Part shown: positions 1-35,289 of the stretch, piece by piece
Position numbering within the stretch: the first letter of the stretch is position 1
How the letters are laid out: each line of letters starts with the position of its first letter
Source of the DNA: a virus
UHGV virus genome: UHGV-0114939
Direction: 5' to 3' (one strand)
DNA: 35,289 nucleotides
The notes under the pieces: generated by a model
The model's input: only the letters and a program-made list of their open reading frames with translations
What the model was told of the DNA's origin: nothing
Databases searched by the model: none
Made by a program: the position numbers and the translations under genes

Positions 1-2
1 GC

Positions 3-191
3 ACACTGGAAAGCATGGTTGCTGGTGGACTGCTTGAGCGGGTGACAGTGTATGAATCGCGTCAGGTACGGCGCGGCGGTGAGACTAACGCAACGGTCGT
101 GCGCTACGGTTTACCCGGTCACTGCGCTGTTATGCGCGATACTGGCGGCGCTGATAACGCAATATCAGGCGAATACATGCGGGTCAGTTAA
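3..191 (+). CDS. hypothetical protein, 3' end only (5' end lies outside the window)
   Basis: Frame open from the window edge to TAA at 189-191 (tail ...VRYGLPGHCAVMRDTGGADNAISGEYMRVS). Absent from the ORF track because it is under 60 codons from its first in-window ATG. Converges on 184..726. Confidence 0.3.
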   Translation, partial: TLESMVAGGLLERVTVYESRQVRRGGETNATVVRYGLPGHCAVMRDTGGADNAISGEYMRVS

Positions 192-726
192 GAGCCTGCA
201 ATCTGTCGTTAATGTTGTTCAGGTCGTAAACCCGGCGTTCAATATCCAGCATCAGGAAATCGTGGATCTCGGCCTGTTCAGGATTATCAGACTCTCTGGC
301 CTGTAAGAGCAATTCATTGTAACCATGCAAACCACCCGAATTTTCCGCCGGGGTAGTGCCCTTCCCGCGCAAACAGCTAACAGGCTGGATACTGGTATCA
401 TGTGTTTGCTTCTCCAGCACAACAAGGCAATCCCACCAGTCGCCAAAGTCATACGTGTAAACCAGCTTGTCACCCTCATTCTGGAGCGCCGCCCATAGTG
501 GCGTGATTGCCGCGTTACCCATGCTTTCATCCTCACCCCATACGCGATACTCGCTACCTGGATCACCTTTACGCCCTTTCTCGAACATATACAGGTGTTC
601 GTCATTCCAGCCAAAAGCTAACTGGATCACGGCATGAAGTTTACTAAAGGGGATTTGCTCTGGAACCAGCACACGCCGCCATATTGGTGGTTTGCTGTCT
701 CGGATGGTTATCTTTATCTGGTACAT
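184..726 (-). CDS. pRiA4b ORF-3-like domain protein (function unknown)
   Basis: ATG at 726. N-terminus MYQIKITIRDSKPPIWRRVLVPEQIPFSKLHAVIQLAFGWNDEHLYMF matches the hallmark of the plasmid pRiA4b ORF-3-like family (recognised from memory, no search run). Confidence 0.65.
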   Translation of the reverse strand: MYQIKITIRDSKPPIWRRVLVPEQIPFSKLHAVIQLAFGWNDEHLYMFEKGRKGDPGSEYRVWGEDESMGNAAITPLWAALQNEGDKLVYTYDFGDWWDCLVVLEKQTHDTSIQPVSCLRGKGTTPAENSGGLHGYNELLLQARESDNPEQAEIHDFLMLDIERRVYDLNNINDRLQALN

Positions 727-769
727 GCGTCGTGAACCAATAGTGTACGTTTAGGTGGGTATTTTTCTG

Positions 770-1204
770 CTACTGACCAGGATAGAGCTGATGTGCCGGG
801 TCAAGCCAGACAATATGGAATACATTACCGATGAAAAATCCATGTATGCGACCATATTCATTGCGCGATATGGCAAATTGATAAGGTGTATAACTCTGAA
901 ACTGTTCATTCAAATGCTGAAATCCCTTAGGTTCAGATGTAGTTTGCCAATCAATCGGATGTGACTTCAACGAACCACCGCGATCGGTGGTGAACTCTCG
1001 TTCAGTCATAGTGGAAAGGTCTTTGAGGCGGTCTAACACCTTGCAAAAATAAACAGGATTCTGAGCGCTGAAAGTAAATTTCTCATGCGCCGCATCGATA
1101 TACCGAAAAGAAAAGTTGATGGTCGTTATGCCTGAACCTGTTCCCCCAGGCACTATTTTTGTTTGCGAGGGTGCAATCTTCGACGCCCTGATTCTTTTCG
1201 CCAT
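770..1204 (-). CDS. hypothetical protein; putative toxin partner of the Panacea-domain gene
   Basis: ATG at 1204 lies 2 nt after the TAA of 1207..1662, with no Shine-Dalgarno, implying translational coupling. C-terminus RIHGFFIGNVFHIVWLDPAHQLYP loosely resembles the terminal beta-strands of RelE/ParE-fold toxins; N-terminus has a Gly-rich stretch (GGTGSG). Confidence 0.55.
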   Translation of the reverse strand: MAKRIRASKIAPSQTKIVPGGTGSGITTINFSFRYIDAAHEKFTFSAQNPVYFCKVLDRLKDLSTMTEREFTTDRGGSLKSHPIDWQTTSEPKGFQHLNEQFQSYTPYQFAISRNEYGRIHGFFIGNVFHIVWLDPAHQLYPGQ

Positions 1205-1206
1205 AT

Positions 1207-1662
1207 TTAGGAAGCCATCGAACGATAAAACTCAGCCGTTACACTTTTATCAATAACATTCTTGCACGGCGCATCTGATGGAACCCCTTCACGGGCCTCC
1301 AGCCACGGCTTTTCTTGGTGCGTCATCTGCTCCAGCTCATAAGCTGTATAACCGCCAAATACCTCATAGATTTCCTTTAGATGCTTTGACACATTCGCAG
1401 GTAACTCAGGGCAGGCAATCTCTTCGTCTATTGAGCGCCATTTGTAATCTGCAAATCTGGTATACAAATCTCTGGCTACAGGGCCATGTACCCATGCTTC
1501 AAACTTGTCAGCAACCAGTTCTTCGCCATCATTCAGCGCCATGAACCAAGCATCAGCATAGAACACCATTTTTTGCAGTTTCAGCGGCGTCATAACATCC
1601 CCATGCTCTTGAGCAAAGCAAAGCAGGTAATCCGCTACGCTGTTAAGGGTTGTAACTGCCAT
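1207..1662 (-). CDS. Panacea (DUF4065) domain protein, antitoxin-like
   Basis: Start moved to the internal ATG at 1662 (Met78 of track ORF 1207..1893), which is preceded by a GGAG RBS. Sequence MAVTTLNSVADYLLCFAQEHGDVMTPLKLQKMVFYADAWFMAL is typical of Panacea/SocA-like antitoxin domains. Confidence 0.65.
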   Translation of the reverse strand: MAVTTLNSVADYLLCFAQEHGDVMTPLKLQKMVFYADAWFMALNDGEELVADKFEAWVHGPVARDLYTRFADYKWRSIDEEIACPELPANVSKHLKEIYEVFGGYTAYELEQMTHQEKPWLEAREGVPSDAPCKNVIDKSVTAEFYRSMAS

Positions 1663-1983
1663 TATCCAATCTCCTGCCGTATGTTTTCGTCTATAACTGT
1701 CCACTACCGTTAATAATCGCATATAACCACGGGTATTGCCCATCGTAAAATGCCATTTAAAGATTCTGCGTGATGGCTCACCATCCACCGCGCAAGATAC
1801 CCGGTGCGTTTGGCTGATAATCCGCAATTTGGTTGAAACCGTCCTGGAAACCTCAAGTTTGGAAACCAGCGACTTGCATCGTAGCTTTGCCATTCGGCGG
1901 TCATAGTTACTGCTATATCCCTTTATTGGCGAGACCTGCGAGAGGTTTTGTTGTTCGAATATATAAAGGTGAATAAAGGTAAT

Positions 1984-2169
1984 CTACCTGCGCGGCGCAG
2001 GCTTCTTCCACTGGTAGGCGGGTGATCGCATCATTTCGCGAAATTTGTCACGCCGGGCTATATTGGCATTAACTGAGCGTTCTATCTCCCGTTGATCTGC
2101 CGGGGTTAGCTGGTGGCCTTCGTGCTCCAGTTTGGCGGTGGTCAATAAAGCTATTTCGCGTGGTGTCAT
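1984..2169 (-). CDS. hypothetical small protein
   Basis: 61-aa ORF with ATG at 2169 and a GAGGG RBS upstream; basic C-terminus; no recognisable family. Confidence 0.45.
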   Translation of the reverse strand: MTPREIALLTTAKLEHEGHQLTPADQREIERSVNANIARRDKFREMMRSPAYQWKKPAPRR

Positions 2170-2396
2170 ACGTCATACCCTCTGGAAGGATGAAACACGC
2201 CCGGATTAAATTTCATTTTTCGCGGGTATAAAAAAACGATGGGGCGGGCAGTCCCGGATAGTCAGGGCTGTAGAGATTTGACTACCCCCTCCCCACTGGA
2301 TTCAGGTTACTGCTATTCCGTTAAGCGCTGCTTACGGGGATAGCTGCGTTGTGATTTTGACCATTCAGGTCGCCGCTATTTCCTCACCGATTGGGT

Positions 2397-2430
2397 GCTA
2401 CGCGCACGCGTACTTGTCCCGAAATACCAG
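2397..2430. promoter_or_regulatory. palindrome-containing repeat motif, copy 1 (GCTACGCGCACGCGTACTTGTCCCGAAATACCAG)
   Basis: Shares core GCTACGCGC(G)CGTACTTGTC..AAATA.CAG with 3789-3820 and 4076-4102. Confidence 0.4.
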
Positions 2431-2466
2431 AAACCGCCAGCCAGAGGATGATTTCCCTCTGGTGGT

Positions 2467-2748
2467 CTACCTTTGCCTCTTGCCGCCATTTAACCGGAAG
2501 GCGTTACCGTTCGGTTGCGCTATCCCCATGCGGTGTTGCGTTTCGGTAACAGCTTTATGCAGGTCGCCAAATTCCTCAACCTTCACGGGCGGGCGCTTCA
2601 CGTTCTCCAGACACGTTTCACGGCGGCGCTTTATCCATTCCCGATCATCGTCCTCGCTGCATAACAGCATGACTTCCATCCATCGTGCGGCAGCTCTCCG
2701 GTATAGCCCTTTTGACTCCAGCTCTTCAGCTTTCCTGTCCCTTATCAT
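2467..2748 (-). CDS. PerC-family transcriptional activator-like protein
   Basis: ATG at 2748 with GAGAGG RBS. N-terminus MIRDRKAEELESKGLYRRAAARWMEVM resembles the conserved PerC/Pch N-terminal signature (from memory). 93 aa. Confidence 0.5.
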   Translation of the reverse strand: MIRDRKAEELESKGLYRRAAARWMEVMLLCSEDDDREWIKRRRETCLENVKRPPVKVEEFGDLHKAVTETQHRMGIAQPNGNAFRLNGGKRQR

Positions 2749-2780
2749 TTCTGCCTCTCAGATTATATAGATAAGCAAAA

Positions 2781-2910
2781 AGGTGTTGGTTCAGTTGGTT
2801 CAGTTGGTTCAATTTGTAAAGATCGTTGTTTTTATTATGTTTTTCCTAAAATATTGAACCAACATCAACTCATTTTGAACCAACACAGCCCAGCTCTGAA
2901 CCAACAACAC
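2781..2910. repeat. iteron cluster 1: 3 tandem GTTGGTTCA (2785-2811) plus 3 TGAACCAAC at 21-bp spacing (2855, 2876, 2897)
   Basis: Direct reading. 2781-2821 is a perfect reverse complement of 11027-11067. Confidence 0.8.
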
Positions 2911-3007
2911 AGCGATAGCTTTGTGATTGGCCCGTTATTTTCTGGCTGATATTTGAGCGTATAACAGTGTTATACAGTGATATACTGTATGGATATTACT
3001 CACTGAT

Positions 3008-3463
3008 ATGGTCTTTGCAATGAGCAAATCTAATCTGGTCGCGTTCCGCATCCCATCTGAATTGCAGGATGAGTTTAATCGGTCTGTTCTCGCTTCTGGA
3101 GGGGATAAAACCTCCTGGCTTGTTGATGCGATTCGCATGAAGCTGGGACAGCCGGAAAAGTCTATTGATTCACGAATGCTTGGGCTCGTGGAGCGCATGG
3201 AAAAAGCTGCTGCGTCGCTTATTGCCGGAAAGCCGAACATCCCACCAAAGCCATATAACGAAACGGCAGTTATAAAGATCATTGCCGATACCATCCGACA
3301 GGGATTTGATAATGGGCGTGTGATAGCTGAACGGATCAATGAAGCAGGCTATCAAACAAAAGCTGGTAAAGCGTGGGATAAAGATATTTACAGCGCGTGG
3401 AAGCGTCAGGGAAGCAATGCTGAAAAGTTAAAAGCGGTGATTGATTGTAAGGTCAGCGTATAA
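3008..3463 (+). CDS. hypothetical protein, possible ribbon-helix-helix DNA-binding N-terminus
   Basis: ATG at 3008 (alternative ATG at 3020). N-terminal SNLVAFRIPSELQDEFNRSV has a beta-strand/helix pattern like RHH regulators. Operator-like palindrome TACAGT-GATAT-ACTGTA at 2973-2989 lies just upstream. Confidence 0.5.
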   Translation: MVFAMSKSNLVAFRIPSELQDEFNRSVLASGGDKTSWLVDAIRMKLGQPEKSIDSRMLGLVERMEKAAASLIAGKPNIPPKPYNETAVIKIIADTIRQGFDNGRVIAERINEAGYQTKAGKAWDKDIYSAWKRQGSNAEKLKAVIDCKVSV

Positions 3464-3542
3464 ACATGAGTGCCCATTGGAAAGCTGCTTGGGCCAATAC
3501 CTTTATACACCAGCAGGTGGTGACGATAGGTGAGGATCAGGA

Positions 3543-3764
3543 ATGAAAGGCAGAACGCCACACATTGAACATCAAGCCAACCACTTCTCGGATGTTCGCA
3601 ATGAGATGATTGCCATTCGCGGTGATATGCACGGCTTGGAGCGTCGAATTATTGATAAGATTGATGAAAATAGAGATAAGGCCAGTGAAAATCAAAAGTG
3701 GATCATCGGCCTGTTGATTTTATCAATTCTTATCCCGCTACTTATCGCATTGGTCACAAAATGA
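3543..3764 (+). CDS. XhlA-like small membrane protein (coiled coil plus C-terminal transmembrane helix)
   Basis: ATG at 3543 with GAGGA RBS. 73 aa ending in hydrophobic WIIGLLILSILIPLLIALV; architecture like phage XhlA/holin-associated proteins. Confidence 0.5.
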   Translation: MKGRTPHIEHQANHFSDVRNEMIAIRGDMHGLERRIIDKIDENRDKASENQKWIIGLLILSILIPLLIALVTK

Positions 3765-3788
3765 ATATCCAATGTGTATGCTGTCGAT

Positions 3789-3820
3789 GCTACGCGCGCG
3801 TACTTGTCGCAAAATATCAG
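3789..3820. promoter_or_regulatory. palindrome-containing repeat motif, copy 2 (contains perfect palindrome TACGCGCGCGTA)
   Basis: GCTACGCGCGCGTACTTGTCGCAAAATATCAG; see copies at 2397 and 4076. Confidence 0.4.
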
Positions 3821-4075
3821 GCAAAGGCCAGATTCAGAACGTCGTGATAACCACCAGCACAACATGAGATGTCATGTAACGCGATTTATCACGTCAGATA
3901 CATGTGATTGGTGTACCCGCATAAAACATTGTCATAGCGCGTCCTGTGCGCATATACGCCGATAATCAACACATCACCACCACTCTGTCTCATGTAGAGA
4001 ACACTTTTATGGTATCCCCCGCCATCGTGTGCGTACTGGTCGGACGCAGTTGCAAAAAATTTTGCAACTGATACC

Positions 4076-4102
4076 CCTCGCGCGCGTACTTGTCTCGAAA
4101 TT
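4076..4102. promoter_or_regulatory. palindrome-containing repeat motif, copy 3
   Basis: CCTCGCGCGCGTACTTGTCTCGAAATT. Partial copies GCGTACTGGTC at 4031-4041 and GCGCGTACTGT at 4162-4172. Near-palindrome CAGTTGC-A6T4-GCAACTG at 4048-4070. Confidence 0.4.
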
Positions 4103-4275
4103 GGTGTTTTGCTGTGGCAGTGATATCAGAAAAATCTTCCTGTTTCACATAAAGCGGATATGCGCGTACTGTAACGGCCCCATCAACTGGGAGCGGATTT
4201 GAGCCCCGAATGTGTAGGCAATGTCACTTAACGTTTGTCGCATACCTTCCAGAAAAAGCGATTCATGAATAATAG

Positions 4276-4300
4276 GGGCATGAATGCCCGGCGTACCGGG
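4276..4300. terminator. putative bidirectional intrinsic terminator (overlapping palindromes GGGCATGAATGCCC and CCCGGCGTACCGGG)
   Basis: GC-rich palindromes immediately 3' of the lipoprotein stop (4309), with T-rich tracts on both strands. Confidence 0.4.
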
Positions 4301-4308
4301 CTTATTAG

Positions 4309-5007
4309 TTAATTTGGTGCTTTAGGGTCAACATTAAAAGTTATATCACCTTCTGTATTTTTCCCGGCATAGCTAGCGGCTATTCTCGCCAACCCTTTGT
4401 AATCAGCAATTCCATCAGACTGTTGCGAGACGACTGAGCTACCAACTTTCCATAACATATTAATCTGCCGATTATTGAGATAAGCCTTGGCATCAAACGA
4501 CTGGAGTATCACCCCTGCGCCGTAGAACGTGTCCGTCACAGTTGTGTTATACGCGCCAGTAATTCCATAAGTAGGCGTATAAACTGTTGTTGCCGTTCCA
4601 GTGGTATTAGCTGTACCGTAGCCACCACCATAACTATTGAACGTGGTGTTCGAGTTTCCGTACGTTGTTGCTGAGCTCACACCAGTTTGCCCGTATATTG
4701 GGATGGTTACATTACGAGTATTTGAAATGGCCCCGCTTCTCAAAAAGTTCAAGAGAATTACCTGGTCAGCCAATTTTTCATCTTTAACTTGTGTATATCC
4801 TTGGCTTGATAAACTGGCGGCTACTACCGTAGCTATTTGAGTGTATTCAATCTGTTTGGTGTTCCAAAGTTCTTGGCTTGCGGGGATGATCAAGAACTTC
4901 TTACCGACAGATTGCCCGGAAGATAAAGCATTGACCGTTACTAACGGTTTTTGTACGCATCCAGCCAATAATGACAGGGATAATATTAAAAGAAGATTTT
5001 TAATCAT
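4309..5007 (-). CDS. lipoprotein (Thr/Gly/Tyr/Asn-rich), function unknown
   Basis: ATG at 5007 with AGGTGAG RBS. Signal peptide with lipobox MIKNLLLILSLSLLAG|C. Mature part rich in TTYGNSNTT / YGGGYG repeats. Confidence 0.75.
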   Translation of the reverse strand: MIKNLLLILSLSLLAGCVQKPLVTVNALSSGQSVGKKFLIIPASQELWNTKQIEYTQIATVVAASLSSQGYTQVKDEKLADQVILLNFLRSGAISNTRNVTIPIYGQTGVSSATTYGNSNTTFNSYGGGYGTANTTGTATTVYTPTYGITGAYNTTVTDTFYGAGVILQSFDAKAYLNNRQINMLWKVGSSVVSQQSDGIADYKGLARIAASYAGKNTEGDITFNVDPKAPN

Positions 5008-5157
5008 GATAATCTCACCTAAGAATTGCGTGGTTATAAATTATCATCACTGTAAGCGAATGTAAGCCACAGGCTCGTAATGTGATATGGAATTTTGATA
5101 GTTGGCTCAATATCAGTATGCCGTCCTTGGCTATTATGGTTTTGTTAGTTAGAGCGT

Positions 5158-7884
5158 CTATTCCCATTCGCTAACATCTTTCATGCCACTGAGGGTAGCT
5201 ACAATCCCGGCCCTTGTCAGTTTCACGAATTCTTCAGCCCCAACGGCATCACGAATTGCTTTCATGGCAATTTTATTGGCCGAAAATCGTTTCTCTGCTG
5301 CGGCGATCGCTGCTGGTGATGCCCCTGCGCGCACTGCTTTTGTAGCTTCCTGAACGGCTTTCTCTATCGCATATCGACCACTTCTTGTCGCCCCAATCTT
5401 AGCCACAGCATTTCTTAGCGCGCCACCAGCAACCAAACCACTAATCGAACCAATTACACCACCGCCAAAGCCTCCAGCGATCGCACCTGACTGTTGAACA
5501 CCGTTCATAATCACGCCGACGATCTTTGGAAGGCCTGAATCGAGCGTTTTGAGAGCCTCAGTTGTTCTTCCCGTGCGCTCTACGTATCGCTGCGGTCTGG
5601 TACTGGCTTTAGCGAGTACACCGAACTCTTTCATCATTCTACCGAGATCTGGCGCATGACGACTGATGGCGTTTACATTCTGCTGGGTCATGAGCTTGGC
5701 AAAATACTGGATACCTGACTCTTCACCGATTCCTCCCTTCTCTCCCTGCGCCACAGCATGCTGAAGAATAGATGCTATTGCAGGTTGGCGTTCTGCTTCC
5801 GGCAGCGCGGAGATAAGACGGTGAAAAGCTCCCGTTCCAGTGTTTGCGGATGCCTTAAGCGTATCGGCACCTTTTCTTACCATAGCGTCTGATGCGAGAT
5901 CTCGACCAAAAACAGATTCGGCATTTTGTTTGGCGATAATGTAACTTTTAGAGAGATCGTTAGCTTTCTGCCATTCTGTGAGGAAGTTTCCTTTTTCAGC
6001 CATGATGCGCATGTCATCAGTGATAGCTCTGCGCATTTCTCCGGCAATCCGGGCGGCATTGGCCTTACCTGCCCGGGTGTTTGCTTGTTCAGCATCAGCA
6101 AACTTAGCACGCCATGCCTTCATCCCGTCGAAGGTTATGCCGCCACCTTGGTTGTTGGCAGCCTGAAACTGTTTCATCTCCGGGCTGAGTGGAACATTGG
6201 CTGCTTTTTCTGCTTGGACGACAGCCATCCCATTACTCATTTTCATCCTTTCGCGTGGCATCGTGCTTCGCAGTTCTGCCCATGCCATATTCTCTGCTGT
6301 TTTCATATCACTGAGGCTCGCGATGATGCGCTCTTTAATTGCTGCGCTTTTTTCTGATGCGCTTCCAGACTCAGCACCGAAATCAGACAACTGCTTATTC
6401 AACTTTGAGGATATTTCATTGAAGGCCGTAAGGTGAGCATCCTGAACATTCCCAGGAGTTGATGCCAGAACACCTTCTGCTTGGGCAATTCCACGACTAC
6501 CTGAGCGCATTCCAGGCGTCAGGGTGTTGATATTAATACCAGTGATTTTCGCCGCCTTAGCGACATCATCTCTGACGTTTGATGCCTGCGATGCGATATG
6601 CTCTCGGCCTACGGCAGAACGCGCTGCTTTCGATACATCATTGGCGGTTTCCAGAGTATTTGCTGCCCCTAACACATGGCCTGATTGATTTGTATTACTC
6701 CGCAATACATCTCGCATTACGTCACTGGCTGTCTGTCCGCTCTTTATTAAAGCGCGTGCTCCTAGCGATCCTGCTAGGCCAATACCTGTCTCTTTTGCTA
6801 GGTCTTCTGGGCTGATCTGCCCGTTCTTTTGGGCGTTCACCAATGTACCTGGCAGGTTTTCTGCCAACATACTAGCCACCTTTGTGGCCGCACGTTCAGC
6901 ACGTGGAGCGTTGGCAACTGAAGAAGCTGCGGTAGCTGCCTTTCCTGCACCTAATCCTGTAATAAGGTAAGGTGCTAGCTGCTCACCAGCCTGCGCGTAT
7001 GGATCTGTAGGTTGGTCTACTGGGCGAAAGACAGGTGATATGGGCGTGTATGTGCCATCACCCACACCAAGCTTCTGAGCTGCCCATGCTCCGGCTGATT
7101 GCGCCGCATTGACTACCCCCACGCCTGCGTCCATTACATCAAACGGTATATTAGCAATCCCTCTGGCCATCTGCTCTGGCGCAGCTTTCAGCCCTGGCGA
7201 AAGATATTCCATCTCAGGATTAAGGTTAGACTTGGCTACTTGCTGCTGCGGTTCCCCGGCATTTTCATCGGCGAGAAACTGAGCTCTTTTCTGCTCCCAT
7301 GAACTGGCTGTTGGTAGTCCTGCTTCTATGTTCTTAAATTGCTGACGTTTTGCTTCCCATGCAGAAATATCTCCCACCTGAGAGATTTCTTTATCAAGCT
7401 CTGAGTAGTCAGGCTGCTGAAGATTGCGATGTTGACTGGTTTGTGCAAACTGCAAGATTTCACTGTCATCAGGGATTATTCCGGCATCTGCAAATTTACT
7501 TACGTAATTAGCCGTTTCATCTGGCAGTGTAGATTTACCGTTTCTGACGGCATTAATACGAGCATAGCCAGAATTATACCCAGCCAATGCCATACCTATA
7601 TCACCAAATCGCTTCATTCCTTTATTGAGATGGTTTGCTGCGATATCCATTTGCTTTTCAAATGGCAGTGAGCGCGGATCTGTTCCACGATAACCAGCAT
7701 CACTCATTACTGAGGGCATCAGTTGAGCAAATCCTCTAGCTCCTTTCGGTGACTCGGCACTTCCGTTACCACTAGATTCATTGCCAACTAATGTTTCCAT
7801 CGTCCCTGATGGGAAACCATATTTTTCATCGAGATGACGGGAATAGGCTTTCTGTTTTTCTGTCAGTTGTGCCATCATTGCCAT
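5158..7884 (-). CDS. phage internal virion / DNA-ejection-like protein with N-terminal lytic transglycosylase (SLT) domain
   Basis: 908 aa. N-terminus has SLT motifs (ETLVGNESSGNG...GFAQLMPS...ALAGYNSGYARI); the rest is Ala/Gln-rich and helical. Start overlaps the upstream gene by 10 nt. Confidence 0.8.
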   Translation of the reverse strand: MAMMAQLTEKQKAYSRHLDEKYGFPSGTMETLVGNESSGNGSAESPKGARGFAQLMPSVMSDAGYRGTDPRSLPFEKQMDIAANHLNKGMKRFGDIGMALAGYNSGYARINAVRNGKSTLPDETANYVSKFADAGIIPDDSEILQFAQTSQHRNLQQPDYSELDKEISQVGDISAWEAKRQQFKNIEAGLPTASSWEQKRAQFLADENAGEPQQQVAKSNLNPEMEYLSPGLKAAPEQMARGIANIPFDVMDAGVGVVNAAQSAGAWAAQKLGVGDGTYTPISPVFRPVDQPTDPYAQAGEQLAPYLITGLGAGKAATAASSVANAPRAERAATKVASMLAENLPGTLVNAQKNGQISPEDLAKETGIGLAGSLGARALIKSGQTASDVMRDVLRSNTNQSGHVLGAANTLETANDVSKAARSAVGREHIASQASNVRDDVAKAAKITGININTLTPGMRSGSRGIAQAEGVLASTPGNVQDAHLTAFNEISSKLNKQLSDFGAESGSASEKSAAIKERIIASLSDMKTAENMAWAELRSTMPRERMKMSNGMAVVQAEKAANVPLSPEMKQFQAANNQGGGITFDGMKAWRAKFADAEQANTRAGKANAARIAGEMRRAITDDMRIMAEKGNFLTEWQKANDLSKSYIIAKQNAESVFGRDLASDAMVRKGADTLKASANTGTGAFHRLISALPEAERQPAIASILQHAVAQGEKGGIGEESGIQYFAKLMTQQNVNAISRHAPDLGRMMKEFGVLAKASTRPQRYVERTGRTTEALKTLDSGLPKIVGVIMNGVQQSGAIAGGFGGGVIGSISGLVAGGALRNAVAKIGATRSGRYAIEKAVQEATKAVRAGASPAAIAAAEKRFSANKIAMKAIRDAVGAEEFVKLTRAGIVATLSGMKDVSEWE

Positions 7885-9194
7885 CCCTTAAGTTTTGCCT
7901 GATAGTAACTTTCCGGCAGATAGCCATGTGCGGTCACATAATCCTTAACCAGTGAAGGATCCTGCAACAGCATTTTGGTATCAGTTTCTTCGTCCTTAGA
8001 TTTGGTTACAGGAATACCGAGCCCGGCAATCTGTCGTTTCTGCATTCGAATAATTACGTCCTGCGCTTTATTCAACTCTCGCAAAAATGCCTCATTGCTG
8101 GTTGCTGACTTAATGCCATTTTGAGATTGCATAAGGGCAGCCCTTTCCCCTTCGGTTGGGTTAGAGCCAAAAGTCCCTTTGAGGCTAGGCAGAATAACCT
8201 TTAGGTTGTATTCATCAGCTTTGGCGCGTAGGCTTCGTGTGTCTTCTGCTACATCAGGAAGGAATCCAAACCCCAGCGTCAGGGGGTTATAGTTCTGCGA
8301 GCGGGTAACGGCCGAAGGATGTTTCCCTACAATTCCCGCCAGTTCATGACCCACTTCAAGCGCAGAGTTCAAGGAGTCGATGTTACCTGCAACAGTATTA
8401 ATTTTATCGTTCATCTTCTCCACTTTCGCCTGCTGTATCTTGCTCAGTTCAGCATTGAGCTTGTCTCTCTCGATGTCATTTTGAGCACGTCCAAGTCGTG
8501 CTTTCAGAACCATTTCTCTCGTGCGTAGTTGGTTATCGGATAGGACTTTGAACTGCTCCATATCGAGACGTCGATTACCCTGTTCCGCATTAACCTGAGC
8601 ATTATATGCGGATGTATCTGCGTTCTGCTGTGCAATGCTCTGCCCTTGCTGCTTCTCTTGAACACTAAAGTAACTATTTGGATCAGCATGGAGGTGGATG
8701 AGGTCAGTGATTCTGTTGAATTCCTGTGGGTCATTCTGCCAAGACTGATAAACCTCTTCAGCAGGAAGACCAAATCGCTGTAATACTGGATTTGCCTGCT
8801 GAATGGCCTTCTGCATGGTCAGTGGATCTCCAGTTTGTGACGCAAGACGCAGATTCATGGCAGCGTCAGCGGTCTGTCGATTTTGCTCAGCATCAATGAA
8901 TCCCATCTGTTTTTGAGAATCAGCCATAAACTGGGGATACTGGGCCATTAACTTCTGCACGCCAACACGATCATTATTAGCTACCGCACTACCCAACCGT
9001 GCCTGATATTCTTTTAACTGCTGGGAAATTTGCGCCTGCTGATTAATCTCAGCAACGCCTCTTAGCCCCTGTAGCGCCATTAAACCTACGTTTGGCTGCT
9101 GCTGATACTGCACAGGCTGAGGAACGGAAGAACGAGGAGCATTATCATTTTGCGGTGCCATGCTAGGCAGCCCGCCAAGTTGCCATGTCGCCAT
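7875..9194 (-). CDS. phage internal virion / ejection-like protein (Gln-rich)
   Basis: 439 aa; ATG at 9194 overlaps the stop of the upstream gene. Size and position match the middle ejection protein of podovirus modules (P22 gp20 / T7 gp15-like position). Confidence 0.65.
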   Translation of the reverse strand: MATWQLGGLPSMAPQNDNAPRSSVPQPVQYQQQPNVGLMALQGLRGVAEINQQAQISQQLKEYQARLGSAVANNDRVGVQKLMAQYPQFMADSQKQMGFIDAEQNRQTADAAMNLRLASQTGDPLTMQKAIQQANPVLQRFGLPAEEVYQSWQNDPQEFNRITDLIHLHADPNSYFSVQEKQQGQSIAQQNADTSAYNAQVNAEQGNRRLDMEQFKVLSDNQLRTREMVLKARLGRAQNDIERDKLNAELSKIQQAKVEKMNDKINTVAGNIDSLNSALEVGHELAGIVGKHPSAVTRSQNYNPLTLGFGFLPDVAEDTRSLRAKADEYNLKVILPSLKGTFGSNPTEGERAALMQSQNGIKSATSNEAFLRELNKAQDVIIRMQKRQIAGLGIPVTKSKDEETDTKMLLQDPSLVKDYVTAHGYLPESYYQAKLKGWQ

Positions 9195-9871
9195 TAGAAT
9201 CCAAGCCCCCCAACAAGACCAATAAGCCCACCACCAATAGCGCCGGCCGCAGTTCCTATTCCAGGAACAACGGAACCAAGTTGCGCACCCGCTAAAGCGC
9301 CTGATGCTGCCCCACCAATACCACGCGCAAGACTGGATGGCTGCTGCGCCTGACCTGCACGAATAGCGCCAAGCCCCTGCAAGAGTTGTCCGGTATTATT
9401 GGCGTAGTTTTGCCCTGCCGTTGCCTGCCCTGATGCCGCATTCATCCCGACATTTAGCAGGTTTCCATAATTTTGCATTTGCCCACTGAGCCAATTGTTA
9501 TAAAGCATGGGCGCAATGGAAGATAACTGGTTACTGGTAGCTGTTGAGCCAAGCCCCCCGGTAGCTTCTGCTGAGACAAGGTTCTGATAACGGGCCTGAT
9601 CTGCCTGTGTTTTATATAAACCAGAACCAAAGAAATCATTCGCGGCTTTATTCTGCCCTTCCAGAGTCATCAGTCCTTGTAGTTGTTGTAAAGCAGGCAA
9701 TCCGACTTCTGCATACGGCTTGAGATTATTCATCACCGTATTCCACTGCTCGCGCTGCAAATCAATTGCCTGCTGCTGGGCCTTCGCCTGAGCTTTAGAG
9801 GCACCACCATCACCGCCTTTTTCGTATACGGCACGATTGAGATGTTTATGAGCTATGTGGGTAATTAACAT
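9194..9871 (-). CDS. phage internal virion / ejection-like protein with glycine-zipper C-terminus
   Basis: 225 aa; ATG at 9871 with AAGGAA RBS. C-terminus GAQLGSVVPGIGTAAGAIGGGLIGLVGGLGF; size similar to P22 gp7. Confidence 0.6.
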   Translation of the reverse strand: MLITHIAHKHLNRAVYEKGGDGGASKAQAKAQQQAIDLQREQWNTVMNNLKPYAEVGLPALQQLQGLMTLEGQNKAANDFFGSGLYKTQADQARYQNLVSAEATGGLGSTATSNQLSSIAPMLYNNWLSGQMQNYGNLLNVGMNAASGQATAGQNYANNTGQLLQGLGAIRAGQAQQPSSLARGIGGAASGALAGAQLGSVVPGIGTAAGAIGGGLIGLVGGLGF

Positions 9872-10326
9872 TCGCTGAATTCCTTATATTGTTGCCGAGT
9901 TAACTGATAAAGCGTTACGCCGACGGGTTTACCACATCTGATATAAGCATCATCAAGGTGACCAACACGGGTAGCGCCAAGCAAACGGATAATTGCCCGT
10001 CCGTATTTGGTGGTGTCAGGAACCATGGTAATGCTGTTAAGGAATGGTGAGTTTTCGAGAAGCCATTTGCAGAATAATCGATGCCCTTGCAGTGCATATT
10101 CACCACGGAATCCGGGGTCGTACACCGCATGGCATTCAACAACGCTATGCCAGAAGTTACGCACTTCATGAACGCCAGCCAGCACTAATCCTTCGTAGAT
10201 GCCGAGATATACCGCATCAGGCTTGATGTAGTACGTGTGCCCCGGCTCAACAATATTTTCGGTATTGCCTGGCTCGTTAAGAAAGGCCTGTAATCGCACA
10301 GGGTTATCAATAAATTTTAGTTCCAT
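9865..10326 (-). CDS. hypothetical phage protein, first large gene of the ejection-like module
   Basis: 153 aa; ATG at 10326; 7-nt overlap with the next gene. Confidence 0.6.
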   Translation of the reverse strand: MELKFIDNPVRLQAFLNEPGNTENIVEPGHTYYIKPDAVYLGIYEGLVLAGVHEVRNFWHSVVECHAVYDPGFRGEYALQGHRLFCKWLLENSPFLNSITMVPDTTKYGRAIIRLLGATRVGHLDDAYIRCGKPVGVTLYQLTRQQYKEFSEC

Positions 10327-10342
10327 GCGATGCCATCCATTT

Positions 10343-10504
10343 TCACATACAGCCTGCCAGCGCCTTATCTATTAACCCTCGTGCAATTTCATGCAGAGTT
10401 GGCGCTACTCCAATTCCTGATTTTTTACGCTGCTCTTCCTGAATTTTCTTTATCGCTTCCATTTGCTTCTCACTTATCAATACCGGCTTTACTGAAATAG
10501 CCAT
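10343..10504 (-). CDS. small (53 aa) putative ribbon-helix-helix DNA-binding protein, below the ORF-track threshold
   Basis: Hand-translated: ATG at 10504 preceded by AAGGGGG; MAISVKPVLISEKQMEAIKKIQEEQRKKSGIGVAPTLHEIARGLIDKALAGCM; stop TGA at 10343-10345, 16 nt before the 153-aa gene start. Confidence 0.5.
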   Translation of the reverse strand: MAISVKPVLISEKQMEAIKKIQEEQRKKSGIGVAPTLHEIARGLIDKALAGCM

Positions 10505-10597
10505 AACGCCCCCTTAGAACTGTATAAAACAACAGTTATTATAGTTTCACAAATCGCAATATTCATCATCGTAATTGCAAAATATGAAACAAATAGC

Positions 10598-10630
10598 ACA
10601 AAAAAATGCCACCGCTCAGTAGCTGGTGGC
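10598..10630 (-). terminator. rho-independent terminator downstream of the primase gene
   Basis: Minus strand reads GCCACCAGCTACTGAGCGGTGGC followed by a 7-nt T run (hairpin 10608-10630, A run 10600-10606 on plus). Confidence 0.55.
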
Positions 10631-10948
10631 ATCGTTCTGTGTGTCAGGTTTTGACAGGTTTTTTATGGACTCTAAAAACTATATTTATGGTGTCGCATTA
10701 CTCTTCACGGCAGGCGCTTTTCAGTTCTGCCCTTGCTTCTGGCTCCATTGGTAATTTGATTCGCGATCAGCTATGCGGATGGTTTGCTGAACAGGCATAA
10801 CAACTTCTCAGAGGCTGTTTTTTGAACTACGAAAATTTCGTAGTGCTCACTTTCAAAAACGTCACGCCCTTGTACACAGGATTTTACGAAAGTCTCGTAA
10901 AACACTCTCTGATGCCAGCCAGGTGTTGTGCGCATCAATTCAGTCACA

Positions 10949-11067
10949 TTGTGTTGGTTCAAAATACCGTGTTGTTGGTTCAGTGTTGGTTCAATAAAAA
11001 GAATAAAATCCTTATAAAACAATACTCTTTACAAATTGAACCAACTGAACCAACTGAACCAACACCT
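10949..11067. repeat. iteron cluster 2: GTTGGTTCA at 10953, 10974, 10985 and 3 tandem TGAACCAAC at 11037-11063; mirror image of cluster 1
   Basis: 11027-11067 is an exact reverse complement of 2781-2821. Sits 22 bp 3' of the primase-helicase gene, like the P4 crr/ori repeats bound by alpha. Confidence 0.8.
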
Positions 11068-11088
11068 TTTCTACGCACATGAAGAAGC

Positions 11089-13848
11089 TCATTCTTCAGA
11101 TGAGTTATAATCTCCTGGCTGGTAATTGAGTACATAAACGTTTATTTGTCGTCCCTGAATACGTGGTGATTTTCTTTGGTATCCACGACCGCTGTTTGGT
11201 GGGGTTAGCATCCCGGCTTTTTTCAACACTTCAGCAAACTGTTTTGCGTTGAAACCACATGCGATCTCCTTTTCAAATGTGGCCGGGAATGTGTAGAAAA
11301 TCATTGGGCTTTCGTCATGTTCTCCACGCTGACGGTATCCGGCTAAATCTTTGATGGGCAAATCTGCCGGGCTGTATGGAAATGGTGCAAAACGGCTAAG
11401 CCCATAGGCATTAAGAAATGCCTCCGTTTGTTCAATAATCTGCTGATGCTCTTTGTTACCTGTGCCGAACTCACGCAACCATGCGTTATAGCTGTGCTGT
11501 ATCGCATCACGGCATGTCTGAGCATCCCAGCCTGTTACAACCTCGCCTAACAACAATGCGGCCTCCAGAATGGCAAATCGCGCGGCTACACGGTGAACCT
11601 GCTCACCATAATCGGATGGGATCAGGCTTCTCCATCTGCTTTCGCAATCACGAACGGTTTTAATAGCCTGTTGCTGGTGGTCTGCCAGCCATTTAATCCA
11701 CTCACGCCCGGACGCGCCGTGGTGATGCTGGTAAGCGTCTTTCAGTGCGTCTGCGTGCTGTTTTCCGTTCTGGTAATCGTGAAAGCGTACTGCTTTACTC
11801 AACGGAATATTCAGCAGTCGCACCAGTTGCCCGGCTTTGGTTTTTCGCCCGGAAGTAGCGATAAATGTTTCTAAATCCATTTCTCCGGTGCTGATTGCCA
11901 CTGTACGCCAACGTTTTAGATCCCGGTTTCCACCATCTTTAGCGCCTTGCAGTTTCCCTACACCGTTAAATAACGCATAGGCAGACTGTGAAACGCTGAC
12001 AGGATCAGCGCCCTGACCAACTTCATCAAGCGGCATTAGTCCGTCATTGTGGGCGGCGGCCTCATTTGCCAGCCCCAGCGCGGTTCCGTACCACGTCAGC
12101 CGCAGTAAATCAGGGTTGCCGTATAAGCTGCTCGCCACGTTTGCCGTGGTGGTCTTACCTGCGCTCGACTGCTCATAGAAATGAATGCCGAACCCGTCAG
12201 CGCCCACCAGCCCAATCAATGGCGCTGCCAGTGCTGCGCCGATCCCGGTCATCATTGAATAGTTACCAAAGGCCAGACGCGCCACGTTATCACGCCAGCT
12301 TTTCGCGCTCCCTGAGACGGTATATCCGGCTGCGGCTGAGCTTCTCCCGCTGAACAGCACAGGATTTTCAGGTGTTCCGATGATTTCCCCATCAGGCATG
12401 ATGTACGCTCCGCATTGCCAGCCAGTGGCATGAGCAACACGCCACAATTCACGAGAGCCACTGCGTTGTAGCCAGTCTGCCAGTATTGCTCTGAGGCTGC
12501 TTTTGGTCGTGACATTTACCCCACCAGCTTTAAGTGTGCGCCATCCTTCACGTTCACCAATATCAGCCAGTGGAATGGCAGCGGTTGTCGGCGTTTCAGA
12601 ACCAAACGACAGCCAGCGAAGAATGAGATACTGGTCTTTATCGTCTCTGCCAGTACCGATAACGCTTAACGGAGAACATAACCAGCTTTCGTTATTGATG
12701 ATTTCTCCACTCTGGCTGTCAGCTCTCGGAGATACCCAATAAATACCATCCTCGCGGCTTTCTATTCTTGGTTTCAGTGGGTCGGTATCCATAACCTTAA
12801 AATCGCTTCCCTCAATGGTCTGTGGCTCCTGTTTCACGCCATTACCCTGTGGTTGGTACATTGACTTATTGAACGCTTCTGTGGCGCATTTAATGCCGTG
12901 TTTTTGGTGGTAATCATTCCAGTCTGCTTTGTGATCTGTCGGGGGTAATGCCACCCATCCAGAAACAGATAAAGCTGCTTTTTCTGCTGCTATTCTCCCC
13001 GTGTTTTGTCTTCCTTCGCTGTGGTCGTTATCCGCAGCAATGATGATTTGTGCTGAAGGAAATTTATCCCGCAGTACCTGGGCGACATATAACAGGTTCC
13101 CGGCATCAATCGCCGCCACTGTCAGCGCCTCTGGACGAATTAAATGGGCAGATAATGCCGTTGCCAGCCCTTCTGCGATTAAGATGCTCTGTGTTGTTTC
13201 TGGTGCGTTTATGGCGTGATATGCCCCTCGCTTTGCCGAACCTGTCAGGAGTCTTTTTTCACCATGTGAGGTAATAGTCTGTGCTGCTGTGACTGCGCCG
13301 GATTTATCCACCAGCGCCAGCAACAGAGATCCATCGGGCAACACGGGGAATGTAAAATCACCTACCCCTTTCGCAACCAGATAATCAGATTTGCCGTTTA
13401 CAGCCTTTCTGCGCATGTCATCAAACTGACGGGAAAACGTATCCCGTCTTTGTTGTTCGTCCTTCTCTGCCCTTTTCAGGCGCTCCTGTTCGCGTCGCTG
13501 GCGCTCGGTTTCCAGTTGTTCCCGTTTCTGGCTGGTGGCTTCTGGTGTTTCCGTTGTCCGGTAATCAATACCCAGAACATCAGCGGCAAGAAGCGCCGCC
13601 TCTGTTGTGTCGCAGTTATTTACGCGTTTAATTAAATCCAGCCCATCACCAGCGCCGCACTGATTACAGATGAAGCTACCGCGCCCGTTGTCGTCGAACC
13701 GGAATCGATCTTTGCCCCCACATGCAGGGCAGGGAGCATGACGGCGCGGAGAGTCAGGGACATTTATGTTCAGGCAGCCCAGCACATGAGGCCAGTTGTT
13801 TTCAGACGCACTGATAACCTGACGGATAAGATCAATGTTTCGCATCAC
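11089..13848 (-). CDS. P4-alpha-like primase-helicase (zinc ribbon + Toprim + DUF927-type NTPase)
   Basis: Zinc ribbon CPACGG...FICNQCG; Toprim acidic motif IIAADNDH; Walker A YEQSSAGKTTT. Track start at 13848 is a GTG; an ATG follows at 13845. Confidence 0.85.
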   Translation of the reverse strand: MMRNIDLIRQVISASENNWPHVLGCLNINVPDSPRRHAPCPACGGKDRFRFDDNGRGSFICNQCGAGDGLDLIKRVNNCDTTEAALLAADVLGIDYRTTETPEATSQKREQLETERQRREQERLKRAEKDEQQRRDTFSRQFDDMRRKAVNGKSDYLVAKGVGDFTFPVLPDGSLLLALVDKSGAVTAAQTITSHGEKRLLTGSAKRGAYHAINAPETTQSILIAEGLATALSAHLIRPEALTVAAIDAGNLLYVAQVLRDKFPSAQIIIAADNDHSEGRQNTGRIAAEKAALSVSGWVALPPTDHKADWNDYHQKHGIKCATEAFNKSMYQPQGNGVKQEPQTIEGSDFKVMDTDPLKPRIESREDGIYWVSPRADSQSGEIINNESWLCSPLSVIGTGRDDKDQYLILRWLSFGSETPTTAAIPLADIGEREGWRTLKAGGVNVTTKSSLRAILADWLQRSGSRELWRVAHATGWQCGAYIMPDGEIIGTPENPVLFSGRSSAAAGYTVSGSAKSWRDNVARLAFGNYSMMTGIGAALAAPLIGLVGADGFGIHFYEQSSAGKTTTANVASSLYGNPDLLRLTWYGTALGLANEAAAHNDGLMPLDEVGQGADPVSVSQSAYALFNGVGKLQGAKDGGNRDLKRWRTVAISTGEMDLETFIATSGRKTKAGQLVRLLNIPLSKAVRFHDYQNGKQHADALKDAYQHHHGASGREWIKWLADHQQQAIKTVRDCESRWRSLIPSDYGEQVHRVAARFAILEAALLLGEVVTGWDAQTCRDAIQHSYNAWLREFGTGNKEHQQIIEQTEAFLNAYGLSRFAPFPYSPADLPIKDLAGYRQRGEHDESPMIFYTFPATFEKEIACGFNAKQFAEVLKKAGMLTPPNSGRGYQRKSPRIQGRQINVYVLNYQPGDYNSSEE

Positions 13849-14203
13849 CGTACCCCACGTGGTCTATAGCGTTTGCGATATGGCTAACCAGCATCTGCCA
13901 CTTGGTTATTCCGTAATCAGTCAGCATGCCATCATTGTTTAGCCACATATCAAATTCAGCGGTTGTCGCAAGTTTCCACTTATCGCCGTGGGCAGTCCTC
14001 ATTGCTGGGTACATGAATGCGCAAATCAGATCACAAACATCTGACGGCTTCAGAGATGTAGTAATGATGCGTCCCTCTGGCGTCTGAATTGCCATTTTCT
14101 CTTCACCAGTAGAATGAAGGTTATGAATCCACACAGCACCAGCAATCTTTGCCACCTGCTCTCCGATTGCGGAGCTAAGCGCCATTTCTGCATTTTCACG
14201 CAT
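13832..14203 (-). CDS. hypothetical protein
   Basis: ATG at 14203 with GGGAGG RBS; overlaps neighbours by 8 and 17 nt (translational coupling). Confidence 0.6.
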   Translation of the reverse strand: MRENAEMALSSAIGEQVAKIAGAVWIHNLHSTGEEKMAIQTPEGRIITTSLKPSDVCDLICAFMYPAMRTAHGDKWKLATTAEFDMWLNNDGMLTDYGITKWQMLVSHIANAIDHVGYGDAKH

Positions 14204-14537
14204 GAGAACCTCCCGCTACAGTTGCGCCCATGTCATTAACCATGCTTTGCCATATCTCACGCCCGACGTCAGTCAATCCGTCCTTAGTGACGCAACGATC
14301 AAGAAGCTCGATCCCCACGGTTTCCCACTGCGGGTAGAACACTTTCATGGCTGCCAGTGTGTAGCTATCGATCAGGCTGCGAACGCCTTTTACTCCATTG
14401 ACGATTTCCACGCGGACGGCCTCGCCGTCCGCATCAACCATGAAATAGTCCCCGCCGCTGGTGGAGGTAATGTGGTTATACAGTGCCGACGCATACTTAT
14501 TTGCCAGCGCATTCAGTCGGAAATTTTTAGTAATCAT
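14196..14537 (-). CDS. hypothetical protein
   Basis: ATG at 14537 with GAGGA RBS; 113 aa. Confidence 0.6.
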   Translation of the reverse strand: MITKNFRLNALANKYASALYNHITSTSGGDYFMVDADGEAVRVEIVNGVKGVRSLIDSYTLAAMKVFYPQWETVGIELLDRCVTKDGLTDVGREIWQSMVNDMGATVAGGSHA

Positions 14538-14547
14538 GGTTCCATCC

Positions 14548-15150
14548 TCAGTGCGTCACTGGTTCCGCTGGCATGCCGTTTTCATTCAGTTCAGCTATAA
14601 AGCTGTTGTGAAGTTCAGCAAGCGTTTCACGACCAAATGGAGTCAGTGCTCCTTGTTCCACATCCATCATGGCTCTGTAGAAAATGATGGCGCGTTCTGT
14701 GCCAGACTCGATGCCAAAACGTTCTATCATCGCGCCCTCAATGTTGTTTGCCATAGCGAGGCGCTCTGCTACTGGATACAGCGGCATGGCGACGATGCCG
14801 TTGGAATAAACAGCCACTTCGGAAGGGTTGCCAGTATCATCAATGATGCTGACAGTGCCGTTTTCCTCTCTCATTTCCAGCATGAATACTGTTGCGATCA
14901 GCCATCTCCACATAATGACGTTATGCTGTGATGTGTAATCGAAATATCCCTGGTTGCCGCCATCGGCTATAGCGAGATGTATTGACATACCTTCATCTGG
15001 TTTATCGTCATAATCCCCGGCATCCAGACGATTTACGGCATCAATATATGAGACGGCCTCAACGCGTTCTGTCATGCCATCGTTGCTGCGGTACATGATG
15101 TTTACGCCGTCAGGCGTTGCTTCTGTATGGAAAGTTAAGAAATTATTCAT
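14548..15150 (-). CDS. hypothetical protein
   Basis: Start moved to the internal ATG at 15150 (Met36 of the track ORF), giving an 8-nt overlap with the upstream gene instead of a 113-nt overlap. Confidence 0.55.
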   Translation of the reverse strand: MNNFLTFHTEATPDGVNIMYRSNDGMTERVEAVSYIDAVNRLDAGDYDDKPDEGMSIHLAIADGGNQGYFDYTSQHNVIMWRWLIATVFMLEMREENGTVSIIDDTGNPSEVAVYSNGIVAMPLYPVAERLAMANNIEGAMIERFGIESGTERAIIFYRAMMDVEQGALTPFGRETLAELHNSFIAELNENGMPAEPVTH

Positions 15151-15364
15151 GTTTCGCCTCGCCTGAATGATTCTGTAACTCATATTTGCCCAACAATTCG
15201 TCTGCTTCCTGAATAGCTTCTGGTACGCCATTGAGCAGTGACATAACCGCGCCAATCATTAACTTGTCTCTGTTGCTGGGGCTGGCCCCTTCAAGCCAGA
15301 ACCCTAAAACAGTCTGAACCTGTTCGATGCGACATTGTGCTTCAATGAGCTGGATGTTGGTCAT
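15143..15364 (-). CDS. hypothetical small protein
   Basis: ATG at 15364 with GGAGAG RBS; ATGA overlap with the upstream gene. Confidence 0.55.
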   Translation of the reverse strand: MTNIQLIEAQCRIEQVQTVLGFWLEGASPSNRDKLMIGAVMSLLNGVPEAIQEADELLGKYELQNHSGEAKHE

Positions 15365-15624
15365 TTCGCACTCTCCGCATCGATTAAACTGATATCTATC
15401 AGAGAGGTAACTTTTTGTAGCCAGCTAGTGATTACTGTCGCCTGTTCCCCTCCCACCGATGGAAGAATCTCATTCATCACATGAACCAGACCTGTGCGCG
15501 CCCTGGTAAGCCGTTCAGTCGTGCGATCTGCAAGAGTGAATGTGTCTGGATATGGCTCTTCACGGCTCAGCAATGATTCAATTTCCAGCTCACACGGATG
15601 ACGATAAATTAAGTTGATATTCAT
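15361..15624 (-). CDS. hypothetical small protein
   Basis: ATG at 15624; ATGA overlap with the upstream gene. Confidence 0.55.
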   Translation of the reverse strand: MNINLIYRHPCELEIESLLSREEPYPDTFTLADRTTERLTRARTGLVHVMNEILPSVGGEQATVITSWLQKVTSLIDISLIDAESAK

Positions 15625-15815
15625 TTTTCACCACCAAGAATTACCAGCTCTGCACGAGCATCGTTAACCAAAGATGAGCACGCTTTAATCGCATCCACGA
15701 CATCAGCAGCGTCCATTTCTTCAGCCGAAAGACTGACAGCAACCAGGACAGCCGCTGCTTGCTCGATTAATTGAAGTGCGGACGTAAGTCGAGGGGCATT
15801 AATTGAGTTATTCAT
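15621..15815 (-). CDS. hypothetical small protein
   Basis: Internal ATG at 15815 (Met20 of the track ORF) preceded by a GGGGG-type RBS. Confidence 0.45.
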   Translation of the reverse strand: MNNSINAPRLTSALQLIEQAAAVLVAVSLSAEEMDAADVVDAIKACSSLVNDARAELVILGGEK

Positions 15816-16836
15816 TGGTTGCCCCCGTTTTTCCTGGCATTTCGCCACCTTCCAGCAGGAAATGAACGTCACGAACGGCGAGATCCAATATCGCGAGTAA
15901 CGCCTTCAGTCTTTCGTCTCGTGAGGGAGAGTTGCTCACCAGAATGTCGTTAATCACTTCTGTCAGTGTGATGATCTGGCTTGTGCGTTCGAGGGGATCC
16001 ATATGCACATCGTAGGTTTTAATCATGTGCCACCTCCATGCGGATACGACCAGCAAAAAAGCAGACGTGATCGCGCACCAGAGAACGGCGAGCATCGCGT
16101 TCAGACTCGGCAGCAATATGATGAATTTTGGCGGTAATTGTCGGGCAATCGCGGCGAACTGCGGCGATAATCCAGATAAATTGCGGTTTTTGGGTAGGGG
16201 TAGTAGCCAGCATGTGGCAGCCTCCTTGATTGATGGTTTATAGCCACCGCCGGAGGTCCTAAGCTCGCTGGCGGTGGACTGTACAGGGTTAGGACTACTG
16301 GCAATCAAGGAAACCAGCCTGACCGAAGTCAGCCCCATACAGCCCACCATTGATAAGGTGTGCGTGTGCGCCGATACAAAAAAAGACGCTGGCGCGTCAT
16401 GTATCGCCTCGATTGCCTGCGGGGTCCTAATCCCGGCACCCGTTTTATGAGGTGCCTTATAACCATAAACCGTGTTGCCGCATAACGGCAAGCTCTTTTT
16501 TATGGACTCCGAAAACTCAGTATTGGAAGCACCAGATGCACAGTACATCGCGCTCATTTCGTTAACGTCACGCACGTGGACGAATGTTTTTGTGGAGTCA
16601 CTACACGAGCGGAAGACATCATCTACGACCAGAAATTTTCTGGCGCAGCCGCTGACCTTCTCAATGCTAATATCATCGCCCGAGATTTCTGGTATGGTTA
16701 AGGCATCCGTTCCGGCCACCAGCAAATGATAAACTTTGCTTGTATCTGCTGTATTAATGCCTGACTTTGCCGTCATATTTCTGGATTTTGGCGACATACC
16801 AGCCAGTGAAAATGTCTTCTTCTGGATGGGTATCAT
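15808..16836 (-). CDS. hypothetical protein (342-codon open frame; may be composite)
   Basis: ATG at 16836 with GGAGGT RBS and ATGA overlap with the upstream gene, so the start is credible. Internal ORFs with strong RBS at 16213 and 16026, and GC-rich hairpins at 16245-16277, leave the true extent uncertain. Confidence 0.4.
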
Positions 16837-17012
16837 TGGTTAACCTCCGCGAACTCCTTCATGAAACGCGCCAGCGGTTGTACGCATGGCGATTGATACC
16901 CGTCGCGATAAAACGTCACTCGGTTGTGAGACACGCTTTCGACAGTAACGAGTGCTCCGTGGGCATCTTTGTAGCGTTTTTGAGGTTGTGGTGTTCCTGT
17001 CGGCTTAAACAT
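16833..17012 (-). CDS. small conserved prophage protein (DUF4222-like?)
   Basis: Internal ATG at 17012 (Met30 of the track ORF) with GGAGG RBS; 8-nt overlap with the upstream gene; MFKPTGTPQPQKRYKDAHGALVTVESV... Confidence 0.45.
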   Translation of the reverse strand: MFKPTGTPQPQKRYKDAHGALVTVESVSHNRVTFYRDGYQSPCVQPLARFMKEFAEVNQ

Positions 17013-17838
17013 GGACCGCCTCCAGACGCTTGGCGAGCCAGCGTTGCGACAGGCGGGTGAGTTCTCCTTTACGCTGCTCATATTCCATGCCCATATCAAT
17101 TAACGTGATATTGGTGCTTTCGAGATATGAGAGGTGCTCAAGCTGTTCTGCGTTCATATGGTCGCGAGGTTCGCCAGAATAGCCATTTATCCGCGCCCAC
17201 TGTTTAGCAGTTAGCCCACCAAGAACGATACGAGAAATCATATTGCTCTCGTTTGTGTAGTGGTGTTGCTGCGTCGTTTTACCCATCTCGGCACGGGCCA
17301 TATTCAGCGCATCGCACATTGGCTTAAAGTTGTTTGCGGCACTGATACGGGCTTTTAGCTGGCGACGATAGCGGGCGGCGATTTCAGGCACGCTACGCTG
17401 TAATTCTTCCTCGCACTGGATGAAATAACGGCGGATAGCGCGCCCCTGATCATTGCGTTCGATCATTGCCAGTTCTTTCGCCATTCCGACACTTAACAGA
17501 TAGTCTTTGCCGGGTCTGCCAGACTGCTTAATCTTGCTGTAAGCCGCGTCATTCGGGCTTTTCCCCAAATTTGGGGAAATTGTTTTATGGACTGAGTAAT
17601 CGTGCCCAATGGTGAAGTCATATTCAGAGATGCGATCAGTGATCCATGTAGAGAAGTCTTTTCCCACGCCCAACGCTTTGTGTAACGCTTTTGCGCTAAC
17701 AATATTGGTTTCACGCCCACCGATATGACCAGGAATAACCGGGACAATTGCGGCAAATTCATTACCGTTAATTGTGCCCAGAGAGGCGTTCAGATGAGGG
17801 GCGGCCTCAGAAATTAATCTGCTTTTTTCGATGTTCAT
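17005..17838 (-). CDS. phage antirepressor-like protein (AntA/Rha-type N-terminus with KilAC-like C-terminus)
   Basis: ATG at 17838 with GGAGA RBS. Motifs VSAKALHKALGVGKDFSTWITDRI and DYLLSVGMAKELAMI are typical of antirepressor families. Confidence 0.6.
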   Translation of the reverse strand: MNIEKSRLISEAAPHLNASLGTINGNEFAAIVPVIPGHIGGRETNIVSAKALHKALGVGKDFSTWITDRISEYDFTIGHDYSVHKTISPNLGKSPNDAAYSKIKQSGRPGKDYLLSVGMAKELAMIERNDQGRAIRRYFIQCEEELQRSVPEIAARYRRQLKARISAANNFKPMCDALNMARAEMGKTTQQHHYTNESNMISRIVLGGLTAKQWARINGYSGEPRDHMNAEQLEHLSYLESTNITLIDMGMEYEQRKGELTRLSQRWLAKRLEAVHV

Positions 17839-17850
17839 TTTCAGTCTCCG

Positions 17851-18282
17851 TTAGGCGGCGTTAAACGCGTTCGGGTAGAGTTTCAGAATGTCGGCAATTT
17901 CCTGCTGAGAAAGTCCGTTGTGATCATTTATGTTCGCAAGATGGTTAACATGAGTGATCACTTTCAGAACATCACCACGGCAGGAGAAACGGTAGCGAAG
18001 GTGTGTTCCGATACCATCAGGATTCTTTTCGTCGATACGCTCCAGAGTGATTCCAAGCTGGCGTTCTAACTCTGTTGCATAGTTACGACCAGAAGACAGA
18101 CGGCAGTAGCGAAGAATGTCATTTTCTGTCCATCCCTCTATACCAGTACGCAGCATATAGACTCTGGCACGATGCTTTTTCGGTGTGCGCTTTGGTGCTT
18201 GAAGGGATTTTGTCAGGGGCGTAACATCAGATACGCGAATATCTGAATTAGCCGCCTGTAATGGGCGGTTTTTCTTTTCCAT
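17851..18282 (-). CDS. hypothetical protein (P4-like island regulatory region)
   Basis: ATG at 18282 with GAGGTGG RBS; overlaps the AlpA stop. Confidence 0.55.
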   Translation of the reverse strand: MEKKNRPLQAANSDIRVSDVTPLTKSLQAPKRTPKKHRARVYMLRTGIEGWTENDILRYCRLSSGRNYATELERQLGITLERIDEKNPDGIGTHLRYRFSCRGDVLKVITHVNHLANINDHNGLSQQEIADILKLYPNAFNAA

Positions 18283-18485
18283 CAGGCCACCTCGTCTCTA
18301 GATTCTAATATACACTTCTCAATCCATTCATCTATTTCAGACTCAACAAAAGCAATTGCCCGACTTCCAATTTTTACCTGTTTAGGGAACCTCCCCTGAC
18401 TAATAAGACGATAAATCCATGCTTTGCTATAACCAGTTCGCCTTTGAACTTCAGAGAGACGAATTAATGAATTGTAATTAGCCAT
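18282..18485 (-). CDS. alpA: AlpA-family phage transcriptional regulator / excisionase-like HTH protein
   Basis: 67 aa: MANYNSLIRLSEVQRRTGYSKAWIYRLISQGRFPKQVKIGSRAIAFVESEIDEWI, the typical AlpA signature. Confidence 0.8.
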   Translation of the reverse strand: MANYNSLIRLSEVQRRTGYSKAWIYRLISQGRFPKQVKIGSRAIAFVESEIDEWIEKCILESRDEVA

Positions 18486-18912
18486 TTATTAATATCCTGT
18501 ACTAATGACGCAATAACCCCCTCCTGCAACGAATGGCGAGAGTTTTATTTGCGTCAAATGTCGAATACGCCAAAGACCACAATATGAAAAACATATTGCG
18601 GTCTTTTATAAAAGATAGTCAGATTGTTTTGGTTTGTTTGCTCCACAAGGGTAGAGCTACCCTGCATTTCGGCAGGATCACGCTATTAGGCGTGACATCC
18701 AGTAGTTTTAAAGAACAATTGCGCTTTGTCAGCGCCAAAGCCTGTTAAAGAACATTCCGCTTTTCAGCAGCGTAGAAGGCTCAATACACCTTCGTTTATA
18801 AAAGAGCGATTGCCCTTCTCCAGGGCTAACTGTTAAATAGCAATCCTCTGTGAGTTTTTATCAATCTACTCCCCTATACTTTAGTAAACCTCTGTATACT
18901 TGTCCAGTTGTT

Positions 18913-20127
18913 TCATGCGTGTTTTTCAAACACCATATGCACCACATTTCCGCCATGCTCGAGAGAATCCATATAGTCGGCATACCATTGAAGCATCTCC
19001 CGCCGTCCATCCAGATATTGCGCATGGTTGTATGTGCCACGAATTGAGTTCTTATCAACGTGAGCGAGCTGCGTTTCTATCCACGCGGTGTTATAGCCCT
19101 GCTCATGCAAAATCGTGCTCATAGTGTGTCGGAACCCATGACCAGTTACACGTCCAGCGTAGCCAATGCGCTTAAACACTTGGTTTATGCTGGCCTCACT
19201 CATTGTTTTCCTTGGATCATTGCGCCCGGGAAACATAAGAGGGTAATTGCCTGTTATTTCTCTAATCTTCCCAATAAGCGAAAGAGCCTGCTCAGACAAT
19301 GGCACAATATGAGGCCGCCGCATTTTCATACGTGAAGCGGGTATCTCCCATATAGCCTTGTTGAAATCAATTTCATCCCATAATGCGCCACGTAGTTCGC
19401 CAGTTCGCAAGCCGGTGATAATCAGTAGACGAGCCGCCATAACAACCAATGCGCTTCCTGAGTAACTGGACAATGCCTTGAAAAAATCAGGTAATTCTTT
19501 GGTCGTAAGGAAAGGGTAATGATTAGATTCATGGCCTTGCATCGCGCTAGTAAGGTCTGGTGCAGGGTTATACTCTGCGCGACCAGTGACTATTGCATAA
19601 CGGAAAACTTCCCCGCACCGCTGCCTCACTTTTTTGGCTTTTTCTGTCGCACCGCGCCCCTCGATGCGCCGCAGCACATTCAGAAGTTCAAGTGGTTTGA
19701 TTTCGGCGATTGGTTTTTTGCCAATGTAAGGGAACACATCTTTGTTGAAGGCTTCGAGGATGTCTGAAGCATAACCAGCAGACCATTTTTTTAATTTGCT
19801 GCTGTGCCACTCAAGGGCAATATCTTTGAAGGTGTTGTTTAACTGCGTTTCCCGGGCAATCTTTTCCTCTCGTTTCGCTTCCATCGGATCGATACCACCA
19901 GCGATACCTCTTTTCGCATCTTCTCGTTTTGCCCGAGCATCGGCTAGAGTAACCTCAGGATACACACCTAGTGCCAATAGCTTCTCTTTACCAGCTACAC
20001 GATATTTAAGTCGCCAGTATTTACCTCCATTAGGTTTTACCAAGAGATACAAACCGCCACCATCGGCCAGCTTGTAAGCCTTCTCTTTTGGCTTGGCTGT
20101 GTCTATTTGACGGGCATTGAGTTTCAC
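18913..20127 (-). CDS. P4-type tyrosine integrase
   Basis: GTG start at 20127 with GGAGGT RBS. N-terminal arm-binding signature LADGGGLYLLVKPNGGKYWRLKYR; C-terminal catalytic HGFRHT and Tyr region RGTYNHAQY. Lies next to the tRNA-derived att core. Confidence 0.9.
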   Translation of the reverse strand: MKLNARQIDTAKPKEKAYKLADGGGLYLLVKPNGGKYWRLKYRVAGKEKLLALGVYPEVTLADARAKREDAKRGIAGGIDPMEAKREEKIARETQLNNTFKDIALEWHSSKLKKWSAGYASDILEAFNKDVFPYIGKKPIAEIKPLELLNVLRRIEGRGATEKAKKVRQRCGEVFRYAIVTGRAEYNPAPDLTSAMQGHESNHYPFLTTKELPDFFKALSSYSGSALVVMAARLLIITGLRTGELRGALWDEIDFNKAIWEIPASRMKMRRPHIVPLSEQALSLIGKIREITGNYPLMFPGRNDPRKTMSEASINQVFKRIGYAGRVTGHGFRHTMSTILHEQGYNTAWIETQLAHVDKNSIRGTYNHAQYLDGRREMLQWYADYMDSLEHGGNVVHMVFEKHA

Positions 20128-20199
20128 TTGGGGGTACCTCCACTAAACCGAACAGCAAATACCCCCATAAGTACCCCCATCTGACCGTAGATTTTGAGG

Positions 20200-20275
20200 G
20201 ACTTTAGTAGACGTCAAAAGACGAACGGGGCTTTAATACGTGGATTATAAGGGGTTTTGAAAGACTTTAGTAGAC
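20200..20275. repeat. 13-bp direct repeat GACTTTAGTAGAC x2 (20200-20212, 20263-20275), candidate integrase arm-type sites
   Basis: Exact direct repeats between the integrase start and the att core. Confidence 0.35.
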
Positions 20276-20292
20276 TTGGGGAGATGTTTGAA

Positions 20293-20328
20293 TGGTGCCG
20301 ATAATAGGAGTCGAACCTACGACCTTCG
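20293..20328 (-). other. att core, copy 1: identical to the 3' end of tRNA-Thr(CGU), including CCA
   Basis: Minus strand reads CGAAGGTCGTAGGTTCGACTCCTATTATCGGCACCA. A 14-nt tRNA 5' fragment GAGCAGCGCATTCG lies at 20372-20385, separated by a 41-nt hairpin-containing insert; no intact acceptor stem, so not a functional tRNA. Confidence 0.6.
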
Positions 20329-20443
20329 ATTCCAATGACGTGTTTCACAAGTCATTGATTCTTCGAACCGAATGCGCTGCTCCTGAAAGGCAAAACTGAC
20401 ACAACTGATCACGGTTGCCCCTGAATATTAGATCGGGGGAAAG

Positions 20444-21646
20444 ATGAAATACAAGCCTAATGCGTACCTTGTTAAAGAAAACTCGTCGGTATACTCCGTC
20501 AAGGTCACTATTCCGCCTTATATGCGTTCCCTTTTTGGGAATCGAACAGCATTCATGCGTACAACAGGCACGGCAGATATCAGGGAAGCCCGAATCATTC
20601 GTGACAAAGTCATGCACGAGTTTTTTGCTATCAGAGACAGACTCAAGCCAAAACCACAACGTAACAGTGTTGATCGCGTCCTGGTGGAACTGCGCTCTAT
20701 CAACCAGCATGTAAGCCAAAATGATGGGATAGACTTCGCCACGGCTCGTGTGTGTCCCTCCCTTGTCCAACTGCGGGATGAATTTATTGTCCAACACAAT
20801 GACAGGCGCAAGCTGTCTACCTTGAGCAAGTACATTAAGGCGGTGGAGGTCTTCACGGCTCATTTCCGGCGTAAGGATTTCCAGTTGCAGGAAATCAACA
20901 GGACTATGGTCACCGATTGGTTAGACAGCGCCAAGCAGGAGAAAGCCAGCCAGACACTGGCGAATTATCTTGGCTGTCTGTCCCAACTAGTGGCACTGGC
21001 TCAGAACCGTTATCACGATGCGCCGAAAGAGAATGTATTCGCGGGCCACAAACTGGACGTGCGCCATGATCGAGAAAGCTACGAACCCTTTAGCGGGGAT
21101 GAACTAGCTAAGGTGTATGCGGTGCTTGATGAAGAGATGAAAGCCGTTGCGATGGTGGGAATGTATAGCGGTATGCGCCTTAACGAAATCTGCTCTCTGC
21201 AAATCAGCAATATCAAAACCGTTGAGGGGGTATGGTGTTTCGAGGTGACGGAGGGTAAGACACGCAATGCGGCTCGCCTGGTTCCAATTCATAGCCGATT
21301 GACGACACTCGTTAAAGACCTCATCCAGAACAACCACAATGGCTTCTTATTCTACCATGCCAGCATCACAGAACGTGCAGACGGCAAGCGCTCAACGTGG
21401 CATACACAGCGATTTACACGGGCTAAACGTAAAGCGTTGGCTGAGAAAGGCACTGAGCGGAAGGTGTTTCATAGTCTGCGGGGAATGTTCATCAGCCAGC
21501 TTGATCGTGGTGGAGTCCCAGAGGACAGGATCGCATTGATTGTGGGTCATGAGCGCGGGAAAACCGAATCATTCCGCACCTATAGCCAAGGGGCTAGCAT
21601 GAAGGAGTTGGCGGATTATGTAGACATTGTCTCACATAGCATATAA
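20444..21646 (+). CDS. tyrosine integrase (site-specific recombinase)
   Basis: ATG at 20444 with GGGGGA RBS. Catalytic-region motifs HSLRGMF and RTYSQG. Diverges from the att core, opposite the element A integrase. Confidence 0.85.
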   Translation: MKYKPNAYLVKENSSVYSVKVTIPPYMRSLFGNRTAFMRTTGTADIREARIIRDKVMHEFFAIRDRLKPKPQRNSVDRVLVELRSINQHVSQNDGIDFATARVCPSLVQLRDEFIVQHNDRRKLSTLSKYIKAVEVFTAHFRRKDFQLQEINRTMVTDWLDSAKQEKASQTLANYLGCLSQLVALAQNRYHDAPKENVFAGHKLDVRHDRESYEPFSGDELAKVYAVLDEEMKAVAMVGMYSGMRLNEICSLQISNIKTVEGVWCFEVTEGKTRNAARLVPIHSRLTTLVKDLIQNNHNGFLFYHASITERADGKRSTWHTQRFTRAKRKALAEKGTERKVFHSLRGMFISQLDRGGVPEDRIALIVGHERGKTESFRTYSQGASMKELADYVDIVSHSI

Positions 21647-21792
21647 AAGTAAAACACACCATAAAAACAGCCAAAAAAAAACAATAGTTATAACTTAATA
21701 AAATTTAATGCTAATTAATTCAAATCATTATCATCTCGCTTCATTTTTTATTTATTTGGAAATATATTGATACAAAAAAGGACGGATTGACT

Positions 21793-22434
21793 ATGACTCA
21801 GCGAATTCAGCAGATCCAACGTATCGTGGAACAGCAAGGAATCACTCAACTGGTACATTTCACTAAGGCCGAAAATCTTCCAAGTATAATGGAACATGGG
21901 ATAGTCCCGATTTCTCGGATTGGAGAGTTTGGTATCACGCCTGCCACTAATGATCAACTTCGCCTTGATGGTCATTTAGATGGTACGTCTCTTTCTATCA
22001 CCTTTCCTAATCACAGAATGTTCTACAAATATAGGCTGGAAAATCAAGGGGTTGATTGGGTGGTGTTAGGTATAAAACCATCTATTCTATGGACAAAGGA
22101 TTGCGCGTTTTGTCGCCACAATGCTGCGGATGCTCGAATAAGCGTCAAGGCATTGGATGATTTGAGGCTTCCTGAATCACTTGCGGGAATGTTTAGCGAG
22201 ATAGACGGGTATGAAACACGAGATGGTCAAAAACTTTTAACATCCGATCCAACAGACGAACAAGCAGAAGTGTTAGTTTTTGATGTAATTGAACCTGAAC
22301 TGATCTTAGGGGCGGCCTTCAATAGCAGAACCGCAAACACACTTTACCAAAATCTCTTCGGAGAAAAAAAGATTATACTTAATGACAAAACCAATGGTTT
22401 ATTTGGTTCTCGTTCATTTAAGCGTAAGTGGTAA
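21793..22434 (+). CDS. DarT-like (DUF4433) DNA ADP-ribosyltransferase toxin candidate
   Basis: Track start at 21787 is TTG; ATG at 21793. N-terminal LVHFTKAENLPSIMEHG and C-terminal DEQAEVLVFD match the DarT hallmarks H-F-T...NL.SI..G and QAE-hLV (from memory). Lower GC than flanks. Confidence 0.65.
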   Translation: MTQRIQQIQRIVEQQGITQLVHFTKAENLPSIMEHGIVPISRIGEFGITPATNDQLRLDGHLDGTSLSITFPNHRMFYKYRLENQGVDWVVLGIKPSILWTKDCAFCRHNAADARISVKALDDLRLPESLAGMFSEIDGYETRDGQKLLTSDPTDEQAEVLVFDVIEPELILGAAFNSRTANTLYQNLFGEKKIILNDKTNGLFGSRSFKRKW

Positions 22435-22438
22435 AACA

Positions 22439-23146
22439 ATGGCACAAAGGCCCGTATATATACCTGTTAAAGAAAAATCACTCTTCGTAAAAACTGAGCT
22501 TGTAGATTTTACGTGGTTCCCGGGAATGTCAGTCTCACAAAAGCAGAAATCAATTGACTCGCTCCATGAAGCAGCAAAGACAAGCCTGCCTAATGTGGAC
22601 AAAATCCTTGAGATTTCCAGCAAGTCCCGTGAAACCCTCGGTGTTGCACTGAGTGCTTTCAACCTTTCTTTCACGACCCTGAAACAGCAACGTACATTAA
22701 CTATCGAAAGTGCGTTTCAAGGTAGCAAAGTGTTCCAACGTGGGGGTCCATATACCGACATGTTCGACATGACTCCTCGCGAAGCCAAAAAGGACAAGCG
22801 TTTATTGACCTCTGGCAGACTGACCGGATTCAAATTTTTTGGTAAAGAATGGGAACTGGAGCCACGTACTGCATTTTATGATTGGCTGTATATAAGTGCA
22901 TTGAAAAAAAGTACCGAGCTAGCAGAGCAACTAATTGAATATTCAGCATTTACTGACATAGAGTTCAATCCTGAGCGCTCGATAAATTGCCAAGCATATT
23001 CTGCGGCATTATATGTTTCATTATACAAACAAGGCATTCTTGATGATGCCATTGCATCTAAAGAGAGTTTCCTAGAAACGATCAAAAGTGCATCAATAAG
23101 TAATGCTCTTCAAGATGAAACAACTCAATCGGGCTTTGGGTTTTGA
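22439..23146 (+). CDS. hypothetical protein, cognate partner of the DarT-like gene (no macrodomain or NADAR signature seen)
   Basis: ATG at 22439, 4 nt after the DarT-like stop. 235 aa lacking the Gly-rich loops of macrodomains and the NADAR motifs. Confidence 0.6.
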   Translation: MAQRPVYIPVKEKSLFVKTELVDFTWFPGMSVSQKQKSIDSLHEAAKTSLPNVDKILEISSKSRETLGVALSAFNLSFTTLKQQRTLTIESAFQGSKVFQRGGPYTDMFDMTPREAKKDKRLLTSGRLTGFKFFGKEWELEPRTAFYDWLYISALKKSTELAEQLIEYSAFTDIEFNPERSINCQAYSAALYVSLYKQGILDDAIASKESFLETIKSASISNALQDETTQSGFGF

Positions 23147-23148
23147 AA

Positions 23149-23165
23149 GCCGGGATTAACCCGGC
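23149..23165. terminator. hairpin GCCGGG-ATTAA-CCCGGC between convergent genes (putative bidirectional terminator)
   Basis: Perfect 6-bp stem directly after the stops of 22439..23146 (+) and 23167..23373 (-). Confidence 0.4.
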
Positions 23166-23166
23166 C

Positions 23167-23373
23167 TCAATGTTTCAGTTTAATCTTTCGATGCTGCTCA
23201 TAATGAGCAAGTGCTGATTCCCAACCGTAATCATTCACCCGCTGCAAAAAAGTGCTGCGTGGAACGTCGAAATATCTCGCAATGGCTGACAGATTCAACC
23301 AGTTATCGGATTGATTATCAAGACTCATTGCCAGAAGTGGCAGACCTTTAGAATTGAACAGTTTCATGTGCAT
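23167..23373 (-). CDS. small helix-turn-helix protein
   Basis: ATG at 23373 preceded by AAGGAAAGGAGAT. HTH-like LSAIARYFDVPRSTFLQRV. Confidence 0.5.
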   Translation of the reverse strand: MHMKLFNSKGLPLLAMSLDNQSDNWLNLSAIARYFDVPRSTFLQRVNDYGWESALAHYEQHRKIKLKH

Positions 23374-23437
23374 GTGTGTATCTCCTTTCCTTTGCCTCGC
23401 CTGGCAGCGGGAGCAATGCGCTCCCGCAAACCGCTTT

Positions 23438-24478
23438 TTATGCTGTTGGTAATAGCGTCATCTTACAGACCAGATCCGGCCTGAAGTTGTATGCCATGAG
23501 GCTGTATTCACTATATAAATTCCGATTTCGTAACTCGTCGAAAGCTCTGTATGCGTACCAATCTTCAACATCACCAGAAGCGGAGATTTCAAGATGGCGA
23601 GCACATGGACCAATGAAGCGTCCCATAGGCAAACTCTGCTCAACCGGAGCATTTCCAAAGACCGGAACAAGGAAAGCCTCGTTTGACTTGATACCGCTGA
23701 ATGCTGAATCGCTGACTTCGATCAGACGCACAGAACCCAGCATAAACGAACTAAAGCCTGGCAGAACATCAGACGGGAACAGCACATCAGAACCAACCAG
23801 CCCGTTTGAATAAACTAGCAATTCACGAATCTGAGGAGAATATCTCACAGCACGGTAGGCATCAGATCCGCACAGCAGAACCCAACCACGCAGATATTGA
23901 GTTAGTCCACCCATCAGCGCTTTAGTGGCGCTAACCTGATCGTCAATGTCGCGCATCGGGTCATCATTCACACCTTGGTGCAAATCAGCGGTTCGCTGGT
24001 TCAGGGAGAATTCTACAGCCCAATCGATCTCATTTTGCTGAGTACCCCAAGCGTTAACTTTATTGAAAATCAAAGCCTGCCAATAGGCATATTCACGTGA
24101 GCGCTCAAACTTGGCACGCATCTGAATAAACTTGTTGGCCTCAATCTCATCAAGAGACTGCTCCATAGTGCTGCCAGGTTTACGGTAACCTTTGAGATCT
24201 GCCGAAGTCACACGGTCAGTCACACCAGACCAAGGCAATTCGTATAAATACGAGCCTGCTGTCGGCTTCTCGATAGTCCCCCACTCCGAACTGAAACGCA
24301 TCAATGGCGCATCCACACCAATAGATGCCTCTTGGATACGATCCATACTAACTTTGTGGGAATCTGCGATCTGACGGTCTGCAAATACATCAAGGTGAGT
24401 CAGCAGTAAATTGCTCTGCGGAACCTGAGTACGGAAGACCTTGCTGTAATTAACATAATCGAATGATTTAATAGCCAT
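23438..24478 (-). CDS. major capsid protein, lambda gpE-like
   Basis: 346 aa (lambda gpE is 341) directly downstream of a gpD-like gene; C-terminal architecture loosely parallels gpE. Distant similarity judged by eye only. Confidence 0.55.
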   Translation of the reverse strand: MAIKSFDYVNYSKVFRTQVPQSNLLLTHLDVFADRQIADSHKVSMDRIQEASIGVDAPLMRFSSEWGTIEKPTAGSYLYELPWSGVTDRVTSADLKGYRKPGSTMEQSLDEIEANKFIQMRAKFERSREYAYWQALIFNKVNAWGTQQNEIDWAVEFSLNQRTADLHQGVNDDPMRDIDDQVSATKALMGGLTQYLRGWVLLCGSDAYRAVRYSPQIRELLVYSNGLVGSDVLFPSDVLPGFSSFMLGSVRLIEVSDSAFSGIKSNEAFLVPVFGNAPVEQSLPMGRFIGPCARHLEISASGDVEDWYAYRAFDELRNRNLYSEYSLMAYNFRPDLVCKMTLLPTA

Positions 24479-24501
24479 TTTTGAAGTCCTTTTCTTGTTT
24501 G

Positions 24502-24852
24502 TTATTCTGCGATGACAGCATCGTCAGAGGTCAGGCGAATGTTTCCGTTGGCGGTCAATGCTGCTAGTGCTGCATTTGTTGCTGAACCCATTACGGCGCG
24601 GATTGCTTCTGGGTACACATAAATTAGGCGGTCAGCCACGATGACAGGAACATCAGAACCTGCCTCAGCGTAGGAGAGGCACAGAAGCGCATCAGTCCCA
24701 GAGGTGTAAAGCGTTCCGGTAGAGGTCACCACGGAACCTGGTTCCACAGCCTGTACGAGTGTCGCGAATACAATCGTTCTGCGGTCAAAATTGGCATATG
24801 CCGAATTTTTCACCACGTTGTTATACGTTTTTGGATAATCTTCCAGTTTCAT
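24502..24852 (-). CDS. head decoration protein, lambda gpD-like
   Basis: 116 aa; ATG at 24852 with GGAGAT RBS. LIYVYPEAIRAV resembles the gpD region EDVLWPEAAS. Precedes the capsid gene as D precedes E in lambda. Confidence 0.55.
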   Translation of the reverse strand: MKLEDYPKTYNNVVKNSAYANFDRRTIVFATLVQAVEPGSVVTSTGTLYTSGTDALLCLSYAEAGSDVPVIVADRLIYVYPEAIRAVMGSATNAALAALTANGNIRLTSDDAVIAE

Positions 24853-25494
24853 AGTCTTGAATCTCCATTCAGGTCATCGCCAATGATGGCGTTATTATTT
24901 CTCTGGCAAATTTGCCATTGAGGGGCGAAAAGAAAGCCGCTATCAGCGACTTCGTTCACTTCGTTTTCCATACAGAAAAAGACCAAGGCGAGAATATCCC
25001 GCCTGGTGTAGGTCAGTAGTTTTCTGATGGAGAGATTTGGAAAGCATGAGTGTGTTCACGCTTCAGGAATAAGGAGGCGGCAACGCTCCAAAGAATGGGT
25101 AAGGAGACCCAAAAACGTTGCCACCTGATGCCGTTAGTGTCCGGCTGACAGCCTTCCGAGGATGAAAGGGCTTTGGCAAATCTCCGATCCAAGGTCGGAG
25201 AAAATTCTTTTCTGATACAGCCAGCGGCTATGGCTTCACCTTCCCGTGAGAGAGTGCGGATTATTGGCTGTATGAGAAAAGGCCCGCACGGTATTCACAC
25301 AGGCACTTTATATTTCGTAAGAGAAGGAATGACAACGGCTGTTGTACGCACATACAATTTAAATCATCACCCTATGCAATTATTTTAACACGAATGATTA
25401 TCATTTGCAACAACAAAAACAATAACATGGCGAATTTAACGGCCCTCTCTCGTGTGGGCCAATTTACTACGTCATTTTTGACGGAACGATGATT

Positions 25495-27636
25495 TTAGTC
25501 CGCAATCCCAAGGATGAGGTTATTCTGCGCCTGGTTGTTTTCCCTTATCTTGGTATCAACCAGCCCTGCGATCTTATCGTCATGGACAAACACATCCATC
25601 TGCTGATTAATGTTCGCTTGCCCGGTAACACTGACAGGAATCGGCTGTCGCTGCGTCATGCTATCAATTGTCGGAACCGTGAACGTTGGTTGCTGGGGTG
25701 TTAGATAGTTCAGGCCAGGAACATTCAACGCTAGCGCTGGAACGTTATACGCCGTGCCTGAGCCGATACTGCTCGAAGCGGAACTATTCAGCCACGGGTA
25801 AATCTGTTTCAGAGTCTGACCGATGCTACGTGGATCAAAGCCGGTCTTTTCCTTAATCCAATCGGCAGCACCGTTTGCGGAGTCATCTACCACGCTCGTA
25901 TAAACCGCATCCGGCAATGTCGCGCCTTTCTTGAGTTCTTCACCAACTCGACCAGCGAAGGAGAGAATGTTGGTGGTTAGCTCACCAAGGGCAACGCCGA
26001 GGGAATCGGAAATTGGGATCAGTCCAGTCATATTCTGACGTAGAGTGTCAGTATTGGCAGCGTACTGCCCCAGGCCTTCAACAAACGAGGCTGAGAAGTG
26101 ATCCGCAAGGCTGGTTTGTACTCGGTTGTACTCAGCCCCCAAAGCTGCCAGCTTATCAAGGTTGGCCTGCTGTGCATCAGATAGCGTCCATCCTTCAGAA
26201 GCGAGTTGATGCATACGCTGGATAAGTCCCTGCCCCTCATCATTGAACACTTCGAGGAAGACCGAACCATCATTTACAGCCTCAGCCAAGTGCCGGGTCT
26301 GGTTGTTCGTCCATTTGAAAGTTTTCTGCAACTGTTTCAGGTAAGTGATGAAGGTCGGAAAATCCAGCTTTTGCAGTTCTCCGATCACCTTCTGTGCTAC
26401 CTTCTGGTTGCCGTTGGTGGAGGTCAGCACGTTGTTGATGATATCTGCGAACTCGCCACCGCCGCTGAAATTCACCTGTCCAGTTTTCTTGTTACGTTTG
26501 AAAGAGCCGGTGTTCAGCAATTCCCCGGCCTTTTCGGTTGTGTCCTTGTTGAGGTCAGCCAGCTTGTCAGCACTCAGTGAGTAACCAACACGGCTCATTG
26601 ATAGATCCTGAAGTGCTGCAAACTCAAGGTTGCTGATCCCATACTGCTGGAGTTTTTTCACATCGCGAGAACGCTCAAGGCTTCCCTGAAGGGTCTGACC
26701 AACACGAGAAACGCCCATACTACCTACTAACGCCGCACCACCAATAACACCAGCGGCAGCAAGACCTACACTCCCACCACGGCTTTCTGTGCGTACACGA
26801 CCAGCACGAACACCTGCGGTTTTCTGCTCACGGGTAGTACGTTGTTGCAAACGAGCCTGCTTGCGTAATTCTGTGGTGATACGAGCCATTTCGAAGCGGG
26901 TCTCTTCGACCGTATAGCGCTCTTCTTTCTGGGCTTTGAGTGCCTCTTTTGCTGCACTGATCGCTTTATAACGGGTTGCAACGCCAGCGCCGTTCACGTT
27001 TGCCAGAGTCAGAGCGCTACGGCGCAAACTGTTGTAATAAGTCACATCGCGCTTAAGGCCTGCCTCTTTCTCACGCTGACGCTTTTCCTCCAGGGCCATC
27101 GCCTTTTTGGTGGCTGCGATGTCAGCAGCAACAGCGCCGTGACCACGGTTCATTGCTTCAGTCTGGCGAGAAACAAGACCGGGATCGTAATGTTGACCGC
27201 CCATGTTGGGGTTGTAGGTCATCGCGCGGGAGCGACTCGCCTGTCTCACCTTTTCAGATATTGCTGCTAAACGGGCATTCTGACGTGCTGCCTGTTCCTG
27301 TTGGGATAACTGGCGAGCCTGTAATGAGGTCATTTTATTGGCGTGGGCGATTGCGTCCCGCTCCATTTTGGCTTGTATCTGAGCTTGTTTCTGTTGCTGT
27401 TTTGACAATTGTTCAGCCTGTCGAAGTTTCGCAGTCTGGGCTTTCGCTGCTGCTAGTGCTGCTTTGCCTTCACTCTGGGCGGTACGCTTCTGTGCCTTCT
27501 CAAGCGCTTTAGCGGGTTTCTCGTGAGCAGCCTTAAGCGAAATTATCTTCTTTTTGGCTTTTTGATATGAGGCATCGTCTGTGATCCACGAGATTTCATT
27601 AACGGTGCTGGTAACAATCTTATTGGTCCCACTCAT
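25495..27636 (-). CDS. tape-measure-like protein (coiled coil, Ala/Gln-rich, internal hydrophobic Gly-rich segment)
   Basis: 713 aa; ATG at 27636 overlaps the upstream stop (TAATG). Segment GSVGLAAAGVIGGAALVGSMGV and long A/Q/K-rich helices are typical of tape-measure proteins. Confidence 0.5.
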   Translation of the reverse strand: MSGTNKIVTSTVNEISWITDDASYQKAKKKIISLKAAHEKPAKALEKAQKRTAQSEGKAALAAAKAQTAKLRQAEQLSKQQQKQAQIQAKMERDAIAHANKMTSLQARQLSQQEQAARQNARLAAISEKVRQASRSRAMTYNPNMGGQHYDPGLVSRQTEAMNRGHGAVAADIAATKKAMALEEKRQREKEAGLKRDVTYYNSLRRSALTLANVNGAGVATRYKAISAAKEALKAQKEERYTVEETRFEMARITTELRKQARLQQRTTREQKTAGVRAGRVRTESRGGSVGLAAAGVIGGAALVGSMGVSRVGQTLQGSLERSRDVKKLQQYGISNLEFAALQDLSMSRVGYSLSADKLADLNKDTTEKAGELLNTGSFKRNKKTGQVNFSGGGEFADIINNVLTSTNGNQKVAQKVIGELQKLDFPTFITYLKQLQKTFKWTNNQTRHLAEAVNDGSVFLEVFNDEGQGLIQRMHQLASEGWTLSDAQQANLDKLAALGAEYNRVQTSLADHFSASFVEGLGQYAANTDTLRQNMTGLIPISDSLGVALGELTTNILSFAGRVGEELKKGATLPDAVYTSVVDDSANGAADWIKEKTGFDPRSIGQTLKQIYPWLNSSASSSIGSGTAYNVPALALNVPGLNYLTPQQPTFTVPTIDSMTQRQPIPVSVTGQANINQQMDVFVHDDKIAGLVDTKIRENNQAQNNLILGIAD

Positions 27637-27959
27637 TACACCCCCTGCTGCTTGATGATATTGCCGTATCGATCAGGATCGGATTTTGCGAGAGCAGCAG
27701 CCGCTGCTTTAGCCTTCGCCAGTATTTCAGGATCGATATGGTCAGCGGTATGTGAGACAACCGAACGACTATCAGCACCCAACGATTTTTTAATCCGTTT
27801 GGTGGGGGTGTCAGACGAGGCTGATTTGAGCAACTCCGGATGTTGATCTAGAAAGTTATCGGTGACGCTCTTCAGATTGTCCCGCGCTTTTTGGAGTTCG
27901 TATTCCTCCGGTGTCATGCCATGCATGGCGGCGAAAATCCGGTCTTTTATTGTGGTCAT
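27636..27959 (-). CDS. hypothetical protein (possible tail assembly chaperone by position)
   Basis: 107 aa; ATG at 27959; immediately precedes the tape-measure-like gene. Confidence 0.45.
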   Translation of the reverse strand: MTTIKDRIFAAMHGMTPEEYELQKARDNLKSVTDNFLDQHPELLKSASSDTPTKRIKKSLGADSRSVVSHTADHIDPEILAKAKAAAAALAKSDPDRYGNIIKQQGV

Positions 27960-28073
27960 TTTTATAGTATCTCCAGAGAAGGATGCTCCCGCCGATCAGG
28001 ACGTGACGAAGCGCCACCCAGATCCAAAGCAGGAAAAAGATGTAATCAAAGTTCATTGGCTCCCGATGTGGGA

Positions 28074-28547
28074 TTATTTGGATTTACGTTTAGTGCGCTT
28101 CTTCTTCACTGTCGGCAGCTTGCAGATATTCGCGAACACGTCTGGGTAGTAACCCAACATTTCAGCGTCAGTGATCCCGGCGTTATGCAGGTAATATCGA
28201 AGGCTGACGTATGACAGACCATCGCAACGCTTGCGGATCTGTTCCGGGTGCATCCGATGTGACCACATTTCACGGACAAATTCTGTCCGGGCTCTCGGTG
28301 TCATCATCGCCCAGGTCACCGCTTGTTTTTGACGTGCGAGCCGCCAGACTTCAGCGAACGGCAGATCTAGGGTATTAGCGACAATATGCGGTGAAAATCC
28401 ACGATTAAGCAATAAACGGGCTTTGCGTTGTGTTTCCGGATCGGAAGGTTTGGATCGGGATTTATATGTCGGTTTCTCCAGAATGGAGAACAGGCGGGAT
28501 AGCTGGATTTCTTCTTCGGCGCTCAGGCCGTTGGCAACATCACACAA
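28074..28547 (-). CDS. hypothetical protein with HTH-like region
   Basis: TTG start at 28547 with strong GGAGGA RBS 5 nt upstream; basic C-terminus KKKRTKRKSK. Confidence 0.5.
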   Translation of the reverse strand: MCDVANGLSAEEEIQLSRLFSILEKPTYKSRSKPSDPETQRKARLLLNRGFSPHIVANTLDLPFAEVWRLARQKQAVTWAMMTPRARTEFVREMWSHRMHPEQIRKRCDGLSYVSLRYYLHNAGITDAEMLGYYPDVFANICKLPTVKKKRTKRKSK

Positions 28548-28562
28548 TTATTCCTCCAATTG

Positions 28563-29474
28563 CTAAAACGGTTCGTCATCATTAAATTCAAGCTGCTCAT
28601 CCTCTTGCTGCTGCGGGGTATTAGTAGCCTGTTTCGCTTCGGTTGCTCTTCGCGCCTGCTGCTGTTTGTAATAAGCATCAGGACCGGATGAAGTATCGTT
28701 AGCGGCAGACCTCGATCCTTTGTATCCATCGCTCTGGATGATTCTGATATGGCTCTTTATCAGATCTGTTATCGCACCAGGTTTTTCTATCCCCCACATC
28801 GCACCATAGGCCATAAATCCTTCATCGTCGTAGCCTTCTACCCAGTTGTTGAGGGTATCGATATCTGCCATCTGGGGCTGGTCTGGGCTTTTGACTGTTG
28901 GGAATTGGATTGCATTTCCACCATTCACCGCATCATCACCACCGGATAGATCAGCATCGACAGGAACACCCACAGGAGGTACGCCGTCTCGCTTTCCAGC
29001 ACCGCCCTGATCAGATTCGCCATCACCTTTTTTCTCCTCGTTTTTTGGCTGTTGACTAGATTTTCCTAAGCGTTTCTCATGGTCATACATTGGTTCTCCA
29101 GCCCACTCTGGGTAGGAAAACTCCAGATTTCCAGCGACCTTATCAACATCGATCACTTTATAAATATTGCAACGCCCGACCTTTCCAGTGATTTCAACTA
29201 GACCAAGAGCGATCAGCTTATCGATCTGAGGCTTTGTTTTCTTCTTGGCGTCACCGATTCGAGCAACGGTCCCTAGACGCTCCTGCGACTCAGCAAATGG
29301 CTGTTTCAAGCCTTTCCGATAACGGTACTGATTAAGCATATAAGCGTATAATTTTTCTAGTGAATTGCTAATCTCAACCACTTCACCAGTGGATTTATTT
29401 GTAACCGTGTCTGCATGGAAAAGGCGATTCTCGCTCTTGTAAAAACGCTCATTGGTGTTTCCGTTCTGGCTCAT
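28563..29474 (-). CDS. hypothetical protein, possible winged-helix replication initiator-like N-terminus, acidic C-terminus
   Basis: ATG at 29474 with GGGAGAA RBS. N-terminal LEKLYAYMLNQYRYRKGLKQPFAESQERLGTVARIGDAKKKTKPQIDKLIALGLVEI resembles the lambda O N-domain style wHTH (weak, by eye). Confidence 0.45.
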   Translation of the reverse strand: MSQNGNTNERFYKSENRLFHADTVTNKSTGEVVEISNSLEKLYAYMLNQYRYRKGLKQPFAESQERLGTVARIGDAKKKTKPQIDKLIALGLVEITGKVGRCNIYKVIDVDKVAGNLEFSYPEWAGEPMYDHEKRLGKSSQQPKNEEKKGDGESDQGGAGKRDGVPPVGVPVDADLSGGDDAVNGGNAIQFPTVKSPDQPQMADIDTLNNWVEGYDDEGFMAYGAMWGIEKPGAITDLIKSHIRIIQSDGYKGSRSAANDTSSGPDAYYKQQQARRATEAKQATNTPQQQEDEQLEFNDDEPF

Positions 29475-29637
29475 GTTGTTCTCCCTGTGGGTTCGTCAGT
29501 GGTTGTTCATTGCGTTTCTGAATGTGTTTCGCCAGGTTCTGGCACATGTTCCGGATCATCCTGGGAACCGGCATCCCGAGGCGGTCAGATTCCTCGCGTA
29601 AAATTGCATATGTTTCATCGTCTAAAGATAGTTTCAT
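29449..29637 (-). CDS. putative ribbon-helix-helix DNA-binding protein
   Basis: ATG at 29637 with GGGGGGAA RBS. MKLSLDDETYAILREESDRLGMPVPRMIRNM has an RHH-like strand-helix pattern. Overlaps the start of 28563..29474 by 26 nt. Confidence 0.4.
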   Translation of the reverse strand: MKLSLDDETYAILREESDRLGMPVPRMIRNMCQNLAKHIQKRNEQPLTNPQGEQHEPERKHQ

Positions 29638-29765
29638 CTCAAGTTCCCCCCGAATGCATAAAGGTTATCGCCCCTGCGATCACGGTGGCGATCAGGGGTA
29701 AGGAGTCGTGTTTGCGGCGATTTCGTTTGGTGGCGTTGCTGCCAACGGAGTAATGCAGAGAATGG

Positions 29766-30194
29766 TTATTCGGTTGTGGTCAGTTCGGGAATGGCTTTTC
29801 CGATAATGCCTTCGAGTTCACCGCCAGACTCAATCATCTTAAGCAGAAGGATCTGCTCATTCATCAGACCGATGCCATGAGAGGCGTAATAGACACGCCA
29901 GGCAGACAGCACTGGTTCAATGATTTCCATAACATCACGGCCTTTTGCCAACTCTGCTGAGTACGGTTTAAGAATATCCCGGATGATTTTTGCGTCTTTC
30001 GCTTGCTGACGCAGGCGTTTAATGATGTTCAGTGCTTCGCGAGTAGCTGGATAGAGCTTATCGGCTTTCTTGGCACCACCCATACGAGTACGGAAGGCGT
30101 GAAGGTTTTGAGCTGTGGTAATTTTTGCATCGATTGCAGCGACAATCTCTGAGGCAGTGGCGTTCGAGAAATCGAACAGAACAGGTTTCCCCAT
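29766..30194 (-). CDS. hypothetical protein, first gene of the leftward operon
   Basis: ATG at 30194 with AGGAGAG RBS; 142 aa. Confidence 0.55.
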   Translation of the reverse strand: MGKPVLFDFSNATASEIVAAIDAKITTAQNLHAFRTRMGGAKKADKLYPATREALNIIKRLRQQAKDAKIIRDILKPYSAELAKGRDVMEIIEPVLSAWRVYYASHGIGLMNEQILLLKMIESGGELEGIIGKAIPELTTTE

Positions 30195-30825
30195 GTATCT
30201 CTCCTATTTAAGTTATTGTTTAGTCATAAAATCATCTCAGTTGATAATATATATTTTATAGTAAATTAGTTTATTTGTCAACCGATTTCTCATTTAATTG
30301 ATGAAGTAATTGATGTGTTTTTTGTCAATACCCCGCAACTTTATACACAGACCTTTTCTTTGTCAAGCCCCCTAACCACAAAGCGCTCTCAGACGCTTAA
30401 GATTCAACGCTGTAAGCGAAGCGGTACAAAGTCACCAGCAATAGGAGAAAGACGCTCTGAAGGAGACAGGGAGCGTTACAGGGCCGCTTGCATCATGGCA
30501 TCGCCACCGAGAATCACAGGGCCGTTATAGCCTTGTGAGATTGAGGGGGGACCGCCGCCCCCAGGGGGGGAGTGTACGTCGCGTTGCAAGCTCCTCTGCG
30601 CCGTGCTCGATCCACATTGACTGACGCGCCTCGCGGCTTGTCTTCCACACATATCTGAAGTGGCAGAGCCATTCAGAGCAGAGCGATACAGAAGCATCAC
30701 TCCTTAACACCAACAATTGAACGCATGTTCAACCAGTCTTTGACCCGTCTTTAGATCTTGACCTTAAGTCTTACATGGCTTTAAAAGTCTTTATGGGTTT
30801 TATAATCTTATTAAAAAAGTCTTTT

Positions 30826-30947
30826 TAGTGGGGTGTTTTTACCCCCATTACTGGCACTCTATAGGGGTATATTTACCCACATACCAAAATTCAATAGGGG
30901 TGTATTTACCTACATTCAAATTCCTATAGGGGTATTTTTACCCCCAT
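30826..30947. repeat. four 23-bp iterons (GGGGT-N6-ACCCC type) at 32-34 bp spacing; putative replication origin of element B
   Basis: TAGTGGGGTGTTTTTACCCCCAT (30826), TATAGGGGTATATTTACCCACAT (30860), AATAGGGGTGTATTTACCTACAT (30893), TATAGGGGTATTTTTACCCCCAT (30925). Confidence 0.55.
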
Positions 30948-31937
30948 GCGAGAGCATCTCACCACTTACCTTTCTTCAGTGGTCTGCTTCTCAATGGCCC
31001 ACAGCACCTAGGGATATTAAATGGTGCTTAAATCGAATTAAGTGTCCCTTAAGTCGCCATTTCTACCACCTATTGTGGGGTTGTAGTCACTTGCTCGCCT
31101 GTGGGATGTGGTGATCGTTATATCGAGATGTACACGACGAAGCCGCGCCAGTGCTGAATGCGTTAAATCCGTCAACCAAATGTGTGTCAAACCAGTTTAC
31201 CGATCCGCCCTTCAATACCGAAAAAATAAATTTTCTTCGAAAAAACAACTGAAAACCCTCTATTCCTAGGCCTATGGGAGCTTCTCAGCGGGCGCTGTGC
31301 TATCGGTGGGTCAGTTCACGATTGTGTGGAGATAACGCCGCTACGGGCTTCTGGTGGAGAATACGGGACTATTGGTGGGACTGCTTGCGCTGGTGTGGGA
31401 AAAGGTACGTATCCGTGACCTGTTAGGGCGGGAGAATTTCGCCTGTTGGGGGCTGACGTAGTGGCCTGCTGGCAGGTATAAGAACTCACCTCTAACTTAC
31501 ACAATGTACATGTGTAAGTTATCAAATCATTGATTCTTATGAGATGTGTTGTGGATGAACATCTAAGAGGCTGTCTTATGCAGAATTTATGCAGAATCAG
31601 GCAAGGTTTATTCATTACTAGAGCCAGCATATGTGGTGTGCAAAGGACTACCCTTCGATATTTTAAAATGATGTTTCATTTTCATTGAACCATCATGGAG
31701 GGGGGTTCAGCACATCAGCCCATGCGCAGGGAGTCCGTAACCGGATGAAGCCACGCTTCACAGCCAAAGGCTGCTAGGGATATTTTCCGACAATGATATC
31801 TGAAGAGTGGCCCCCACTTTCGTTTCCCACCGCGCGGGAGCGGGTGCAATAGCATATAAAAAACCCTTTACAATGATCATATTATGATCAATATTTGCTT
31901 TGTAACTTACTTAATGAGATAGCAATGGGGGAATTGT

Positions 31938-32498
31938 ATGAAGAAGGTCGAACCAGTCAGAGACAAAGAGAAGATCGCAGAGGTTGAAAGACTGCTGCGT
32001 CAGAATAACAGCAGCGCTATCTACGGTGATTTGTGGGTGTTCCTGAATCAGACAGCGGCGCGTATTGGTGACGCTCTCAGGTTGCGTTATACCGACTTTA
32101 ATCACATCGAAGGGAACGTGTTGAATCTGAAGGAACAGAAGACAGGGAAAATCCGCTCGATCATGCTGACTGCCAAAGCGCTTGAACTGGTAGCACAACG
32201 CCGTGCTGATAATCCCGGTCATGAATACCTGTTCGAAGTGGACAGCAACCGGGCCAAAGGAAAACCGATCAGCCGGGTGACGGTCTCAGCCAAATTCAAA
32301 GAAGCCGGAGATATGCTCAATTTGCACATTGCGGCGCACAGTCCACGCAAGAACCTTGGCTATCACGCTATAAAACGTGGGGTAAGTCTGCCGACGCTCA
32401 CGAAGCTGTACGGGCATTCATCGCAGGCGGTCACGCTGGCGTATTGTGGGATCATGGATAAGGATGTCGAAGACGTTTTCCAGACTATAGATTATTGA
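31938..32498 (+). CDS. small tyrosine recombinase, FimB/FimE-like (catalytic domain only)
   Basis: 186 aa; ATG at 31938 with GGGGGAA RBS. Catalytic-region motifs HSPRKNLGYHAIKRG...LYGHSS...LAYCG (H-x-x-R ... H ... Y). Confidence 0.75.
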   Translation: MKKVEPVRDKEKIAEVERLLRQNNSSAIYGDLWVFLNQTAARIGDALRLRYTDFNHIEGNVLNLKEQKTGKIRSIMLTAKALELVAQRRADNPGHEYLFEVDSNRAKGKPISRVTVSAKFKEAGDMLNLHIAAHSPRKNLGYHAIKRGVSLPTLTKLYGHSSQAVTLAYCGIMDKDVEDVFQTIDY

Positions 32499-32589
32499 GT
32501 GAAAATAATACTGAGTTGAATTATGTTGTGGTTAATTAATGCAAAATGAAGGCAGGAATAAGTTCCCACCTTCACAATAAGTAGTCGTA

Positions 32590-32799
32590 TTATTCAAGTC
32601 GAGATTTATTTTTATTGACATATGGATGGAATTCGCCATGAGTCAGTCTTGCTTTTCCAAGAGATGACTTGAGCTCTGTCCCCATAGTTCTTAAGGTACT
32701 TCTATTGGAAGCAGTTTCTCTTTTATTTACTTTCTTAGCGTGATAGTTCATTTCATGATCTTCAGAAAAATTCACATACTCATGATCACTGATTGCCAT
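32590..32799 (-). CDS. hypothetical small basic protein
   Basis: ATG at 32799 with GAGGAG RBS; 69 aa, Lys/His/Asn-rich; low-GC region. Confidence 0.5.
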   Translation of the reverse strand: MAISDHEYVNFSEDHEMNYHAKKVNKRETASNRSTLRTMGTELKSSLGKARLTHGEFHPYVNKNKSRLE

Positions 32800-33130
32800 T
32801 GCTTAGCTCCTCGCTAGTCCAATTAGACAGAAACAGAACTTCTATAAGAAACATCTTAAACATACTGTAACAACGTTTAGAAGTATGCAATTGCAATAGT
32901 TATTAATGCACGCTATAAACTTATTTGATCGCAAAAATGTGATCTTACGCAAATTTCACTGCGTCTCTTATCCTTTCCTTTTATTCCCTATCTTGCGGAT
33001 GATGCTCATGCTGCAACCATCGTTGCAACGAGCTTCCTCGTAATGCCAACAGCTGTATCAATAATTCTTACAGTCGCCACTGTGCTGACTAATATTCCAG
33101 ATATACATTAATCCTATTAATCACGGAAGT

Positions 33131-33766
33131 TTATTTTATAAATGCCAAAGTTTTAAGAATTTTTCTCAGTTTCGTGAGTTGTTCTGTTTTTTCGAGATCA
33201 GCCAAATTATCATCAATACTTTCTAAACAGAGGGTTATTCTTGACATAACCTCACTATGAATCTGTTTCAACCCCTCTCCATACTTGGTTGCAATATGGA
33301 AGGTCTGCTCAAAGTTGAATCGATGAATATCCTTCTGGGTATCATGATATATTGTTTGGAGTTTAGATAAATCCTCCAATATTTGATTATTCATTCTGAA
33401 AGTATCCACAAGACTTCTTGCTGAACCATAGCAAATAACAATTGATTTCATCGTGTTTTCATTGATGGACGTTAAGGCAAAAGAATTACTTTCATAGAAA
33501 GAGAAGTAATTTTGTGTTAGCGGAAATATATTTTCAAATGGTTTTCCACCTTCATACTCTTCGAGAGAGTCATATATTCTTTTTTTATAAAGCTCGAGTA
33601 ACGTTTCTATTTCTGCTTTAATACCTACCAACACACTTTTTTGTTTATCTTTTGCTTCATGATCCAAGGCTCTTTCTTGTCTGCGCCCATCGATGAGCGT
33701 CCCCCATAAGGTGAAAAGACCACCAATGAGAGCACCAATTAAACCAGATGCCAGTTCGCTACTCAT
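33131..33766 (-). CDS. hypothetical membrane-anchored protein (N-terminal transmembrane helix)
   Basis: ATG at 33766; N-terminus MSSELASGLIGALIGGLFTLWGTLI then a charged helical region; low-GC gene. Confidence 0.6.
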   Translation of the reverse strand: MSSELASGLIGALIGGLFTLWGTLIDGRRQERALDHEAKDKQKSVLVGIKAEIETLLELYKKRIYDSLEEYEGGKPFENIFPLTQNYFSFYESNSFALTSINENTMKSIVICYGSARSLVDTFRMNNQILEDLSKLQTIYHDTQKDIHRFNFEQTFHIATKYGEGLKQIHSEVMSRITLCLESIDDNLADLEKTEQLTKLRKILKTLAFIK

Positions 33767-34289
33767 ATCATCTACCTGTGGTTATTTTATATCCACGATG
33801 TTACCGCAACCTTTTGGACAATAGAAGCCATAAAGCCCCGTTAGTGGTACAGGCAACAAGCGGAGCGTAGCGACTTCATCAGATTGTAAGATAGATCACA
33901 CCTTATCAGGGTGCTCGTGTACCGTCAGGAGCGTGAGCGAAGCGCTGGCAGAGCCGGATCTGTAGCTACCGGGGCATTACCACTAGTACCTGTTTACGTG
34001 GCTCATAGGGCCACACATCGGGCTTAAATGCGTGTAATCAATCTGTTTCGGGATGGTTTAGAGACGTTGGCGGCGTCATCAGCTTCGAGTTGATAGCGAT
34101 TCGTGTGGACTGTTCACGCCTTGTACCTGTTCGAGCTTTACAACTACAGGCCGCTACGTGCTAACATCCCTGAATAGCCACTGTTAACCATAGCGGCAAC
34201 TGTTGGTCATAGAATCCCTTAAAAAAAGATTGTACCTTGAGAACGAAAATCGTCTTAAGCTATTGTTTTTAAAGGATTTTGTTGTGTGA

Positions 34290-34333
34290 GTGCCGATAAT
34301 AGGAGTCGAACCTACGACCTTCGCATTACGAAT
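34290..34333 (-). other. att core, copy 2: 44 bp identical to tRNA-Thr from the anticodon loop to the acceptor stem (no CCA)
   Basis: Minus strand reads ATTCGTAATGCGAAGGTCGTAGGTTCGACTCCTATTATCGGCAC. Shares 34 bp with copy 1; flanks are not tRNA sequence. Confidence 0.6.
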
Positions 34334-34513
34334 TAGTAGAATCACATTTAACTAACTGTTTTATATGTACATCTCCGCATTCACATTGCACAACTCGATG
34401 GCACATGAGGCAAGAAAGGGAATGACGTTTTACGGCGTGTGACACAAAAATGACACACGATAAGAATACATCCACAGCACGTATGGCATATCGCGCACTG
34501 TGGACATTTAGCA

Positions 34514-35065
34514 TTACTCTAAAGCAGGGAATCTTTTATACAGCGTAGAGATCTCTACATTAAACTGAATTGAAATTTCCTGCCGAGATTCACCGTCCAT
34601 GATGAGCCTTCCCATCTCTTTCCACTGTTCATCAGTAAACTTCGGCCTACGTCCACCGACTCGCCCTTTTGCTCTGGCGACGGCCAGACCAGCTAAAGTT
34701 CTCTCACTGTTAAGGTCTGACTCGTACTGTGCCGCAGAAAGAATATTGCGGAAATTGTAGCGCCCGCTGGCGGTTTTCAGATCTACACCATCGGTAATAC
34801 TGCGGAAGTTGATACCCTTTTCCTGCAACTGCTGGAACATCAGCAACGCATGCAGGACGTTGCGCCCGATCCTGTCCAGCTTCCAGACCACCAGTTCATC
34901 CCCAGCCTGCATAGTGGTGATCAGCCGCTTCAGTACCGGACGATTAGATTTTCTCCCGCTTGCATGCTCTTCAAAAATGTGATCACATCCTGATAACTCA
35001 AGGGCAGAGCGCTGAAGTTCAGTATCCTGATGGTTTGTAGATACTCGGGCATAGCCGTAAATCAT
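34514..35065 (-). CDS. serine recombinase, DNA invertase family (Pin/Hin/Gin-like)
   Basis: ATG at 35065 with AGGAGA RBS. N-terminal catalytic motif GYARVSTNHQD, VVWKLDRIGR, and C-terminal HTH (ISTLYKR). Confidence 0.9.
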   Translation of the reverse strand: MIYGYARVSTNHQDTELQRSALELSGCDHIFEEHASGRKSNRPVLKRLITTMQAGDELVVWKLDRIGRNVLHALLMFQQLQEKGINFRSITDGVDLKTASGRYNFRNILSAAQYESDLNSERTLAGLAVARAKGRVGGRRPKFTDEQWKEMGRLIMDGESRQEISIQFNVEISTLYKRFPALE

Positions 35066-35140
35066 GGGAATTTCTCCTGTTATGAAAACAGGAGAAACGG
35101 CGAAATATCGCCAGGTTATCAGGGGTTATAAAAAAGGTTC

Positions 35141-35289
35141 CTATTCCGGTTTATCAGGCCATTCAATATCCGGCGCTTTCGACGTTTCCACTTCCCGCAC
35201 AGCTTTGATGTAGTTCATCCAGGCTATCAGACTGGCTTTATCTTCATCGCTGATAATGCCTAACTTTAGCTCAGCCTGCCAGAAGCTAA
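35141..35289 (-). CDS. tail fibre assembly protein, C-terminal end (5' part outside the window)
   Basis: Hand-translated minus frame ends ...ISDEDKASLIAWMNYIKAVREVETSKAPDIEWPDKPE with stop at 35141-35143, matching the conserved Tfa C-terminus (compare ...[25 protein letters not shown]). Confidence 0.7.
   Translation of the reverse strand, partial: SFWQAELKLGIISDEDKASLIAWMNYIKAVREVETSKAPDIEWPDKPE

Follow-up and report, generated by a model that had tools for sequence, protein, structure and literature searches.

A probable DarTG1 toxin-antitoxin pair with a NADAR antitoxin, carried as integrase-side cargo of a tRNA-Thr-integrating element

Two adjacent genes, at positions 21793-22434 and 22439-23146 of a 35,289-nucleotide stretch of the virus genome UHGV-0114939 (the window), very probably form a canonical two-gene DarTG1 toxin-antitoxin and anti-phage defence module, judging from the sequences of the two encoded proteins. 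The first gene encodes a DarT1-type DNA ADP-ribosyltransferase and the second a NADAR protein of the kind that accompanies DarT1, and the pair is cargo of a ~14.0-kb mobile element whose integration site is a tRNA-Thr gene. The original prediction had proposed an undescribed toxin-neutraliser or anti-phage pair at this position. The nature of the module and its place as integrase-side cargo are borne out by the analysis; the claim that it is undescribed is not, since the pair matches the canonical, already described DarTG1 system.

Both open reading frames lie on the plus strand, begin with ATG, and encode proteins of 213 and 235 aa, with 4 nt between the TAA of darT1 and the ATG of the partner gene. 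These coordinates, read from the sequence, agree with the original prediction in position, strand and size. The starts of the longest open reading frames are different (TTG at 21787 for darT1, ATG at 22382 for the partner), but homology of the partner to its Pfam profile and to a crystallized homologue begins exactly at the Met encoded at 22439, indicating that the coordinates predicted earlier are the right ones. A Shine-Dalgarno-like AAGGAC is found ~10 nt upstream of the darT1 ATG, and the 4-nt gap suggests that the antitoxin gene is probably translationally coupled to darT1.

A tyrosine integrase gene (20444-21646, plus strand) ends 146 nt upstream of the pair, which therefore does sit directly after the integrase, as had been noted. 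The 146-nt spacer between integrase and darT1 (21647-21792) is AT-rich, with 22.6% GC, and is presumed to be the promoter/operator region; a simple sigma-70 scan upstream of darT1 found no consensus promoter, and the spacer would be the place where the promoter of the pair lies. The lower GC content ascribed to the pair was also confirmed: the pair has 41.6% GC, whereas the flanks are at 47-50% (integrase gene 49.8%, capsid gene 47.4%) and the window as a whole is at 47.3%. Downstream, a GC-rich hairpin (GCCGGG-attaa-CCCGGC, 23149-23165, read from the sequence) separates the stop codon of the NADAR gene from that of a convergent, minus-strand gene of 68 aa (23167-23373). The hairpin is not followed by a T-run and was not called by a terminator scan; it may function as a bidirectional terminator.

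Assignment of the first gene to the DarT family of ADP-ribosyltransferases is supported by several lines of evidence. The two DarT motifs recognized in the original prediction were located at residues 20-36 (LVHFTKAENLPSIMEHG) and residues 155-164 (DEQAEVLVFD). The expected DarT/DUF4433 relationship emerged from a Pfam search, in which the protein matched PF14487 (DarT) with an E-value of 5.7e-19 and 69.1 bits against a curated cutoff of 22.5 bits, over protein residues 22-192 and profile positions 2-186 of 201. The sole match in the PDB was DarT1 of Escherichia coli C7 (8BAQ/8BAR/8BAS; E 1.6e-34), and the search, at E<=0.01, returned no DarT2 chain. Identity to 8BAQ is 38.3% over 183 aligned positions, which falls within the 35-40% range reported among DarT1 orthologues (PMC11543638).

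Active-site residues provide further evidence for the DarT1 subfamily. Work on the C7 enzyme identified R52, D54, M71, N104, E152, F18, F72, S63, K74, Y75 and Q150 as essential or conserved (PMC11543638). In the alignment, C7 H17, F18, R52 and D54 correspond to H22, F23, R57 and D59 of the protein described here; S63, M71, F72, K74 and Y75 correspond to S68, M76, F77, K79 and Y80; and N104, Q150 and E152 correspond to N110, Q157 and E159. All of these residues are identical in the two proteins. C7 R35, which contacts the NAD phosphate, aligns to I40, with an arginine (R42) two residues further on. Three marks that separate DarT1 from DarT2 are present: a guanine-coordinating Asn, an extra catalytic Asp, and a Ser where the H-Y-E tyrosine would be. 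Conservation of the guanine-coordinating residue, Asn110, together with experiments on homologues (PMC11543638), leads to the prediction that the toxin modifies guanine N2 rather than thymine N3.

Other profile libraries recognized the toxin weakly or not at all. The NCBIfam equivalog NF048013 (toxin_DarT) scored 13.5 bits, below its 150-bit cutoff; we take this model to represent DarT2, the DarT that modifies thymidine and is partnered by a macrodomain. The DarT model of PADLOC v2, PDLC02991, gave a weak match (25.5 bits, E 2.5e-6), PHROGs had no family matching the toxin, and neither protein had a significant match in NCBIfam. Weak or absent matches of this kind reflect which models each library contains. 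Neither the low NCBIfam and PADLOC scores, nor the lack of a generic NADAR match to the partner described below, nor the absence of a promoter call contradicts membership of the pair in DarTG1.

The partner gene also provides evidence for the identity of the pair. Its product matched PF22397, "DarT1-associated NADAR antitoxin", with an E-value of 5.8e-94 and 313.9 bits against a 27-bit cutoff, the match spanning residues 2-214 of the protein and profile positions 1-211 of 212. The only PDB match was the NADAR of Geobacter lovleyi, 8BAT (E 2e-96). The two sequences are identical at 65.7% of 233 aligned positions, and identity of this order to a crystal structure implies that the partner would adopt the NADAR fold. 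Five residues of the C7 NADAR, E88, K95, K115, D171 and E173, correspond to E90, K97, K117, D173 and E175 of the partner. This mapping rests on residue spacing and on the 8BAT alignment; the spacings between the partner residues (7, 20, 56 and 2) match those of C7 exactly, and all five residues are identical in 8BAT. In the C7 protein, E88, K95 and D171 are required for hydrolysis of ADP-ribosyl-guanine, and K115 is required for rescue (PMC11543638). By analogy, the gene at 22439-23146 (plus strand) is predicted to encode a DarT1-associated NADAR antitoxin (DarG1) acting as an ADP-ribosyl-guanine glycohydrolase. On sequence grounds, the partner is a single-domain, textbook member of this group, lacking a macrodomain.

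The original prediction had described the partner as neither a macrodomain nor a NADAR protein, and had specified beforehand that a clear macrodomain or NADAR fold in the partner would make the pair a canonical DarTG variant. The first half of the description holds, given that no Macro match was found in a Pfam search at E<=1; the second half is overturned by the PF22397 and 8BAT matches, and this outcome is the one that had been named in advance as refuting the idea of a new partner. The failure of the earlier reading to see NADAR motifs is readily explained: the DarT1-associated subfamily escapes the generic profile, and motifs of the YbiA type would not be visible in it. The generic (YbiA-type) NADAR profile did not match the partner at E<=1, the only Pfam matches at that threshold being PF22397 and a chance match to TCRP1. 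The DarT1-associated NADAR branch has diverged too far for the generic profile to detect it, and its membership in the superfamily was established structurally (PMC11543638).

These negative results are the main points in favour of a different interpretation, in which a DarT toxin is paired with a new class of neutralizer that is neither macrodomain nor NADAR. In addition to the missing Macro and generic NADAR matches, the partner has no family in NCBIfam, PADLOC or PHROGs: no PADLOC v2 model matches it, and the PHROGs search gave a weak match to a family of unknown function (phrog_652, E 0.019). Set against this are the full-length match to PF22397, the close identity to a crystallized NADAR with retention of its catalytic residues, and the fact that sequence databases already name the cluster to which the partner belongs as a DarT1-associated NADAR antitoxin. 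A new class of neutralizer is refuted by the PF22397 and 8BAT matches, and we assign it a negligible probability. The result has a practical implication for annotation. The partner is missed by the Macro profile and the generic NADAR profile, and by NCBIfam and PADLOC v2. Any pipeline lacking PF22397 will go on reporting "DarT with an unknown partner", and automated defence finders of PADLOC v2 vintage would miss or under-call the pair.

The proposed mechanism for the pair follows that of its characterized homologues. E. coli is killed by C7 or G. lovleyi DarT1 expressed without its partner; rescue is provided by the cognate NADAR and also by non-cognate NADARs (PMC11543638). DarTG1 has been described as a phage-defence toxin-antitoxin system in which the NADAR reverses the DNA modification; it acts against phages such as RB69, whose DNA is modified and whose replication is blocked (PMC11825919). 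From these experiments on homologues, we infer guanine specificity, toxicity with rescue, and phage defence for the pair described here. With NAD+ as donor, DarT1 would ADP-ribosylate guanine at its exocyclic N2 in single-stranded DNA and so block DNA replication, and the NADAR glycohydrolase would strip ADP-ribose from guanine such that the uninfected cell stays viable. Phage infection would shift the balance toward DarT1; phage DNA would then be ADP-ribosylated, and replication and virion production would fail. The module forms interchangeable cargo beside the integrase of the ~14-kb tRNA-Thr-integrating element, and it may also stabilize the element that carries it.

An active module is not the only reading of the locus. 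The pair could instead be an inactive remnant, with a decayed toxin or with an orphaned antitoxin retained, for example, as element-borne counter-defence against a host DarT1. In favour of this idea, phages carry orphan NADARs as anti-DarTG1 factors, such as the AdfN proteins with which T-even phages counter DarTG1 (PMC11825919), and the carrier element is phage-related and has a capsid gene. Several observations argue against it: both open reading frames are intact and span the full length expected from the profiles and the solved homologues, the catalytic residues of both enzymes are all retained, the identical DarT sequence occurs on 301 contigs, and the NADAR is not an orphan, adjoining its cognate DarT1. 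We consider a remnant very improbable.

Searches of public sequences indicate that the canonical DarTG1 pair is both widespread and already catalogued. The 301 contigs in NCBI with the exact DarT sequence include accessions of Enterobacter hormaechei, and E. coli is among the organism names of the DarT cluster. The 90% cluster of the partner has 131 members, one of which is found on 732 contigs, with hosts in Enterobacter, Klebsiella, Citrobacter, Morganella, Rahnella, Serratia and Cedecea; more remote homologues, with 48-67% identity, are found on plasmids across many phyla. The exact pair of proteins, with gene order unchanged, was present in every public contig examined (24 contigs, six places shown). 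Among 5,426 complete E. coli genomes, megablast found matches to the integrase part only, at 95.6% identity, leaving the pair unmatched. At that sensitivity, complete E. coli RefSeq genomes lack this variant of the pair, which is present in draft Enterobacteriaceae assemblies. A megablast search of 20300-23500 had no match among 50,697 phage genomes, and a tblastn search with the NADAR protein against those genomes had none at E<=1e-5.

The system itself is known, its chemistry, structures and anti-phage role having been published in 2022-2025, and the proteins are in the databases under the correct family names. NCBI and UniRef name the partner cluster "DarT1-associated NADAR antitoxin family protein", and NCBI names the toxin "DarT ssDNA thymidine ADP-ribosyltransferase family protein". 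The base specificity implied by "thymidine" is probably wrong for a DarT1-type enzyme. The pair itself is consequently of little discovery value, and the only lead worth retaining is the element that carries it, together with the slot in which it lies.

The boundaries of the carrier element are marked by a perfect 34-bp direct repeat, at 20295-20328 on the left and 34290-34323 on the right; a repeat search indicated that no perfect repeat of this length is expected by chance. The repeat, taken as the att site, corresponds in reverse complement to the 3' end of a tRNA-Thr gene; in thousands of E. coli genomes, its match falls on annotated tRNA-Thr genes. No intact tRNA was found within the window. 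Eight loci whose left flanks are unrelated were aligned, and position 20293 is exactly where their conservation starts. The integrase gene at 20444-21646 matches the phrog_1 integrase family (5.9e-38), and the identical gene in public contigs matches PF00589; in the E. coli genomes that match it at 95.6% DNA identity, it is annotated as "site-specific integrase". Beyond the pair, the element carries the convergent 68-aa gene, a major capsid gene of the Phage_cap_E/phrog_29 type (23438-24478), a 116-aa open reading frame, a 713-aa open reading frame with weak tape-measure-like PHROG matches, a gene for a DUF6945 protein that weakly matches replication-initiator PHROGs (28563-29474), four iterons (30825-30947), and an integrase-like open reading frame of 186 aa. 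A literature search on DUF6945 found no papers.

The region between the integrase gene and the conserved small gene differs in content among related copies of the element, supporting its description as a variable cargo slot. In E. coli 2016C-3878, the slot holds a GNAT-like protein and two hypothetical proteins; in one other locus (L009) it is apparently empty, and in three more (L010-L012) it holds unrelated small open reading frames. The alternative cargoes had no PADLOC match, and no Pfam match other than a sub-threshold match to GNAT. Since PADLOC matched none of them, the slot can only be suggested to be a defence hotspot.

The location of the pair also bears on what it does for its carrier. 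Toxin-antitoxin pairs are classic stabilizers of mobile elements, and this pair lies inside an att-bounded mobile element, directly beside the integrase, in a slot that holds other cargo or none in related elements, making the module accessory to the element. These observations are consistent with the pair serving mainly as an addiction module that stabilizes the 14-kb element through post-segregational killing, with phage defence not being its function. Two observations weigh against this proposal: homologues of DarTG1 defend against phage (PMC11825919; PMC11543638), and the NADAR acts enzymatically, with no sign of the instability that classical addiction needs. Addiction as the main role is plausible, and we regard it as less likely than not. 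Addiction and defence roles are not mutually exclusive.

The element looks more like a phage satellite than an autonomous prophage. This impression comes from a capsid protein that had no match in a tblastn search of the 50,697 phage genomes, and from the fact that no terminase, portal or tail genes were recognized in the element. It can be suggested, tentatively, that the carrier represents an uncharacterized phage-satellite-like family that swaps defence or addiction cargo in its integrase-side slot, with DarTG1 guarding host and element from non-helper phages. The DarTG1 pair marks the variable slot in what is a small, capsid-gene-bearing integrative element, and that element may merit a study of its own.

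The closest known relatives of the pair are the DarTG1 systems of E. coli C7 and G. lovleyi, described by Schuller et al. (2023; PMC11543638), with structures 8BAQ/8BAR/8BAS and 8BAT. All have a toxin-first operon followed by a single-domain NADAR, and the active-site residues of DarT1 and the E/K/K/D residues of the NADAR are kept. The sizes are similar, at 213 and 235 aa here and 208 and 254 residues for the crystallized chains, the 254-residue NADAR chain aligning to the partner from its residue 21. The differences lie in the sequence variant and in carriage by a 14-kb tRNA-Thr element; nothing in the architecture is different.

The pair shares less with DarTG2, the DarT2-DarG system of Thermus aquaticus and Mycobacterium tuberculosis. 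The toxins belong to the same DarT superfamily (PF14487), and both systems use reversible ADP-ribosylation of DNA bases as their toxin-antitoxin and defence logic. In contrast to DarG of DarTG2, the antitoxin described here has neither a macrodomain nor the DarT-binding C-terminal domain. In the toxin, Asn110 occupies the position of the thymine-contacting His of DarT2, Ser68 replaces the H-Y-E tyrosine of that enzyme, and Asp59 is an additional catalytic residue; the predicted target of the toxin is guanine N2, whereas that of DarT2 is thymine N3. A parallel can also be drawn between the NADAR and AdfN of T-even phages, since both are NADAR-superfamily ADP-ribosyl-DNA glycohydrolases that reverse, or in the case of the partner would be expected to reverse, DarT1 modification. 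AdfN proteins serve lytic phages as orphan counter-defence factors and fall in a NADAR cluster of their own (PMC11825919), whereas the NADAR described here adjoins DarT1.

The position of the pair has parallels of a different kind. Phage satellites and prophages have hotspots for defence cargo, such as those of P4 and P2. As in those hotspots, a variable cargo slot is found at a fixed place in the carrier element, between the integrase gene on one side and the small conserved gene and capsid gene on the other, and the slot in the window holds a known defence system. The carrier itself is not P4-like in its make-up: it has a Phage_cap_E-type capsid gene, a DUF6945 replication-initiator-like gene, and iterons.

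DarTG1, a DarT1 toxin gene followed by a NADAR antitoxin gene, lies on an integrative element of ~14.0 kb (20293-34323). Each end of this carrier element is marked by one copy of a perfect 34-bp direct repeat (20295-20328 and 34290-34323), which corresponds to the 3' end of a tRNA-Thr gene. In eight loci whose flanks differ, the element's left junction falls exactly at 20293. DarTG1 occupies a variable cargo slot (21647-23166) between the integrase gene and a conserved small minus-strand gene (68 aa, 23167-23373) with the capsid gene beyond it. Among related loci, the slot encodes a GNAT-like protein and two hypothetical proteins in E. coli 2016C-3878 (L001, 9331-10461), is apparently empty in L009 (1203-1324), and holds small, unrelated ORFs of no recognized type in L010 (2523-2920), L011 (2277-2708) and L012 (8212-8853). 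A PADLOC search of the cargoes that replace DarTG1 gave no matches. The product of 21793-22434 is named "ssDNA thymidine ADP-ribosyltransferase family protein" in public databases. This name is probably misleading, because the DarT1-type active site (Asn110, Asp59 and Ser68) predicts specificity for guanine rather than thymine.

The capsid gene of the carrier element (23438-24478, minus strand) matches Phage_cap_E and phrog_29, and a tblastn search of its product against 50,697 phage genomes found no match. Beside it lies a stretch of minus-strand ORFs (24502-29474), of which the adjoining 116-, 713-, 107/109- and 157-aa ORFs match no Pfam family. The element has no recognized terminase, portal or tail genes and may be an uncharacterized, capsid-encoding, satellite-like element. 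Four iterons of ~24 nt, spaced 32-34 nt apart (30825-30947), likely mark its replication origin. About 1.3 kb from them lies the gene for a DUF6945 protein (28563-29474, minus strand) with weak PHROG matches to replication initiators; no mention of DUF6945 was found in the literature searched.

The right end of the carrier element may be a second cargo region. GC content is at its lowest in the window here, at about 35% (32500-33800), directly after an integrase-like ORF of 186 aa (31938-32498). This stretch contains a minus-strand ORF of 211 aa (33131-33766) as well as a 69-aa ORF, neither of which matches any family or PADLOC entry.

The window contains no intact tRNA gene, and further elements are therefore probably arrayed in tandem with the carrier element. 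Directly outside the right att repeat, a minus-strand segment (34326-35065) encodes a 62-aa ORF and a serine resolvase/invertase with Resolvase and HTH_7 domains (34514-35065), suggesting that the array includes one more mobile unit.

Further left, an antitoxin-like protein with a SocA/Panacea domain (228 aa, 1207-1893, minus strand) is followed after 2 nt by a 144-aa ORF (770-1204, minus strand) without a Pfam or PADLOC family. The two may form a toxin-antitoxin pair of the Panacea type whose toxin is unclassified; a PRiA4_ORF3 protein gene (184-726) neighbors them. P22-type DNA-ejection genes (5158-10326, minus strand) encode a DUF2824 protein (9865-10326), a gp7-like protein (9194-9871), an Inj_translocase/gp20-like protein (7875-9194) and a 908-aa SLT-domain protein (5158-7884). 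They adjoin the P4-like module of the tandem island described next, an odd mosaic.

A second island in tandem (11089-20127) adjoins the same att site as the carrier element. Its 404-aa integrase is encoded on the minus strand (18913-20127); the 404-aa integrase in the equivalent relative position in locus L005 contains Arm-DNA-bind_3, Phage_int_M and Phage_integrase domains. The interval that separates the two divergently oriented integrase genes holds, immediately to the left of the att core, two 21-nt direct repeats (20192-20212 and 20255-20275; TTTTGAGGGACTTTAGTAGAC), 90% alike and 63 nt apart, which may be arm-type binding sites for the left-island integrase. The island also encodes an AlpA-like protein (67 aa, 18282-18485), a protein with an AntA antirepressor domain, an Ash-family protein, and a 919-aa primase-helicase with Zn-ribbon, Toprim and DUF927 domains. 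This satellite gene set resembles that of P4.

Follow-up and report, generated by a model that had tools for sequence, protein, structure and literature searches.

A minimal tyrosine recombinase and its single candidate site beside an exchangeable cargo slot in a thrW island: a putative resolution or cyclisation module

Introduction

Does a small tyrosine recombinase encoded beside low-GC accessory genes switch these genes on and off by inverting DNA, or does it serve the mobile element that carries it? The question arises from a locus near the right end of the UHGV virus genome UHGV-0114939, a stretch of 35,289 nt that we analysed in full and refer to as the window. An earlier note on this DNA had proposed that the recombinase (REC hereafter) is a FimB/FimE-type invertase which flips a promoter segment and thereby renders the neighbouring low-GC genes phase-variable. 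We hold with moderate confidence a different account as a whole, namely that of an island integrated in thrW, equipped with a module in which REC and a single site would bring about resolution or cyclisation, and carrying accessory genes in a neighbouring cargo hotspot. The relevant question for REC would then be one of island resolution or mobilisation, not of phase variation.

Results

A satellite-like island in thrW

A repeat search revealed exact 34-bp direct repeats of thrW at a spacing of 13,995 bp, and these directly observed borders delimit an integrative island of about 14 kb (20295-34323) sitting in this tRNA-Thr gene (Table 1). The same island adjoins an intact thrW-proA in other genomes, and no whole tRNA gene was found in the 35-kb window. 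An example of a carrier isolate is GCA_022559745.1, CP088119.1. The prophage next to the island is P22-like and would be an obvious candidate for a helper phage. Homologues of the 400-aa integrase adjoin REC-bearing islands. The first cargo slot is filled by a DarT toxin (Pfam PF14487, E 5.9e-19) and its NADAR antitoxin (PF22397, E 7.6e-94), which are replaced by a GNAT gene in an E. coli relative. With an integrase, capsid-like, tape-measure-like and DUF6945 Rep-like genes, and iterons that represent a probable replication origin, the island is satellite-like in its gene content. The capsid-E-like and tape-measure-like genes are the only satellite-type genes recognised by Pfam and PHROGs; the same profile searches showed no portal, terminase, Sid/Psu or AlpA gene, nor any transfer gene other than REC itself as a possible relaxase. 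A literature search on DUF6945 returned nothing, and a paper on jumbo-phage islands deals with different elements (PMC12595487).

Table 1. Features of the island and of the REC locus, with positions in the window
Feature	Position	Strand	Basis or remark
Left 34-bp repeat, 3' end of tRNA-Thr thrW; left border of the island	20295..20328		Exact repeat, sequence read directly
Island integrase, full-length tyrosine recombinase, 400 aa	20444..21646	+	Pfam PF00589 plus SAM-like and DUF6538 N-terminal domains
First cargo slot	21787..23146	+	DarT toxin 21787-22434; DarT1-associated NADAR antitoxin 22382-23146
Island backbone genes	23438..30194	-	Pfam and PHROGs; synteny in L002-L005 and L001
Capsid-E-like gene	23438-24478	-	Backbone
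Tape-measure-like protein, 713 aa	25495-27636	-	Backbone
DUF6945 Rep-like protein	28563-29474	-	Backbone
62-aa and 142-aa genes	within 23438..30194	-	Backbone
Four iteron-like repeats, ~33 bp each	30824..30952		Repeat search; Tandem Repeats Finder period 32, 2.7 copies
Conserved REC module (site, promoter and gene)	31199..32498	+	Homology limits against L122, L123 and L002-L005
Candidate cognate core site, perfect 11-7-11 palindrome TAACTTACACA-ATGTACA-TGTGTAAGTTA	31493..31521		Single copy in the 35-kb window
Candidate REC promoter, TTTACA-17-AATATT, ATGATCA repeats in spacer	31867..31913	+	Promoter scan; conserved in L002-L005
REC, catalytic-domain-only tyrosine recombinase, 186 aa	31938..32498	+	PF00589, homologue alignment, AF2 model, dN/dS
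Terminator-like hairpin between the convergent REC and 69-aa genes	32546..32575	-	Consensus scan; 13-pair stem followed by a T run
Cargo gene 1, hydrophilic basic protein, 69 aa, pI 9.4	32590..32799	-	ORF list; homologues
Cargo gene 2, N-terminal membrane helix and four-helix bundle, 211 aa	33131..33766	-	Homologues; structure model
Conserved non-coding terminal element (CNE), between cargo slot and att site	33819..34093		Highest conservation 33819-33954
Right 34-bp thrW repeat; right border of the island, next prophage beyond	34290..34323		Repeat match

REC is an intact recombinase of the island backbone

The three open reading frames described in the earlier note were recovered with the coordinates and sizes given there. 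Conservation among homologues indicates that REC and the 69-aa and 211-aa frames are real, intact genes under purifying selection. REC is preceded by the Shine-Dalgarno sequence GGGGGA and matches PF00589 over residues 16-170 of 186 (68 bits for a Pfam cut-off of 27.1; E 1.1e-18), and the residues R42, K68, H134, R137, H160 and Y169 do not vary among 17 homologues, which have about 186 aa each at identities of 43-98%, with dN/dS values of 0.04-0.10. This bears out the description of a catalytic-domain-only tyrosine recombinase, and the constant length, the invariant hexad and the dN/dS values rule out a truncated integrase pseudogene, the outcome that the note had named as speaking against its own proposal. 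In the AF2 model (pLDDT 87), REC consists of the catalytic domain alone, the N-terminal core-binding domain being absent, and matches the catalytic domains of XerA, XerH, Cre and lambda Int with TM values of 0.6-0.74. The fold, the R-K-H-R-H/W pentad and the nucleophile tyrosine all place REC in the tyrosine recombinase superfamily. Its best sequence matches are Xer-type recombinases, with a top NCBIfam score of 51.5 bits against cut-offs of at least 220. In a more distant E. coli relative of 192 aa, encoded in a glyU island, the second His is replaced by Q, so that some drift of catalytic residues does occur.

Several lines of synteny place REC in the island backbone rather than in the cargo. 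It is found in the same position, after the 142-aa gene, in the related enterobacterial islands L002-L005, and at the integrase end, adjoining the variable region, in Pseudomonas islands. Homology to two further loci, L122 (96.8%) and L123 (83.8%), begins at 31199, and DNA homology to L002-L005 and L123 ends at 32496-32499, that is, at the REC stop codon. The segment 31199-32498 thereby delimited travels as a block between island backbones. Full-length REC homologues are carried by 987 plasmids, 548 of which are conjugative or mobilisable, and by 161 phages or satellites; those of Streptococcus phages lie directly upstream of the terminase. This distribution fits a role in replicon maintenance.

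A single palindromic site accompanies REC

The palindrome listed in Table 1 lies 445 bp upstream of REC and about 550 bp from the iterons. Plasmid resolution sites are often found near iterons. It is the sole 11-7-11 palindrome of its kind in the window, and none of 100 shuffles yielded one. The co-occurrence of site and gene is directly observed in relatives: the consensus TAAYTWACASA-N7-TSTGTAARTTA occurs exactly once, and always upstream of REC, in 31 of the 35 REC-bearing loci, and was missing from the other four under the filter used. Substitutions in one arm are often mirrored in the other across these loci. Analogous palindromes also precede distant REC homologues on an Enterococcus plasmid, in a Streptococcus satellite and in the E. 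coli glyU island. The arrangement is that of a single-site module, with inverted 11-bp arms, a 7-bp spacer, proximity to the recombinase gene and one copy per locus, and we infer from it that REC acts on this one 29-bp palindrome. Among the Pseudomonas relatives, the distance from the palindrome to the downstream REC gene is about 100 bp, and the palindrome is symmetric as 13-3-13, a form more reminiscent of an operator than of a recombination site.

No invertible segment at the locus

The proposed switch called for a second, inverted site. The candidate cognate site is present in one full copy in 35 kb and in one copy per locus in relatives, and with one site per element inversion is impossible. 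Short inverted repeats around a promoter-sized segment, which the earlier note had suggested looking for, were searched between 30150 and 34400 and no such pair was found: the best repeats are short, imperfect (74-92% complementary) and at chance level. Chance level applies also to the best-looking pair, 30789-30803 with 33821-33835 (13 of 15 bases), and no assembly is inverted. Nine other assemblies are collinear with the window over about 4.3 kb (30000-34333) at 97.9-99.98% identity, in the same orientation and with no inverted piece. Phase variation through simple-sequence tracts was rejected too, as no tracts were found.

The comparison with FimB and FimE itself stands in part. REC shares their minimal architecture and adjoins accessory genes, and an hhalign alignment (probability 93%, 23% identity) pairs its residues 13-170 with 15-177 of FimB; this end-to-end match makes the architectural comparison a fair one. 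Membership of the family did not hold up. REC gave no match at E <= 0.01 to the NCBIfam invertase models NF007370 and NF007371 (cut-offs 221 and 222 bits), and FimB itself scores 458 bits (cut-off 221) against 26-59 bits for the REC relatives.

The cargo slot and its two genes

The region from the REC stop codon to the CNE (32499-33818) has a GC content of 35.7%, compared with 46.3% in the island and 47.3% in the window, in agreement with the low-GC block seen earlier. Because the content past the REC stop codon differs in every relative, we regard this region, from comparison of the loci, as a cargo hotspot. Its flanks, REC and the CNE, are conserved and its contents are unrelated and include conflict genes: relatives carry DUF4145, AbiJ-NTD4, RelBE, STAND NTPase, Tlde1 toxin and DUF1493 genes as well as orphan genes. 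The genes next to REC are therefore cargo, as had been surmised, in that they are horizontally exchanged and differ among relatives. REC itself does not belong to this cargo, and what lies downstream of the same recombinase is different or missing in relatives.

Both cargo genes lie on the strand opposite to REC and converge on it, an arrangement that the earlier note had left unmentioned. The 69-aa protein is basic, as described, and its gene has a good ribosome-binding site (GAGGAG); its homologues have 67-69 aa and 63-83% identity, and one of them resides in another hotspot (locus L106). The 211-aa protein starts with the hydrophobic stretch SGLIGALIGGLFTLWGTLI followed by RRQER, in line with the N-terminal anchor ascribed to it. 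Its homologues are conserved in length at 53-87% identity (dN/dS 0.045), and an E. coli homologue (82% identity) occupies the equivalent slot of the glyU island beside the 192-aa REC relative. Neither protein belongs to a recognisable family, which agrees with the first impression: the 69-aa protein has no match in Pfam, PHROGs, NCBIfam or PADLOC, and the 211-aa protein has none in the latter three and nothing above threshold in Pfam, where the best match is LapA_dom (19.8 bits for a cut-off of 28). PADLOC-DB v2 in particular returned no family at E <= 0.01 for either. The structure model of the 211-aa protein is a generic four-helix bundle. We considered whether it might be a diverged form of the DUF4145 protein, likewise of 211 aa, that fills this slot in E. 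coli, and rejected this at an hhalign probability of 0.1%. The two genes do not form a unit: no two-gene pairing is conserved, and a two-gene system was rejected as each gene has homologues without the other in unrelated contexts. They are two independent accessory genes, transcribed toward REC and ending at a shared hairpin, and the cargo would be exchanged through recombination in the conserved flanks. Context suggests that they are most likely conflict- or defence-type "moron" genes: DarT-NADAR is encoded at another place in the island, and relatives fill this slot with genes of the AbiJ, DUF4145, STAND and RelBE types. The abortive-infection-type cargo envisaged in the earlier note is plausible on the same contextual grounds.

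The CNE that closes the slot has a sharp junction (...ACGGGGCT). It is present in 1162 of 5426 E. coli genomes and is common without any REC nearby. It contains no conserved ORF. A structured RNA was rejected, since Rfam gave no match even at E <= 1 and RNAalifold produced a weak consensus for either strand (-18 and -16 kcal/mol over 160 nt). A promoter for the cargo was rejected because RelBE genes on plasmids are transcribed toward the element, and a phage cos or pac site because blastn found no match in 50,697 phage records.

Discussion

We consider it most likely, by analogy, that REC and its palindrome constitute a resolution or cyclisation module resembling Cre/loxP or Xer/dif. The substrates of REC would be direct repeats of the site, present in island multimers or, alternatively, in concatemeric or terminally redundant packaged DNA, and the products would be circular monomers fit for inheritance or integration. 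The compact pair spans about 1.3 kb and its conservation reaches from Enterobacterales to Pseudomonas. Distant counterparts are found on hundreds of plasmids of Gram-positive bacteria and in phages and satellites of streptococci, and none of these appears to have been characterised so far. Catalytic-domain-only recombinases with a co-evolving lox/dif-like site may represent a widespread uncharacterised module, a view better supported than the integron-like reading discussed below, by which satellites, phages and plasmids would convert concatemers to monomer circles without RecA. If this is a minimal Cre/lox-like system, it would account for the recovery of monomers by small islands after replication or packaging, and might provide a very small recombination tool. 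REC has no core-binding domain, the part by which Cre and Xer clamp DNA, and this speaks against such a reaction.

The main rival, which we judge improbable, is that REC is a tyrosine-recombinase-like relaxase of the MOB_M group, similar to MobK, TcpM and MpsA, with an oriT in the region of the palindrome, and that the island is an integrative mobilisable element using a borrowed conjugative pore. These relaxases have kept the catalytic domain and the nucleophile and have lost the core-binding and arm-binding domains, and their oriT, which includes inverted repeats, occupies the intergenic DNA that directly precedes the gene (PMC8152469, PMC6414798). A catalytic-domain-only protein with an upstream cis site is thus a MOB_M signature as well, and this weighs against recombination at the site (PMC8152469, PMC6414798). 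MOB_M relaxases are reportedly abundant in chromosomal islands, where they are often mis-annotated as integrases, and 96% of them lie near an integrase (preprint 10.64898/2026.01.13.699239). REC fits this architecture, with its catalytic domain alone, its single upstream site and an integrase in the same island, and the conjugative or mobilisable plasmids among the carriers of its homologues are in keeping with it. Yet REC shows no specific relation to TcpM, the one MOB_M member compared (hhalign probability 10.5% over 53 columns; the published MOB_M profile has a cut-off of 84 bits), and scores higher against Xer recombinases and FimB. An oriT would be of no use to the temperate Streptococcus phages, in which homologues lie beside the terminase, or to the phage satellites that also carry them, and the island itself has capsid-like and tape-measure-like genes but, apart from REC, none for transfer. 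Moreover, symmetric 11-bp arms around a freely evolving 7-bp spacer are seen more typically in recombination cores than in nic regions. Were REC a relaxase, an island bearing capsid genes would also be mobilisable by conjugation.

Less probable still is that REC acts mainly as a DNA-binding regulator, either as an autorepressor or as a switch of the divergent backbone operon, or that it is an accessory partner helping the 400-aa integrase in excision or integration. A half-site (TAACTTAC, 31903-31910) lies between the predicted -10 box and the REC start and is kept in L002-L005, and the palindrome of the Pseudomonas relatives stands where a promoter is expected and can be read as an operator-like 13-3-13. 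A palindrome with a variable centre would equally suit the operator of a dimeric repressor, which tells against recombination at the site. The catalytic hexad, including the tyrosine nucleophile, nevertheless stays unchanged in homologues with as little as 43% identity and is under strong purifying selection, which would be unexpected for a pure DNA binder.

We find it very unlikely that REC and the terminal element capture and exchange cargo site-specifically in the manner of an integron, with a slot that starts at the REC stop codon. Such a reaction, in which REC would insert or swap circles of accessory genes, would explain the sharp breaks on both sides, with homology between relatives ending precisely at the stop codon and again at the CNE junction, and cargo is indeed found in both orientations. 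However, arm-like half-sites at or in the cargo block are no more frequent than expected (5 found, 6.8 expected), so that REC half-sites at the cargo junctions were dismissed as not above chance; there is no repeated cassette-end sequence, and the terminal element does without a neighbouring REC in many genomes. Conserved flanks and homologous recombination account for the pattern, as they do in the hotspots of P2 and P4. The weakest of the readings is the FimB/FimE-type promoter inversion with which we started, and we consider it extremely unlikely given the single site and the uniform orientation of the assemblies.

Slot and CNE together mark where enterobacterial islands keep exchangeable conflict genes, which makes the 211-aa and 69-aa genes reasonable candidates for screening. 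The slot resembles the hotspots of P4-like satellites, P2-like phages and PICIs, being a fixed position between conserved flanks near the end of the element in which unrelated, often low-GC conflict genes are swapped, and the island has a second such slot with DarT-NADAR. Its backbone differs from theirs in its capsid-E-like, tape-measure-like and DUF6945 Rep genes, its iterons and REC, and none of the P4, PICI or PLE hallmark genes was seen among its Pfam and PHROGs matches.

As for REC, what it has in common with FimB and FimE is the minimal tyrosine-recombinase build of some 190-200 aa, with no distinct core-binding domain; it differs in falling short of their family models and in lacking an inverted site pair, an invertible segment and, across the nine other assemblies, any orientation polymorphism. 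With the MOB_M relaxases MobK of pIGRK, TcpM of pCW3 and MpsA of SGI1, it shares the catalytic-domain-only build, the inverted-repeat cis site upstream and the location in an integrative island near an integrase. REC is shorter than these, has no extra N- or C-terminal elements and no MpsB-like partner, is related to TcpM at the level of the superfamily, and has homologues in phages and satellites. Cre/loxP of phage P1, XerS/difSL, XerH/difH and TnpI/IRS of Tn4430 have arms of 11-13 bp and spacers of 6-8 bp, with one site per replicon that serves multimer resolution or circularisation. REC differs from these recombinases in its 186 aa, its catalytic domain alone and its position outside their families by sequence, and resembles them in having a recombinase gene with a single inverted-arm site close upstream.

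A recombinase, a cargo slot and a terminal element at thrW

The right-hand end of the thrW island comprises a small, conserved tyrosine recombinase (REC) with one lox/dif-like candidate site and a widespread terminal non-coding element; between them lies a cargo slot that here contains two orphan genes independent of each other. The island is bounded by an exact 34-bp direct repeat of the 3' end of the tRNA-Thr gene thrW (20295-20328 and 34290-34323, 13,995 bp apart), and no whole tRNA gene is found within the window. The window is a single metagenome contig (ENA ERZ1755961 NODE_853), in which the island is the middle one of three mobile elements in tandem at thrW (see table); several isolate genomes have this island directly beside proA-proB-phoE, the thrW locus. 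The Pin-like invertase of the right-hand phage lies outside the island and is unconnected with the findings on REC. The left-hand prophage carries adjacent C4 antisense RNA (RF01695, 80 bits) and isrK (RF01394, 63 bits) genes on the minus strand (16267-16455), which constitute its ImmI-type immunity region.

Features of the thrW island, its neighbours and compared loci
Feature	Position	Strand	Remarks
P22-like prophage	1-20291		left of island; P4-type integrase (18913-20127) at its end
Full-length integrase	20444-21646		first gene of island
DarT (215 aa) and DarT1-associated NADAR antitoxin (254 aa)	21787-23146		Pfam E 5.9e-19 and 7.6e-94
Gene-free region	30195-31937		between 142-aa gene and REC
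Four iteron-like repeats	30824-30952		~33 bp each; inside gene-free region
Predicted REC promoter	31867-31895		TTTACA-17-AATATT
REC	31938-32498	+	186 aa; PF00589 residues 16-170, E 1.1e-18; phrog_216 'integrase', E 3.5e-34
Terminator-like hairpin	32546-32575		between REC and convergent small genes
69-aa gene	32590-32799	-	hydrophilic product, pI 9.4
211-aa gene	33131-33766	-	N-terminal hydrophobic helix, then RRQER
Start of phage related to Citrobacter phage Omnitron	34324-35289		right of island
Pin-like serine invertase	34514-35065		opens right-hand phage
Mini-recombinase homologue, compared locus L127	9496-10038		full-length
Mini-recombinase homologue, compared locus L128	5001-5543		full-length

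A further variable slot, flanked by the island integrase and the capsid-like gene, is occupied by DarT-NADAR; in a related E. coli island it holds a GNAT acetyltransferase. It is followed by capsid-E-like, 713-aa tape-measure-like and DUF6945 Rep-like genes, small genes, a 1.74-kb gene-free stretch, REC, the two low-GC genes and the non-coding element (33819-34093). Within the gene-free region, a GC-rich part (30450-30720) shows 90% conservation in the E. coli relative and 31113-31937 is well conserved; the explained parts of the region are a palindrome and the promoter. The tape-measure-like protein (~710-750 aa; 25495-27636 here, 4605-6806 in the compared locus L033) is the other gene common to enterobacterial and Pseudomonas REC-bearing islands; its similarity to tape-measure proteins is N-terminal or central. 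As no recognisable capsid gene is found in the Pseudomonas REC islands (∼11 kb), both the role of this gene and the satellite status of these islands are in doubt.

All three ORFs of the right-hand end were confirmed at their positions. The 69-aa and 211-aa genes converge on REC from the opposite strand, and the slot is indeed poor in GC (35.7% over 32499-33818 versus 46.3% in the surrounding element). REC homologues keep their length from 98% down to 43% identity, with R42, K68, H134, R137, H160 and Y169 invariant, and dN/dS amounts to 0.04-0.10 against seven relatives where synonymous sites are unsaturated; we therefore discard the possibility of a truncated integrase and regard the recombinase as minimal and intact. 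The 211-aa family is constant in length at 53-87% identity (dN/dS 0.045) and the 69-aa family spans 67-69 aa at 63-83% identity. On this comparative evidence, all three are real genes under selection. As the earlier note had stated, neither small protein belongs to a recognisable family: the 69-aa protein has no match in Pfam, PHROGs, NCBIfam or PADLOC, and the 211-aa protein only sub-threshold ones in Pfam and none in the other three.

REC belongs to the backbone and adjoins an exchange point

A scan of one genome per species yielded 37 loci encoding REC relatives. Pseudocitrobacter, Pseudenterobacter, Citrobacter and Dryocola keep the order of the window (tape-measure-like, DUF6945, 62-aa and 142-aa genes, 1.75-2.1 kb of non-coding DNA, REC). 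DNA similarity spans the upstream non-coding region and ends at the REC stop codon (32498-32499), and the genes 3' of REC differ at every locus compared, which bears out the earlier reading of the neighbouring genes as cargo. At approximately 25 loci of Pseudomonas and other gammaproteobacteria (REC 38-45% identical), REC likewise adjoins a variable stretch, closed by a tyrosine or large serine integrase, and in an E. coli island relative lacking REC the same slot beside the terminal element and thrW holds other genes, including one for a DUF4145 protein. Two IMG/VR contigs show that the right-hand block is modular: L122 has 31199-34333 (96.8% identity) joined to a backbone that differs strongly, with only 25% identity in the capsid protein, and in L123 different cargo separates 31199-32496 (84%) from the terminal stretch (85%). 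REC is thus part of the backbone, and the adjoining genes are cargo. In most relatives a ∼70-aa ORF with a signal peptide (MKKILLFVVALLPLAAHAG...) lies directly 3' of REC (L001, 4160-4375; L002-L005, L007 and L123); the window has no such ORF, and its cargo begins immediately past the REC stop codon.

The slot holds DUF4145, AbiJ-NTD4, RelBE, a STAND-type NTPase, a Tlde1 toxin, a DUF1493 protein and orphan genes in relatives. The 211-aa protein has its nearest E. coli homologue (82% identity, listed in ∼498 index blocks of the collection) in a glyU island, where 184-aa and 139-aa genes, and not the 69-aa gene, are its neighbours. There it converges on the gene of a 192-aa recombinase with 28% identity to REC (E 4e-27), past which 2 kb are gene-free: the same architecture built of different parts. 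In L050 (E. coli glyU, 6148-10900) we find the terminal element, cargo with the 211-aa homologue, a 71-aa gene, the 192-aa recombinase and the 2-kb gene-free stretch; this recombinase has Q at the second catalytic His position. Remoter 211-aa homologues occur in unrelated variable regions, and 69-aa homologues stand alone in islands of the P4 type, prophage-like regions, a chromosomal site of Erwinia and a further hotspot; the two genes are thus independent of each other. Positive charges past its membrane helix suggest that the 211-aa protein is a cytoplasmic bundle; a kinship with DUF4145 was rejected upon comparison. For these two genes, earlier proposed as possible abortive-infection-type cargo, the context is suggestive (DarT-NADAR in the other slot, conflict genes in the relatives' slot).

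Of 5426 complete E. coli genomes, 1162 carry the terminal element (33819-34093), chiefly its core (33819-33954), at ∼70-91% identity; it also occurs on 68 enterobacterial plasmids, and in no phage record. As read from the alignment, ∼300 bp separate it from the displaced tRNA end in three island families, which have thrW (here), glyU (L050) and a leuX-like 3' end (L062). Its similarity breaks off at ...ACGGGGCT, where variable cargo starts, in either orientation, and it always borders conflict-type genes (DUF4145, AbiJ-NTD4, RelBE, the 211-aa gene). It has no Rfam match and its consensus fold is weak. The element marks the outer edge of the hotspot, where it may serve as an island end for integration, packaging or transfer, or as a mere homology arm.

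A single palindromic site accompanies REC

Alignment of the upstream non-coding DNA revealed a perfect palindrome (31493-31521, TAACTTACACA-ATGTACA-TGTGTAAGTTA) 445 bp upstream of REC, which is unique in the 35-kb window and arises in none of 100 shuffles. When every REC-bearing locus was scanned over the full ±10 kb available, 31 of 35 had exactly one such site (consensus TAAYTWACASA-N7-TSTGTAARTTA), without exception upstream of REC, at -382 to -445 for enterobacteria and -74 to -131 for the Pseudomonas group. Its arms are conserved, and a change in one is often matched in the other (ACAGA...TCTGT in L011 in place of ACACA...TGTGT here; TATTCCTCAAA...TTTGGGGAATA in L029), and the central bases are free to vary. 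Analogous palindromes also precede distant homologues: an Enterococcus plasmid has AATGAGACACA-N7-TGTGTCTCATT, a Streptococcus satellite ACAACACTTT-type repeats, and the glyU island of E. coli AATACACTTT-GCT-AAAGTGTAT. The most useful new result, and a directly testable one, is this pairing of recombinase and site in distant lineages. A half-site, TAACTTAC, is conserved between the predicted promoter of REC and the start codon. The palindrome is ∼550 bp from the iterons, in an island with its own Rep-like gene.

Possible roles of REC

The best sequence and fold matches of REC are the catalytic domains of Xer, Cre and Int. Full-length homologues (34-40% identity) are carried by 987 plasmids, 517 of them from Enterococcus and 203 from Bacillus, and are also found in 161 phage or satellite records. 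In temperate phages of Streptococcus their genes directly precede those of the terminase; in PICI-like streptococcal satellites they occupy the end opposite the integrase. These homologues seem uncharacterised so far. These matches and this distribution, the single site and its nearness to the iterons point to a role to which we give about even chances: acting on its single upstream site in a lox/dif-like manner, REC would make circular monomers out of multimers, concatemers or terminally redundant DNA, a role that plasmids, phages and satellites could have in common.

In the main rival reading, which we consider rather unlikely, REC would be a MOB_M relaxase with its oriT in the upstream region. 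The relaxases MobK, TcpM and MpsA are tyrosine-recombinase-like, likewise devoid of DNA-binding domains, with the oriT directly upstream (PMC8152469, PMC6414798), and many such relaxases have been reported near integrases in chromosomal islands (10.64898/2026.01.13.699239). However, similarity of REC to TcpM, the MOB_M member compared, is at superfamily level only, and an oriT would be of no use to the homologues in phages and satellites. Less probable still is a regulatory or integrase-accessory role. An integron-like capture of cargo by REC is very improbable, as arm-like half-sites at the cargo junctions are not above chance.

Least credible is a fim-type switch. The earlier note was right about a minimal recombinase, which is intact, and about cargo, which is exchangeable, and wrong on its central point, a local DNA switch run by a FimB/FimE-like enzyme with phase-variable neighbours. 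REC can indeed be aligned with FimB along its entire length (23% identity, hhalign probability 93%), which makes the architectural comparison fair, but stays below the threshold of the FimB/FimE family models. The single candidate site per element rules out intramolecular inversion; the repeat search of 30150-34400 gave only short and imperfect inverted pairs, simple-sequence tracts are absent, and nine other assemblies with an identical REC protein are collinear over 30000-34333 (97.9-99.98% identity), none with a reversed segment.

The proposed formation of monomer circles by REC would find its parallels in Cre/loxP, XerS/difSL, XerH/difH and TnpI/IRS, in which the recombinase gene adjoins its one site, the same arrangement of a gene and one neighbouring site as in the REC islands.
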